Source: Candidatus Iainarchaeum sp. (GTDB lineage Archaea > Iainarchaeota > Iainarchaeia > Iainarchaeales > JAZDEL01). From it: a stretch of DNA of 32,000 bases. The position numbers were made by a program, and so were the translations under genes. Position 1 is the first letter of the stretch. Every line of letters begins with the position of its first letter. The stretch lies in NCBI GenBank assembly GCA_043808785.1, contig JAZDEL010000001.1, positions 182,455-214,454 on the forward strand. The letters run 5' to 3'. A model generated the notes under the pieces. The model was given only the letters and a program-made list of their open reading frames with translations. It searched no databases and had not been told where the DNA came from. This document shows, one piece after another, positions 1 to 32,000 of the stretch.

Positions 1-242
1 GTGTGCCCAAGCCTTCTGCACTCCTCGCAAACTGCGAAAGTCACGCGGTATTTTCCCGCCCTTTTTTTCCTCTTTCCCCTGAACTGCCCCGCAAGAAAAG
101 GGCTGTTATAAAACGGGTTTTCGATAACGCCGTCGACGAGATGTTTTATTCTTTCCTGCACGGCCTTTTCCAGCTTGCCAAAGTTTTTCTGGAAGACGGA
201 TGTGAACCGCGCCTCGTAATTAGCCCCCGAAGACCCTTGCAT
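1..242 (-). CDS. RelE/ParE-family toxin-like protein (partial; 3' end cut by the window edge)
   Basis: I hand-translated the minus strand from the ATG (complement of 240-242). It reads MQGSSGANYEARFTSVFQKNFGKLEKAVQERIKHLVDGVIENPFYNSPFLAGQFRGKRKKRAGKYRVTFAVCEECRRLGH and stays open to position 1. The pattern (KL..., ENP, L.G...G, R.G.YR...) resembles RelE/ParE toxins. It is missing from the ORF track because no stop codon lies inside the window. It overlaps the upstream ORF by 23 nt. Confidence 0.5.
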   Translation of the reverse strand, partial: MQGSSGANYEARFTSVFQKNFGKLEKAVQERIKHLVDGVIENPFYNSPFLAGQFRGKRKKRAGKYRVTFAVCEECRRLGH

Positions 243-885
243 ATGTCAGCGCCCTCTCCCCTTTGGCTTTGGCAGCAGCGGCTTTGAGGGATTCGCATTC
301 CTCGGCGTTCAGGTAAGTCATCAGGGTCTCAAGCCAGCCCTCGTCTATTTTAAAAATTTTCTTCGCGTTTTCCTCGGGCAGGTTAATCAGGAGCGGGGTT
401 TTTTCGGGCATTTCTCCGATAGGCAGGTCGCCGGCAGGGGTTTTTATGGTCATTGCATAGATTTCTTTTTTCAGTTCCGCCAAGTTGCGGCCGGATTCGG
501 CACGGACAACTTTCGCAATCCTTGCCATGATTTCCTTGTTATCCTCAAATACAGGCGCCATTTCCCTGAGTATTGCGTTCCCTTTGGCGGTAAGCCTGGC
601 GTTTGAAGTTATGAGCCCCTCCTCCACCAGGCCCTGGTAGTCCTCGAAGCCGAGTTCAAATGAGAACGGGCCGTAGTGGTAGCGCACAAAGGGATAGCTG
701 AACGCCTTTATCCTCTCTTTTTGCAGGCTGTGCTCTGCCTTGAATATGATTTTCACAAGCTTTGTGATGCCTTCCGCCCTTCCGTGCCTGTTCGCTTCGC
801 TAATCGAATAGAGCAAAAGCAGGTTGTCTATAGCCTTCTCCCTCGCGCTTCTGGAAGCCATTAAACCGCCCATATAGTGTTTCAA
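220..885 (-). CDS. Hypothetical protein, possible DUF4065 (SocA/GepA 'Panacea') antitoxin-like domain
   Basis: This is a 221-aa ORF. The segment ITKLVKIIFKAEH...FVRYHYGPFSFELGFEDYQGLVEEGLI resembles the KL.KLLY...YGP...L...G.I core of DUF4065. It sits directly upstream of, and overlaps, a RelE-like ORF, which is the usual antitoxin position. Confidence 0.4.
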   Translation of the reverse strand: MKHYMGGLMASRSAREKAIDNLLLLYSISEANRHGRAEGITKLVKIIFKAEHSLQKERIKAFSYPFVRYHYGPFSFELGFEDYQGLVEEGLITSNARLTAKGNAILREMAPVFEDNKEIMARIAKVVRAESGRNLAELKKEIYAMTIKTPAGDLPIGEMPEKTPLLINLPEENAKKIFKIDEGWLETLMTYLNAEECESLKAAAAKAKGERALTYARVFGG

Positions 886-888
886 CTT

Positions 889-1656
889 CTATAAAATATT
901 ATCCCTGCCGCCCCGTTTATAAATGGCTATGAGGGTGGGTTTCCAGTGCGGCGGCCCGCGCCGCGGTTTGTCGGGCAAGCAAAGCCGTTCGCAGCTGCGC
1001 GCGAGCGCACTACTTGCCTTTTTTCCCCCTTTTTCTACAAATATCCCCCTGACTGCATCATATTCATACCCTGGCATCGGAGTCGTTTTCTCGGTAAAAT
1101 ATCCCTTCTCAATCAAACTGCGGACAAAGTTGCGATATTTGGAATAGCGGGCAATTGAAGACTTCTCCTGCCCAATCTTAGTGTGCAAATGCCTCAAGGT
1201 GGCGCGCAACTTTGATGCTTCTTTCATCGGCATATCAATCAATTTTTTTTGTGCCTTGAGGTGGTAATACCCAATAACCTTCCCATAAGGGTTAATAGTC
1301 GCAATATGCCAGACGTTTATCTTTTTGCGCCTGCTCCAGGCATCTCCGACGAATGCCCTTAAATCACCGATGGAAGGTAAAGAGGAAGTGGCGATGCCGC
1401 GAAGTTCCGGCGCTAGAGCGTCCAAAACTGCCTCAGGGTGCGTATGAATATGCGATTTCTCGGTGCCTTTTTTAAACGACCTAATCCCAAACCATGGCAT
1501 TCGAAAAAGAATTCCACGGCGCATTTTGCCCGCAGTTCCCTTGTCTTTGAAGTAGGACATTTCCATAAAGTCTATGAATCGCGTTTCTTCTATCCTCTGT
1601 TTGGCGGTTTTATAGCCTGATGGCAGTCCTTTTGTCTTGCTTGCCTTTATCATCAC
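889..1656 (-). CDS. Hypothetical protein with a JAB/MPN (JAMM)-like HxH...S..D signature
   Basis: This is a 255-aa ORF. The track start is GTG at 1656; an ATG at 1653 is more likely. The motif HIHTHPE-x20-LPSIGD resembles the JAMM HxHx7Sx2D motif but with a longer spacer. A TATA-like element (complement of 1673-1683) lies about 20 nt upstream of the ATG. The stop is 3 nt before the start of the next gene. Confidence 0.45.
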   Translation of the reverse strand: MMIKASKTKGLPSGYKTAKQRIEETRFIDFMEMSYFKDKGTAGKMRRGILFRMPWFGIRSFKKGTEKSHIHTHPEAVLDALAPELRGIATSSLPSIGDLRAFVGDAWSRRKKINVWHIATINPYGKVIGYYHLKAQKKLIDMPMKEASKLRATLRHLHTKIGQEKSSIARYSKYRNFVRSLIEKGYFTEKTTPMPGYEYDAVRGIFVEKGGKKASSALARSCERLCLPDKPRRGPPHWKPTLIAIYKRGGRDNIL

Positions 1657-1698
1657 TATACATTGGGGATCGAAATATAAAAAGATTCCGCAGCGCTT

Positions 1699-1822
1699 CC
1701 CCGCGAACCCCCTCCCCTGAAAACCTTGTCATCCCCAGCCATTACCACCTCCCATTCGGGTTTTTTCTTACGCCTCGGCGTTTTCGGCTTTAAGCCTTTC
1801 CCCCTGATGGGGTCGGTGCGCC
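1699..1822. repeat. Intergenic repeat copy R1 (about 120 nt), paired with 4402-4518
   Basis: A 36-nt core, agccattaccacctcccattcgggttttttcttacg (1737-1772), is identical to 4433-4468. The flanks are similar out to about 1822 and about 4518. The left arm ccccgcgaaccc (1699-1710) is also shared. On the plus strand there is a hairpin plus T6 (cccattcggg-tttttt, 1751-1766). On the minus strand the same core reads GGGAGGTGGTAATGG, which is SD-like followed by an ATG. Confidence 0.85.
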
Positions 1823-1858
1823 TAAAGGCATTGTTCGGGCACAAACCGCCCCGATTTT

Positions 1859-2932
1859 TTACCTGCCGCCTTGGTTTCCGCGCACAGGCACGGAGCGGAC
1901 GTTCGGGAACTCGCGCAGGTCGCGAAGGACGCCTTCAACAATTTTTCGGTTGTTGGCACATGCATAAACAACATTCTGTGCCAGTTTTTTTTCGACAAAC
2001 TGCTTGTCAACTTCAAACTCTTCTGCAGTTTTTTTAGATATTTCTTTAAAAATCTCGCTTTTTTTCTTTTCGTCCAGCCAGCCGTGGGGCGTAATTCTAA
2101 GCCCTTCCTGCAAAATATTTGCGAGCCTCTTCCGCCCATATTCCCCCAATATTTTGGTAAAATCCTTGTATGGCATTTCAGAACCGTGGTCCAACCTAAG
2201 CTGTCGCGCAAAACGCTCTGTCGTGCTTTTTCCGCTGAGAAAATCAAAAGCGTGCCTTAAACGATTAAAATCCTCCCCTGCCCTATCGTATTTTTGCAGT
2301 TCATTAAACAATTCGTGGCTTACGCCATATTGCACGAATACCCTATCTTTGAACTTACCTCCCCCTTGCACACGCATCACAGGGCGCCAGCGTTTTAGTG
2401 ACTCGTGGCTTAATGGAATGTACTCTGAAATGCTTCCGACCTTTCCCGGATGTTGTGCATTGGTGGCGCCAGCAATTTCCTTCCCTTGTTGCCAATCTTT
2501 ATCACCGATTTTGACAAAAAGACCGTGGAACACCTGCACATTTGGCGGAGTTGCCTTACTGTTCTTGAGGGCTGTGTGCTGTAGGCTGAAATAGCAAAGC
2601 CTTTTCGGGTTTTTTATATCATAGAAAGTTATGTTTGTTAAGTTTCCCTTTGGCAGCTTTAACTCCGGGTGTCCGTATGCTTCCCTGAATTTCCCCCAGT
2701 ATTCCTTTGAGCGCGCGGGAATTCCGCCGCGCCTGATGCTCGGCAGCAGGAACTTTTTCACGAACTCGCTCGGCGTGGTGTGCTTCTTCATTGCCGCAAG
2801 AACCATTCTTGACATCTGCGCACCTGTTAGAATAACGGCCCCGAAGTTTAAATATTTGCCCCCTGAAGCCCCCGCGAACCCTCGCCCGCATGCCCCTGCG
2901 CCCCCATCACCTCCCCCGAAGAATTTTTTCAT
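1859..2932 (-). CDS. Hypothetical protein (no recognisable domain); the true start is probably the ATG at 2815
   Basis: This is a 357-aa track ORF. Its first 39 codons are Gly/Ala low-complexity sequence and contain a 27-nt segment identical to intergenic repeat R2. The internal ATG at 2815 is preceded by AGGTG (5-nt spacer) and by a TATA-like element (complement of 2846-2857). Confidence 0.6.
   Translation of the reverse strand: MKKFFGGGDGGAGACGRGFAGASGGKYLNFGAVILTGAQMSRMVLAAMKKHTTPSEFVKKFLLPSIRRGGIPARSKEYWGKFREAYGHPELKLPKGNLTNITFYDIKNPKRLCYFSLQHTALKNSKATPPNVQVFHGLFVKIGDKDWQQGKEIAGATNAQHPGKVGSISEYIPLSHESLKRWRPVMRVQGGGKFKDRVFVQYGVSHELFNELQKYDRAGEDFNRLRHAFDFLSGKSTTERFARQLRLDHGSEMPYKDFTKILGEYGRKRLANILQEGLRITPHGWLDEKKKSEIFKEISKKTAEEFEVDKQFVEKKLAQNVVYACANNRKIVEGVLRDLREFPNVRSVPVRGNQGGR
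2868..2894. repeat. 27-nt exact copy of the left arm of repeat R2
   Basis: The sequence gcccccgcgaaccctcgcccgcatgcc at 2868-2894 is identical to 4402-4428. Confidence 0.9.
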
Positions 2933-2959
2933 ATAGGGGGTTTTCCCGCCAAATGCAAT

Positions 2960-3373
2960 TTAATGCGCGGGAATGCCCATCTCCCGCAGCTGCTTTTTAA
3001 TAAGCTTCTTGGCAGCATCCGTAATCTCCTTCCTCGGCCCGAGTGCAGCAATATCGTATTGGCTGTTCATCTGGCTGGCTGCATTCTTTATTGCGTTTGC
3101 CCCGCCCACCTTGAGGCTTTTGAAGTGCGCATGCAATATCTGCGAGGCGGCGTTGCGGGGAATTCCCAACTGGAAGAGAACATAACCGTGATTCCTTATT
3201 TCTATGCCCGCCCTATTTGCCAGGCCGCAAAGGTTCCGCATGATGTTTTGTTTTTTCTTTTTTTTAAAGAACCTTTTTATTGCACCATTGCGCCTGACGG
3301 GCTTCGGCCTTTGTTTTCTCCTAAGAGGGCCCATGCCCCCGAAGGGGTCCATACCGCTGCGGAACTTCGGCAC
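2960..3373 (-). CDS. Hypothetical, very basic small protein
   Basis: This is a 137-aa ORF with a GTG start in the track and an alternative ATG at 3352. The N-terminal third is Lys/Arg-rich (RRKQRPKPVRRNGAIKRFFKKKKKQ). A TATA-like element (complement of 3405-3412) lies about 31 nt upstream of the GTG. Confidence 0.5.
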   Translation of the reverse strand: MPKFRSGMDPFGGMGPLRRKQRPKPVRRNGAIKRFFKKKKKQNIMRNLCGLANRAGIEIRNHGYVLFQLGIPRNAASQILHAHFKSLKVGGANAIKNAASQMNSQYDIAALGPRKEITDAAKKLIKKQLREMGIPAH

Positions 3374-3525
3374 AAAAACACCATACAGAATGTGCTCTCC
3401 ATGCTTAAATAATTTTGCCCCTGCCCTCGTCGCCCCACTGCGCTTCGATTACCCTCTCCTCGCCCATCGGAAATATACCCCCCGCGAAACCTCCCGCGCG
3501 CACTGCCGCCCCCCCCAATAATTCC

Positions 3526-4302
3526 CTACCTGCCGTTTCGCCCAACTATCAGATGGATGTTGTTGTTCGGCTCCTTGCTGTCTGTTCGCACAGCCCTGCT
3601 CTCAACGGCCTTTGCCCCGAACCTTTCCATGAGCGCGGCAATTTCAGCAGGTTTTGGCGGGCGCGTACGGTATTCCGGGCGATAAACAATAACTATCCCG
3701 CCGCCCGGTTTCAGCCTTGAAAACATGTGGCCGAGGGCCTTTTCTGCATCTTTCACATGGTGAAACGACTCGTTGGAAATTATCAGGTCAACCGATTTTT
3801 CTTTCAGGGGGGATTCCTCGAATGTGCCGGGCACAACGGAAACTTTTTTGCGCCCCCTGGGCCCCAGTATGTTGAGCGCAACCCTCGGCACCTGTTTCGC
3901 CATCTCGCGAAGGGGCTCTACGCCGATAATTTTGCCGATATTCGGAAACTCCTTGGCAAGGAAGCATTCGTGGTGCAGGTTTCCCGCGCCGTAACTTGCG
4001 ACCGTCGCCCCCTTTGGCAGGTTTAATCTGGAAACGCCCTCAACAAGAGCCCTATGGTCAATTATATTGTCTTCCGAACTGTAAATTTTGCCGTACTTCC
4101 TCGCCATGTAGCGGAATCTTTTTCCTTCGTCCTTTCCAGCCTCTGACAGCCGCCTCAGCTTTTCCCTGCTTTTCGGATTAAGCCCGTGGTAAAAGTTGGC
4201 ATATTCATCAAAGGTCATTCTCCAGCTCGGCTTGAACCAGAGCGCAAATTGCCCCAATCTGCCTGGTTTCTGCCCGATTTTTGCCCGCGGATTTCTGCCC
4301 AT
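3526..4302 (-). CDS. Class I SAM-dependent methyltransferase-like protein
   Basis: This is a 258-aa ORF. VASYGAGNLHHE...IIGVEP...VDLIISNESFHHV...LKPGGGIVIV follows the order of methyltransferase motifs I, II and post-II, although motif I is atypical. Confidence 0.6.
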   Translation of the reverse strand: MGRNPRAKIGQKPGRLGQFALWFKPSWRMTFDEYANFYHGLNPKSREKLRRLSEAGKDEGKRFRYMARKYGKIYSSEDNIIDHRALVEGVSRLNLPKGATVASYGAGNLHHECFLAKEFPNIGKIIGVEPLREMAKQVPRVALNILGPRGRKKVSVVPGTFEESPLKEKSVDLIISNESFHHVKDAEKALGHMFSRLKPGGGIVIVYRPEYRTRPPKPAEIAALMERFGAKAVESRAVRTDSKEPNNNIHLIVGRNGR

Positions 4303-4401
4303 AACGCCACATCAGGCTATGCTGCCAATGCAATAAACGGCAATTCAAAATATAAATATTTCATTTTCTGAAACACAGGCGCCTCGGCTGAATTTAATTG
4401 T

Positions 4402-4518
4402 GCCCCCGCGAACCCTCGCCCGCATGCCTAACAGCCATTACCACCTCCCATTCGGGTTTTTTCTTACGACTCGGCGCTTCTCGGCTTAAGCATTTCCCCC
4501 GCTTGGGGTCGGCTCCGC
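4402..4518. repeat. Intergenic repeat copy R2, paired with 1699-1822
   Basis: See R1 for the shared features. The core is at 4433-4468, the plus-strand hairpin plus T6 is at 4447-4462, and the left arm with the box ccccgcgaaccc is at 4404-4415. Confidence 0.85.
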
Positions 4519-4600
4519 TGCACGCCAATTACAGCCGTTCCCGGCAAATGCTCGCCAACAGAACGGGCGCGGAAACTTATTCAAGCCGTTTTTGAACCGC

Positions 4601-5242
4601 TCAAAGCCGTACACTCTTGTTTCCGTGAATTTTCTGGTGTGCTTTATTCCACAGCAGCCACAGCAGGAGATGGGGGGCTTCGGGCGGGGCATCGCTCTGC
4701 TGCAATTTCTCAATCCACCTTTCGGCTGCCGCCTGGGAGCTTACATATGCTTCACCTGCCGTATTCCCCTTCAGCAGCGATTTGACCGCCTGATTTGACA
4801 CGTCCAGGCACGGTTTCGCAAATTCATCCCGCAGAGGGGTTGCGCTCTTCTGGGGATTAATGGGAAAGCCGAACAAATCGCAGTATCCTATGAAAGCAGC
4901 TGCTCCCGACTGCACGCAGTCCCTCCCGAGTTTTGCCGCGGAACTGCACGAGCGGCAGTAAATAACTTTGTCCTTAAGCAGCCGTTCATTTTGCCCGCTC
5001 TTTATCAGGACTTCATTCCTGTGCCCCGCGACCCAATCCTCGCCGCCGTGGCCGTTGAACATTGCCAGTTTCGGGTTTTTTCTGCCGAGAAATTTGCCAA
5101 CCTCCGCGGCGCTTGCCCTTTCCCTCCTGAACTCAAAAACAGCAAGCCCCTTCTGCTTAGCCAGCTCTATAAGTTCGCCAGCCCATGCCGAAAGGTATGC
5201 GGTAGTGTCGTCGTGTTCGGGCAGGGTAATAAAGAATTCCAC
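4601..5242 (-). CDS. Hypothetical protein with a caspase-fold (clan CD)-like His-Gly...Cys signature
   Basis: This is a 213-aa ORF. FNGHGGEDW is followed 31-34 residues later by VIYCRSCSSA. That order and spacing resemble the catalytic dyad of gingipain, legumain and caspase-like peptidases. The call rests on the motif only. Confidence 0.35.
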   Translation of the reverse strand: MEFFITLPEHDDTTAYLSAWAGELIELAKQKGLAVFEFRRERASAAEVGKFLGRKNPKLAMFNGHGGEDWVAGHRNEVLIKSGQNERLLKDKVIYCRSCSSAAKLGRDCVQSGAAAFIGYCDLFGFPINPQKSATPLRDEFAKPCLDVSNQAVKSLLKGNTAGEAYVSSQAAAERWIEKLQQSDAPPEAPHLLLWLLWNKAHQKIHGNKSVRL

Positions 5243-5252
5243 AAAATCGCCC

Positions 5253-5459
5253 CTATTTTGAGAATGAGCGCAGATAGCTTAATTGTATTTCTATTATTTT
5301 TTCCCCAATCTTGCTGCCCTGCCTTACTTCCCCGATAAGTTCTTCTTTGCTGAAGACCCCCATGCTGCCCAGCGAAATTTTCATTGTCGGCGGCATGGTT
5401 TCCAGCCTGGCAATGACCAGTTTTTTTATTTCATCCTTACTTATTGCCATTGCCGCCAC
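5253..5459 (-). CDS. Small hypothetical protein (paralog of 5437-5640)
   Basis: This is a 68-aa ORF. KEELIGEVRQGSKIGEKIIEIQLSYL aligns with VAYREIRGGTALGAKILNKLEALKI of the upstream ORF. The two ORFs overlap by 23 nt. Confidence 0.5.
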   Translation of the reverse strand: MAAMAISKDEIKKLVIARLETMPPTMKISLGSMGVFSKEELIGEVRQGSKIGEKIIEIQLSYLRSFSK

Positions 5460-5640
5460 CTATGATTTTCAGCGCCTCAAGTTTATTCAGTATTTTTGCC
5501 CCCAGCGCAGTCCCGCCCCTTATCTCCCGGTATGCCACATTCCACGTGATGGGCTCGTCATCCACAACCAAAACTATCTCTTTTCTCACATTCAAAGGGA
5601 GGTCGGCATATATCTGCATAAATCTTTCTGCAGCGCCCAT
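5437..5640 (-). CDS. Small hypothetical protein (paralog of 5253-5459)
   Basis: This is a 67-aa ORF. See the paralog entry. A TATA-like GTTTAAATAC lies on the minus strand upstream, at about 5685-5695. Confidence 0.5.
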   Translation of the reverse strand: MGAAERFMQIYADLPLNVRKEIVLVVDDEPITWNVAYREIRGGTALGAKILNKLEALKIIGGGNGNK

Positions 5641-5724
5641 TACACCACGCCCAAACGCATCACGGCAACTTATATTGATATGAAGCAGTATTTAAACCCT
5701 TTTTGCACCCGCCAGCAGGCAGGC

Positions 5725-6363
5725 TCACTTCCCCGCGTTCGCGCCCGCTGGCCATTTCTTCTTTTCCTTAAGCAGCGCGGGCGCCCCCGCGGCAATCACA
5801 TACCCTATTTCGAAGCCCGCCATTGCGACTATGTAAATATACTTCCCGAGCGCAAAGCCCGCGATTATGCACGCGAGGGGGAGCAGCAGCCTGCTCCCGA
5901 GCGCGAACTTCACAAGCGCGTTCGTTTCCTCGCCCCTCTTTTCAGCCCTATCCCCCCTGTCGCTCAGCGCCTCGTCGAGCACCGCACAAAGCAGGAATGC
6001 GGCAAAAAGCGGGAACTCGATTTCGGGAATCCCGAGGAAAGCAAGCGCGGCAATTATTGCAGCAACACCGAACTGGTGCGCCTTGTCGACCTTCCCGTAA
6101 ACGAGCACCGCAGCAACAACCGCAAGCCCCCATGTCATTGTCTCGGTTTTCAGCGAAAGCACGACCCCCAGAAGCAGCCCGTATGCAAGCGCAAGCGCGT
6201 ATGCAACCCTCGCATCCGCCTTAATCCTGCCGTCGGAAAGGTCGTCGGCAAACTTCACAAGCGCGCCCGCGATGAAGGTGAGAAGCACTATATTCGCAAA
6301 AACGAAAAAGCTGTCCGCGAGCGCGGCAAGGGAAGCGATAAAATATGCGATTGTGTATTCCAT
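5725..6363 (-). CDS. Integral membrane protein with Asp-rich motifs (possibly prenyltransferase-like)
   Basis: This is a 212-aa ORF with about 6 hydrophobic segments. It carries FADDLSDGRIKAD and LDEALSDRGD, which resemble DDxxD/DxxxD motifs. The functional assignment is weak. Confidence 0.55.
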   Translation of the reverse strand: MEYTIAYFIASLAALADSFFVFANIVLLTFIAGALVKFADDLSDGRIKADARVAYALALAYGLLLGVVLSLKTETMTWGLAVVAAVLVYGKVDKAHQFGVAAIIAALAFLGIPEIEFPLFAAFLLCAVLDEALSDRGDRAEKRGEETNALVKFALGSRLLLPLACIIAGFALGKYIYIVAMAGFEIGYVIAAGAPALLKEKKKWPAGANAGK

Positions 6364-6432
6364 CCCCGTGCCCCCTTTGCAATCCCCGTCCTTATTCCAC
6401 TATGCGCCGATTGCAATTAAAATATACCCTTT

Positions 6433-6608
6433 CCCCCGTGAGCAGGGTTCGGCGCAATTACGGCGCCCGAAGGCATGCGCAACAACCGCCCCCGTGCCCG
6501 TTCAGGGTTAGGCGCAGCCGCAACAACTCCCTTCCCACGCGCGGGGTTCCGCGCAATCACAATTGCCCCCGCACCCACGTTGCCCCCGCGCGGGTTCGGC
6601 GCAGTTAC
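6433..6608. repeat. Four degenerate direct repeats, CCCCCG[TC]G-N-GGGTT[CA][GC]GCGCA..AC
   Basis: The copies are at about 6433-6461, 6489-6521, 6534-6560 and 6583-6608. The sequence gggttcggcgca[a/g]ttac at 6445-6461 and 6592-6608 differs by 1 nt. The last copy overlaps the dys stop codon (6605-6607). Confidence 0.7.
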
Positions 6609-7558
6609 AGTTCTCCCCTGCCCCTCAGCGCCCCAAGCATCAGCGGAAACGCTATTGTGGCGTCGCAGTTAACCGTAACGCTCCTCCCGTGCTCCTTTAA
6701 TTTTCCCCAGCTTTTCGCCTCGCGCGTCTGCGCGCCGCTCAATGAGCCGTCGAACTCCTGCGCGGTTGTGACATAAACCGCGTAATCCAGCCCCGAGCGC
6801 AGGATGTTCGCGCCGATTATGTGGTGCTTCGCAATGCCGCCGCCGAGCACGATTGCGCCCGTGCGCCCGGCATTAAGCACCAGATTTGCGAGAGTTTTCA
6901 TGTCCCCTGTTACATCGCACGCAAAGTCGGGCTTCCTCTCCTTGAAAAAATACATCTGCAGCCCTATTGCGCCGTCCGTAATGCCCGGGCAGAAAACCGG
7001 TATTCTATTCTTCGCGCACCAGTAAAGGAAACTGCCTTCCGCGGCCTTCCCCGCTTCCCCGCCGAGCTTCGAACCAATGAACCCCGCCAGCCGCGACGGG
7101 TTTGTTGTTTTGTTTTTTTTGTAAACTTCTTCGAGCCAGCCCTGCACCTTCTTCTCAAGAATTTCGAACCCCCTGTCCCGCACGAAAATGTTGCCTATCC
7201 TGTTTATTCCTTTTTTGTGCAGCGCGGCATCGTCCGCGCTGAACTCGCCCATTTCGTAAGGCATGAAGCACTTGATTATGTCGTGGTCTATCGCCCCCGC
7301 GGTTGTGACGATTGCGTGCACCTTCTTCTTCCTGCACAGTTCCGCAATATTTCCCCTCACTCCGCTCGCCACAAGGTTAGCGGTAAACCCGAAAAAAACA
7401 GTGCATTCTTTGTCCGCGAGCATTTCCTGCGTGAGTTCCGTGCCCTGCGCCAAATGCGAAGCCTGGAAGCCCGCGCTGTGCATGGCTTTAACCAAATCGC
7501 CAGCGCCCGCGGAACCGGAACTAAAATCCGTTATTTTTTGGTTTTTGTTTTTCTCCAT
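6605..7558 (-). CDS. dys: Deoxyhypusine synthase
   Basis: This is a 317-aa ORF with characteristic blocks: GFTANLVASGVRG, IVTTAGAIDHD, GINRIGNIFV, CPGITDGAIG, GGGIAKHH and TTAQEFDGSLSGA..REA.SWGK. Confidence 0.92.
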   Translation of the reverse strand: MEKNKNQKITDFSSGSAGAGDLVKAMHSAGFQASHLAQGTELTQEMLADKECTVFFGFTANLVASGVRGNIAELCRKKKVHAIVTTAGAIDHDIIKCFMPYEMGEFSADDAALHKKGINRIGNIFVRDRGFEILEKKVQGWLEEVYKKNKTTNPSRLAGFIGSKLGGEAGKAAEGSFLYWCAKNRIPVFCPGITDGAIGLQMYFFKERKPDFACDVTGDMKTLANLVLNAGRTGAIVLGGGIAKHHIIGANILRSGLDYAVYVTTAQEFDGSLSGAQTREAKSWGKLKEHGRSVTVNCDATIAFPLMLGALRGRGEL

Positions 7559-7571
7559 ACAAGCACCATGC

Positions 7572-10550
7572 CTATTTCACGACCTCAATAGCAAACTCCC
7601 TTTCGAGCAGCTTCTCCTCCCAACGGAACCCCTCTTGTTTTCCGCCCTTTAACTGCACTAGCTTGGTGTTTGTCTCCTTCTCTAGCCTCTTGCCGTATTT
7701 CTTCAGGAACCCGGCATCCGAGCACGCAATCCTGAGTTCCGCTAACTTCTGCGGCATTAACCCTGCCTGCTTCCTCGCATCCTGTATCCGCCTGCGCAGT
7801 TCCATAAGTTCCCACTCCTCGCGCATCTGCGTGTCGGAAGCGATGTTGAGGTAAAGCACAAGGTTGTCGTTCACGGCTTTCTCAGCATACTCACCCTTTG
7901 GCTTACTCCCGCCTTTCTTCTGTTCAGCAACCTCCCCCACGTTAACCATCTTCGCGAGGATGTTTTTTGTTTTTTTCAGTTCCGTGCCTTTCTCCGTGGC
8001 AACAACAAGTTCCTTCAGCGGCCAGCGCAGCCTCAGCTTCTTCTCCTCGCGCAGTGCGAGCGCCTCCTGCGCGAGCGCCATTGCAAGCTCCATCTCCTTC
8101 TCCAGCGCAGCGTCAATCATTTTCTTGTCAACCGCAGGCATTCCCGCTAAGTGCACGGATTCGGGCATCTTCCCGGAGCGCGCGTGCTGGTAAATATATT
8201 CCGTAACATGTGGAGTTATAGGGGAAAGCAAACGCAAAAGCGTGAATATGCAGTTGTTGAGCGTCGCTTCCACCGCCTTCCCGCTTTTGCCCCTTACCCT
8301 CTCCCTAACCAGTTTTATGTAAGTGCGCGACAAATCATCAACAACAAACCTTTCGATAAGCGCCGCCGCCTTCGACGGCACATAGCCGTCGTAAGCGTCA
8401 AGGGCCTCGCGCACGAGCGTGTTCAATTTGCTGAGTATCCACTCATCCTCAACCTCAAGCCCCTTTGCAGGCTTCATCCCCAAATCAAGCGCAAGGTAAA
8501 TGCTCACGTAATTGTAAGTGTTCCAGAATGTGTTGAAAAACCTGCCTATGTCCCTGAACGCCTCCCAGTCGAACGTTATGTCCGCGCCCTTGGAGTTGAG
8601 CACAAGGTAATGCCTGAGGTAATCGACATTATATTTCTCAATAACCTCCATCGGCTGCACAACATTCCCCGCGCTCTTGCTCATCTTCTTCTTGCTCACG
8701 TCGAGCACCATCCCGTGCACCATTACGGCTTCGTAAGGGAGCCTGTCGAAGCATATAATCGAGCATATCGCCTGCGAGTTCCACCATCCCCTGAACTGGT
8801 CAGTTGCTTCGGTGTTGAATTCCGCGGGCCACCACTTCTTGAAAAGGTCCGTGCGCAAAGGGTAATCCAGCGCGCCCCACGAGGAAACGCCCGAATCGAA
8901 CCACACATCCATTACCTCCGGCACGCGCCTCATTTTGCCCGCGCATTTTTTGCATTTGAAAACCACATCATCAATCTCCGGCTTGTGCAGGCCGAGGTTC
9001 TTAGGAAGTTTCGCAAGTTTGCCCAACTCCTTCATGCTCCCCACAACAACGCGCGCGCCGCATTTTTCGTTCTCGCAGACCCAAATAGGCAAGGGCGTTC
9101 CCCAGTACCTCTGCCTCGATACAGGCCAGTCGCCTATGCTTTCGAGCCAGTTCTGCATCCTGTCGCCCATGAATGCGGGCACCCAGTTTACCTTTTTGTT
9201 CAGCGCAAGCGCGCGCTTCTGTATATCGCTTATCTTGAAGAACCACTGCGGAATGCTCACCATGAGCAAAGGCGTCTTGCACCTCCAGCACAGCGGATAA
9301 TCGTGCGTGTAAGGGTGCTTATACACCAGCGCGCCCTTTGCCTCCAAATCCGCAATTATCTGCGCGTCAATTTCCCTCGCCCTTCCGCCCGCGTACTTTC
9401 CCGCCTCCGCGGTAAGTATGCCGTCAATCCCCACAGGGCACAAAGCAGGCAGGCCGTTTTCCTTCCCTACCTCATAATCCTCCCTTCCGTGCCCCGGTGC
9501 CGTGTGGACGAGGCCTGTTCCCGCATCAAGGTTCACATACCTGCCGCCGGGGACAACGCGCCTCATGCCTTTGAGTTCGGGTTTTTTCCCCTGCATTTCC
9601 TCGGCAAGCGCCTCCTCGTATTCCGTTCCCGCGAGCTCGCTCCCTTTCCAAACCTTAACCTCGCGGTATCCCGCCTCGGCGGCATCCATAATCCCCTGCA
9701 GGAGTTCCTTTGCGAGAATCCAGTGTTCGCCGCTGCTGAGTTCGACCTCCGCATATTCATAATTCGGGTGAACCATTATTCCCGTATTGCCCGGCAAAGT
9801 CCAGGGTGTCGTTGTCCATATGATAAAGTAGCGGTTCCCCTGCCCCGAACCGGCGGAACCATGGCCTTTTGCGTTTCGCGCGCCCGAACCATTTTCCTTT
9901 CCCGAACCCCTTTCCTTTATTTTGTATTTCACATAAACCGACATGTCCGAAAGTTTCGTGTATTCGATTTCGTTGTACGCAACCGCGGTCTCGCAGCGCG
10001 GGCAGATGTGAACAGGATATTGCCCGCGGTAAAGCAGGCCCTTCTCCTCAGCGCTCTTGAATGTCCACCACACGGCTTCAATGTACTCGTTGCGCAGCGT
10101 AAGGTAAGGGTTCTCCCAGTCCATCCACACCCCCAGCATTTTATACTCGCCGTTCTGCGTGCCTATGAACCTTGTTGCAAACTCCCTGCACTTCCTTACG
10201 AAATTCCCGACCCCGAACTTCTCTATGTCCTTCCTGTTTTTCGTGCCGAGTTCCTTCTCGATCTGGTATTCGATGGGAACTCCGTGCGTGTCATATCCCG
10301 CCCTGTCAAAAACGTCGAAGCCCCGCATGCGCTTGGCGCGCATCATGCAGTCCTTGAGCACCTTGTTCAGGGCAGTGCCCATGTGTATGTGCCCTGTTGC
10401 ATAAGGAGGGCCGTCCATCATGTACCATTGTTCCTTTTTGCCGCGGTTCTGCTTCCGCGCCTTTTCCGCAATCCCGCGCGCATCCCAGAAGTTCTTAACT
10501 TCCGCCTCCTTTTCGCGGGTGTAGGGCTCGAGGGGTTTTTTCACAGCCAT
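7572..10550 (-). CDS. ileS: Isoleucyl-tRNA synthetase (archaeal/eukaryotic type)
   Basis: This is a 992-aa ORF. It carries PPYATGHIHMGTALNKVLKD (HIGH-region variant), WTTTPWTLPGN, KMSKSAGN and Cys-x2-Cys zinc motifs. A GGAGG sits 9 nt upstream of the ATG. Confidence 0.92.
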   Translation of the reverse strand: MAVKKPLEPYTREKEAEVKNFWDARGIAEKARKQNRGKKEQWYMMDGPPYATGHIHMGTALNKVLKDCMMRAKRMRGFDVFDRAGYDTHGVPIEYQIEKELGTKNRKDIEKFGVGNFVRKCREFATRFIGTQNGEYKMLGVWMDWENPYLTLRNEYIEAVWWTFKSAEEKGLLYRGQYPVHICPRCETAVAYNEIEYTKLSDMSVYVKYKIKERGSGKENGSGARNAKGHGSAGSGQGNRYFIIWTTTPWTLPGNTGIMVHPNYEYAEVELSSGEHWILAKELLQGIMDAAEAGYREVKVWKGSELAGTEYEEALAEEMQGKKPELKGMRRVVPGGRYVNLDAGTGLVHTAPGHGREDYEVGKENGLPALCPVGIDGILTAEAGKYAGGRAREIDAQIIADLEAKGALVYKHPYTHDYPLCWRCKTPLLMVSIPQWFFKISDIQKRALALNKKVNWVPAFMGDRMQNWLESIGDWPVSRQRYWGTPLPIWVCENEKCGARVVVGSMKELGKLAKLPKNLGLHKPEIDDVVFKCKKCAGKMRRVPEVMDVWFDSGVSSWGALDYPLRTDLFKKWWPAEFNTEATDQFRGWWNSQAICSIICFDRLPYEAVMVHGMVLDVSKKKMSKSAGNVVQPMEVIEKYNVDYLRHYLVLNSKGADITFDWEAFRDIGRFFNTFWNTYNYVSIYLALDLGMKPAKGLEVEDEWILSKLNTLVREALDAYDGYVPSKAAALIERFVVDDLSRTYIKLVRERVRGKSGKAVEATLNNCIFTLLRLLSPITPHVTEYIYQHARSGKMPESVHLAGMPAVDKKMIDAALEKEMELAMALAQEALALREEKKLRLRWPLKELVVATEKGTELKKTKNILAKMVNVGEVAEQKKGGSKPKGEYAEKAVNDNLVLYLNIASDTQMREEWELMELRRRIQDARKQAGLMPQKLAELRIACSDAGFLKKYGKRLEKETNTKLVQLKGGKQEGFRWEEKLLEREFAIEVVK

Positions 10551-10568
10551 TCAGGGCGCCTCCGAAAG

Positions 10569-10642
10569 TGGGCGTAGGAGGATTTGAACCCCCGACACTT
10601 GGTGTATAAGACCAATGCTCTGCCAGGCTGAGCTATACGCCC
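10569..10642 (-). tRNA. tRNA-Ile, anticodon UAU
   Basis: The reverse complement reads GGGCGTA-TA-GCTC-AGCCTGGCA-GAGC-A-TTGGT-CTTATAC-ACCAA-GTGTC-GGGGG-TTCAAAT-CCTCC-TACGCCC-A. It has a perfect 7-bp acceptor stem, a 4-bp D stem, a 5-bp anticodon stem and a 5-bp T stem (one G-U pair). The anticodon loop is CT-TAT-AC, the discriminator is A73, and no CCA is encoded. The 3' end lies 18 nt from the ileS ATG. Confidence 0.9.
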
Positions 10643-10874
10643 GAATGCATGAAGAAATGCAATAACTAACTGTGTAAAGAACAAATAAATAGTTTGTGGT
10701 TCCGCCGGCGCGGTTTGGGGTTGTGGCACATTCCGCCAACTGCGGGAAAAACAACAGGCTTGTGGTTCCGCGCAGCGGTTCAGAAGCAGGTGTGCGGGCG
10801 TATTTGATACCGCCCCCGCGTGAGTTCCAAAAATCCCGAAGCAGCCATGTGAACCATTCTCCGCGGCGCGCGCA

Positions 10875-11225
10875 TCAGGCGGATGCCTTCCCGCTGACGT
10901 TGTTCTCCGTGTTGACTTCCCCGACTTCCTTCTCCGCTTCCTTGAACTCGCCGTAGCGCCCTATGTTGAGCCTCACAGAATCCTTGAATGTAGATGTATA
11001 GCCGTTCGTTATCGCGTAGCTCTTGCCAATCTCGACCTTTTCTATTGCGTCGTCCCAGAGCGTGAGGAGCACGCTTCCTGTTGCGTCCGCAACAAGCGCC
11101 TCCGTAACCTTGTGCTGCGAATTGTCCAGCTTGCTCGTGACCTCGCGCACCTCGTTCTTCTCAAGCACCTTTACAACAAGGTCCACCTTCTTGGAGAACG
11201 GCCTGAGTTCAGCAACATTTCCCAT
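10875..11225 (-). CDS. OB-fold single-stranded nucleic-acid-binding protein (SSB/RPA-like)
   Basis: This is a 116-aa ORF. VDLVVKVLEK...REV...HKVTEALVADATGSVLLTLWDD...VEIGKSYAITNGYTSTFKDSVRLNIGRYGE matches the short archaeal OB-fold SSB pattern. Confidence 0.7.
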   Translation of the reverse strand: MGNVAELRPFSKKVDLVVKVLEKNEVREVTSKLDNSQHKVTEALVADATGSVLLTLWDDAIEKVEIGKSYAITNGYTSTFKDSVRLNIGRYGEFKEAEKEVGEVNTENNVSGKASA

Positions 11226-11489
11226 TTCAACCAGCCTTTTCGATTATAATCAACTTCCCCATACAAATGGTTTTAAAGGTATTTATTCGCCTTTCGGCGT
11301 ATTTACCCCCGAACTTCTCCCGTGCGCTCCGGCAGCGTTCGGCCCGCTGCCTGCAAAGGCTGTCCGCCTCCTGCGCCAAACCATTTGCAGCCCTGCGGCT
11401 AACCCTCCGCGCGGGGGCATAACCCGCTACTCGGGCACGTATGTAAATAAATAAAAAAGAGAGGGGAAGGATTTCCCAGGCCCTTAATT

Positions 11490-12152
11490 TCAGAGCTTGT
11501 AGTCCTTCTTTATCTCCGTAGCCAACTGTTTGATATCCTTCCAGTAAGCCAGGCCGAAACCAATCCCCAGAACTATTGCCATCATCATGGCAAACGCAGT
11601 GAACGCGTTTACGAATGCCTGCTCAAGGACTGTTACATCCAGGCCTGCATTCCTCATCGCGAGCACAAGCGCAAGGTAGAGTATAAGGAACTCAAGCACC
11701 GCGCTGATTGTCTTCTTGTGTGCCATGTTGGTTGCAACTACCTTGTCCTTGACGAACTTCGTCAGCAACAGGCCCATCACAAGTATGAACGCGCCTGCAA
11801 TGAACGCCGGAAGCCACTTTATCAGCTCTCCAAGGAACATTACCAGCGGCCCAAGGTTTATGACGTATACCGCAGTTTGCAGGAACAGTAGCACAGTGAA
11901 CCACTTTACGAAGCTCCCTGTCAGCCTTGACAAGGGAACCCCGCCGACAGCATCCTTCAGCTTGTGCTTGGCAGCCCATTCGTCGAGCTGAAGCATCTGC
12001 AGCAGTTTTGCAACCACTTGCTTTAGGATTGTGCCGATGATCCACCCCGCTATAATCAATGCAACTGCAGCGACAAGCCCGATTACGACCGTCGTAAGCC
12101 AATTGACAAGATAGCTAGGGTTTGATATCGTCTGTATAAGGATGTCATCCAT
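11490..12152 (-). CDS. Integral membrane protein (conserved TM-helix repeat type, MscS-N-terminal-like)
   Basis: This is a 220-aa ORF with 4-5 hydrophobic helices and two similar halves. No catalytic motif was seen. Confidence 0.6.
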   Translation of the reverse strand: MDDILIQTISNPSYLVNWLTTVVIGLVAAVALIIAGWIIGTILKQVVAKLLQMLQLDEWAAKHKLKDAVGGVPLSRLTGSFVKWFTVLLFLQTAVYVINLGPLVMFLGELIKWLPAFIAGAFILVMGLLLTKFVKDKVVATNMAHKKTISAVLEFLILYLALVLAMRNAGLDVTVLEQAFVNAFTAFAMMMAIVLGIGFGLAYWKDIKQLATEIKKDYKL

Positions 12153-12207
12153 CGGTAAATCACCGCATCTAAAAGCGCATTCTTCTATTTAAACCTTGCG
12201 GGTGCGG

Positions 12208-12759
12208 CTATGCGAGGTTAATGCCCATTATTTTTTTTCTCAGTTCGCTCATTGACGAGTTATTCGCAATCCTTATGTCCGCGCCCGCAAGAACTGTTTT
12301 CAGGCCCTTGTTCTTTTCATCCGCACTGTCGCGCGCGAAGAACTTCCCCCTTTCCGCGGGGTCGGCGTTGCTCCTGCGCGCAAAGCGCTTTTCCCCCTCC
12401 GCGTATATTTCAACAACCTTCGCGCCCGTGCGCACGCTTTTTATGTATGCAACTTCCTCGGGCGACCTCGCGCCCGTAATCACGACCTTCCCTCCCGCGG
12501 GTATTTTTGCCGCAAGCATCCGCGCAACAATGCCCATCCCTTCCTTTGCCCTTAGTTCATCACCAAGCCCCGCCATCGCCTCTTTCGTCACCTGTTCGCC
12601 GCGCCTTTCAAGTTCCTCCGCAAGCACATCCGAAAGGTTGAATTTCACATAGCCGAATTTTTCGCAGATTAAATAAGCGGCGGTGTCCTTGCCGCTCCTT
12701 GCAAGCCCCGCGATTATGAGCGTTTCGGGAAGCCCCTGCACGGGTTTATTTTTCTTCAT
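12208..12759 (-). CDS. P-loop nucleotide kinase-like protein (UPF0200 / dephospho-CoA kinase-like family)
   Basis: It carries a Walker A motif (GLARSGKDT), then ITGARSPEEV and ...RFARR...DP...F..RD..E...G. I chose the ATG at 12759 (GGAGG 9 nt upstream) over the track start at 12834. With that start it overlaps the upstream gene by 14 nt. Confidence 0.65.
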   Translation of the reverse strand: MKKNKPVQGLPETLIIAGLARSGKDTAAYLICEKFGYVKFNLSDVLAEELERRGEQVTKEAMAGLGDELRAKEGMGIVARMLAAKIPAGGKVVITGARSPEEVAYIKSVRTGAKVVEIYAEGEKRFARRSNADPAERGKFFARDSADEKNKGLKTVLAGADIRIANNSSMSELRKKIMGINLA

Positions 12760-13132
12760 TTTTCCCGCCTCCCTGCGTTGCGCTTCCTCCGCCTGCGCCT
12801 GACGTAACCGAACCAATCCCGCCGAGAATCGCAATCACCGCACTTACTATAATATATGTGTAAATAAATACAACCGCCATCGCCGCAAGCGGGAAAGAAT
12901 CGGGGAAGCAGTTACCTGCGCTGCACTCCGCAAGCCCGAAAATTCCGCCTCCCAGCGCCTCCGCGGCAAGCCTTAGCGGTATGTAAATCACGAGCACAAG
13001 CGCGAGCAAAGGCACTTCATAAACCCACGGGATGAAATAAGTCAGGGTTAGCAGCGCGCTGAGCGCGACTTTCCCGAGAGTAGGGGTGAGGAAATTTTCG
13101 TTGCCCATATTGACAAAATACTGCACAAACAT
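12746..13132 (-). CDS. Small hydrophobic membrane protein
   Basis: This is a 128-aa ORF with 3 hydrophobic segments and a Gly-rich tail. The alternative ATG at 13108 lies 26 nt downstream of TTTTTTAAAT (complement of 13137-13146), which would make the mRNA leaderless. Confidence 0.55.
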   Translation of the reverse strand: MFVQYFVNMGNENFLTPTLGKVALSALLTLTYFIPWVYEVPLLALVLVIYIPLRLAAEALGGGIFGLAECSAGNCFPDSFPLAAMAVVFIYTYIIVSAVIAILGGIGSVTSGAGGGSATQGGGKNEEK

Positions 13133-13174
13133 GATTTAAAAAATAGGGTTTGGACTTGTACAGGTTTTCCGTGC

Positions 13175-13225
13175 CGCAAAAAACAAAAAAAATAAGGTCG
13201 GGGGCGGTTACTGTTTTCCGCCCCC
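13175..13225 (-). terminator. Hairpin plus long T-run (probable ancestral thermosome terminator)
   Basis: The minus strand reads GGGGGCGG-AAAACAGTAA-CCGCCCCC, followed by GACCTTATTTTTTTTGTTTTTTG. Confidence 0.55.
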
Positions 13226-13255
13226 GAATTTGAACAACTTCGCCGTGCAGAGGGT

Positions 13256-13282
13256 TTACATATCCCCCATGTCTCCGCCCAT
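13256..13282. repeat. 27-nt exact duplicate of the thermosome 3' end (downstream copy)
   Basis: The sequence ttacatatcccccatgtctccgcccat is identical to 13415-13441. On the minus strand it encodes MGGDMGDM-stop. Confidence 0.95.
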
Positions 13283-13390
13283 CAGCTTTTGGGAGCGCGG
13301 TCGTCGCTATTTTGCCTTGCGGCAAAATGCGCGCATTCGGCTCAAGCCGAATAGCGTCGCCTTGAGCTCACTCCCGCTTCCCAAAAGTTG
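13283..13390 (-). ncRNA. Candidate structured RNA or insertion remnant between the 27-nt repeats
   Basis: On the minus strand the outer stem is CTTTTGGGA(A)GCG / CGCTCCCAAAAG. Inside it are two perfect hairpins: ATTCGGC-TTGA-GCCGAAT and ATTTTGCC-GCAA-GGCAAAAT. The second has a GNRA-type loop only in the minus orientation. A CGCTATT/AATAGCG pairing also encloses them. It contains no ORF. Confidence 0.3.
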
Positions 13391-13417
13391 GCAAAACTGC
13401 CCTGCTGGCGGCAGTTA
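13391..13417 (-). terminator. Hairpin plus T4 immediately after the thermosome stop
   Basis: The minus strand reads TAA-CTGCC-GCCAGCAG-GGCAG-TTTT. Confidence 0.4.
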
Positions 13418-15067
13418 CATATCCCCCATGTCTCCGCCCATTCCGCCCATGCCTCCGGGCGGCATCCTGGGCCCCGAACTCTTGCTCCCGCCCGCTATGA
13501 TATCGTCGATGCGCAGCAGCATCTCCGCGACTTCTGAACCCGAGGTTATCGCCTGCGTCTTTATGCTCAGCGGCTCTATAACCTTCGCCTCCTTCATGTT
13601 GGAGAACTTCGCATTGTAGACATCGACGCCTATATACTTGCCTTCCTTGCCGGTGTGCTTGTTCCTGAGGCCGACAAGCGTGTCTATCGGGTCCATTCCC
13701 GCGGTTTCCGCGAGCGTGCGGGGAATTACCTCGAGGGTTTCGGCGAACGCCTCTATCGCAAGCTGCTCCCTTCCGCCGAACTTCTTCGCGTATTCCCTGA
13801 GTTTCATCGCGACCTCTATCTCCGAGCTTCCGCCGCCACTGACAATCTTGCCGTCCCTTACCGCCGAGGAGGTTGCGCCTATTGCGTCGTGCACCGCCCT
13901 CTCCGCCTCATCAACAACGTGCTCCGAGCCTCCGCGCACAAGCAGCGAAACAGACTTGGGGTTTGTGCACCCTTCCACAAACACCATTTCGTCGCCCGCA
14001 ATCTTCTTCTCCCTTACAACCGCGGCTTTTCCGAGGTCGGATTCCGAAAGGTCCGCAATCCTGCTCACTACCTTTCCGCCCGTGGCTCTTGCAAGCGCGT
14101 CCATGTCGCTCTTCTTCACGCGCCTTACCGCAACTATCTTTTCCTTCGCAAGGAAGTGCTGTGCCAAATCATCTATCCCTTTCTGTGTTATCAGCACATT
14201 TGCCCCCGAGGCCTTTACCTTTTCAACCATGTCCCTGAGCATCTTCTCTTCCTGGTCTATGAATGCCTGCATCTGGTCGGGAGATGTTATCTCAATCTTC
14301 GCGTCGGTTTCCGTGTCCTTTATCTCGAGCGCGGCGTCAAGCAGTGCAATCTTCGCGCCCTTCACGTTTCTGGGCATTCCCGCGTGCACTATTTCCTTGT
14401 CTATCACGATTCCCTTGACAAGTTCGCTGTCCGCTATGCTTGCTCCAACCTTCTTCTCGACCTTTATATTATCCATATTAATTACTGTCTTGCCGTCTTC
14501 CTTGTCCGCAACCGTCTGTATCGCGTCGACAACCAAATCGGCAAGCTCCCCCGCGCTTTCCGCGCTCTTGCCCGTCATCGAGGTCATTGCAATGTCGCGC
14601 AGCGCCTTCCTGTCGTCGAATGTGATGTCGTCGGAAATTTCCCTGTAGAACTCCTTTGCCTTTTTTGCCGCCTCCCTGTAGCCCTTGATTATTATGCTCG
14701 GGTGTATGTCGTCGTCAAGCAGCCTTTCCGCCTTGTGCAGGAGCTCGCCCGCGATTATGACCGCGGTCGTTGTCCCGTCCCCTACCTCGTCGTCCTGCGT
14801 TTTCGCGACCTCGACCATCATTTTTCCCGCGGGATGGTCGATGCTCATCTCGCCGAGGATTGTCGCGCCGTCGTTGCTTATTGTCACATCCCCGAGCTCG
14901 TCAACAATCATCTTGTCCATTCCCTTCGGTCCAAGCGTGCTCTTCACAGCCTGCGCCACAGCGCGCGCTATGAGTATGTTAATCCTCTGGGCATCCCTGC
15001 CCCTTACCCTTTTGGAACCTTCCGTGAGAAATACCACCGGCTGGTTCATCTGCTGTTCTCCGCCCAT
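13415..15067 (-). CDS. ths: Thermosome subunit (group II chaperonin)
   Basis: The protein reads [41 protein letters not shown] and VGDGTTT, and ends in a [13 protein letters not shown] tail. I chose the ATG at 15067 (GGAGGTG 7 nt upstream) over the track start at 15133. Confidence 0.93.
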
Positions 15068-15136
15068 GTTAAAACACCTCCAAGTGTGAATTTGGCTTAA
15101 CCTTAAATCTGAAAAAACAAACAACAAACCCAAACA

Positions 15137-15239
15137 CGAACCCGAAACGGGTTCGTTGGTTTTTGGTTATTTTTGGGGTTTTCCGGTTTTTTGTTTTTTG
15201 CGTTTTTTCGGGTTTTTTTGCGGGTTTTCAGGGCTTTTT
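15137..15239. promoter_or_regulatory. Perfect 8-bp palindrome plus nine phased T-tracts in the divergent region upstream of the thermosome
   Basis: The palindrome cgaacccg-aaa-cgggttcg lies at 15137-15155. T-tracts of 4-7 nt start at 15160, 15170, 15179, 15187, 15194, 15203, 15213, 15225 and 15235, a spacing of 7-12 nt. Confidence 0.5.
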
Positions 15240-15333
15240 AGCCCTTCCCCGCACTAACCCTGCCATACAATCTTGATGGATATAGGGTTTAAAAACCTTC
15301 CCGCATTTTTGCTGGATGTGGGCGGGATAAGCC

Positions 15334-16320
15334 GTGCCCGCAGGCAGGGCGCATTCTTTTTTAATGTCCTGTGAACGCATATTTCGTATGAATAAGAAAA
15401 CTGCCGAAATAGCAAAGCGCATTATGAGCGACGATTTTTTAGATGATTTTGAAAAAAGTTATTTGGCAAAAAAGGAAGAGATGGAACGCTTGTGTTGTGC
15501 TGAAACATTTGATTTGGTTGATAAATTCCAACTTCAGGGAACGGATGAGATCTTCATAGAATCTGATATAATGGCTGACCTTAATCGCCCCCACTTTAGC
15601 AGAGGGCAGCCTATCCGGAAAATAGTGAATAACGGGGTGGTGATATCTAAATTTTTAAATTGCCTGAGGCACACTAAAGCGCTCAAAAATGTTGTTGAGG
15701 GGCCAGTGAATTATTCGATGACTTTTTATGGCAATGGTCTGGAAATATTCAACTTACGGATAAATACTCAGCCTATTGGCAGATTTATTCGGTTTTCCGA
15801 AAATCTTGGGCGGGTTCCTCCCGCGAATTTTTATGTTTTGTTGAAGGAAATCTTGGAGAGTAATAAGTGGGATGCGAAGGATAATTTGGCATTTTCCATA
15901 TACGCCGATAAGCGCAGGTACTCATTGGGCGAGCGTATAACGCTTAAGGCAACCTTAAAAAATATCGGGACTCAACCCGCTTTAATCCACCATTTTCTTT
16001 GTTTAACGGGAAGGTCTTGGGGCGAGTGGGGCGGTGGCGTATGCCCTAAAATAATGGATCCTGCGGATAATCTTTTGAGATATGATTCGAGTATGATTTT
16101 TATGGAATCCTCATGGCCTTTTGGGGCGGAGTGGTTTCTAACCTTAAAACCTGGGGCGGGTTTTGCCGGCAACATATATGACCCTCGCGATGGAACATTA
16201 TGCATTAAAGAAAAAGGAGTGTATAAAATTCAGTGTTATTATCTTAGCCATGTGGATGCTAAAGCCAGCATTTGGAGAGGCACAGTTCTGTCTAATGTGA
16301 TTCAGATAAACATTGTCTGA
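15334..16320 (+). CDS. Hypothetical protein, AT-rich orphan; start uncertain (GTG 15334, ATG 15364 or ATG 15388)
   Basis: This is a 328-aa track ORF with no signal peptide. The C-terminal third (RITLKATLKNIGTQPA...LKPG...GVYKI...W.G.V.SN.I.I) looks like a beta-sandwich. Two 60-nt lines I counted by hand gave about 28-38% GC, against about 58% for one line in the thermosome gene. Confidence 0.6.
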   Translation: MPAGRAHSFLMSCERIFRMNKKTAEIAKRIMSDDFLDDFEKSYLAKKEEMERLCCAETFDLVDKFQLQGTDEIFIESDIMADLNRPHFSRGQPIRKIVNNGVVISKFLNCLRHTKALKNVVEGPVNYSMTFYGNGLEIFNLRINTQPIGRFIRFSENLGRVPPANFYVLLKEILESNKWDAKDNLAFSIYADKRRYSLGERITLKATLKNIGTQPALIHHFLCLTGRSWGEWGGGVCPKIMDPADNLLRYDSSMIFMESSWPFGAEWFLTLKPGAGFAGNIYDPRDGTLCIKEKGVYKIQCYYLSHVDAKASIWRGTVLSNVIQINIV

Positions 16321-16344
16321 GAACTGTGCCAGTCAGGTTGCTGT

Positions 16345-16447
16345 TTGTTTGAAGGCGTGTCAACTTCCCTTTTTGCCCTTCACAGCGCCCTTATACAGCG
16401 CCTCGGTTTCATTCGCAATCTTCCCGATAGTGAACCCGCGCGCCGAA
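16345..16447 (-). pseudogene. Relic 3' fragment of a GT4 glycosyltransferase gene
   Basis: The minus-strand translation ARGFTIGKIANETEALYKGAVKGKKGS-stop matches the C-terminal region ARAFTIEKIAKETEALYKGALRRG of the intact GT at about 17450-17520. It has no upstream coding continuation and lies just after the stop of Fic gene 1. Confidence 0.7.
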
Positions 16448-16465
16448 TTTTTATTTGCGCGCGCC

Positions 16466-17365
16466 CTAATCCCCTTCAAAATATTTCTCCATCACATACC
16501 TTACAAACGGCCTTTCCTTGCGCTCTATCTGGTATTTGTCGAGGGCGTTGTAATAATTCTCTATATCCTCTATCTTTATGTCAATCATGGGGTAGCCTTT
16601 CTTCCACAAAATCCAGTTCATAAGCAGCCTTGAAACCCTGCTGTTCCCGTCCGTAAAGGGCTGGATGGAGTTTATTTTCAGGTGCGTAAGCGCGGCAAGT
16701 TCCAGCGGGTGCAGCCTCCTGCTGTTTGCCCCGTACCATTTAAAGAATTCCGCAATCTCCTTATCAAGCACGTTCCATTTGGGCGGGACATAGGGCGTGC
16801 CCGCAATCTTCACGTCCCTTTTGAGCCCGCTCCGAAATTTTCCCGTGATTGCATCATCCACACCCGCGAAAAGTATTTTATGCAGTTTTTTCAGGAACCC
16901 CATGCCCAGCCTGCCCCTGAATTTCGTTATAGCCACAACTCCCTTTTCGTGGTTCTCCACTTCCTTCACTGTGCGGAGGCTCCTGAAACCTTTCGGCACT
17001 ATGCCGTCCTTGAGTATGAGCGAGGTCTGCCTCAGGGTTACATTAACACCCGAGAGCTTGCTGCTGTCATAGGTAAACCTTATCATGAACTGCCCGAGGC
17101 GCCTGCTTTTCTCCAAAGGGCTGAGCGATTTCAGCTCCTTTGCATTGCGTTCCTTTATTTCCGCTATGCGTGCCGCTTCCTCCGCCGAGAAGTACCTGTA
17201 CCTGCCTTCCTCGGTCTCCCTGATGAATTCTTCCTTCAGCCGTTCCAGCCTCGCTTTTGGCGGCAGGGTTTTGCCTATGTATCGCGATTCTTTCACTACC
17301 TTTTTCCCTTTCCTTACGGAACGGACGAGGACATAGTAGCCGTTAATCTTCCTTATGAAAACCAT
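16466..17365 (-). CDS. Fic-domain protein with a degenerate active site (Q replaces the catalytic H)
   Basis: This is a 299-aa ORF. The Fic motif reads QPFTDGNSRVSR instead of HPFx[DE]GNGRxxR; I checked the CAG codon on the DNA. The inhibitory-helix motif reads SSKLSG instead of SxxxEG. A TATA element (complement of 17389-17396) lies 23 nt upstream of the ATG and overlaps the GT stop codon. Confidence 0.85.
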   Translation of the reverse strand: MVFIRKINGYYVLVRSVRKGKKVVKESRYIGKTLPPKARLERLKEEFIRETEEGRYRYFSAEEAARIAEIKERNAKELKSLSPLEKSRRLGQFMIRFTYDSSKLSGVNVTLRQTSLILKDGIVPKGFRSLRTVKEVENHEKGVVAITKFRGRLGMGFLKKLHKILFAGVDDAITGKFRSGLKRDVKIAGTPYVPPKWNVLDKEIAEFFKWYGANSRRLHPLELAALTHLKINSIQPFTDGNSRVSRLLMNWILWKKGYPMIDIKIEDIENYYNALDKYQIERKERPFVRYVMEKYFEGD

Positions 17366-17391
17366 AGTATAATATTATACACCACACTTAT

Positions 17392-18699
17392 TTAAACGTT
17401 TCGTTTATGCACCACATTTGCGCCGTGCCCTTCCTCAGCCCTATTTCCCCTTCGCAGCGCCCCTTTGTACAGCGCCTCCGTCTCCTTCGCAATCTTTTCG
17501 ATTGTGAACGCGCGCGCGGTTTTCAACGCGGCTTTCCCCATTTTTTCCCTCAGCGCCTCTGAGTGGATTAATTTTTCCATCTTGTCAGCAAGCTCCGCAT
17601 GGTCGAACGGCTTGAAAAGGAACCCGTTCACCCCGTCCTTTATTGAATCAGGAATTGCAAGGCAGTCCGCCCCGATGCAGGGTAAGCCTGTTGCCATCGA
17701 TTCCATGATAGTTAACCCTTGTGTCTCGATTGTAGATGCAGTTACAAAAAAATCATGCCCCGCAACATGCTTCGCAAGCGCGTCGCTCTTCATCGGCGCG
17801 TTGAAAACAACATTCTTCCCCAAACCCTCCGCATGCGCGGTTTTTTTTATTTTCTCGAGCGCAGGCCCCGAGCCCGTGATTGTTAATTCCGCATCGACAC
17901 CGCGCGCCCGCAGCTCCCTCAGCGCGAAAAGCAGGAACTCTATGTTCTTCTCATAACCTATCCTGCCGAAGTAAATCATTTTCGCCTTTCCCGTGCGCGA
18001 AAGCGCGTATTTTTTCTTCGCGAATTTGTTGGTCCGCCCCTTGCGCGCGAGCGCGTATTTTTTCTTCGCGAATTTGTTGAACCTTTTGAAATCAATCGCG
18101 TTCGCCAGCACGCGCACATGTTTAATGCCCTTTTTTTCCAGCTCGCGCTTCATTGTGTTGCTGGGCACGGTTACAATATCGCACTTGTTGTAGAACCTCC
18201 TCACGTACGCCCATGCAAGGTGCTTTGCAGGTGCGGTTTTCCTGATGAGCGGCAGGGGGAGATACATAAGGAACTCGGGAATGTGCGTGTGGTACGTGCC
18301 AATCACGGGCACCCTGTGCCTTTTCCCGTATCTCCTGCCCAGCACCCCTATCCCGAAAGGGGTTTGCACATGCACAACTTCGGGCTTGAATTTTTTGAGT
18401 TCGCTGTTCAGCCTTCCCGAACGCAAATCAGTAATCCTGTAATCTTTGTAGGTAGGCAATGCAATTGAGGGTAAGCAAACAACCGTTGTTCCTCCAGCAC
18501 TCCCGCCCCCGCGCTTCCCCTTGCTGCGGGGCGCGGTTGCGCGCTTCTCCTCCTTCACCTCGAACTTCAGCCCTGTTGCAGGGGCGACAATAAGTATCTC
18601 ATTCCCCATTTCCGCGAGCGCCGTGGCTGTATTTTCAATCTGCGTAACCACGCCGTTTATCTGGGGCTTGTAAGTGTCCGTGAATAGCGCAATTTTCAT
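17392..18699 (-). CDS. GT4-family (GT-B fold) glycosyltransferase
   Basis: The N-terminus is MKIALFTDTYKPQINGV and the C-terminus has an E-x7-E region (ETQGLTIMESMATGLPCI). I chose the ATG at 18699 over the TTG at 18735. The gene contains an in-frame 48-nt tandem duplication. Confidence 0.85.
   Translation of the reverse strand: MKIALFTDTYKPQINGVVTQIENTATALAEMGNEILIVAPATGLKFEVKEEKRATAPRSKGKRGGGSAGGTTVVCLPSIALPTYKDYRITDLRSGRLNSELKKFKPEVVHVQTPFGIGVLGRRYGKRHRVPVIGTYHTHIPEFLMYLPLPLIRKTAPAKHLAWAYVRRFYNKCDIVTVPSNTMKRELEKKGIKHVRVLANAIDFKRFNKFAKKKYALARKGRTNKFAKKKYALSRTGKAKMIYFGRIGYEKNIEFLLFALRELRARGVDAELTITGSGPALEKIKKTAHAEGLGKNVVFNAPMKSDALAKHVAGHDFFVTASTIETQGLTIMESMATGLPCIGADCLAIPDSIKDGVNGFLFKPFDHAELADKMEKLIHSEALREKMGKAALKTARAFTIEKIAKETEALYKGALRRGNRAEEGHGANVVHKRNV
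18003..18079. repeat. In-frame 48-nt tandem duplication inside the GT4 gene
   Basis: The sequence gcgcgtattttttcttcgcgaatttgttg occurs at 18003-18031 and again at 18051-18079. The protein therefore reads NKFAKKKYALARKGRT / NKFAKKKYALSRTGKA. Confidence 0.9.
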
Positions 18700-18738
18700 C
18701 CCTTTCGCCTTCGTGGCTTTCTGCGGAGTGCGCAATCT

Positions 18739-19344
18739 TCATCGCCCTCCTCCCCTTCCGTGGTAATTGAACCTCATCGAACTTATATCTTCCCTGTTTA
18801 TTTCAAACATCCTCGCCCCGCGCTTTGTCTTGCATTTGTACCTGCATGAGGGCGTGAAATACCCGTGGAAATTTTTGGAGAAAAACGCCTCGTCCCACAC
18901 TTCATCAAAAACCGCGCCCGCTTTCGGCTCTATAATTATCATCTTCCCGCCTTTCTTAAGCACCCTCGCGGTTTCGCGCATCGCCCTTGCGTGCTTTGCC
19001 CTTGGTATGTGGTGCAGCACATGCGCAAAAACAGCGACATCAAAACTTTCATCCGCGAAAGGCATCTTCTCCGCGCCCGCGCCGAACACGGGGTAAGGGA
19101 GCATTGCCGCGCGCCCTTTCACAAGCGCCTTGTCCGCCTCTATCCCGCGCACGGAATAGCCTTTCCTCGCAAGGCGCTCGCCTGTCAATCCCAGGCCGCA
19201 CCCCACATCGAGAACCTTGCACCCGCGCGGCAGCATGCGCATGATTTCGGAAAGGTTCCTCGAGCGTGCGTGCAGCATTATGCACGCCTCCTTTGCGTGC
19301 GCATTTTTGAGCATTCCCAAAACAAACTTGTCGACAGCATTCAT
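18739..19344 (-). CDS. Class I SAM-dependent methyltransferase
   Basis: It carries VLDVGCGLGLTG (motif I), FDVAVFAHVLHHI and LKKGGKMIIIEP. Its ATG overlaps the Fic2 stop codon (ATGA at 19341-19344). Confidence 0.85.
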   Translation of the reverse strand: MNAVDKFVLGMLKNAHAKEACIMLHARSRNLSEIMRMLPRGCKVLDVGCGLGLTGERLARKGYSVRGIEADKALVKGRAAMLPYPVFGAGAEKMPFADESFDVAVFAHVLHHIPRAKHARAMRETARVLKKGGKMIIIEPKAGAVFDEVWDEAFFSKNFHGYFTPSCRYKCKTKRGARMFEINREDISSMRFNYHGRGGGR

Positions 19345-20354
19345 CGAACCGCCCCATCTCCGCCTGCGGCATTAATTTTTTTCCCTGATTTCAGGTGCTG
19401 CCGCACTATCTCTTCCGCAAGGAAACCTGTGAACGGCTTGTGGTTATTAATGTTCCCCGCAGCCTGTGTTTTCATGTAAGCCGCCCTTCTTTTTAAAGGT
19501 ATGTTCGTGAACGGGAACCCTTTCTGCTGCAGTATGTAATTCATAAGCAGCCTCGCCATCCTTCCGTTGCCGTCAGCAAACGGGTGAATGCCCGTGAACT
19601 TTGTGTGGAATTTCGCAGCCAGTTCCGCAGGGTGAACCAGTTTTTCGTTCTCCCCGAGCCATTGCACAAGGCCTTTCATCATGCCGGGAACTTCCTGCGG
19701 AAGCGGAAATTCGTGCTCCGAGCCCGCAATGTAGACTTTCACGGGCCTGTAAATTCCCTGATATTTTTCATAGCCCGAAATCCTGTCAAGGAGAATGTAG
19801 TGCAGCTGAAGAATCATTTTTTCCGAAAGCCTTTCTTCGAGCCGCATATATTTGTCGTACCTGTCGAGGCAAGCCTTGAGGTTCAGCGCCTCCTGCTCTT
19901 CGCGGTCTATTCCCGTTACAATTATGTTTTTTTTCTCGTATTTTTTTATTTCTTTTTCCTGCCCTATTATTCTCGAGGTTTCGCTGTAATTAAGGGAACT
20001 CCCTTCTATTGCATTGGAGTCGGTTATGAAGGTGATTCGCTCCCTTCTCACAAAATCCTCCCTCTGCAGTTCCGTTAGCCTGCGCAGGAACTTTTTCTTT
20101 TTTTCGGAGGCCGCCTGCAGCTGCAGGGCTTTCTTGTTTGGGATGAACTCCGTCAGCGGCGGAACAAGCACTGCGTGCTTTTTTCGCCCGCACTTCTTCT
20201 TCAGTTCATCAAACGCTTCCAAAAGGGCTTCATTCCCCGGCTTTTCCGGCCCGAGGTAAATGCTTTCCTTTACCCATTTTTTCCCGCGCTTGAACGACTC
20301 TTCGAGGTAGTAGTAGGTTTTGCCCTTCACAACCCTTTTGCTTACAAGGCACAT
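19341..20354 (-). CDS. Fic family protein (canonical motif; AMPylase-type)
   Basis: This is a 337-aa ORF. It carries HPFADGNGRMAR and the inhibitory-helix motif SNAIEG. Its N-terminus (KGKTYYYLEESFKRGKKWVKESIYLG) is shared with Fic1. Confidence 0.9.
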   Translation of the reverse strand: MCLVSKRVVKGKTYYYLEESFKRGKKWVKESIYLGPEKPGNEALLEAFDELKKKCGRKKHAVLVPPLTEFIPNKKALQLQAASEKKKKFLRRLTELQREDFVRRERITFITDSNAIEGSSLNYSETSRIIGQEKEIKKYEKKNIIVTGIDREEQEALNLKACLDRYDKYMRLEERLSEKMILQLHYILLDRISGYEKYQGIYRPVKVYIAGSEHEFPLPQEVPGMMKGLVQWLGENEKLVHPAELAAKFHTKFTGIHPFADGNGRMARLLMNYILQQKGFPFTNIPLKRRAAYMKTQAAGNINNHKPFTGFLAEEIVRQHLKSGKKINAAGGDGAVR

Positions 20355-20359
20355 GCATA

Positions 20360-20497
20360 GTTATCACGGGAAAACATATTTAAACATATCTCCGTGATAA
20401 CTGCAAGTTATCACTCGCCCGCTTCCAGTACCATGTTTCCGTGATAACCGCGGGTTATTACTCAAACCGTTTTCGGCAGGGCGTTTCCGTGATAACC
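20360..20497. promoter_or_regulatory. Fic2 promoter with an array of GTGATAAC operator-like sites
   Basis: A TATA element (complement of 20377-20384) lies 22 nt upstream of the ATG at 20354. Half-sites are at 20360-20369 (reverse) and 20488-20496 (forward). One palindrome is gtgataac-tgcaa-gttatcac (20394-20414). A second is gtgataac-cgcgg-gttattac (20441-20461). The 15-mer gtttccgtgataacc occurs twice, at 20435-20449 and 20483-20497. Confidence 0.6.
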
Positions 20498-20499
20498 CC

Positions 20500-21204
20500 T
20501 TACCGCACAGGTTCGTAGCTTTCCACAGCCTTTCCCCTGAACTGGAACCTCAGGCCGTTAATGAGGTGGAACAATATATACCTTCCGTATCCCCACTTTT
20601 TCACCCTGCGCGCGGAAACGTTCGCAACCACGGCGGCGCAGTATTTCACCTTTCCCTTTTTCCCCATCCTTTTTGCCAGGTCGAGGTCTTCTGCGGTTAC
20701 GAGCGCTGTGTTAAGCCCCCCCGCCTCCTCGAACCACTGTCTCCTTACTGCCATGTTCGAGCCTATGGGGTTGTGCATTCCGAACAGCGACATCGCGCGC
20801 AGGAAGAATGAGATGGCAATTTTGCTTGCAACCCTCTCATGCCTCCTCGCATCCGAAAAACAAACAGGCCCGTAAACCATCGCGAGGTTTTTGTTTTTTT
20901 CGAACTCGCGCGCGATGTTTTCAACCCAGTCAGGAGGAAGCACGGCATCGGCATCAGTGAAGGCAATTACATCCCCCTTCGCAATCTTTGCGCCAGCCTG
21001 CCTCTCCCAAGCGGCGGAACGGTTCCTCTCAAGCGCAACCTTCGCGCCCAACTTTTTGGCGATTGCAACTGTCTTGTCCTCGCTGTAACCGTCCCCCACA
21101 ACCAACTCGATTTTGTGTTTTGTTTTCTGTACCCTCGCGCTCTCCAGCGCCGCCCCTATGTAATTCTCCTCGTTCAGTGCGCCTATGACAACGGAAACCA
21201 GCAT
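20500..21204 (-). CDS. GT2-family glycosyltransferase
   Basis: It reads VSVVIGALNEENYIG...VVGDGYSEDKT...FTDADAVLPPDW, which is a GT-A fold signature with a DxD-like DAD. Confidence 0.85.
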   Translation of the reverse strand: MLVSVVIGALNEENYIGAALESARVQKTKHKIELVVGDGYSEDKTVAIAKKLGAKVALERNRSAAWERQAGAKIAKGDVIAFTDADAVLPPDWVENIAREFEKNKNLAMVYGPVCFSDARRHERVASKIAISFFLRAMSLFGMHNPIGSNMAVRRQWFEEAGGLNTALVTAEDLDLAKRMGKKGKVKYCAAVVANVSARRVKKWGYGRYILFHLINGLRFQFRGKAVESYEPVR

Positions 21205-21258
21205 AACCAGAATTGGGGAATTGTTAATAAAAGGAGTTAGGGTTTTTGCAAAGCGCGG

Positions 21259-22647
21259 TCAGGCGGCTTTCTTCAGTTTTTCTTTTGCGCCCATTACTCC
21301 AAGGAGTGCATCTTCATAGGCGGATTTCCGCCCCTTAATTCTTCCGAATTTGCGATCCATATTCCCTTCCCTGAGCGTTACCTTTTCCTCTGTCCTTTTT
21401 TGCTTTGCATTTAATATGGCCAGGTTCCCTTTCGCCCCTACCTGCTTTTCCTGCATTGAAAGTATCCTAAAACGCAATGCATCCGCCCGTTCCTTCTTTG
21501 CCAGCCTTCGCGCTTCGAGCCTTCCTTGTATGCCCTGAATGCGCCCCTGTCTGTCAACAATCTTTTGCTCAAGCCTGTGCGCCTTTTTCTCCCCGCCCTT
21601 CGCCCTTGCAGCATCCAGCCTGTCCTGGGTTTTCTCAATTACGCGCCCGATTTTATCAACCCTTCTCCCCGCCCTCCACTTCGCAAGCCTCCAGCGCAGG
21701 CCTGTCGGAGTTTCAACCCATTTGTCGAGTTTGTATGCCTTTTTATTCATTTTATTAATCGCCTTCTGCGCCTTCAGGATTGCCCTCTTGTTCCTGTATT
21801 TACCCCAGGCAACAAGCGGCGCTTTAGCCCCTTTCAGGTAGCGCAGCCTCCAGTCCTCGGCTTTCATATGCTCCGCGCCCTGCGGATTATTTGCAAGATT
21901 TATCCTACTCTGCAGGCGCGCCTCAGCTAAAGTCAACCCGCCCATTGCCGTTGCTTTTGCAGTCGTCTTTGCCCCGCTCCATACATAAGGTGCCGCTTCT
22001 TTGACTCCCCTTGCTGTGGCCTTTGCTCCCCGCCAGCCCTGTTCGCTAGCCCATTTGGTCCCCTGCCATGTGGCGTTCGCCCCTTTTTTCACGCCTGCGC
22101 CAGTTGCATTAGCCGCATTTCCTATTTGCCTCCCCGCCCATGCGCCAGCCGCCCCCACTGCCCTGCTTGCAAGTTTAGCGTGCCCCGCCGTTCTCTCGGC
22201 GTCTTTCTTGACAAATTCCCCAATGCTCCTTGCTGCAGCCCCTGTATAATCCCTAAACTGCGCCTTCTGCATTTGCTGGCGTTGCATCTTCAGCCGATTT
22301 GTTTTCATGAGCGCATTATTATATTCGGAGAATTCGGCATAACTTGGGAACTCGGGATAATTCTTCCGGAATTCATTGTCCCACCATTCAGGCCCCCTTT
22401 CCTTAATCATCTGCCTGAAATAGCCTGTGTAGGTGCGGCTCATGAATCTGCGCCTTAAGGCTTTTGAATCGCCCCTGCTTGCTTTTATGTCGCTCCTTGC
22501 GGCGGCTATGAGGTCTTTTCTCATATTTCTTATTTTTTTGCCGCCCCTCCCGACATTAATTCGCATTGGCAAGTAGATCACGTATCCGCCTTTATTGAGC
22601 CCGATAATGTTTAGTGTTCCGCGGTTAATAAACGTTTCTTTTTGCAT
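21259..22647 (-). CDS. Hypothetical, highly basic protein with Ala/Gly/Lys repeats and a coiled-coil-like C-terminal half
   Basis: This is a 462-aa ORF. It has internal repeats (GANATWQGTKWA, GAKATARGVKEAA, GAKTTAKATAMGG) and a long K/R-rich helical region. No domain was recognised. Confidence 0.6.
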   Translation of the reverse strand: MQKETFINRGTLNIIGLNKGGYVIYLPMRINVGRGGKKIRNMRKDLIAAARSDIKASRGDSKALRRRFMSRTYTGYFRQMIKERGPEWWDNEFRKNYPEFPSYAEFSEYNNALMKTNRLKMQRQQMQKAQFRDYTGAAARSIGEFVKKDAERTAGHAKLASRAVGAAGAWAGRQIGNAANATGAGVKKGANATWQGTKWASEQGWRGAKATARGVKEAAPYVWSGAKTTAKATAMGGLTLAEARLQSRINLANNPQGAEHMKAEDWRLRYLKGAKAPLVAWGKYRNKRAILKAQKAINKMNKKAYKLDKWVETPTGLRWRLAKWRAGRRVDKIGRVIEKTQDRLDAARAKGGEKKAHRLEQKIVDRQGRIQGIQGRLEARRLAKKERADALRFRILSMQEKQVGAKGNLAILNAKQKRTEEKVTLREGNMDRKFGRIKGRKSAYEDALLGVMGAKEKLKKAA

Positions 22648-22774
22648 TCAGGGGCGTGCATCAGATGCAATTTCCGAAAACCAGCGTAGTCAGAGTTTAA
22701 ATACCCTCGGCGCAACTAATATATATACCAATTACATAATGAATTAAAGAAAGAATAAAAGAAATCGGGAAGGC

Positions 22775-23347
22775 GTGCGCATGGTTTCGGGGAAGGTTCT
22801 GCTGGGGGCGGGGGTTGTTGTTGTGCTCGCTGTTGCGGCATATTTCCTGCTCGTGCCTTCGGAAAAGGCGGAACTGGAAAAACTCAACGCAATCCTCGCG
22901 AAATACGGGGTTGATTTCCCGGATAATTTTTCCTATGCTGCGCTTGCGGCGTTGCCCGCCTCCACGCGCTCCACAATGAAGTCGGAACTGCAGGATTTTG
23001 CGGCTGGTGGCGCTATTTTCAAAAAGCCTGAAAGCGTTGTGAAATCCGCCAATTTCATGGTTGCATTTATTGATGTCGTGAACTCTGCGGAACTGACCGA
23101 CAAAAAGAATGCCGAAATTCTTGCCGGTTTTTCAAAGCCGCCCTGCGACAGCCTGGGCACAATAAGCGAGCGTAACGAACTTGAAGCGATGACAATTTCG
23201 CTTCTTGCCCAATTGCAGGATGAGGCGAGGGAACTTTCAAGCGATAAGGATGTGACTCTGAGCCAGCAACTGATTGACCAGCTAACTGCCGACCACGAGC
23301 AGCATGTCAGGGCATTTAACGATTTGAAAGGGGGTTGTGTGCAATGA
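22775..23347 (+). CDS. Membrane-anchored hypothetical protein (first gene of the exported trio)
   Basis: This is a 190-aa ORF starting at GTG 22775 or ATG 22781. It has one N-terminal hydrophobic helix (VLLGAGVVVVLAVAAYFLLV). Its stop overlaps the ATG of the next gene (ATGA at 23344-23347). Confidence 0.65.
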   Translation: MRMVSGKVLLGAGVVVVLAVAAYFLLVPSEKAELEKLNAILAKYGVDFPDNFSYAALAALPASTRSTMKSELQDFAAGGAIFKKPESVVKSANFMVAFIDVVNSAELTDKKNAEILAGFSKPPCDSLGTISERNELEAMTISLLAQLQDEARELSSDKDVTLSQQLIDQLTADHEQHVRAFNDLKGGCVQ

Positions 23348-25443
23348 GCGGCATTAAATTGTTTAGAAAGCCGCGGGGGGTAGTCATAGTAGCGCCGGCG
23401 ACTGCCTATATGGTAATCTCCATTTGTGTCGTGATACTTGCCTTAATTATTCTCACTACGGGGCTTATTTTTAAGAGTGATATCAAGGAGTTTATTTATT
23501 CCATCACCGTAACGCCCGCAAAGTGGCTAATGGGGGAGAATGACAAGCCCGCCACAGGGGGGCTTGCAAACATTACTGGCACTTGCAAGGGTTTTGACCT
23601 GAAAAAATATTGTGATTCAATAGATGAACTGACCCAAAGGGGCGAAAGCATATATACCGAAAGCACCGACCCGCAGAAGTTTTTGCTGAAAACACAGGTT
23701 TATGACCCGCTTGCCGCCATTGGAAAAGGAAATGCAAATGGCGTTGCTGAACTTTGCACGAACATTGCCAAAACCCATTCTGCGCCCTTTATATGGTACG
23801 TTCCTTCATGGAATGGACCTGGGGATGAAGTACAGCCTAATGCGAATGAAACAGTTGACAAGGCGTGGGACGAGTTTTTCGAGAAATTAATGAACACCAA
23901 ACTTAAGGGCGATTTTGAAGGTGCCTCATTCGAGTACCTCTATGATTGGGTAAAGATAGTTTGCGCCAACAAAGACAAGGCAAGCGCAAAAGATTATTAT
24001 TCCATAATGGCCGGGGAAAAAGTGATTACGTCTATTGCTGTTGCGCCAGAGGTGCAGGGCGTTATAAACGCCCTTGACAAGGCGGGCTACTTTGAAAAGG
24101 CAAAGGAATACTGCAAAGACCCCGACTTCCCGTCTGCATATTATGCATGCCCGATTATAGCAAATACTGGCACCAAATACCAAAGTGACTTTATATTTTC
24201 CAGCAGGCCCGACAGCGACAATCCTTTGGAAGTGGCACTTAATAAAAATAAATATCTGACACTGGTTGCAGACCTGAAGAAGGCTGGCGGTTGGGTTAAT
24301 TGGGCTTCATTTGGCTGGTTTAGTCCGTCTGTATTCACGATTACTGTTTCCCCCGAACCAGGCATATTTGAGAATACGGTTGCCTCCACCAGCGTGGATG
24401 TGACCGAGGGTTCATTTGCGAATATGCCAACCGATGACCTGAAAATGAGGGCGTTCTTTAAGGATGTTTTCTTGGACAACAAGGCAAATATTGTCCCTGT
24501 TGCCTATGAGGATGCAAAACAAAAATACCCTAGCGTCTTTGTTTTCCTCCCTCCCCCGACTAGCATAGGGGCATACAAGGGTGTGGACTTTTATGCAATG
24601 AAGCCCTACCTCATTCTGAGTGAAAATGCCCATAGAAAATATTTGGCATTGGGTAGAGGGGGCTTCACAGGCACCGTGGGGCGCATTTGGGATTACGCGT
24701 TAGTACAGGGCACCAATGCCAAAGATTATCTCTCTAGTCAAGTTTCCAATTTAACCAATTCTACCTTCGATTTTACGCTTTCACTCGACCCCCCTGCAGG
24801 GCTAAATAGCACTGTGGATGTTGAGCAAGGCAATGAGCCGTGGGGTAAAATTCCTGCCTCTGCCTGCAAATTTGAAGATGGCGGCAAGACCTGCAAACTC
24901 ACGCTGCCAATAGGCAGTGCGAATATGGCATTATATAAAATAACTTATGATGCCGATGGTGGTGGTGGGGAATATTTGCCCGGGGTTACTAGTATATTGG
25001 CGGATGGAAGCTTTACAAAAGACAGTGTAACCTCCCCCAAGAGCGGATCTGCAACAACGCCTAGGCAGGAAGGCGCTAATCCTGCAGCGCCTGCCGCTAC
25101 CGATGAAGACCTGCAGTTGGAAATAACTGTGGCGGGCAAGGGAATTGAAAACCTCCTGCCTACACTGAAGGCAAAGGAGTCCGACACTTCCCTTATGCAG
25201 GAGATATTCTCGCTCAAGGACAGCAAGGGAACGGACATTGACTTTGATATGGAGATAACCCCCCCCAACATAATATTGCTCACGATACGAAAGGATGAGC
25301 TGGCTAAAAAGTCGTTGCATACTGGCGACAAACTTATGCTTGAGATGAAGTTCAGCAACGAGAAACTGGATAAGGATAACTATAAAAAGTACAAAAACTT
25401 TAGTATAAGTGATAACTCTGCTCTTGAGGTGCAGGTAAATTGA
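23344..25443 (+). CDS. Large exported hypothetical protein with a class III (type IV pilin-like) signal-peptide-like N-terminus
   Basis: This is a 699-aa protein counted from the ATG at 23344; the track uses the TTG at 23335. The N-terminus MSGIKLFRKPRG/VVIVAPATAYMVISICVVILALIILTTGLIF has a charged head, then RG followed by a long hydrophobic stretch. No other domain was recognised. Two lines I counted by hand gave lower GC (about 40-47%). Confidence 0.65.
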   Translation: MSGIKLFRKPRGVVIVAPATAYMVISICVVILALIILTTGLIFKSDIKEFIYSITVTPAKWLMGENDKPATGGLANITGTCKGFDLKKYCDSIDELTQRGESIYTESTDPQKFLLKTQVYDPLAAIGKGNANGVAELCTNIAKTHSAPFIWYVPSWNGPGDEVQPNANETVDKAWDEFFEKLMNTKLKGDFEGASFEYLYDWVKIVCANKDKASAKDYYSIMAGEKVITSIAVAPEVQGVINALDKAGYFEKAKEYCKDPDFPSAYYACPIIANTGTKYQSDFIFSSRPDSDNPLEVALNKNKYLTLVADLKKAGGWVNWASFGWFSPSVFTITVSPEPGIFENTVASTSVDVTEGSFANMPTDDLKMRAFFKDVFLDNKANIVPVAYEDAKQKYPSVFVFLPPPTSIGAYKGVDFYAMKPYLILSENAHRKYLALGRGGFTGTVGRIWDYALVQGTNAKDYLSSQVSNLTNSTFDFTLSLDPPAGLNSTVDVEQGNEPWGKIPASACKFEDGGKTCKLTLPIGSANMALYKITYDADGGGGEYLPGVTSILADGSFTKDSVTSPKSGSATTPRQEGANPAAPAATDEDLQLEITVAGKGIENLLPTLKAKESDTSLMQEIFSLKDSKGTDIDFDMEITPPNIILLTIRKDELAKKSLHTGDKLMLEMKFSNEKLDKDNYKKYKNFSISDNSALEVQVN

Positions 25444-25453
25444 TGGCGGTCTT

Positions 25454-26245
25454 ATGCTCGCTCGAAACAAAGTTGTACTGTTGCTGATTGTCGTGCTTTT
25501 GGCTGCGCCATTTATTGTGGCGAAACTTCAAAAGTTCACTGTAAACGCATCAACAGGGACCGCGCAGGCTGAGCAGGATGCGTCTAAGCCACCCGTAAAA
25601 CCGCCAACAACTCCCCCCGCGCAAACACAGCCCGCCCCAATCGGGCAGCCGAAAATAACACTGGTTGGCGATAGCCCCGTGCCCCCGGGCGAAAATATTC
25701 CCTTTCCCGCCGACGGAAAAAACCTGACTGTCGTTTATGCGCCAATTTCCTCGGCAACGGAGGCGACTCTTGAGTTGTGGGCGCTTACGCCTGAAGAGGC
25801 TGCTGGTTTCTCAAAGCTTACTTTCGATGAAAAAAACAAGGCCGACAGCGGAAATTTCAGACGTAGGCAGTGCTATTTATGGGAGCCTGCCCCGCCCCCG
25901 AAAAACGGTATTTTTGAATTCACTGTCAAGTGGAACACGCCGTGCCATCCTAAATTTGAGACGACTTACGGAAGCATTATTCTAGGTGACTTTTACACGA
26001 TGTATGGGTCTTACCAGATGCTTGGGAGCAATTATTCCTTTTATCTCGTTGTTGAGAACAACGTGGCAGGCACCTGGGTAGATTCCGAGCCCGTGCGCCT
26101 CGAATATTCCGACGACTGCAAGAAGTGCGACACAATCCTCTGGTGCAAGGCATGCATGGACTGGAGGCTTGTTAAGTCGGTTTTCGCCGAGCCCGCTGCT
26201 GCGGCGCCAACAGCGCCCGCGCCGCCGGCAACGCCTCCGAAGTGA
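25454..26245 (+). CDS. Membrane-anchored or exported hypothetical protein with a Pro-rich linker and a Cys-rich C-terminus
   Basis: This is a 263-aa ORF. It has an N-terminal hydrophobic helix, a KPPVKPPTTPPAQTQPAP linker, the sequence DDCKKCDTILWCKACMDW, and a Pro/Ala tail. Confidence 0.65.
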   Translation: MLARNKVVLLLIVVLLAAPFIVAKLQKFTVNASTGTAQAEQDASKPPVKPPTTPPAQTQPAPIGQPKITLVGDSPVPPGENIPFPADGKNLTVVYAPISSATEATLELWALTPEEAAGFSKLTFDEKNKADSGNFRRRQCYLWEPAPPPKNGIFEFTVKWNTPCHPKFETTYGSIILGDFYTMYGSYQMLGSNYSFYLVVENNVAGTWVDSEPVRLEYSDDCKKCDTILWCKACMDWRLVKSVFAEPAAAAPTAPAPPATPPK

Positions 26246-26258
26246 GCATAGTCCGATA

Positions 26259-26298
26259 GTGTATACTATTTATATACATTTGTATACTTTTAGTATAC
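26259..26298. promoter_or_regulatory. Promoter of the wHTH-MNT operon with phased GTATAC palindromes
   Basis: GTATAC occurs at 26261-26266, 26282-26287 and 26293-26298, with ATATAC at 26272-26277. The spacing is about 10-11 nt. The TATA-like TTTATATA (26269-26276) lies 22 nt upstream of the ATG at 26299. Confidence 0.55.
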
Positions 26299-26913
26299 AT
26301 GGCGCGTACGCCTGATTTGCTTTTCGGCTCTGCAACAAGGGTCAGGCTGCTTGAACTTCTCCTTTTCAATGCGGGTGCGCAGCTGCACCTGCGCGAAATA
26401 GCGAGGCGCGCCAAAGCGGTGCCGACATTCGCGAAAAAGGAGCTCGGCAGGCTCGAGGCATGCGGACTTGTGAAGCGCGCGGAGCAGGGGAACATGCTTC
26501 TTTACTCCGCGAACGAAAAAAGCCCGCTCTACAATGACATGCGCTCCCTGCTCCTCAAAACCTCGCTCCTGCCGGAACAGCTGAAGAAAATTCTGCAGAA
26601 ATTCGACGTGAAGTTTGCGCTTATTTACGGCAGTTTTGCAGCGGGAACCGAAAGCAGGGGAAGCGATGTAGATATGCTTATTGTGGGAAATGTCCGTGAG
26701 CGGGAGTTCATTGCGCCCCTGCATGAACTTGAGGGAAGGCTCGGCAGGGAGGTAAATTATATAATCTGGACTGAACATGAGTTCAATAAGCGCGCAGGGG
26801 AGGGGAACGGGCTGCTTGTTAACATAGCAAGGAATCCGGTTATCTTCCTGGCAGGGGATGAGGATGAGTTTGGAAGAATTGCTGGAAAAAGGCCTGGTAA
26901 AAAAGGCGGATAA
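26299..26913 (+). CDS. Winged-helix DNA-binding domain fused to a minimal nucleotidyltransferase (MNT, antitoxin-type)
   Basis: The N-terminus RVRLLELLL...LHLREIARRA...ELGRLEACGLV is ArsR/wHTH-like. The NTase motif is YGSFAAGTESRGSDVDMLIV (GS-x9-DxD). Confidence 0.8.
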   Translation: MARTPDLLFGSATRVRLLELLLFNAGAQLHLREIARRAKAVPTFAKKELGRLEACGLVKRAEQGNMLLYSANEKSPLYNDMRSLLLKTSLLPEQLKKILQKFDVKFALIYGSFAAGTESRGSDVDMLIVGNVREREFIAPLHELEGRLGREVNYIIWTEHEFNKRAGEGNGLLVNIARNPVIFLAGDEDEFGRIAGKRPGKKGG

Positions 26914-27289
26914 GGATGCCGCAGCTGCAAGGAAGTTCCTCGCAATCGCGGGGCGCGACCTGAAGGCTGCGGAAGATAATCTGGAATATGAGAACTACGA
27001 CTGGAGCCTGGCAATGGCTTACAATGCAATGCTCCAGTGCGGGCGCGCCCTCATGCATTCGCTCGGCCATGTCCCGAGCGGAAGCCAGAGCCATGTTGCA
27101 ATAGTGCGGTTCGTCCAGAACCATTTCAGGGGCGAAAAAGACAAAGGAATTTTCCTGCTTTTTGACAAGATAAGGAAAAAGAGGCACCAGGCGGTCTATG
27201 ACGAGGCGGGAATTGTGACATTAAGCATGGCGAGCCAGGCGATAAAGACAGCGGAAGAGTTCATGGAAAAAATAAAGAAGGAGATTTAA
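26858..27289 (+). CDS. HEPN domain protein (toxin-type partner of MNT)
   Basis: This is a 143-aa all-helical protein. The R-x4-6-H motif lies within IRKKRHQAVYD. It overlaps the 3' end of the MNT gene by about 50 nt. The start is ATG 26858 or 26864. Confidence 0.75.
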   Translation: MRMSLEELLEKGLVKKADKDAAAARKFLAIAGRDLKAAEDNLEYENYDWSLAMAYNAMLQCGRALMHSLGHVPSGSQSHVAIVRFVQNHFRGEKDKGIFLLFDKIRKKRHQAVYDEAGIVTLSMASQAIKTAEEFMEKIKKEI

Positions 27290-27291
27290 GG

Positions 27292-28005
27292 GTGAGCGGC
27301 AGCCTTGAGGGGTTCCTGCGAAAGCATAAACTTTCCCTCGTTCAGCGGGAGCGCATAGCAAAGGGCTGGAGCAGCGAGGTTTTCCTTGTCGGGCGCGGAA
27401 GCAAGGGCGCGCGCGGAAAAAAACAAGGCGCCCGTGCGGGGTTCGCGCCGAAAAGCGGAAAGCAAAAACCGCGCGAAAGGTTCGCCCTGAAAATAGAAAA
27501 ACCAAAATCCCCGCGCATCGGCATGGTTAGGCGCGAGGTCGAGAACCTGAAAACCGCGAACAATGCAGGCGTGGGGCCGAAGTTAGTTTCCTTCGACCTG
27601 AAGCGCAAAATTATCCTCATGGAATTCATTGATGGCGTAACCCTTCGGGAGTTTTTGTTTGACGCCCTGCCCGCGAAAATAAAAAGCAAAAAAACGCGAA
27701 GCAGGGTTCTGCACAATTTCCTGGACAAACTTTTTGAGCAGGCCGAGGCGCTGGATAAGGCTGGCTTGGACCACGGGCAATTAGCGGGCAAGGGAAAAAA
27801 CATCCTTGTGCGCGAAATTAAAGGGCGCGGCAAGAGTTTGCGCAAGGGCAAGGGTCCGCGGCACGAATGCGAACCCGTAATTATTGATTTTGAGAAGGCT
27901 TCCCCGAACAGGCGCGTGCACAACCGCAACCAGATTGAGGGGTTCCTTCTGAAAAACAAGTACGGCGCCTTCGCGAAGAAAACAAAAGAAATTTTGCAGG
28001 GTTAG
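27292..28005 (+). CDS. Small atypical protein kinase-like protein (RIO/Bud32-like fold; HGQL catalytic loop)
   Basis: It starts at a GTG 2 nt after the HEPN stop. It carries IAKGWSSEVF (Gly-loop-like), FALKIEK (Lys), RREVENL (Glu), LMEFIDG (hinge), LDHGQLAGKGKNILV and VIIDFEKAS. I checked the CAA (Gln) codon in HGQL on the DNA. A basic insert (GSKGARGKKQGARAGFAPKSGKQKPRE) lies in the N-lobe. Confidence 0.55.
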   Translation: MSGSLEGFLRKHKLSLVQRERIAKGWSSEVFLVGRGSKGARGKKQGARAGFAPKSGKQKPRERFALKIEKPKSPRIGMVRREVENLKTANNAGVGPKLVSFDLKRKIILMEFIDGVTLREFLFDALPAKIKSKKTRSRVLHNFLDKLFEQAEALDKAGLDHGQLAGKGKNILVREIKGRGKSLRKGKGPRHECEPVIIDFEKASPNRRVHNRNQIEGFLLKNKYGAFAKKTKEILQG

Positions 28006-28053
28006 CATGGCGAAAAGGTTTTTATTCAGGAACCCATAATTGATTGTGGTTTC

Positions 28054-28653
28054 ATGGCTTCAAGAGGTTTCAGGCTTAACTGGGTCGCAGTTTCAATCGC
28101 CCTGCTTGCTCTTGCCGGCACGCTCGGCTATTTCTACCTTGCAGGGGAAGATGTAAAGCGCTCAGTGGAGGAGGAAGGTGCGGCTTTTGGGGAGCGTGCA
28201 CCCATAGTGAGCCTCGTAATACTTACTGTATATTTCAGGCATTTTGAGCAGAACCCGCAGGCTATCGATAGGGAAAGCGGGCGGATTTGCACAGAGAGTG
28301 GTGCCGAATGCGCCGAGAGGTTTTCCCCGAACGAAAGCGCAAGGCAGGCGTGCAAAAACGCCGCAGGCTTGATAACAATCTATGCGCGGAACATAAAAAA
28401 CGAAAATTCCGTTTTGCTGGGTTTCAATTCGGTTGCGCTAAAATTTTCCGGCGCGAACTGCAATATCGGCGGCCCTGCCGAGAACGGCTTTTACGTGCAG
28501 GGGTTTCCGATATATGCCGGCCCTTATCGCGGCTTGTCTGAAAAGGAAGACTGGGAGTGCAACCTCCCCGCCTATCTAAGAAATTATGGTGCGGTTGAGG
28601 CTGCAAAAGGCTTTGCCGCCTGCCTGCAGGAACTGGAGAATGCGCAGCAATAA
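28054..28653 (+). CDS. Membrane-anchored or exported Cys-containing hypothetical protein
   Basis: This is a 199-aa ORF with an N-terminal helix (WVAVSIALLALAGTLGYFYL) and 7 Cys residues in the predicted extracytoplasmic part. Confidence 0.55.
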   Translation: MASRGFRLNWVAVSIALLALAGTLGYFYLAGEDVKRSVEEEGAAFGERAPIVSLVILTVYFRHFEQNPQAIDRESGRICTESGAECAERFSPNESARQACKNAAGLITIYARNIKNENSVLLGFNSVALKFSGANCNIGGPAENGFYVQGFPIYAGPYRGLSEKEDWECNLPAYLRNYGAVEAAKGFAACLQELENAQQ

Positions 28654-28664
28654 AGCCGGTAGTT

Positions 28665-28898
28665 TCAGCCCATCGCCTTTAAAACAGCCTTCTCGGGCTC
28701 CTTAAGCACAAAGCCTATTTTCGGGAGCGCGTTCTTGGGCAGGTTCTCCGAAACATCCAGTATTTCCAAACCCAAAATTTTGCCGTCCTTATCGTAATCG
28801 ACAATCAGCCCGTCCTTTACCTCGTCGCTCTCGAAATATTCGGCCTCGCTGAACCTTATATACATTGCATCATTTTTCTCGTCATACCTTATTCTCAT
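28665..28898 (-). CDS. DUF2283 (YuzE-like) protein, putative antitoxin
   Basis: The sequence is MRIRYDEKNDAMYIRFSE...GLIVDYDKDGKILGLEILDVS. I chose the ATG at 28898, which overlaps the upstream stop (ATGA at 28895-28898). Confidence 0.7.
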   Translation of the reverse strand: MRIRYDEKNDAMYIRFSEAEYFESDEVKDGLIVDYDKDGKILGLEILDVSENLPKNALPKIGFVLKEPEKAVLKAMG

Positions 28899-29152
28899 TC
28901 TTTCACCCCGTATTTCCAAACCCGTGTCGTGCGGTAGGCGCTTATTACAACAAAGTCCGAGTTCTCGACCACATATATCACCCTTACCAGGAATTTAAAC
29001 CTGCCGATTGTGAAAATTTTCTGCGCAATTTTGCGGTTCTTTTTCGAGTCCAGAATTTGCTCGGGGGCAAGGAGAGTTTGCTCTATAATTTCCCTATCCA
29101 GCCCCCGCTCCCTTATCTGCTCTTCCGCGTGAAGTTCGTACCTTATTCCCAA
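28895..29152 (-). CDS. DUF4258 protein, putative toxin partner of DUF2283
   Basis: This is an 85-aa ORF with a TTG start and GGTGA 4 nt upstream. H.EEQIRERGLDREIIEQTL...FLVRVIYVVENSDFVVISAY matches the DUF4258 pattern. Confidence 0.6.
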   Translation of the reverse strand: MGIRYELHAEEQIRERGLDREIIEQTLLAPEQILDSKKNRKIAQKIFTIGRFKFLVRVIYVVENSDFVVISAYRTTRVWKYGVKE

Positions 29153-29200
29153 TTAATCACCGATGCCGCTTTTGGCAGAGGCGGCACCGGCAGAGGCTAT

Positions 29201-29731
29201 TTATAATCTAAATTTGCGGTCCACTTCGTTAATCAGCACGTCACAAGCAGCCTTCACAGCCTCCAATTGCTTTATGATGCGCTCCTTCTCCTTCTCGATG
29301 TCCTGCATGTTTTCGTAAGGTTCAATCGCCTCGCGGAACATTGAACCATCGACATATGTGTACTGGTGCGTGTCCATTTTCTTCGCAATACGCTCAACAA
29401 CCTTCCCAAGCCAGATGTTCATCTCGTTCTTTACCTGCCCCTTAATCTGCTTCCCCGAAGAGAGGTGCTTCCTGAGCATGTTCACGATTGTCGCGCGCGG
29501 GAATGGCAGCCTGCTTTCGTCCATTTCCTCTTCCCCTTCGCCCTCTATTTCCTCAACAGCATCAAGCGCGCCTTTCTCCTCCGCAGGCGGCTGTTTCGCT
29601 GCAGCCCGCGCTTCCTGCGCCTCCGCAGCCTGTGCCAGGCTGGCGTTCTCTTCCGCCCCTGCAGCCTTACCGTGCCCTGCTTCCGCAGCCTTTGCCTTTT
29701 CCCCTTCGTGCCCGTGCTTCATCTTATTCAT
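29201..29731 (-). CDS. Histone-fold-like protein with an about 74-aa acidic/Ala-rich N-terminal tail and a coiled-coil C-terminal extension
   Basis: The core LPFPRATIVNMLRKHLSSGKQIKGQVKNEMNIWLGKVVERIAKKMDTHQYTYVDGSMFREAI fits the helix-loop-long helix-loop-helix layout of archaeal histones and NF-Y. A GAGGTGA lies 5 nt upstream of the ATG. Confidence 0.45.
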   Translation of the reverse strand: MNKMKHGHEGEKAKAAEAGHGKAAGAEENASLAQAAEAQEARAAAKQPPAEEKGALDAVEEIEGEGEEEMDESRLPFPRATIVNMLRKHLSSGKQIKGQVKNEMNIWLGKVVERIAKKMDTHQYTYVDGSMFREAIEPYENMQDIEKEKERIIKQLEAVKAACDVLINEVDRKFRL

Positions 29732-29916
29732 GTGTTCACCTCGCTTAAAAAACGTAGTTAATGGCTAAAAAAGCCGTATATTATTATTCCACCGTCGGTT
29801 TTTAATGCCTTGCTGTGAAGAAATTGCGCAGGGGTTATGTATAATTTACCCTGCAACAGGTGCCACTCCATTGCCAATAGCCTTAAATATGCCCCGAGTG
29901 TTAATATTTGCTAATT

Positions 29917-31839
29917 ATGGCGAATTCAAATATTCCCCATGCGGCAATTGCCGCGGCAGTTTTGCTGCTGCTTATCGGGCCCGTTGCCGCAGGCTCACTG
30001 GGGGATGTTTTCGGCGCATTCGCAAATTTGGGAAAGGTAAAGCCGCAGTTCGATTTCGACAACAGCGGAGGGCCGATAACGGTGAACGACGTGCTCACAG
30101 CGCTTGCAAATGTCGTGGGATTCCATGTCAGTTTCCCAGGGGCAGGCCGGTGCAGCGCGGATTCCGACTGCGGCAGCGGAGCAACAGGCGCACCTTACTG
30201 CGACGGCAACAGCGTTGTGCAGGATGCCAATGCTCCCGCCTGCCTGAACCCGGGAACCGCGCAAAGCGCGTGCAGCGCGAATGTTACTACCTCCGTTATC
30301 GAGGAATGTGCCTATGGCTGCTATGACGGGAACTGCCAGCTGGAGCCGCAATACTGCTGTGCGGGCACCGGCGGCTGCACCATAAGCGTTTGCAGCCTTA
30401 ACGGCCAGACAGGGAATATTTCCTGCATTATGCAGGCAGGCCAGACAATGCAGCTGACGAACCTGAACGACTGCAGGCTTACCCTCCTTGTTGAAAACGA
30501 CGGCGCAATGGGCCGCTTGTACATAAACAATTCCTCGGGCAACACAGTTGCCGCCGGCGACATAAACACATCCAGTTATGGGCTGTACTTATACGGCGCC
30601 TCAAGCAACAACACAATTCACACAGGCAGCATAACAACGACTACAAGTAGCGGGCTGCGCCTGGAAAATGCCTCAGGCAACACCGTCGCCGCAGGCAGCA
30701 TAACGACGACCTCGGGTTACGGGCTCTATTTGATCGGTGCTTCACGCAACACCGTCGCCGCAGGCAGCATAACGACGACCTCGGGTTACGGGCTCTCTTT
30801 GGCCAGCGCCTCAAGCAACAACACAATTCACGCAGGCGACATAGCCCCCGCTATCATCGGAGTGTATTTAAACACAGGCTCAAACGACAATGCCATCACC
30901 AGCGGCAATATAACCGCCACAAACCACGGGGTGTATTTAACAGGCGCCTCAAGCGGCAACAACATCGCCACCGGCGACGTAACCGCAAACCTATACAACG
31001 GGCTGTATTTAAACACAGGCTCGAACGGCAACACAATTCACGCAGGTGACATATCCTCCGCAAGCACCACGGTCACGTTAACCACCGCCTCAGGCAACAA
31101 CATCAGCACAGGCGGCATAACCACAAACACGGGCTACGGGCTGTATGTGGGCAATACTTCAATCGATAACATCATCACAACAGGCGATATAGCCTCAAAC
31201 ACAAACAACGGGCTGTATTTAACAAGCTACTCGAGCAATAATGCCGTCTCTACGGGCGGCATAACTGTTTCCGCAAGCAACGGGGCGGTCATAAGCAATG
31301 CCGCAAACAACACAGCCGCCACAGGCAGTATAAACTCCGCAAAATACGGGCTGTACTTATACAATGCATCGGGCAACGCCGTCACCACAGGCGGCATAAA
31401 CTCCGTGCAGTATGGGGTGCTTTTGAACGCCGACGCGGACGTCAACAATTCCAGCAATAACACGGTAACGACAGGGGACATTCATGTAACCCCTTCATCC
31501 AGCAGTTACCACGCGGTTTTGCTGCAAAGAGCCGCCAACAACTACGTGCAGGTGGGCAGCATTACAGTGGATTCGCTCACAAGCGGCATATACCTTTATA
31601 CCCCGAATTCAGGGAACACGGTAAAGGCTGGGAGCGTAACCCTCATTGCTTCGGATGCCGGCAGGGGGGTTTATGTGGGAAGCAACACCTACACCCCGAA
31701 TGCCCTTGTGTGCGCAGGCACAATAACCGGCGGTCTCGCGAAATGCTATAAAGGAACTGTCTCGGTGATGGTCTGCGAGAACGGCACGCCTGTTGCCGGC
31801 TGCGACAATTCGGCGGAAAGAACCTGCGGCGAGTGCTAA
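29917..31839 (+). CDS. Secreted parallel beta-helix repeat protein (adhesin/surface protein-like)
   Basis: I chose the ATG at 29917, which is 26 nt downstream of TTAAATAT (29883-29890). It has a signal peptide (AAIAAAVLLLLIGPVAAGS) and a dockerin/EF-hand-like segment (DFDNSGGPITVNDVLTALANVVG). It then has a Cys-rich module (CSADSDCG...YCDGN...C.NPGT...C) and about 17 repeats of about 23 aa (GNTVAAGSITTTSGYGLYL...). The tail is Cys-rich. Confidence 0.8.
   Translation: MANSNIPHAAIAAAVLLLLIGPVAAGSLGDVFGAFANLGKVKPQFDFDNSGGPITVNDVLTALANVVGFHVSFPGAGRCSADSDCGSGATGAPYCDGNSVVQDANAPACLNPGTAQSACSANVTTSVIEECAYGCYDGNCQLEPQYCCAGTGGCTISVCSLNGQTGNISCIMQAGQTMQLTNLNDCRLTLLVENDGAMGRLYINNSSGNTVAAGDINTSSYGLYLYGASSNNTIHTGSITTTTSSGLRLENASGNTVAAGSITTTSGYGLYLIGASRNTVAAGSITTTSGYGLSLASASSNNTIHAGDIAPAIIGVYLNTGSNDNAITSGNITATNHGVYLTGASSGNNIATGDVTANLYNGLYLNTGSNGNTIHAGDISSASTTVTLTTASGNNISTGGITTNTGYGLYVGNTSIDNIITTGDIASNTNNGLYLTSYSSNNAVSTGGITVSASNGAVISNAANNTAATGSINSAKYGLYLYNASGNAVTTGGINSVQYGVLLNADADVNNSSNNTVTTGDIHVTPSSSSYHAVLLQRAANNYVQVGSITVDSLTSGIYLYTPNSGNTVKAGSVTLIASDAGRGVYVGSNTYTPNALVCAGTITGGLAKCYKGTVSVMVCENGTPVAGCDNSAERTCGEC
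30677..30796. repeat. Perfect 51-nt repeat with a 69-nt period inside the beta-helix gene
   Basis: The sequence gcaacaccgtcgccgcaggcagcataacgacgacctcgggttacgggctct occurs at 30677-30727 and again at 30746-30796. The period equals one 23-aa coil. Confidence 0.9.
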
Positions 31840-31852
31840 TTTTTGTTTTTTT
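31840..31852 (+). terminator. Oligo-T terminator after the beta-helix gene
   Basis: The sequence TAA-TTTTTGTTTTTTTG follows the stop directly. Archaeal RNA polymerase terminates at T-runs. Confidence 0.4.
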
Positions 31853-31909
31853 GTGCCACGTGTATAGGTCCAAGACATTTTGCCGCCTATCTTTGATAGG
31901 TGGTGAATC

Positions 31910-32000
31910 TTGGGCAAAATCGATAAGGAAGCTATCCGCAGGTTCGTTATAAAATACAGGCTGGGGAAACGCAGGAGTGCAGGCTTTGCCCTTCGGCTTG
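31910..32000 (+). CDS. Start of a hypothetical ORF (partial, runs off the window)
   Basis: A TTG at 31910 is preceded by AGGTGGTGA with a 4-nt spacer. It translates as (M)GKIDKEAIRRFVIKYRLGKRRSAGFALRL and stays open to the window end. It is too short to assign. Confidence 0.3.
   Translation, partial: MGKIDKEAIRRFVIKYRLGKRRSAGFALRL

What the first reader, a model, noticed from the sequence alone, without database searches (positions are those of the whole stretch)
889..5640. Accessory island of unrecognisable proteins with two protease-like signatures, which may be an uncharacterised stress or defence module
Ten co-directional genes sit here:
- two small paralogs;
- a caspase-fold-like protein;
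- a methyltransferase;
- a basic 137-aa protein;
- a 357-aa unknown protein;
- a JAB-like protein;
- a Panacea-like protein;
- a RelE-like protein.

They sit next to a housekeeping block and are linked by shared repeats and a shared upstream box. A metalloprotease-like protein and a Cys-protease-like protein next to a toxin-antitoxin pair resemble the make-up of known defence islands. I recognise no described system with this composition.
Basis: inference. Interest (0 to 1): 0.65.

Follow-up and report, generated by a model that had tools for sequence, protein, structure and literature searches.

The report
Mini-caspase cassette beside unrelated orphan genes
The proposed "defence island" is not one system, but it contains a tightly conserved, undescribed three-gene cassette (two small proteins plus a 213-residue caspase-like protease) found almost only in ultra-small DPANN archaea and CPR bacteria, next to unrelated lineage-specific genes and an ordinary RelE-type toxin-antitoxin pair.

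Summary
The genes exist, all on the minus strand, but the island is not an evolutionary unit. Only small A (5437-5640), small B (5253-5459) and p213 (4601-5242) travel together.

- **Linkage:** A-B-p213 occurs in that order in 85 of 85 loci fetched through p213. Starting from A instead, 69 of 72 metagenome loci with room carry p213. No other island gene appears in the 85 loci.
- **Protease:** the p213 model (pLDDT 98) matches SAVED-CHAT, gingipain, caspase-4/11, C11 and separase. His65, Cys99 and Asp139 are invariant. The "caspase-fold-like" call is confirmed.
- **Small proteins:** A and B match no described family. The B model (pLDDT 92) has no significant structural match.
- **Distribution:** hosts are DPANN archaea and genuine CPR bacteria. 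Flanking genes are varied and mostly housekeeping. No relative occurs in viral contigs.
- **Other genes:**
  - p255 ("JAB-like") is an orphan with only a non-canonical motif.
  - p357 really starts at M40 and belongs to a rare family seen in unrelated contexts.
  - The methyltransferase is a generic class I enzyme.
  - p221 and RelE form an ordinary toxin-antitoxin pair outside the stated coordinates.
- **Shared box:** real, but it links only four genes and not the cassette.

The cassette's function is inferred, most likely a protease switch controlled by the small proteins.

The parts
5437..5640 (-). Small protein A (67 aa), first gene of the conserved cassette. Its C-terminal GGGNGNK tail is specific to this genome.
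   Evidence: A tblastn homologue lies directly upstream of p213 in 85 of 85 loci. F7, R19 and W33 are invariant. No Pfam, NCBIfam, PADLOC or PDB sequence match. There are 177 relatives in JGI metagenome contigs.
5253..5459 (-). Small protein B (65-68 aa; the ATG at 5450 is the likely start), second gene of the cassette.
   Evidence: tblastn hits in 74 of 85 loci. In 9 of the other 11 loci (two more lack a called stop) an ORF of 65-95 aa fills the gap. The family has 206 members, all 65-118 aa. The AF2 model has pLDDT 92 and is helix, beta-hairpin, two helices. No significant PDB fold match. Weak OmpR-type winged-helix signal.
4601..5242 (-). p213, a minimal stand-alone clan CD (CHAT/caspase-like) cysteine peptidase and third gene of the cassette.
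   Evidence: AF2 pLDDT 98. Foldseek matches SAVED-CHAT 8tl0 (E 6e-7), gingipain, caspase-4/11, C11, Craspase CHAT, GPI8 and separase. His65 and Cys99 each follow a beta strand. C99, Y120 and D139 are invariant in 77 of 77 sequences.
4402..4512 (-). Intergenic repeat copy B with the G-rich box (4404-4414), upstream of the methyltransferase and its TATA-like element.
   Evidence: It shares 27 identical nt with copy C and 81 nt at 86% identity with copy A. It is not more structured than shuffled sequence.
3526..4302 (-). p258, a generic class I SAM-dependent methyltransferase.
   Evidence: Methyltransf_11 at E 8e-12, above the curated cut-off. Best NCBIfam matches are ArsM, BioC and UbiE-type, all far below their cut-offs. 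The PADLOC mad2 match covers only the methyltransferase domain, positions 257-443 of 492. Absent from all p213 loci.
3478..3525 (-). Degenerate copy D of the box (GTTTCGCGGGG at 3480-3490), upstream of p137.
2960..3373 (-). p137, a very basic 137-aa protein (pI 11.6) of unknown function.
   Evidence: Only sub-threshold family matches. The annotated frame scores best for coding.
2816..2932 (-). Promoter region mis-read as the N-terminus of the 357-aa ORF. It holds repeat copy C (2868-2915), the box (2870-2880) and a TATA-like element.
   Evidence: Homologues begin at M40. The homologue in L086 has a similarly placed TTTAAAC element upstream of its ATG.
1859..2815 (-). p318 (the true extent of the 357-aa ORF), a member of a rare uncharacterised family.
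   Evidence: 24 relatives among 1.84 billion representative proteins. The aligned relatives share the N-terminus MSxTxLxAMxKHKTPxEFVxKFLLP. No Pfam or PDB match. Homologue contexts are unrelated. GC3 is 0.52, against 0.65-0.70 in housekeeping genes.
1699..1816 (-). Intergenic repeat copy A with the box (1699-1709), upstream of p255.
   Evidence: Folding z-scores are +0.86 and +1.3.
889..1656 (-). p255, an orphan protein (254 aa from the ATG at 1653) with an HxHxH...SxxD motif.
   Evidence: Only a self hit among 5.8 billion proteins. No family or PDB match. Motif spacing is non-canonical and arises by chance in 0.7-0.9% of shuffles.
220..885 (-). p221, the candidate antitoxin partner of RelE, with a winged-helix or DUF4065-like N-terminal half.
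   Evidence: PADLOC PDC-M19A at E 2e-6 and a region of a type I specificity subunit at 8e-6. tblastn E 1e-3 to a DUF4065-annotated Haloarcula plasmid gene, and to PadR/HTH regulators. No Pfam Panacea hit. Its end overlaps the RelE start by 23 nt.
3..242 (-). RelE/ParE-like toxin gene, cut off by the window edge.
   Evidence: PHROG 1213 'RelE-like toxin' at E 8.9e-7, covering residues 8-72. No Pfam hit on the fragment.

Best explanation
The region is a composite of three unrelated parts, not one system.

**(1) A-B-p213 cassette (4601-5640).** This is an autonomous three-gene operon. It encodes two about 65-aa proteins that are probably distant paralogues. Each is built from a helix, a beta-hairpin and two further helices (modelled for B only). 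The third gene encodes a minimal 213-aa clan CD (CHAT/caspase-like) cysteine protease with an intact His65-Cys99 dyad. The cassette is inherited and exchanged as a unit among DPANN archaea and CPR bacteria.

- Inferred mechanism: A and B form a partner complex, probably a heterodimer (family median pI about 5.7 for A and 8.0 for B). This complex holds, targets or is cleaved by the protease.
- The cassette would then act as a self-contained proteolytic switch of the toxin-antitoxin or conflict-module type.
- The invariant Asp139 suggests a preference for cleaving after a basic residue.

**(2) Four lineage-specific genes (889-4302).** These are the methyltransferase, p137, p318 and p255. Each appears, from the sequence, to have its own TATA-like promoter. 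They share a duplicated G-rich upstream box, GAGGGTTCGCGGGG. This most likely reflects recent promoter-region duplication and possibly co-regulation.

**(3) p221 plus RelE (3-885).** This is an ordinary type II toxin-antitoxin pair.

**Shown:** the gene linkage, the protease fold, the conserved dyad, the distribution, and the lack of co-conservation of the rest.
**Inferred:** the interaction of A and B with the protease, the switch function, and the role of the box.
For: **Linkage**
- A-B-p213 is present in order, with gaps or overlaps of a few nt, in 85 of 85 loci.
- In the reciprocal search from A, 69 of 80 loci have p213. Eight are cut by a contig end. Three lack a detectable p213, and one of them keeps a truncated p213 remnant.
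- No other gene family occurs in more than 5 of 79 loci.
- No Pfam or PADLOC family occurs in more than 2 of 131 flanking ORFs.

**Fold and active site:**

**Cross-domain distribution:** bacterial release factor RF1 and bacterial-type RpoB flank the cassette in CPR contigs.

**Island not conserved:**

**Box and repeats:**

**Atypical composition of p255 and p318:**

**Toxin-antitoxin pair:**
Against: - No experiment or complex model links A or B physically to p213.
- B has no significant structural neighbour, so the role of the small proteins is open.
- A is at least as conserved as the protease. For example, it is 60% against 40% identical in L028. This is unusual for an antitoxin.
- Flanking genes are mostly housekeeping and are not enriched for defence genes.
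- The invariance of FNGHG in the genome set is partly imposed by the search pattern.
- The taxonomic labels come from metagenome-assembled genomes, and a few are clearly doubtful.
- The role of the box is untested, and its spacing to the TATA element varies.
Confidence: 0.6

Rival explanations
1. One reading: the whole stretch, from the small proteins through RelE, is one co-functional defence or stress island whose proteases, methyltransferase and toxin-antitoxin pair act together.
For: - The genes are adjacent and co-directional.
- Four of them share an upstream box.
- A toxin-antitoxin pair is present.
- No known system matches.
Against: - None of the other genes accompanies the cassette in 85 loci.
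- p255 is an orphan.
- p318 homologues sit beside fumarase, peptidase M42 or flavodoxin genes.
- The box does not extend to the cassette or to the toxin-antitoxin pair.
- The "JAB" protease is unsupported.
Confidence: 0.06
2. The A-B-p213 cassette is a housekeeping or symbiosis-related maturation system. The mini-caspase would process or ligate specific cell proteins, or A and B themselves, as part of the episymbiotic lifestyle shared by DPANN and CPR. It would not be a conflict or toxin-antitoxin-like module.
For: - Neighbours are mostly housekeeping genes such as tRNA synthetases, ribosomal proteins, SRP54 and Clp.
- A is strongly conserved across domains.
- Clan CD includes processing enzymes and transamidases such as GPI8 and separase, which are among the fold matches.
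- Distribution is restricted to the two ultra-small radiations.
Against: - Distribution is sporadic. Only 105 of 185,579 species genomes matched the search pattern.
- The position in the genome varies.
- Decayed copies exist.
- One genome carries two copies, on contigs of CAYYPF01 (L018 and L031).
- These features suit an accessory element better than a core function.
Confidence: 0.22
3. A and B are small helix-turn-helix DNA-binding regulators and p213 cleaves one of them. This would make a protease-controlled transcription switch, comparable to ImmR/ImmA or to Craspase-Csx30-sigma factor.
For: - B family members weakly match OmpR-type Trans_reg_C: 3 of 31 members, best E 0.0035.
- B also weakly matches response-regulator DNA-binding domains in the PDB, E 0.07.
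- Weak Foldseek hits include the Z-alpha, TEAD and ScpB winged helices.
- One source names a B homologue a FixJ-family regulator.
Against: - All these matches are below significance.
- A is mildly acidic, with median pI 5.7.
- No conserved operator or clear excess of inverted repeats lies upstream of A across 77 loci.
- The top Foldseek hit is prefoldin beta, not an HTH protein.
Confidence: 0.12
4. Genes 889-4302 are an integron-like or other mobile cassette array, and the repeats are recombination sites or a structured RNA.
For: - The genes are co-directional orphan-type genes separated by repeated elements, next to a toxin-antitoxin pair.
- GC3 is low in p255 and p318.
Against: - The repeats do not fold better than shuffled sequence on either strand: z +0.86, +1.3, -0.2 and +1.0.
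- There is no Rfam match at gathering score.
- Each gene has its own TATA-like element.
- No integrase was seen in the ORF lists of the window.
- No copy of the repeat core was found in 241 million metagenome records.
Confidence: 0.04

Closest known systems
CHAT-domain proteases of prokaryotic immune systems (SAVED-CHAT of type III CRISPR/CBASS, PDB 8tl0; TPR-CHAT 'Craspase', PDB 7y84 and 8d9h)
   Same: These are the best structural matches to p213, with E 6e-7 and query-normalised TM-score 0.55-0.61. They share the caspase-hemoglobinase fold and a His-Gly...Cys dyad placed after consecutive strands. In Craspase the protease acts on a small partner protein encoded next to it (from my knowledge of the published Craspase-Csx30 work).
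   Different: - p213 is a bare 213-aa catalytic domain with no SAVED, TPR or other sensor domain.
- No CRISPR or CBASS genes were seen next to it in the neighbourhood surveys.
- Pfam CHAT is not matched significantly: 2 of 31 members at E 0.086.
- The partners are two conserved 65-aa proteins that matched no Pfam, NCBIfam, PADLOC or PHROG family.
Gingipain R / peptidase C25, clostripain-like C11, and caspases, metacaspases and orthocaspases (C14)
   Same: Fold matches with query-normalised TM-score 0.57-0.65 to RgpB and E 4e-4 to caspase-4. Weak Peptidase_C25 and C13 profile hits occur in a few family members. The invariant Asp139 could parallel the acidic S1 pocket of the Arg/Lys-specific members (inference).
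   Different: - There is no p20/p10 architecture, pro-domain, signal peptide or Ig-like domain.
- p213 is much smaller than these enzymes.
- No significant sequence-profile membership in any of these families.
Type II toxin-antitoxin modules, including three-gene variants
   Same: The cassette is small, autonomous and tightly packed, with short upstream genes. It is sporadic, independent of genomic context, shared across domains, sometimes multi-copy and sometimes decayed.
   Different: - I know of no described toxin-antitoxin family with a caspase-fold toxin and these partners, and PADLOC finds none.
- Small protein A is more conserved than the enzyme.
- The cassette is absent from viral contigs.
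RelE/ParE toxin with a Panacea (DUF4065)-type antitoxin, for p221 and the gene at 3-242 only
   Same: PHROG RelE-like hit at E 9e-7. The two genes overlap, with the partner upstream. p221 resembles a DUF4065-annotated gene at E 1e-3.
   Different: - The Pfam Panacea model is not matched.
- The toxin gene is truncated by the window edge.
- This pair is unrelated to the rest of the region.

Membership tests
Clan CD (caspase-hemoglobinase fold) cysteine peptidases: p213 | Alpha/beta fold with a central six-stranded sheet shared by caspases, gingipains, legumain, C11, separase and CHAT | tested here: met
   The AF2 model has pLDDT 98. The top 18 Foldseek PDB hits are all clan CD enzymes, with best E 6e-7 and query-normalised TM-score up to 0.65.
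Clan CD (caspase-hemoglobinase fold) cysteine peptidases: p213 | Catalytic His (usually His-Gly) after one strand and catalytic Cys after the next main strand, both conserved | tested here: met
   G64-H65-G66 follows strand 59-63 and C99 follows strand 93-97. H65 is invariant in 31 of 31 sequences and C99 in 30 of 31 in the pattern-free set. C99 is invariant in 77 of 77 in the genome set.
Clan CD (caspase-hemoglobinase fold) cysteine peptidases: p213 | Peptidase activity | not testable with these tools
   Needs enzymology with H65A and C99A controls.
CHAT domain (Pfam PF12770): p213 | Significant match to the family profile | tested here: not met
   No hit for the window protein. Only 2 of 31 homologues match, at E 0.086.
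Caspase, metacaspase or orthocaspase (C14): p213 | Peptidase_C14 profile match and p20/p10 organisation | tested here: not met
   No Peptidase_C14 hit. p213 is a single compact 213-aa domain.
JAB/JAMM metallopeptidase: p255 | E...HxHx(7-10)SxxD motif with canonical spacing, and a profile or structural match to the MPN fold | tested here: not met
   - The gap between the HxH and SxxD motifs is about 20 residues, and the canonical 6-10 pattern finds no match.
- The loose motif arises in 0.7-0.9% of shuffles.
- No JAB, Prok-JAB or RadC hit at E up to 1.
- No JAMM protein in the PDB search at E up to 10.
- No homologues exist to test conservation.
Panacea / DUF4065 antitoxin domain: p221 | Match to the DUF4065 profile | tested here: inconclusive
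   - No Pfam hit at E up to 1.
- tblastn E 1e-3 to a DUF4065-annotated Haloarcula plasmid gene, and similar scores to PadR/HTH genes.
- PADLOC PDC-M19A at E 2e-6.
RelE/ParE toxin: gene at 3-242 | Profile match and an adjacent small partner gene | tested here: met
   PHROG 1213 at E 8.9e-7 over 65 of the 80 residues available. It overlaps p221 by 23 nt. The Pfam scan of the truncated fragment found nothing, so membership rests on one library.
Class I SAM-dependent methyltransferase: p258 | Methyltransf_11/23/25-type Rossmann domain above the curated cut-off | tested here: met
   Methyltransf_11 scores 46 bits against a cut-off of 21.2, E 8e-12.
MADS defence system (mad2): p258 | Full-length match to mad2 and presence of the other MADS genes | tested here: not met
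   The match covers only profile positions 257-443 of 492, which is the methyltransferase domain. No other island protein matched a mads model in PADLOC.
Any PADLOC-catalogued defence system: whole region | Significant matches to the set of genes that defines a system | tested here: not met
   A, B, p213, p255, p137 and RelE give no hits at E up to 1. The others give only domain-level or weak hits.
Integron gene-cassette array: 889-4600 | attC-like imperfect hairpin repeats between promoterless cassettes, and an integrase nearby | tested here: not met
   The repeats fold no better than shuffled sequence. The genes have their own TATA-like elements. No integrase was seen in the window's ORF lists.
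OmpR/PhoB-type winged helix: small protein B | Significant profile or fold match to Trans_reg_C | tested here: inconclusive
   3 of 31 members match, best E 0.0035. PDB response regulators match at E 0.07. Foldseek finds nothing below E 0.4.

The most novel reading that the evidence does not exclude
A-B-p213 is a previously undescribed, horizontally exchanged proteolytic module specific to the two ultra-small episymbiotic radiations, DPANN archaea and CPR bacteria. It would be the smallest stand-alone caspase/CHAT-type protease known, with two dedicated small-protein partners. It would act as a minimal programmed growth-arrest, anti-virus or host-interaction switch. It would also offer a view of what a sensor-less, ancestral-like caspase module looks like.
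Probability: 0.25. Interest if true: 0.8.

Novelty: new variant of a known kind. Interest (0 to 1): 0.55.

Why it matters
- Caspase-fold proteases are central to immunity and cell death from bacteria to animals. In prokaryotes they are usually fused to, or paired with, large sensor domains.
- Here the catalytic domain stands alone. It is always paired with two conserved 65-aa proteins that belong to no described family. It is found almost only in DPANN archaea and CPR bacteria.
[quoted passage not shown] This cassette supplies three such families at once, in one operon.
- That makes it a marker of gene exchange between the two radiations.
- It is also a compact three-gene system that can be tested directly in E. 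coli.
- For the scan itself, the lesson is that adjacency plus shared repeats did not indicate a functional island here.

Tried and rejected
- **Ubiquitin-like tag.** The GG-containing C-terminal tail of small protein A might have marked a ubiquitin-like modifier. Rejected: the tail is unique to this genome, and orthologues end at ...LKII.
- **Viral origin.** No relatives of p318, p255 or the p213 family occur in IMG/VR. BFVD gives only distant caspase/C11-like folds.
- **Structured RNA or attC-like site in the repeats.**
  - Rfam gives nothing at gathering score, only spurious sub-threshold hits.
  - Two-sequence alifold is uninformative.
  - DNA folding is no better than shuffled sequence.
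- **Short upstream ORFs inside the repeats.** A Shine-Dalgarno-like GGAGGTG plus ATG is present, but coding scores for two of the three copies are not positive. I treat them as non-coding, and they remain unexplained.
- **More copies of the repeat.** A scan of metagenome contigs for the 20-nt repeat core found none.
- **Conserved operator upstream of A.** No shared k-mer was found beyond AT-rich promoter words, and the excess of inverted repeats is only marginal.
- **Other copies or paralogy.** There are no paralogues among the island proteins and no second copy in the window.
- **PDB sequence searches.** Searches for p255, p221 and the p318, A and B families gave nothing significant.
- **Exact-sequence look-up.** The look-up of the window's own p213 found no record.
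- **Technical failure.** A first attempt to search metagenomes with the 31-sequence A alignment failed because no stretch was conserved enough. It worked with 12 sequences.

Full report
**1. What is in the sequence**

The long ORFs between 1 and about 15 kb lie on the minus strand. In transcription order the region reads as follows.

| Gene | Coordinates | Note |
|---|---|---|
| small A | 5437-5640 | 67 aa |
| small B | 5253-5459 | 65-68 aa |
| p213 | 4601-5242 | |
| intergenic spacer | 4303-4600 | 298 nt, non-coding |
| methyltransferase p258 | 3526-4302 | |
| p137 | 2960-3373 | |
| "357-aa" ORF | 1859-2932 | |
| p255 | 889-1656 | |
| p221 | 220-885 | |
| RelE-like gene | 3-242 | runs off the window edge |

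- Upstream of small A lie a membrane protein, deoxyhypusine synthase (E 4e-104), a 992-aa ORF I read as isoleucyl-tRNA synthetase (not searched), and tRNA-Ile.
- Every island ORF scores best in its annotated frame under a codon model trained on the window's long ORFs.
- p255 and p318 have low GC3, 0.52-0.53 against 0.65-0.70 for the housekeeping genes.
- The last two genes, p221 and RelE, fall outside the stated coordinates.

**2. Repeats and the shared box**

- An 81-nt repeat at 1736-1816 and 4432-4512 is 86% identical.
- A 48-nt family has copies at 2868, 3478 and 4402.
- The core GGTTCGCGGGG occurs on the minus strand at 1699, 2870, 3480 (one mismatch) and 4404.
- A fifth, one-mismatch match lies inside p213. 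None occurs in the other 26 kb. That is five matches against 0.96 expected.
- Each intergenic copy lies a variable distance upstream of an AT-rich TATA-like element that precedes a gene start.
- The copy at 2870 lies inside the annotated N-terminus of the 357-aa ORF.
- The 20 aligned homologues of that ORF all begin at its Met40, with the conserved start MSxTxLxAMxKHKTPxEFVxKFLLP.
- The gene is therefore p318 (1859-2815), and the "N-terminus" is promoter DNA.
- The box links four genes only: p255, p318, p137 and the methyltransferase. It does not link the A-B-p213 operon or the toxin-antitoxin pair.
- The repeats are not more foldable than shuffled sequence on either strand.
- They have no Rfam match at gathering score.
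- Their core was not found in 241 million metagenome records.
- I read them as recently duplicated promoter-proximal DNA and a possible common operator. This is an inference.

**3. The caspase-like protein**

- p213 has 64 homologues of about 213 aa with no Pfam annotation. The named ones come from DPANN archaea or CPR bacteria.
- In an alignment of 31 sequences, G64-H65-G66, G119-Y120 and D139 are invariant. C99 is present in 30 of 31.
- The AlphaFold model is very confident, with pLDDT 98 and pTM 0.93.
- Its best PDB matches are all clan CD peptidases:
  - SAVED-CHAT (E 6e-7)
  - gingipain R (query-normalised TM-score up to 0.65)
  - caspase-4 and caspase-11
  - C11 peptidases
  - Craspase TPR-CHAT
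  - GPI8
  - separase
- His65 and Cys99 each follow a beta strand, as in that clan.
- A few family members give weak Peptidase_C25, CHAT or C13 profile hits.
- p213 is not a significant member of any existing profile family.
- It is a bare catalytic domain without a sensor or pro-domain.

**4. Gene-neighbourhood test**

*Search from p213*
- The first three contexts already showed two small genes directly upstream of each p213 homologue and nothing else shared.
- A scan of 185,579 species genomes found 105 with a relative, and 79 loci were kept.
- By record title, 53 are DPANN: Micr-, Iain-, Woese-, Pace-, Nano- and Aenigmatarchaeota.
- Another 26 are labelled bacterial, nearly all CPR: Saccharibacteria, Roizman-, Levyi-, Kuenen-, Woese- and Shapirobacteria, and Parcubacteria.
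- The CPR contigs are genuinely bacterial. Release factor RF1 and a bacterial-type RpoB flank the cassette.
- Across all 85 loci held, tblastn finds small A in 85 and small B in 74. In 9 of the remaining 11 an ORF of 65-95 aa fills the gap, and in two no complete ORF could be called.
- Order and tight spacing are constant.
- None of RelE, p221, p255, p357, p137, the methyltransferase, the membrane protein or deoxyhypusine synthase occurs in any of these loci.
- No other gene family occurs in more than 5 of 79 loci.
- Among 131 immediately flanking ORFs, no Pfam or PADLOC family occurs more than twice.
- Most flanking ORFs are housekeeping genes. There is an occasional Fic, AbiEi, integrase or reverse transcriptase.

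*Reciprocal search from small A*
- The search of JGI metagenomes found 177 loci.
- Of the 80 kept, 69 have p213 downstream and 8 end too soon.
- The other 3 lack a detectable p213. One keeps a truncated p213 remnant.

*Other observations*
- No relative occurs in 2.9 million viral contigs.
- A rough neighbour-joining tree shows CPR and DPANN clades partly interleaved.
- This fits inter-domain transfer, although some bin labels are doubtful.

**5. The small proteins**

- A and B are distinct families with no match in Pfam, NCBIfam, PADLOC or PDB sequences.
- Their profiles align only locally, around E-I-x3-T-x2-G-x-K-I-L, with E 4e-4 and probability 34%. Paralogy is plausible but not proven.
- The B model (pLDDT 92) is helix, beta-hairpin, helix, helix.
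- It has no significant PDB neighbour. The best hit is prefoldin beta at E 0.45.
- Weak OmpR-type winged-helix signals exist but stay below significance.
- A is mildly acidic and B is basic, with median pI 5.7 and 8.0.
- The GG-containing tail of this genome's A is not conserved, so a ubiquitin-like reading is rejected.

**6. The other island genes**

- **p255.** It has no homologue among 5.8 billion proteins and no family or PDB match.
  - Its HIHTHP...SIGD motif leaves about 20 residues between the two parts, where JAMM enzymes have 7-10.
  - A motif that loose appears in 0.7-0.9% of shuffles of the same protein.
  - The JAB idea is therefore unsupported, though not excluded, because no structure could be modelled.
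- **p318.** It belongs to a rare family, with 24 relatives among 1.84 billion representatives. It has no Pfam or PDB match, and homologue contexts are unrelated.
- **Methyltransferase.** It is a generic Methyltransf_11 enzyme. Its PADLOC mad2 hit covers only the methyltransferase domain.
- **p221.** It shows weak winged-helix or DUF4065-like similarity. Its end overlaps the start of a RelE-like gene (PHROG 1213, E 9e-7). This is an ordinary type II toxin-antitoxin arrangement.

**7. Interpretation**

The island is a juxtaposition of three parts:
- a mobile-looking three-gene protease cassette;
- four lineage-specific genes with duplicated promoter regions;
- a toxin-antitoxin pair.

For the cassette I commit to a protease switch controlled by the small proteins, at roughly 0.3-0.4 for that mechanistic step. 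The reasons for:
- obligate linkage of the three genes;
- sporadic, context-free and cross-domain distribution;
- occasional decay and duplication.

The reasons for caution:
- high conservation of A;
- housekeeping neighbours;
- no interaction evidence.

The main rival is a symbiosis-related or housekeeping processing role.

**8. Novelty**

- Three literature searches found no paper that combines caspase, CHAT or orthocaspase terms with DPANN or CPR in a relevant way.
- A protein-family survey of DPANN noted that only a few families of unknown function are also detected in bacteria (PMC8204110).
- The protease fold is known.
- The family, its minimal architecture, its two partner families and its restriction to CPR and DPANN appear undescribed in the libraries and papers I could search.

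Noticed in passing
window 10568-10642 (-): A tRNA-Ile with anticodon TAT (UAU) lies just upstream of the 992-aa ORF I read as isoleucyl-tRNA synthetase (Rfam 67.8 bits; ARAGORN). A UAU isoleucine tRNA is an uncommon way to decode AUA in archaea and may be worth a look.
   Followed up: no
window 30522-31443 (+), inside the ORF 29908-31839: Several families of 64-88-nt direct repeats with periods near 69-72 and 138 nt lie inside a 643-aa ORF. This suggests a repeat-rich, possibly surface, protein.
   Followed up: no
window 15000-16500 and 22500-25500: Two stretches have clearly lower GC (0.42-0.47) and reversed GC skew. They coincide with plus-strand ORFs in an otherwise minus-strand region and may be foreign or differently oriented gene blocks.
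   Followed up: no
window 13256-13282 and 13415-13441; 17990-18031 and 18038-18079; 16385-16443 and 17459-17517: Three further repeat pairs: an exact 27-nt direct repeat 159 nt apart, a 42-nt near-tandem repeat (93%), and a 59-nt repeat (83%) 1 kb apart. None is related to the island repeats.
   Followed up: no
window 1657-1745, 4387-4431 and 2846-2905 (-): Each of three repeat copies contains GGAGGTG, a short spacer and an ATG. Each ATG opens a short ORF of 14-28 codons that encodes G-(E/G)-G-S-R-G. In the copy upstream of p255, the short ORF's stop codon overlaps the GTG start of p255 (TAGTG). Coding scores for the two copies scored are not positive, and the significance is unexplained.
   Followed up: partly
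L094 3435-3623; L129 2878-3225; L147 1435-1614: Decayed cassettes in metagenome contigs. A and B are intact in L094 and L147, while B carries a foreign C-terminus in L129. In L094 p213 is reduced to a 62-aa C-terminal remnant. In L129 and L147 p213 is missing or replaced.
   Followed up: yes
L018 and L031 (both from assembly CAYYPF01, Micrarchaeota): One metagenome-assembled genome carries two copies of the A-B-p213 cassette on different contigs.
   Followed up: no
L048, L049, L059 (labelled Methanosarcinales), L051 (Gammaproteobacteria), L076 (Chloroflexi): A few cassette-bearing contigs carry non-DPANN, non-CPR labels. Their p213 sequences cluster with Nanoarchaeota, Taylorbacteria or Iainarchaeum sequences. 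This points to mis-binning or mislabelling rather than a wider host range.
   Followed up: partly
L001 2752-10143: In the closest named relative (Candidatus Ainarchaeum sp., 62% identity for p213), the cassette is followed by a 2463-aa protein with only faint or weak Pfam hints of Ig-like/CarboxypepD_reg domains, instead of the window's methyltransferase.
   Followed up: no

Follow-up and report, generated by a model that had tools for sequence, protein, structure and literature searches.

The locus lies in a metagenome-assembled genome (MAG) of a Candidatus Diapherotrites archaeon (DPANN). Within the 32-kb stretch of DNA that was analyzed (hereafter the window), positions 950..5724 of the minus strand form a hypervariable island, the limits of which were placed where synteny with the relative L129 ends. 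The island is bounded by a conserved 212-aa membrane-protein gene (5725-6363) and by the promoter of a 221-aa gene (about 914-949). In the order of transcription, its genes encode proteins of 67 aa, 68 aa, and 213 aa, a methyltransferase, and proteins of 137 aa, 318 aa, and 254 aa. L129, whose deoxyhypusine synthase is 88% identical to that of the host, has the same flanks, with 86% amino acid identity for the 212-aa gene and 86% identity over 36 nt for the 221-aa gene promoter. The genes between these flanks (RHH, PIN, and a 195-aa gene) are entirely unrelated to those of the host, which supports the description of the region as an accessory island in an earlier note made from this DNA.

The intergenic box

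A 12-nt box, GGGTTCGCGGGG on the minus (gene) strand and CCCCGCGAACCC on the plus strand, occurs in three exact copies in the window. A motif scan of both strands placed these on the minus strand at 1699..1710 (box A), 2870..2881 (box B), and 4404..4415 (box D), with a fourth minus-strand copy, GGTTTCGCGGGG, carrying one mismatch at 3480..3491 (box C). No further copies with one mismatch or fewer were found on either strand of the whole window. The scan thus agrees with the earlier note both on the three exact 12-mers and single variant and on the absence of the exact 12-mer elsewhere in the window. At up to one mismatch, the four observed copies compare with 0.30 expected, and none of 100 dinucleotide shuffles reached four; for GGKTTCGCGGGG, four copies were observed versus 0.02 expected. 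A literature text search with the box sequence returned nothing relevant.

The four boxes are intergenic, occupy four consecutive gaps, and are co-oriented with the flanking minus-strand genes, each one lying upstream of one of four successive genes, an arrangement that the earlier note had also reported and that the coordinates confirm. Box B is intergenic only because the gene downstream of it starts at the ATG at 2815, which the earlier note had made a proviso for what it took to be a 357-aa gene. Two lines of evidence back this start: P0121, the 318-aa NCBI model, and homologues whose first residues are MSRM. A practical gain of the analysis is a gene start corrected to 2815, not 2932.

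The repeat element and the adjoining promoters

Alignment and nhmmer analysis revealed that the box copies, which had been treated as stand-alone sites, are homologous well beyond the 12-mer. It is well supported that a lineage-specific intergenic repeat of modular build, 45-150 nt long, has the 12-mer as the conserved core at its 3' end. From 5' to 3' on the gene strand, the modules of this element are GCGC-CCGA(C/A)CCC-loop-GGGGG; GCTTAAGC; GAAAAAA; GGGAGGTG(G/A)T; and GCATGCGGGCGA-GGGTTCGCGGGG. All four elements in the island are on the minus strand. Element A (1691..1838; nhmmer E=7e-30) is full-length, ends with box A, and begins 20 nt past the stop codon of the 318-aa gene. Element B (2864..2971; E=3e-25) is 5'-truncated, and its 5' end overlaps the final codons of the 137-aa gene. 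Element C (3479..3524) is short and degenerate, consisting only of a GGGA-ATTATT-GGGGG block and the box; it falls in repeat family D6, its nhmmer match is weak and covers 3479-3504 (E=0.27), and its extent to 3524 was judged by eye. It begins just past the methyltransferase stop codon (3526-3528). Element D (4396..4534; E=7e-33; families D6 and D7) is full-length and begins 66 nt past the stop codon of the 213-aa gene. Across the copies, the element starts 0-66 nt from the upstream stop codon; lengths are ∼140-150 nt for A and D, ∼108 nt for B, and ∼45 nt for C, with a common 3' end and a variable 5' extent.

Repeat family D7 pairs A with D over 81 nt at 86% identity, family D6 connects B, C, and D, and a 27-nt stretch that includes the box is identical in B and D. 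Profile matches for A, B, D, and a copy in L129 range from about E=1e-25 to 1e-33. The box is the sole segment kept in all five copies, including the degenerate element C. Mean pairwise identity is 0.92 in the box versus 0.21-0.26 over the next 40 nt on its 3' side, where similarity drops to the chance level and the promoter of the next gene follows; on the 5' side, homology reaches ∼130 nt. Since the 12-mer ends a 45-150 nt repeat with A/D and B/D homology, the copies are related by descent and are not independently kept operators. Element D is a mosaic, with a 5' part that pairs with A and 27 nt around the box that are identical to B, which implies exchange between copies. The elements occur once per gap, in one orientation, in the four consecutive gaps, and none was found elsewhere in the window, where more than 20 other intergenic gaps were covered.

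The sole similarity detected inside the L129 island is one co-oriented copy of the element at L129:5326-5460, which lies between two unrelated genes and is closest to element B (80% over 84 nt, blastn). Between the two genomes, the GGGGGAGGTGATGGGGGCG block is conserved at 19 of 19 positions versus 10 of 12 for the box. No element was found in more distant relatives. The left edge of the island, between the 212-aa gene and the first island gene, carries no element in the host or in L129, and thus the island can turn over without it. The element is also missing 3' of the last island gene, which encodes 254 aa here and 195 aa in L129. A second, related repeat is located at 6445..6603 on the minus strand. 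Its unit, TGCGC[CG][GT]AACCC, is present four times, with a CCC-loop-GGG mini-hairpin after each copy, and these units are similar to the 5' module in elements A, D and E. This ∼170-nt segment is missing from the orthologous L129 spacer.

Wider searches were carried out for the element. The pattern GGGAGGTG-N(15-45)-GGGTTCGCGGGG gave chance matches in GC-rich bacteria when run against genome contigs, with no archaea among the 119 loci listed. A three-part pattern returned two matches from metagenomes, both attributable to chance, and scans of viral contigs gave chance matches or none. Element D had no blastn match among phages and plasmids. A phmmer search of 1.8 billion representatives with a 62-aa ORF over element A returned two matches, both unrelated-looking; one is a repeat-rich 544-aa protein and the other a 190-aa tandem-repeat translation.

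The A/T-rich stretches that the earlier note had described as TATA-like are all present (1673-1684, 2846-2857, 3469-3479, and 4391-4400), but only the first two are clearly working TATA boxes, and better candidates exist for the other two genes. On the minus strand, 14 nt separate box A from the TATA box of the 254-aa gene (1674..1684), which in turn precedes the ATG at 1653 by 26 nt, a leaderless geometry; for the TATA box of the 318-aa gene (2846..2857), the distances are 12 nt from box B and about 36 nt to the ATG. The likely TATA box of the 137-aa gene is at 3403..3416 (minus strand), 63 nt after box C, with 3469-3479 as a second candidate. For the methyltransferase gene, the likely TATA box is at 4347..4361 (minus strand), 42 nt after box D, and 4391-4400 matches less well. 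With 57 nt in the L129 copy, the gaps between box and likely TATA box range from 12 to 63 nt, and hence there is no fixed promoter geometry. In L133 and L134, which carry homologues of the 318-aa gene, similarity extends from about the TATA box onward, with the start codon kept and the TATA box at a similar distance; upstream of these two homologues, both element and box are absent.

Possible roles of the element

As the conserved end of a longer repeat lying between genes in a hypervariable island, the box is less likely to be a simple transcription-factor site than a feature of recombination or of repeated DNA. Our preferred reading, offered tentatively and from comparison of sequences, is that the element may be a lineage-specific junction repeat, known from five copies in two genomes, through which promoter-plus-gene cassettes recombine. 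Self-contained units, each consisting of a promoter, a gene, and a 3' repeat, would enter or be swapped by recombination at the box or beside it. The route could be site-specific, via some recombinase, or driven by homology between copies, and either would leave one repeat per junction in a single orientation. Any effects on the transcription of neighboring genes would be secondary. The abrupt 3' boundary, the common 3' end, the clustering and mosaicism of the copies, and the comparison with L129 argue for this reading. It is also consistent with the unit of the 318-aa gene existing without the element in L133 and L134, and with the variation of the related 6445-6603 module between close relatives. 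Against it stand the element-free left edge, the last island gene without a 3' element, and the lack of a detectable recombinase or transposase in the island or in the scanned ORFs elsewhere in the window (Pfam, NCBIfam, PHROGs, and PADLOC). No excision or insertion variant that breaks at the box was observed.

It is possible, if somewhat unlikely, that the element is instead a short selfish or neutral repeat of the MITE, REP, or BIME type, or a local duplication, and plays no part in regulation or in the exchange of cassettes. In that case, GC-rich mini-hairpin modules would spread or duplicate in the intergenic DNA of this lineage. The modular build, in which short CCC(C)-loop-GGG(G) hairpins keep their stems and vary in their loops, fits this explanation, as do the missing four-copy array in the L129 spacer, the confinement of the element to two close genomes, and a weak terminal inverted similarity (5' CCGA(C/A)CCC versus 3' GGGTTCG). 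However, the terminal inverted match is 7-8 nt long and GC-rich and, by hand estimate, no better than chance; on that estimate, only the GCGAAAC/GTTTCGC match in element C is above chance. Random insertion would also be unlikely to place one copy at each junction in four consecutive gaps, leave the other gaps of the window empty, and orient five of five copies alike. Moreover, no target-site duplications were seen at the element ends, and no transposase or RAYT-like gene was detected in the window. Since the island genes of the relative are different, orthologous empty sites do not exist. REP/BIME, ERIC, and Neisseria Correia elements are present in tens to hundreds of dispersed copies in both orientations, with clear palindromic structure or terminal inverted repeats, to which Correia elements add target duplications. 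The element described here shares with these families a length of ∼30-150 nt, GC richness, a modular and mosaic build, and an intergenic location, often just past stop codons. Further likenesses are that such repeats differ between close relatives and can carry promoter or RNA-processing signals. Unlike them, the copies known here are clustered and co-oriented, and their palindromic character is weak.

The earlier note had proposed that one transcription-factor site wires the island into a single regulon. A DNA-binding protein, possibly the basic 137-aa protein of the island, would bind the box and co-regulate the island genes, and the longer homology would be a by-product of copying. We consider this unlikely. 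In its favor, the box alone is retained in every copy, and all copies point the same way as the genes, with TATA boxes downstream of them. The gap of 12-14 nt in A and B is compatible with an archaeal upstream activator site. In element C, the terminal G-run of the box adjoins a TATA-like GGGTATATTT that resembles the promoter of the 212-aa gene. On the other hand, the distance to the best TATA box is far from constant, the box is not palindromic and has no clear internal repeat, and ∼130 nt of flanking homology would be unnecessary for a transcription-factor site. The block resembling a Shine-Dalgarno (SD) sequence outdoes the box in conservation between the two genomes, and the box is missing upstream of the 318-aa gene homologues. 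No island protein gave a match to a DNA-binding domain, PDB sequence searches with four of these proteins gave nothing credible, and the AF2 models of the 137-aa protein (pLDDT 51) and the 318-aa protein (pLDDT 48) are unreliable.

Archaeal regulon motifs on the upstream side of BRE/TATA offer a comparison, for example the glycolytic motif of Thermococcales, to which TrmBL1 binds, and the ara-box of Sulfolobus. As in the present case, they are short and conserved, and they precede the TATA boxes of multiple genes with a uniform orientation. However, they are conserved without flanking homology, hold a constrained position, and track orthologous genes. None of this is true here, where homology continues 5' of the box, the distance to the core promoter varies over 12-63 nt, and the box does not accompany orthologous genes in L133, L134, or L129. 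The earlier note had suggested asking whether the box co-varies with orthologous island genes; the L133 and L134 homologues have no box, and the L129 element sits between unrelated genes. Taken together, the repeat-wide homology, the variable TATA gap, and the box-less homologues speak against a single regulatory site. A half-site shared with the thermosome promoter was also considered and rejected, since A-runs and T-runs flank the CGAACCC palindrome at 15137-15155, which resembles a hairpin terminator.

A quite improbable alternative is that the element supplies a ribosome-binding site with a short upstream ORF (M-[AG]-x(n)-G-x-SRG), or a small RNA, and affects the translation or stability of read-through transcripts from the upstream gene. 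SD-like blocks are present on the minus strand in A (GGGAGGTGGT, 1744..1753), in D (an identical block, 4440-4449), and in B (GGGAGGTGAT, 2906-2915). Elements A, B, and D and the L129 copy carry GGGAGGTG followed by an ATG and a frame that stays open through the box for 14, 19, 28, or 49 codons. In A, this minus-strand ORF (1656..1742, 28 aa) stops 2 nt before the ATG of the 254-aa gene, and its counterparts are at 2848-2907 (19 aa, B) and 4394-4438 (14 aa, D). Indels between the copies here are multiples of three, and each full copy carries on its opposite strand a T6 run, a signal for termination in archaea. However, real genes of the window have ∼4-7 nt between SD and ATG, whereas A and D have 3 nt; in B and the L129 copy, the ATG overlaps the SD-like block and the spacing is zero. 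Neither the length nor the C-terminus of the peptide is conserved, element C has lost both the SD-like block and the ATG, and each downstream gene has a TATA box of its own in the interval from the box to the start codon. The element has no Rfam match (only tRNA-Ile scored above threshold, and nothing credible was found in 1600-4650). Folding energies on both strands are mostly near those of shuffled sequence (z +1.2 to -2.9), and the RNAalifold energy of -6.2 kcal/mol includes a covariation term of -0.3, essentially none. The element therefore shows neither the covariance model match nor the covariation of a structured non-coding RNA.

Two further candidates were rejected. A conserved protein-coding repeat is not compatible with a box that is translated as GSRG in A and D but as GFAG in the long ORF over B, with the L129 frame shifted relative to A; a G-quadruplex is not a common feature, as B has the top G4Hunter score of the window (2.4) and D scores 1.5 without a canonical motif.

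Comparison with integrons and att sites

Archaeal integrons have been reported with the same structure and components as bacterial cassette arrays, and attC clusters lacking an integrase (CALINs) have been reported in archaeal MAGs (PMC9668308). The island resembles such arrays in having one repeat after each short accessory gene, in one orientation and in a variable array, with repeats that are mutually similar and length-variable and a homology that stops sharply at the 3' edge. As in CALINs, no integrase adjoins the array, and no integron integrase (IntI) was detected in the 32-kb window. In contrast to attC, the core sites RYYYAAC and GTTRRRY are missing: the 3' end reads GTTCGCG or GTTTCGC, and the candidate 5' partners CCCGAAC, GCGAAAC, and CGGGAAC retain only the AAC of RYYYAAC. 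The long imperfect hairpin of attC is absent as well, as DNA and RNA folds of both strands gave the z range noted above and no end-to-end pairing except for 7 bp in element C. Position and orientation fit an attC array at four junctions, but each downstream gene here is preceded by a TATA box of its own, and no repeat follows the last gene. We regard it as improbable, though conceivable, that this is a non-canonical, integron-like cassette system of DPANN, in which a recombinase encoded elsewhere in the genome would capture single-gene cassettes with their promoters and shuffle them at a GGGTTCGCGGGG core, the sites differing from attC in both sequence and hairpin architecture.

Serial site-specific integration leaves att sites as direct repeats, for example in tandem islands at tRNA genes. 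The element is similar in that its copies are co-oriented direct repeats with one shared end, a variable reach at the opposite end, and one copy per junction. It differs in that no integrase was detected in any unit, the units are single genes, and the repeat lies in no recognizable gene. A tRNA fragment or tRNA-gene att site was rejected since no tRNA-like match occurs in the region, and a diversity-generating retroelement repeat was rejected since A and D do not differ specifically at adenines and domain searches detected no reverse transcriptase.

Should the element be just an intergenic repeat of this lineage, it is nothing unusual, and serves as a caution against reading repeated DNA as a regulon motif. 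If the junction reading is true, the element would provide a handle on the turnover of accessory and conflict genes at a fixed hot spot in very small DPANN genomes; the island-type genes of this kind found here are those for the methyltransferase, a JAMM-like protein, a caspase-like protein, and toxin-antitoxin systems. It would also point to a form of cassette exchange that is invisible to standard integron finders.

Structure and distribution of the boxed repeat

The earlier note reported a 12-mer box in four intergenic gaps, and a pattern search of the window confirmed three exact copies of GGGTTCGCGGGG at 1699-1710 (A), 2870-2881 (B) and 4404-4415 (D), and a one-mismatch form, GGTTTCGCGGGG, at 3480-3491 (C), all on the minus strand and in the orientation of the flanking minus-strand genes, as had been described. 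The 12-mer was indeed absent elsewhere in the window, where no fifth copy with ≤1 mismatch was found on either strand. At this threshold, four copies were observed against 0.30 expected, and 0/100 shuffles reached four.

Repeat finding, alignment and profile search revealed homology beyond the 12-mer. The repeat elements, all on the minus strand, span 1691-1838 (A, about 148 nt), 2864-2971 (B, about 108 nt) and 4396-4534 (D, about 139 nt), with a short, degenerate copy of about 45 nt at about 3479-3524 (C). Elements A and D have 81 nt in common at 86%, while B and D share a 27-nt identical stretch around the box, GGCATGCGGGCGAGGGTTCGCGGGGGC. Read on the gene strand, the 5' module TTTAGGCGCA-CCGACCCC-loop-GGGGGAAAGG is followed in order by GCTTAAGC, GTAAGAAAAAA, GGGAGGTG(G/A)T and a variable stretch, and the element terminates in GCATGCGGGCGA-GGGTTCGCGGGG. 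The copies have a common 3' end and an unequal 5' extent, and every copy starts 0-66 nt after the upstream stop codon. Mean pairwise identity is 0.92 within the box versus 0.21-0.26 over the next 40 nt, homology falling to chance directly 3' of the box. The copies are also mosaic: over its 5' portion element D clusters with A, and in the region of the box with B. It is well supported that a modular, lineage-specific intergenic repeat marks gene junctions in a hypervariable island and that the box forms its terminal core.

A related array lies just outside the island, in the spacer between the genes for deoxyhypusine synthase (6605-7558) and a 212-aa membrane protein. In this spacer (6430-6604, minus strand), TGCGC[CG][GT]AACCC occurs four times (6445, 6505, 6544 and 6592), each copy followed by a CCC-loop-GGG mini-hairpin; with ≤2 mismatches, the window contains 18 matches versus 4.2 expected. 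The 5' modules of elements A and D, and of the copy in a close relative (L129, Logan SRR22387960), align with these units, and the roughly 170-nt segment bearing the array is missing in the orthologous L129 spacer. The repeat family is therefore modular and variable between close relatives. The units also resemble a local promoter-proximal sequence, TAATTGCG..CGGAAC, and the array may, judging from this resemblance, have been born by local tandem duplication.

Other repeats were seen in the window. A perfect palindrome, CGAACCCG-TTT-CGGGTTCG, at 15137-15155 contains GGGTTCG, a heptamer also present in the box, and sits in a low-GC (42%) stretch between long A-rich and T-rich runs (flanks 15095-15260). 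About 70 nt separate it from the downstream ATG 15066 (SD GGAGGTG 7 nt before the ATG) of the thermosome subunit gene (13415-15133), and it resembles a bidirectional hairpin terminator or the endpoint of a small A-rich transcript. Two GCGGAACCACAA motifs occupy the spacer (10695-10775) upstream of a tRNA-Ile (anticodon TAT, 10568-10642, minus strand), which immediately precedes the gene for the class I aminoacyl-tRNA synthetase (7572-10550). Close to the 3' ends of a pair of adjacent genes is a 59-nt direct repeat (83%; 16385-16443 and 17459-17517), and a glycosyltransferase gene contains a 48-nt tandem duplication (93%; 17990-18079); the same stretch holds two Fic-domain genes (16466-17365 and 19341-20354). 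Finally, a 643-aa ORF (29908-31839, plus strand) with DNA repeats of about 69-nt period encodes a NosD/right-handed beta-helix repeat protein, and an Ssb-like OB-fold protein is also encoded in the window.

Gene content of the island and its relatives

The genes around the boxes, all on the minus strand, are transcribed in the order 213 aa (4601-5242), SAM-dependent methyltransferase (3526-4302; Methyltransf_11, E=8e-12), basic 137-aa ORF (2960-3373, GTG start at 3373), 318 aa (1859-2815) and 254 aa (889-1653). The start at 2815 that the earlier note had considered for its 357-aa gene proved correct, as NCBI model P0121 gives 318 aa from ATG 2815 and two homologues open with an identical MSRM. 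The 357-aa ORF itself (1859-2932, ATG 2932) over-extends through element B and was rejected. Besides the methyltransferase, which also matches PADLOC mad2 (E=1.5e-14), the box-flanking genes had no credible match in Pfam, NCBIfam, PHROGs, PADLOC or among solved structures. By eye, the 254-aa protein, called JAB-like in the note, has a JAMM-like HxHxH...S..D pattern and the 213-aa protein a caspase-like HG...C pattern, neither with a profile-library or solved-structure match. With the methyltransferase, these two genes make the island look like a conflict-system gene set.

An NCBI protein of a Candidatus Diapherotrites MAG (P0001) matches the window's deoxyhypusine synthase at 100% identity, so the host is a DPANN archaeon. 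The L129 deoxyhypusine synthase is 88% identical to that of the window. Both contigs share a left flank of synthetase, deoxyhypusine synthase and the 212-aa membrane protein (86% amino-acid identity), and the L129 right end aligns with 914-949, the promoter region of a 221-aa gene (86% over 36 nt). The L129 island (4693-6179) carries RHH, PIN_2 toxin and 195-aa genes, none similar to the window's island genes. Its 195-aa protein matches RelA/SpoT weakly (E=1.7e-4, not reaching the Pfam threshold), and the island may encode a toxin-antitoxin pair beside a small alarmone-synthetase-like toxin. The sole within-island similarity detected was one element copy (L129:5326-5460), which begins 5 nt past the PIN stop codon in the same orientation as the window copies and is 80% identical to element B over 84 nt. 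Between these two, ATGAAAAAATTCTT matches at 14/14 and GGGGGAGGTGATGGGGGCG at 19/19 positions, and the box (GGTTTCGCGGGC in L129) at only 10/12.

The element was not found in two more distant contigs (73-76% deoxyhypusine synthase identity), whose gene order differs. Homologues of the 318-aa gene on two further contigs (54% identity, other genomic contexts) retain the TATA box and start codon, with similarity to the window starting near the TATA box, and the element is absent upstream of them. Nothing related was returned when metagenome and viral collections were scanned for the pattern or when phages and plasmids were searched with blastn. The genes attached to the element differ between genomes, and the element is, as far as could be tested, restricted to this narrow lineage.

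Possible roles of the element

Our preferred, still tentative, reading of the five copies is that they represent junction or attachment-type sequences where promoter-plus-gene units would enter or be swapped. This is suggested by the single copy per junction, uniform orientation and shared 3' end with sharp homology loss, together with the variable 5' extent, the mosaic copies and the occurrence of the element between unrelated genes in the sister genome. Its weak points are that no recombinase was detected, that the first and last junctions of the island (950-5724, minus strand) are without a repeat and that the copies number only five. Archaeal integrons are reported to share their structure with bacterial ones (PMC9668308). 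The element lacks the attC core sites RYYYAAC and GTTRRRY, folding gave no end-to-end hairpin on either strand (z-scores +1.2 to -2.9), and the window showed no detectable integrase; unlike integron cassettes, those of the island bear their own promoters.

That the element is a REP- or MITE-like repeat, selfish or neutral, is possible, if unlikely. No target-site duplications were seen, and the terminal inverted similarity is only 7-8 nt and GC-rich; GCGAAAC/GTTTCGC in copy C is the sole terminal pairing better than chance by our own estimate.

Somewhat more doubtful is the earlier proposal of one transcription-factor site that ties an accessory island into a single regulon. TATA-type promoters are expected because the host is a DPANN archaeon, and those of the window are of type (G)GGTTTAAATA or GGGTATATTTTA, 25-55 nt ahead of start codons, with Shine-Dalgarno sites (GGTGAT, GAGGTGA) about 4-7 nt ahead of starts. 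Judged against these, the TATA-like element said to adjoin each box is a working one in A (1674-1684), where it follows the box by 14 nt and precedes the ATG by 26 nt, a leaderless geometry, and in B (2846-2857), where the corresponding distances are 12 nt and about 36 nt. The A/T-rich stretches beside boxes C (3469-3479) and D (4391-4400) exist but are weaker or poorly placed, and are outranked by TATA boxes at 3403-3416 (gap 63 nt; about 30 nt before GTG 3373 of the 137-aa gene) and 4347-4361 (42 nt; about 52 nt before the methyltransferase ATG). With a gap of 57 nt in L129 (TATA 5510-5518), box-to-promoter geometry varies among the five copies, which, with the box being the end of a longer repeat, argues against a single factor site.

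An expression module or small RNA is improbable: GGGAGGTG is followed by an ATG and a frame open through the box (28, 19, 14 and 49 codons in A, B, D and L129) with indels in multiples of three, but the SD-like block stands just 3 nt from the ATG in A and D and runs into it in B and L129, peptide length is not conserved, copy C has lost both signals, Rfam gave no match and the RNAalifold consensus (-6.2 kcal/mol) has almost no covariation. G-quadruplex potential varies, from high in B through moderate in A and C to low in D; the B sequence (2859-2917, minus strand; seven G-runs, loops ≤7 nt, G4Hunter 2.4) ranks top in the 32-kb window, which has just one further canonical G4 motif.

The element matches none of the defined families tested, and a text search for the box sequence found no description of it in the literature. 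Short intergenic repeats and cassette-junction repeats are already known kinds, of which the element would be a new, narrowly distributed member. We give a small chance to its being a site of non-canonical cassette recombination in DPANN archaea.

Follow-up and report, generated by a model that had tools for sequence, protein, structure and literature searches.

A non-coding element of about 130 nt recurs at gene junctions in the archaeal DNA analyzed here (a stretch of 32,000 nucleotides, referred to as the window). We read this element, with about an even chance of being right, as a lineage-restricted junction repeat of a hypervariable island of accessory genes that offers shared homology for recombination. 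The pattern in the island was observed as a set of related copies, non-coding in nature and mosaic in composition, with breaks of synteny at the edges of the element and an orthologous copy that is unconstrained.

The source of the window is a DPANN archaeon similar to Iainarchaeota. Archaeal markers encoded in the window include a thermosome, IleRS, deoxyhypusine synthase (DHS; Pfam E = 4e-104), and a tRNA, and the nearest named relatives are Candidatus Iainarchaeum and Diapherotrites MAGs, which also belong to DPANN. The variable region begins just past a conserved block of IleRS, DHS, and a membrane-protein gene. The genes surrounding the repeat are all encoded on the minus strand; their boundaries were taken from the deposited gene calls, recovered through an exact look-up (Table 1). 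For most of the flanking genes a family assignment is absent, and annotation of these genes for defence or phage functions gave nothing decisive. The 254-aa protein downstream of the copy named R1 is an ORFan with no homologue among 5.8 billion clusters, and the other island proteins fall into singleton clusters. Each copy of the repeat is flanked on one side by the stop of a gene and on the other by a TATA-like box located 25-50 nt ahead of the next annotated start; thus, by the deposited gene calls, every copy is intergenic. Several junctions between genes are without the element.

Two copies, R1 and R2, were aligned by a repeat finder as a gapless 81-nt block with 86% identity (1736-1816 vs. 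4432-4512), inside which a core of 37 nt is fully identical. A 24-nt stretch of this core has two exact occurrences in the window against 0.00 expected in shuffles, and a profile made from R1 and R2 recovers both copies (nhmmer, E = 6e-44 and 6e-39). The repeat on which the earlier note had been built is therefore real and far above chance, and the motifs quoted in it (ACCACCTCC and CCCATTCGGG-TTTTTT on the plus strand, GGGAGGTGGTAATGG on the minus strand) all read as claimed. The shared core is identical, as the note had it, but is 37 rather than 36 nt long. Moreover, the element is not present twice, as had been thought, but three times, with a further copy, C3, detected at E = 5.6e-4 with the R1/R2 profile and at 2.4e-18 with an enlarged model. 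A fourth candidate, C4, which directly follows the stop codon of the methyltransferase gene, is too weak to count and may be a chance match because its nhmmer E value is only 1.8. The GGGTTCGCGGGG block that ends the element is found with one mismatch at 3480-3491, and an AT-rich, TATA-like patch follows this block by 0-15 nt in every copy. The gene pairs flanking R1 and R2 are not paralogous (BLASTP E = 0.54 for the downstream pair and 22 for the upstream pair). Since the neighboring genes show no relation to one another, only the intergenic piece has been repeated, and not a larger segment.

Table 1 Copies and segments of the junction repeat and neighboring genes in the window
Feature	Position	Strand	Evidence and context
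R1, full-length copy	1696-1830	-	nhmmer E = 8e-30; stop of the 318-aa ORFan gene on one side, TATA-like box and start of the 254-aa ORFan gene on the other
R2, full-length copy	4400-4527	-	nhmmer E = 3e-33; 213-aa gene to one side, methyltransferase gene to the other
C3, 5'-truncated copy with type-2 core (ATGAAAAAATTCTTCGGGGGAGGTGATGGGGGCG)	2865-2949	-	nhmmer E = 2.4e-18; T6 2924-2929; flanked by the 93-aa gene and the 318-aa gene (start 2815)
C4, doubtful remnant (GGTTTCGCGGGG plus G-runs)	3480-3504	-	63% identity over 48 nt
R1 37-nt core	1736-1772		A6/T6 run 1761-1766; GGAGGTG/CACCTCC 1746-1752; ATG 1740-1742
R2 37-nt core	4432-4468		T6 4457-4462; GGAGGTG 4442-4448; ATG 4436-4438
GGGTTCGCGGGG block, end of element	1699-1710	-	exact again at 2870-2881 and 4404-4415
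TATA-like box of the 254-aa gene (TTTTTATATTT)	1673-1683	-	about 25 nt before its ATG, read from sequence
Second 213-aa gene	220-861	-	
254-aa ORFan gene	889-1653	-	
318-aa ORFan gene	1859-2815	-	
93-aa gene	2960-3241	-	
258-aa SAM methyltransferase gene	3526-4302	-	
213-aa gene	4601-5242	-	

Copies were also found in two related contigs, which gives a set of five (R1, R2, C3, L005 5333-5457, and L007 606-718) from three genomes. L005, a Logan contig, was reached in a protein database with DHS as the synteny anchor. Its DHS is 88% identical to that of the window at the protein level, and its nucleotide identity to the window is about 84% across IleRS, DHS, and the membrane gene, right past which the homology ends. 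In place of the window cassettes, the L005 island contains an RHH/PIN_2 pair, the element at full length (E = 2.8e-6 with the R1/R2 model and 5e-27 with the enlarged model), and a 195-aa gene with weak similarity to RelA_SpoT. Past this gene, homology to the window resumes over a short junction that lies upstream of the 213-aa gene (L005 6185-6239, corresponding to about window 886-940). The gene located between the element and this junction is unrelated between L005 and the window, and the cassettes beside the L005 copy differ from those beside the window copies on both sides. L007, a JGI contig found via the 90% cluster of the methyltransferase, is orthologous to window positions 2971-4502 with 93.3% identity, and its copy is the positional orthologue of R2. 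The homology between L007 and the window stops at window position 4502, within the 5' module of the element; the 600 nt on the left of L007 are unrelated, AT-rich sequence, which may stem from a real rearrangement or from a chimera that arose at the repeat during assembly.

The element was not found in the more distant relatives L001, L003, L004, and L006. L001, with a DHS identity of 73%, has neither the island nor the element, and no analogous junction repeats were found in L001 or L006. Scans of GTDB and JGI anchored on DHS retrieved distant relatives only, none with the element. Furthermore, the exact 24-nt type-1 core has no match in the GTDB representative genomes or in the JGI metagenomes, an exact-pattern scan of IMG/VR with four patterns returned nothing, and blastn against plasmids and phages gave no match to the element. 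Judged by these searches and by the lack of an Rfam family, the sequence family is new; the kind of element is already familiar. A miniature non-autonomous transposable element of the MITE type would likewise be small, intergenic, and present in several copies with fairly sharp homology edges in two or three related genomes. It is nevertheless a most improbable identity for these copies, which have no terminal inverted repeats or target-site duplications and are all, as far as known, in one island and in one orientation, and which the plasmid, phage, viral, genome, and metagenome searches just described failed to find elsewhere.

The element is non-coding. When R1 and R2 are compared in all six frames, 0-5 synonymous and 9-13 non-synonymous codon changes are counted per frame, with a synonymous excess in none. 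The small ORFs that follow the SD-ATG are 28, 14, 19, and about 49 codons long, and indels shift their frame from one copy to the next. The ATG-AAAAAA frame, open in C3, runs into a stop codon in L005; position 2815, where the 318-aa gene is annotated to start, lies downstream of C3. A protein search with the translations of element-crossing ORFs, which looked for copies miscalled as genes, had no matches. The proposal that conservation acts on nucleotides rather than on protein is thus upheld by the lack of a synonymous excess, by the loss of frames between copies, by gene calls that skip the element, and by the absence of a protein homologue.

The copies are mosaics of a few modules. The type-1 core, AAGAAAAAACCCGAATGGGAGGTGGTAATGGCTG, occurs in R1, in R2, and in degraded form in L007, and the type-2 core, ATGAAAAAATTCTTYKGGGGGAGGTGATGGGGGCG, in C3 and L005. 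The 5' module (TTTAGGCGCA..CCGACC..GGGGAAAGGCTTAAG) occurs with either type of core, as does the 3' module (GCATGCGGG..GGGTTCGCGGGG). R2 matches R1 in its 5' module and core (37/37 in the core), and its 3' 27 nt equal those of C3 at 2868-2894 (27/27). The copy in L005 combines a 5' module of the R1 type with a core of the C3 type.

The identity of the R1 and R2 cores could be taken as a sign of purifying selection. The L007 orthologue offers the best test of this. Between the window and L007, the R2 element is 88.7% identical (11 substitutions among 97 aligned nt) and differs by another two indel events. The 101 nt from the element to the methyltransferase start are 97.0% identical, and the methyltransferase coding sequence is 94.7% identical, with 92.3% at third codon positions. 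Conservation of the element falls significantly below that of the neighboring 101 nt, the promoter/5' region (P = 0.027, Fisher's exact test; P = 0.009 when indels are counted) and does not exceed that of the third codon positions (P = 0.29). The L007 core reads CCTTAATGAGGCGGTAATGG where the window has CCCGAATGGGAGGTGGTAATGG, so that a 2-nt deletion and substitutions destroy the GGAGGTG/CACCTCC motif there; the 3' part of the L007 element has 6 changes in 28 nt. On these alignments the GGAGGTG motif is dispensable at the locus of the R2 orthologue. The paralogous copies are closer to each other than R2 is to its L007 orthologue. Such a relationship marks concerted evolution, in which copies exchange sequence, rather than purifying selection acting on a motif.

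Homologous recombination is the mechanism that we infer from this pattern of copies. The element is placed at junctions of unrelated, co-oriented accessory genes, including ORFans, the methyltransferase, and, in the relative, toxin-antitoxin genes, where its copies would act as patches of common homology for recombination and gene conversion. Exchange between copies would homogenize segments, which may account for the identical 37-nt core of R1 and R2. The same exchange could also generate the mosaic copies and lead to the swapping of genes between or beside them.

Site-specific exchange could leave a similar arrangement. The element might be the recombination site of a cassette system comparable to integron attC or Vibrio VCR, served by a recombinase encoded outside the window, an explanation that we consider improbable. 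Repeats of about 125-135 nt do lie between cassettes that are co-oriented, contain one gene each, and are mostly ORFans, with toxin-antitoxin genes in the vicinity. Moreover, it is at the elements that synteny breaks and that genes have been replaced. Integrons and CALINs have also been reported in archaeal MAGs, DPANN lineages included (Ghaly et al. 2022, PMC9668308). However, a regular-expression scan of window positions 1-6000 on both strands detected no RYYYAAC...GTTRRRY pair spaced 50-150 nt apart, and window-wide there is one such pair per strand, with poorly complementary ends. The element lacks overall dyad symmetry, the inverted repeats around the copies do not exceed 8-11 nt, and the folds are like those of shuffles. 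No tyrosine recombinase or transposase was encountered among the proteins of the window and locus that were scanned, though the island extends beyond the window, and the junctions without an element do not fit a system of this kind. An isolated GTTAGGC is present in R2 only. Since the mosaic breakpoints fall at differing internal positions of the element, homologous rather than site-specific exchange fits the copies.

The plus strand of the element suggested a different function to the earlier note, that of a small RNA able to mask SD sites. Formulated fully, a putative multi-copy antisense sRNA gene would start at the AT-rich patch by CCCCGCGAACCC and end at T6. The product would be a C-rich transcript, roughly 55-70 nt long, that uses its CACCUCC(C) to mask ribosome-binding sites of the GGAGG(UG) type in trans. 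From the sequence evidence this seems unlikely, if slightly less so than the attC-like site. An oligo-T run is a type of terminator used by archaea, and T6 is present in all five copies, CACCTCC in four of the five, and a TATA-like AT-rich patch 0-15 nt upstream of CCCCGCGAACCC (in the plus orientation) in every one. Possible targets exist, since GGAGG-type sites are used by some window genes, and sRNA41 of Methanosarcina mazei is a known archaeal sRNA that masks ribosome-binding sites (PMC5867862). On the other hand, the positional orthologue in L007 has CCGCCTC and not CCACCTCCC, and the element changes no more slowly than third codon positions do. The AT patch stands at a variable distance (0 to 15 nt) from the conserved block, and the conserved 5' module (GGGGAAAGGCTTAAG, TTTAGGCGCA) lies past T6 and would be left unexplained. 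Exact target sites are also scarce. The use of GGAGGTG by genes of the window, which the earlier note had assumed, is exact for the thermosome gene only; for the rest, a few have partial GGAGG or GAGGTG. A TATA-like box is located 25-50 nt upstream of the start in many window genes, and most of these genes appear to be leaderless or short-leadered.

If the element produced a structured RNA, its fold would be expected to differ from random sequence and to be maintained among copies. On either strand, the element folds with energies no different from those of its dinucleotide shuffles (z between -0.31 and +1.29). For the three full-length copies, the RNAalifold covariation terms were +2.67 and +2.89 on the two strands, where positive values are a penalty. 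In the five-copy alignment, no pair with double-sided change was observed in the proposed helices or in the SD-sequestering helix, a count with low power given only five sequences. The CCCC-N4-GGGG hairpin, which had been described as compensatory-looking, has identical stems in R1 and R2 with the loops alone different; the stem is shortened to CC-AGAA-GG in L005 and is absent in L007. In the three-pair stem before T6, variation read on the minus strand is C-to-U only, and on the plus strand it yields C·A mismatches in three of the five copies, which counts against the anti-SD sRNA as well as against the proposed stem plus oligo-T terminator. Moreover, the host is an archaeon, so the logic of the bacterial stem-plus-oligo-T terminator is not directly applicable.

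Searches for known RNA families were consistent with these results. At the gathering threshold, Rfam found in the whole window only the tRNA at 10569-10642 and nothing on the element. A relaxed search of positions 1-5800 gave chance matches only, among them a structure-less lncRNA model with 27.8 bits against a 50-bit threshold; a weak match to CcsR1 at 2422-2500 is outside the element and far under threshold. Other sequence resemblances were considered and set aside. A canonical G-quadruplex motif occurs in C3 only and not in R1 or R2, with similar relaxed motifs within coding regions, and resemblances to tRNA fragments and to the 16S 3' end were rejected on reading the sequence. With five sequences, a conserved RNA fold is unsupported and the available signal points away from one. 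Pair counts and RNAalifold, used as a check on covariation, returned zero compensatory changes among the five copies and unfavorable RNAalifold terms for the three full-length ones, and the structured or anti-SD small RNA is left with no comparative support, given folds like those of shuffles and the loss of GGAGGTG in the L007 orthologue of R2.

Read on the minus strand, the same core had been proposed as a conserved leader. As a sense-strand leader or intercistronic riboregulator, its 5' CCGACC(CC) would pair with GGGAGGUGG, the SD of a short upstream ORF, and thereby control the downstream gene. Four of the five copies do have an SD followed by ATG, with an A-rich tract before, and a predicted long-range helix between CCGACCCCA and UGGGAGGUGG forms in R1 and R2, with 95.8% of the alignment cells paired wherever both sides have a letter. 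In addition, the 28-codon ORF of R1 runs up to the start codon of the 254-aa gene and stops there. Nevertheless, we regard a leader as a weak candidate, no better than the attC-like site. The small ORFs lose their frame from copy to copy with no synonymous bias, the helix shows no compensatory changes and has its pairing partner deleted or altered in L005 and L007, and the fold z-scores are about 0.2. The TATA-like boxes that match annotated starts are located downstream of the element, and it is the stretch downstream of the element, rather than the element itself, that is much better conserved (97% vs. 88.7%). Conservation of a leader is likewise not borne out by the R2 orthologue, which evolves no more slowly than third codon positions.

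Some blocks of the junction repeat are kept in most or all copies. GAAAAAA (T6 on the opposite strand) is kept in all five copies, and GGGAGGTG and TTCGCGGG in four of five each, across two diverged core types. All 11 mismatches between R1 and R2 are outside the core (P of about 6e-4 before post-hoc correction), which selection could explain equally well as conversion. The kept blocks and the core-avoiding mismatches hint at a secondary, sequence-specific role beyond passive homology, and the A6/T6 run and the GGGAGGTG and TTCGCGGG blocks may bear a secondary expression signal. A bolder interpretation would make the A6/T6 run, GGGAGGTG, and TTCGCGGG the working parts of attC-independent cassette-shuffling sites in DPANN, or of multi-copy anti-Shine-Dalgarno sRNA genes at cassette boundaries, for which we see only a slim chance.

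If the junction repeat does provide homology for recombination, it would be a small documented case of a genome-reduced DPANN archaeon that keeps a hotspot of swappable accessory genes, in which genes are replaced through the homology of short non-coding junction repeats that themselves undergo concerted evolution. The main value of the analysis is a correction: the identical “anti-SD” core reflects exchange between copies and not conservation of an RNA motif. The case is also a warning to scans based on sequence only, as a core identical between two paralogues mimicked purifying selection on an RNA motif. No long-standing question is opened by the junction repeat.

Among known systems, the proposed role is close to the minimal mobile elements of Neisseria, where repeat-mediated cassette replacement leaves differing genes between conserved flanks, exchanged by homologous recombination. 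Similarly, a gene has been swapped here for an unrelated one between the element and the GGAAACCCACCCTC...CATTTATAAACG junction. The difference is that one flank is itself a repeated intergenic element and the host belongs to DPANN; natural transformation is not known for this host.

The likeness to RNAs and to integrons is more limited. With C-rich sRNAs that mask ribosome-binding sites (sRNA41, and bacterial RNAs with CcsR/CCUCCUCCC motifs, RF02791), the plus strand of the element shares a C-rich anti-SD motif followed by oligo-T, but it differs in having no conserved hairpin to present the motif, in the loss of the motif from one orthologue, and in matching no Rfam family. The attC/VCR sites and archaeal CALINs (PMC9668308) resemble the junction repeat in the length of the repeats (about 125-135 nt), the co-oriented ORFan cassettes with toxin-antitoxin genes nearby, and the content varying between relatives. 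Unlike attC, the element is without R''/R' core sites and without an imperfect palindrome, no integrase is present in the DNA scanned, and some junctions have no copy.

The putative mobile promoters (PMPs) are homologous non-coding upstream regions that precede non-homologous genes (Nijveen, Matus-Garcia & van Passel 2012, PMC3575422). Their definition calls for an identity of 80% or more across 50 nt or more, non-paralogous adjacent coding sequences, and a match within -150 to -50 of both starts (PMC3575422). The junction repeat is similar to them in lying upstream of unrelated genes in one genome and in being shared with a relative. The R1/R2 block, gapless and 86% identical over 81 nt, is within the identity range of a PMP, and so are its neighbors in being non-paralogous by the BLASTP values given above. 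The position of the block is different. It extends from about -83 to -163 in R1 (start 1653) and from about -130 to -210 in R2 (start 4302), where only about 21 nt of the shared block fall within the -150 to -50 frame, so that R2 is too far upstream. The element also differs from PMPs in its archaeal host and in having the TATA-like boxes that fit the starts outside the repeat; the box of the 254-aa gene, for example, lies outside the R1/R2 repeat, in a context common to the L005 copy. The authors of the PMP study ask whether such identity is due to selection or to recent duplication (PMC3575422), and the same question applies to the junction repeat described here.

The contig L007, a JGI sequence orthologous to part of the window, carries the positional orthologue of R2, one of the copies of the intergenic element. 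Its left part (positions 1-600) is AT-rich and has no relation to the window; the protein it codes for has a signal peptide, and its gene is preceded by an AAGGAGG site of bacterial type. This unrelated sequence is joined at the 5' module of the element, and the join is therefore either a real rearrangement or an assembly chimera that arose at the repeat. The 284 nt that separate the methyltransferase gene from the 93-aa gene (window 3242-3525) are 93.6% conserved in L007. This intergenic stretch contains GACCCCTTCGGGGG, which resembles the hairpin motif of the element's 5' part, and was not detected as a copy in the profile search for the element.

Gene content also differs between the window and L005, a contig of a relative that holds one full element copy. 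At L005 4693-6239, an RHH_12/PIN_2 pair and a 195-aa gene (RelA_SpoT-like, weak) occupy the position of the accessory cassettes in the window's variable island. A 45-nt junction 5' of the next gene (GGAAACCCACCCTC...CATTTATAAACG; window 860-960) is common to both sequences, from which it appears that one gene was exchanged between conserved flanks. At the window edge, a partial ORF (3-215, minus strand) located 3' of a 213-aa gene looked RelE/ParE-like by eye, and had no match in a Pfam search; only weak PADLOC matches (PDC-M19A, E 2e-6) were obtained for the upstream 213/221-aa gene.

Repeated sequences of other kinds were observed in the window. The 27-nt end of the thermosome gene, comprising its last codons and stop (ATGGGCGGAGACATGGGGGATATGTAA, minus strand), has an exact second copy and is a further short local duplication in this genome. 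Tandem coding repeats of ~69-72 nt (30520-31440) lie inside ORF 29908-31839, with units of the GNT..AG.I....GYGLYL type; the 643-aa product has an N-terminal hydrophobic segment and looks like a putative repetitive surface protein.

Coordinates of repeats, putative operator sites and toxin-antitoxin-like genes in the window
Feature	Positions	Remark
Exact 27-nt repeat at thermosome gene end	13256-13282 and 13415-13441	copy 159 nt downstream of gene
Two Fic/DOC genes	16466-17365 and 19341-20354	
Tandem palindromic sites	20385-20416 and 20432-20463	upstream of Fic-domain gene 19341-20354
Nucleotidyltransferase (Polbeta/NTP_transf_2) + HEPN gene pair	26299-27289	

The two tandem palindromes, which resemble GTGATAAC-N5-GTTATCAC, are immediately 5' of the second Fic-domain gene and look like putative operator sites of an autoregulator. 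The nucleotidyltransferase/HEPN pair is a typical toxin-antitoxin-like module.
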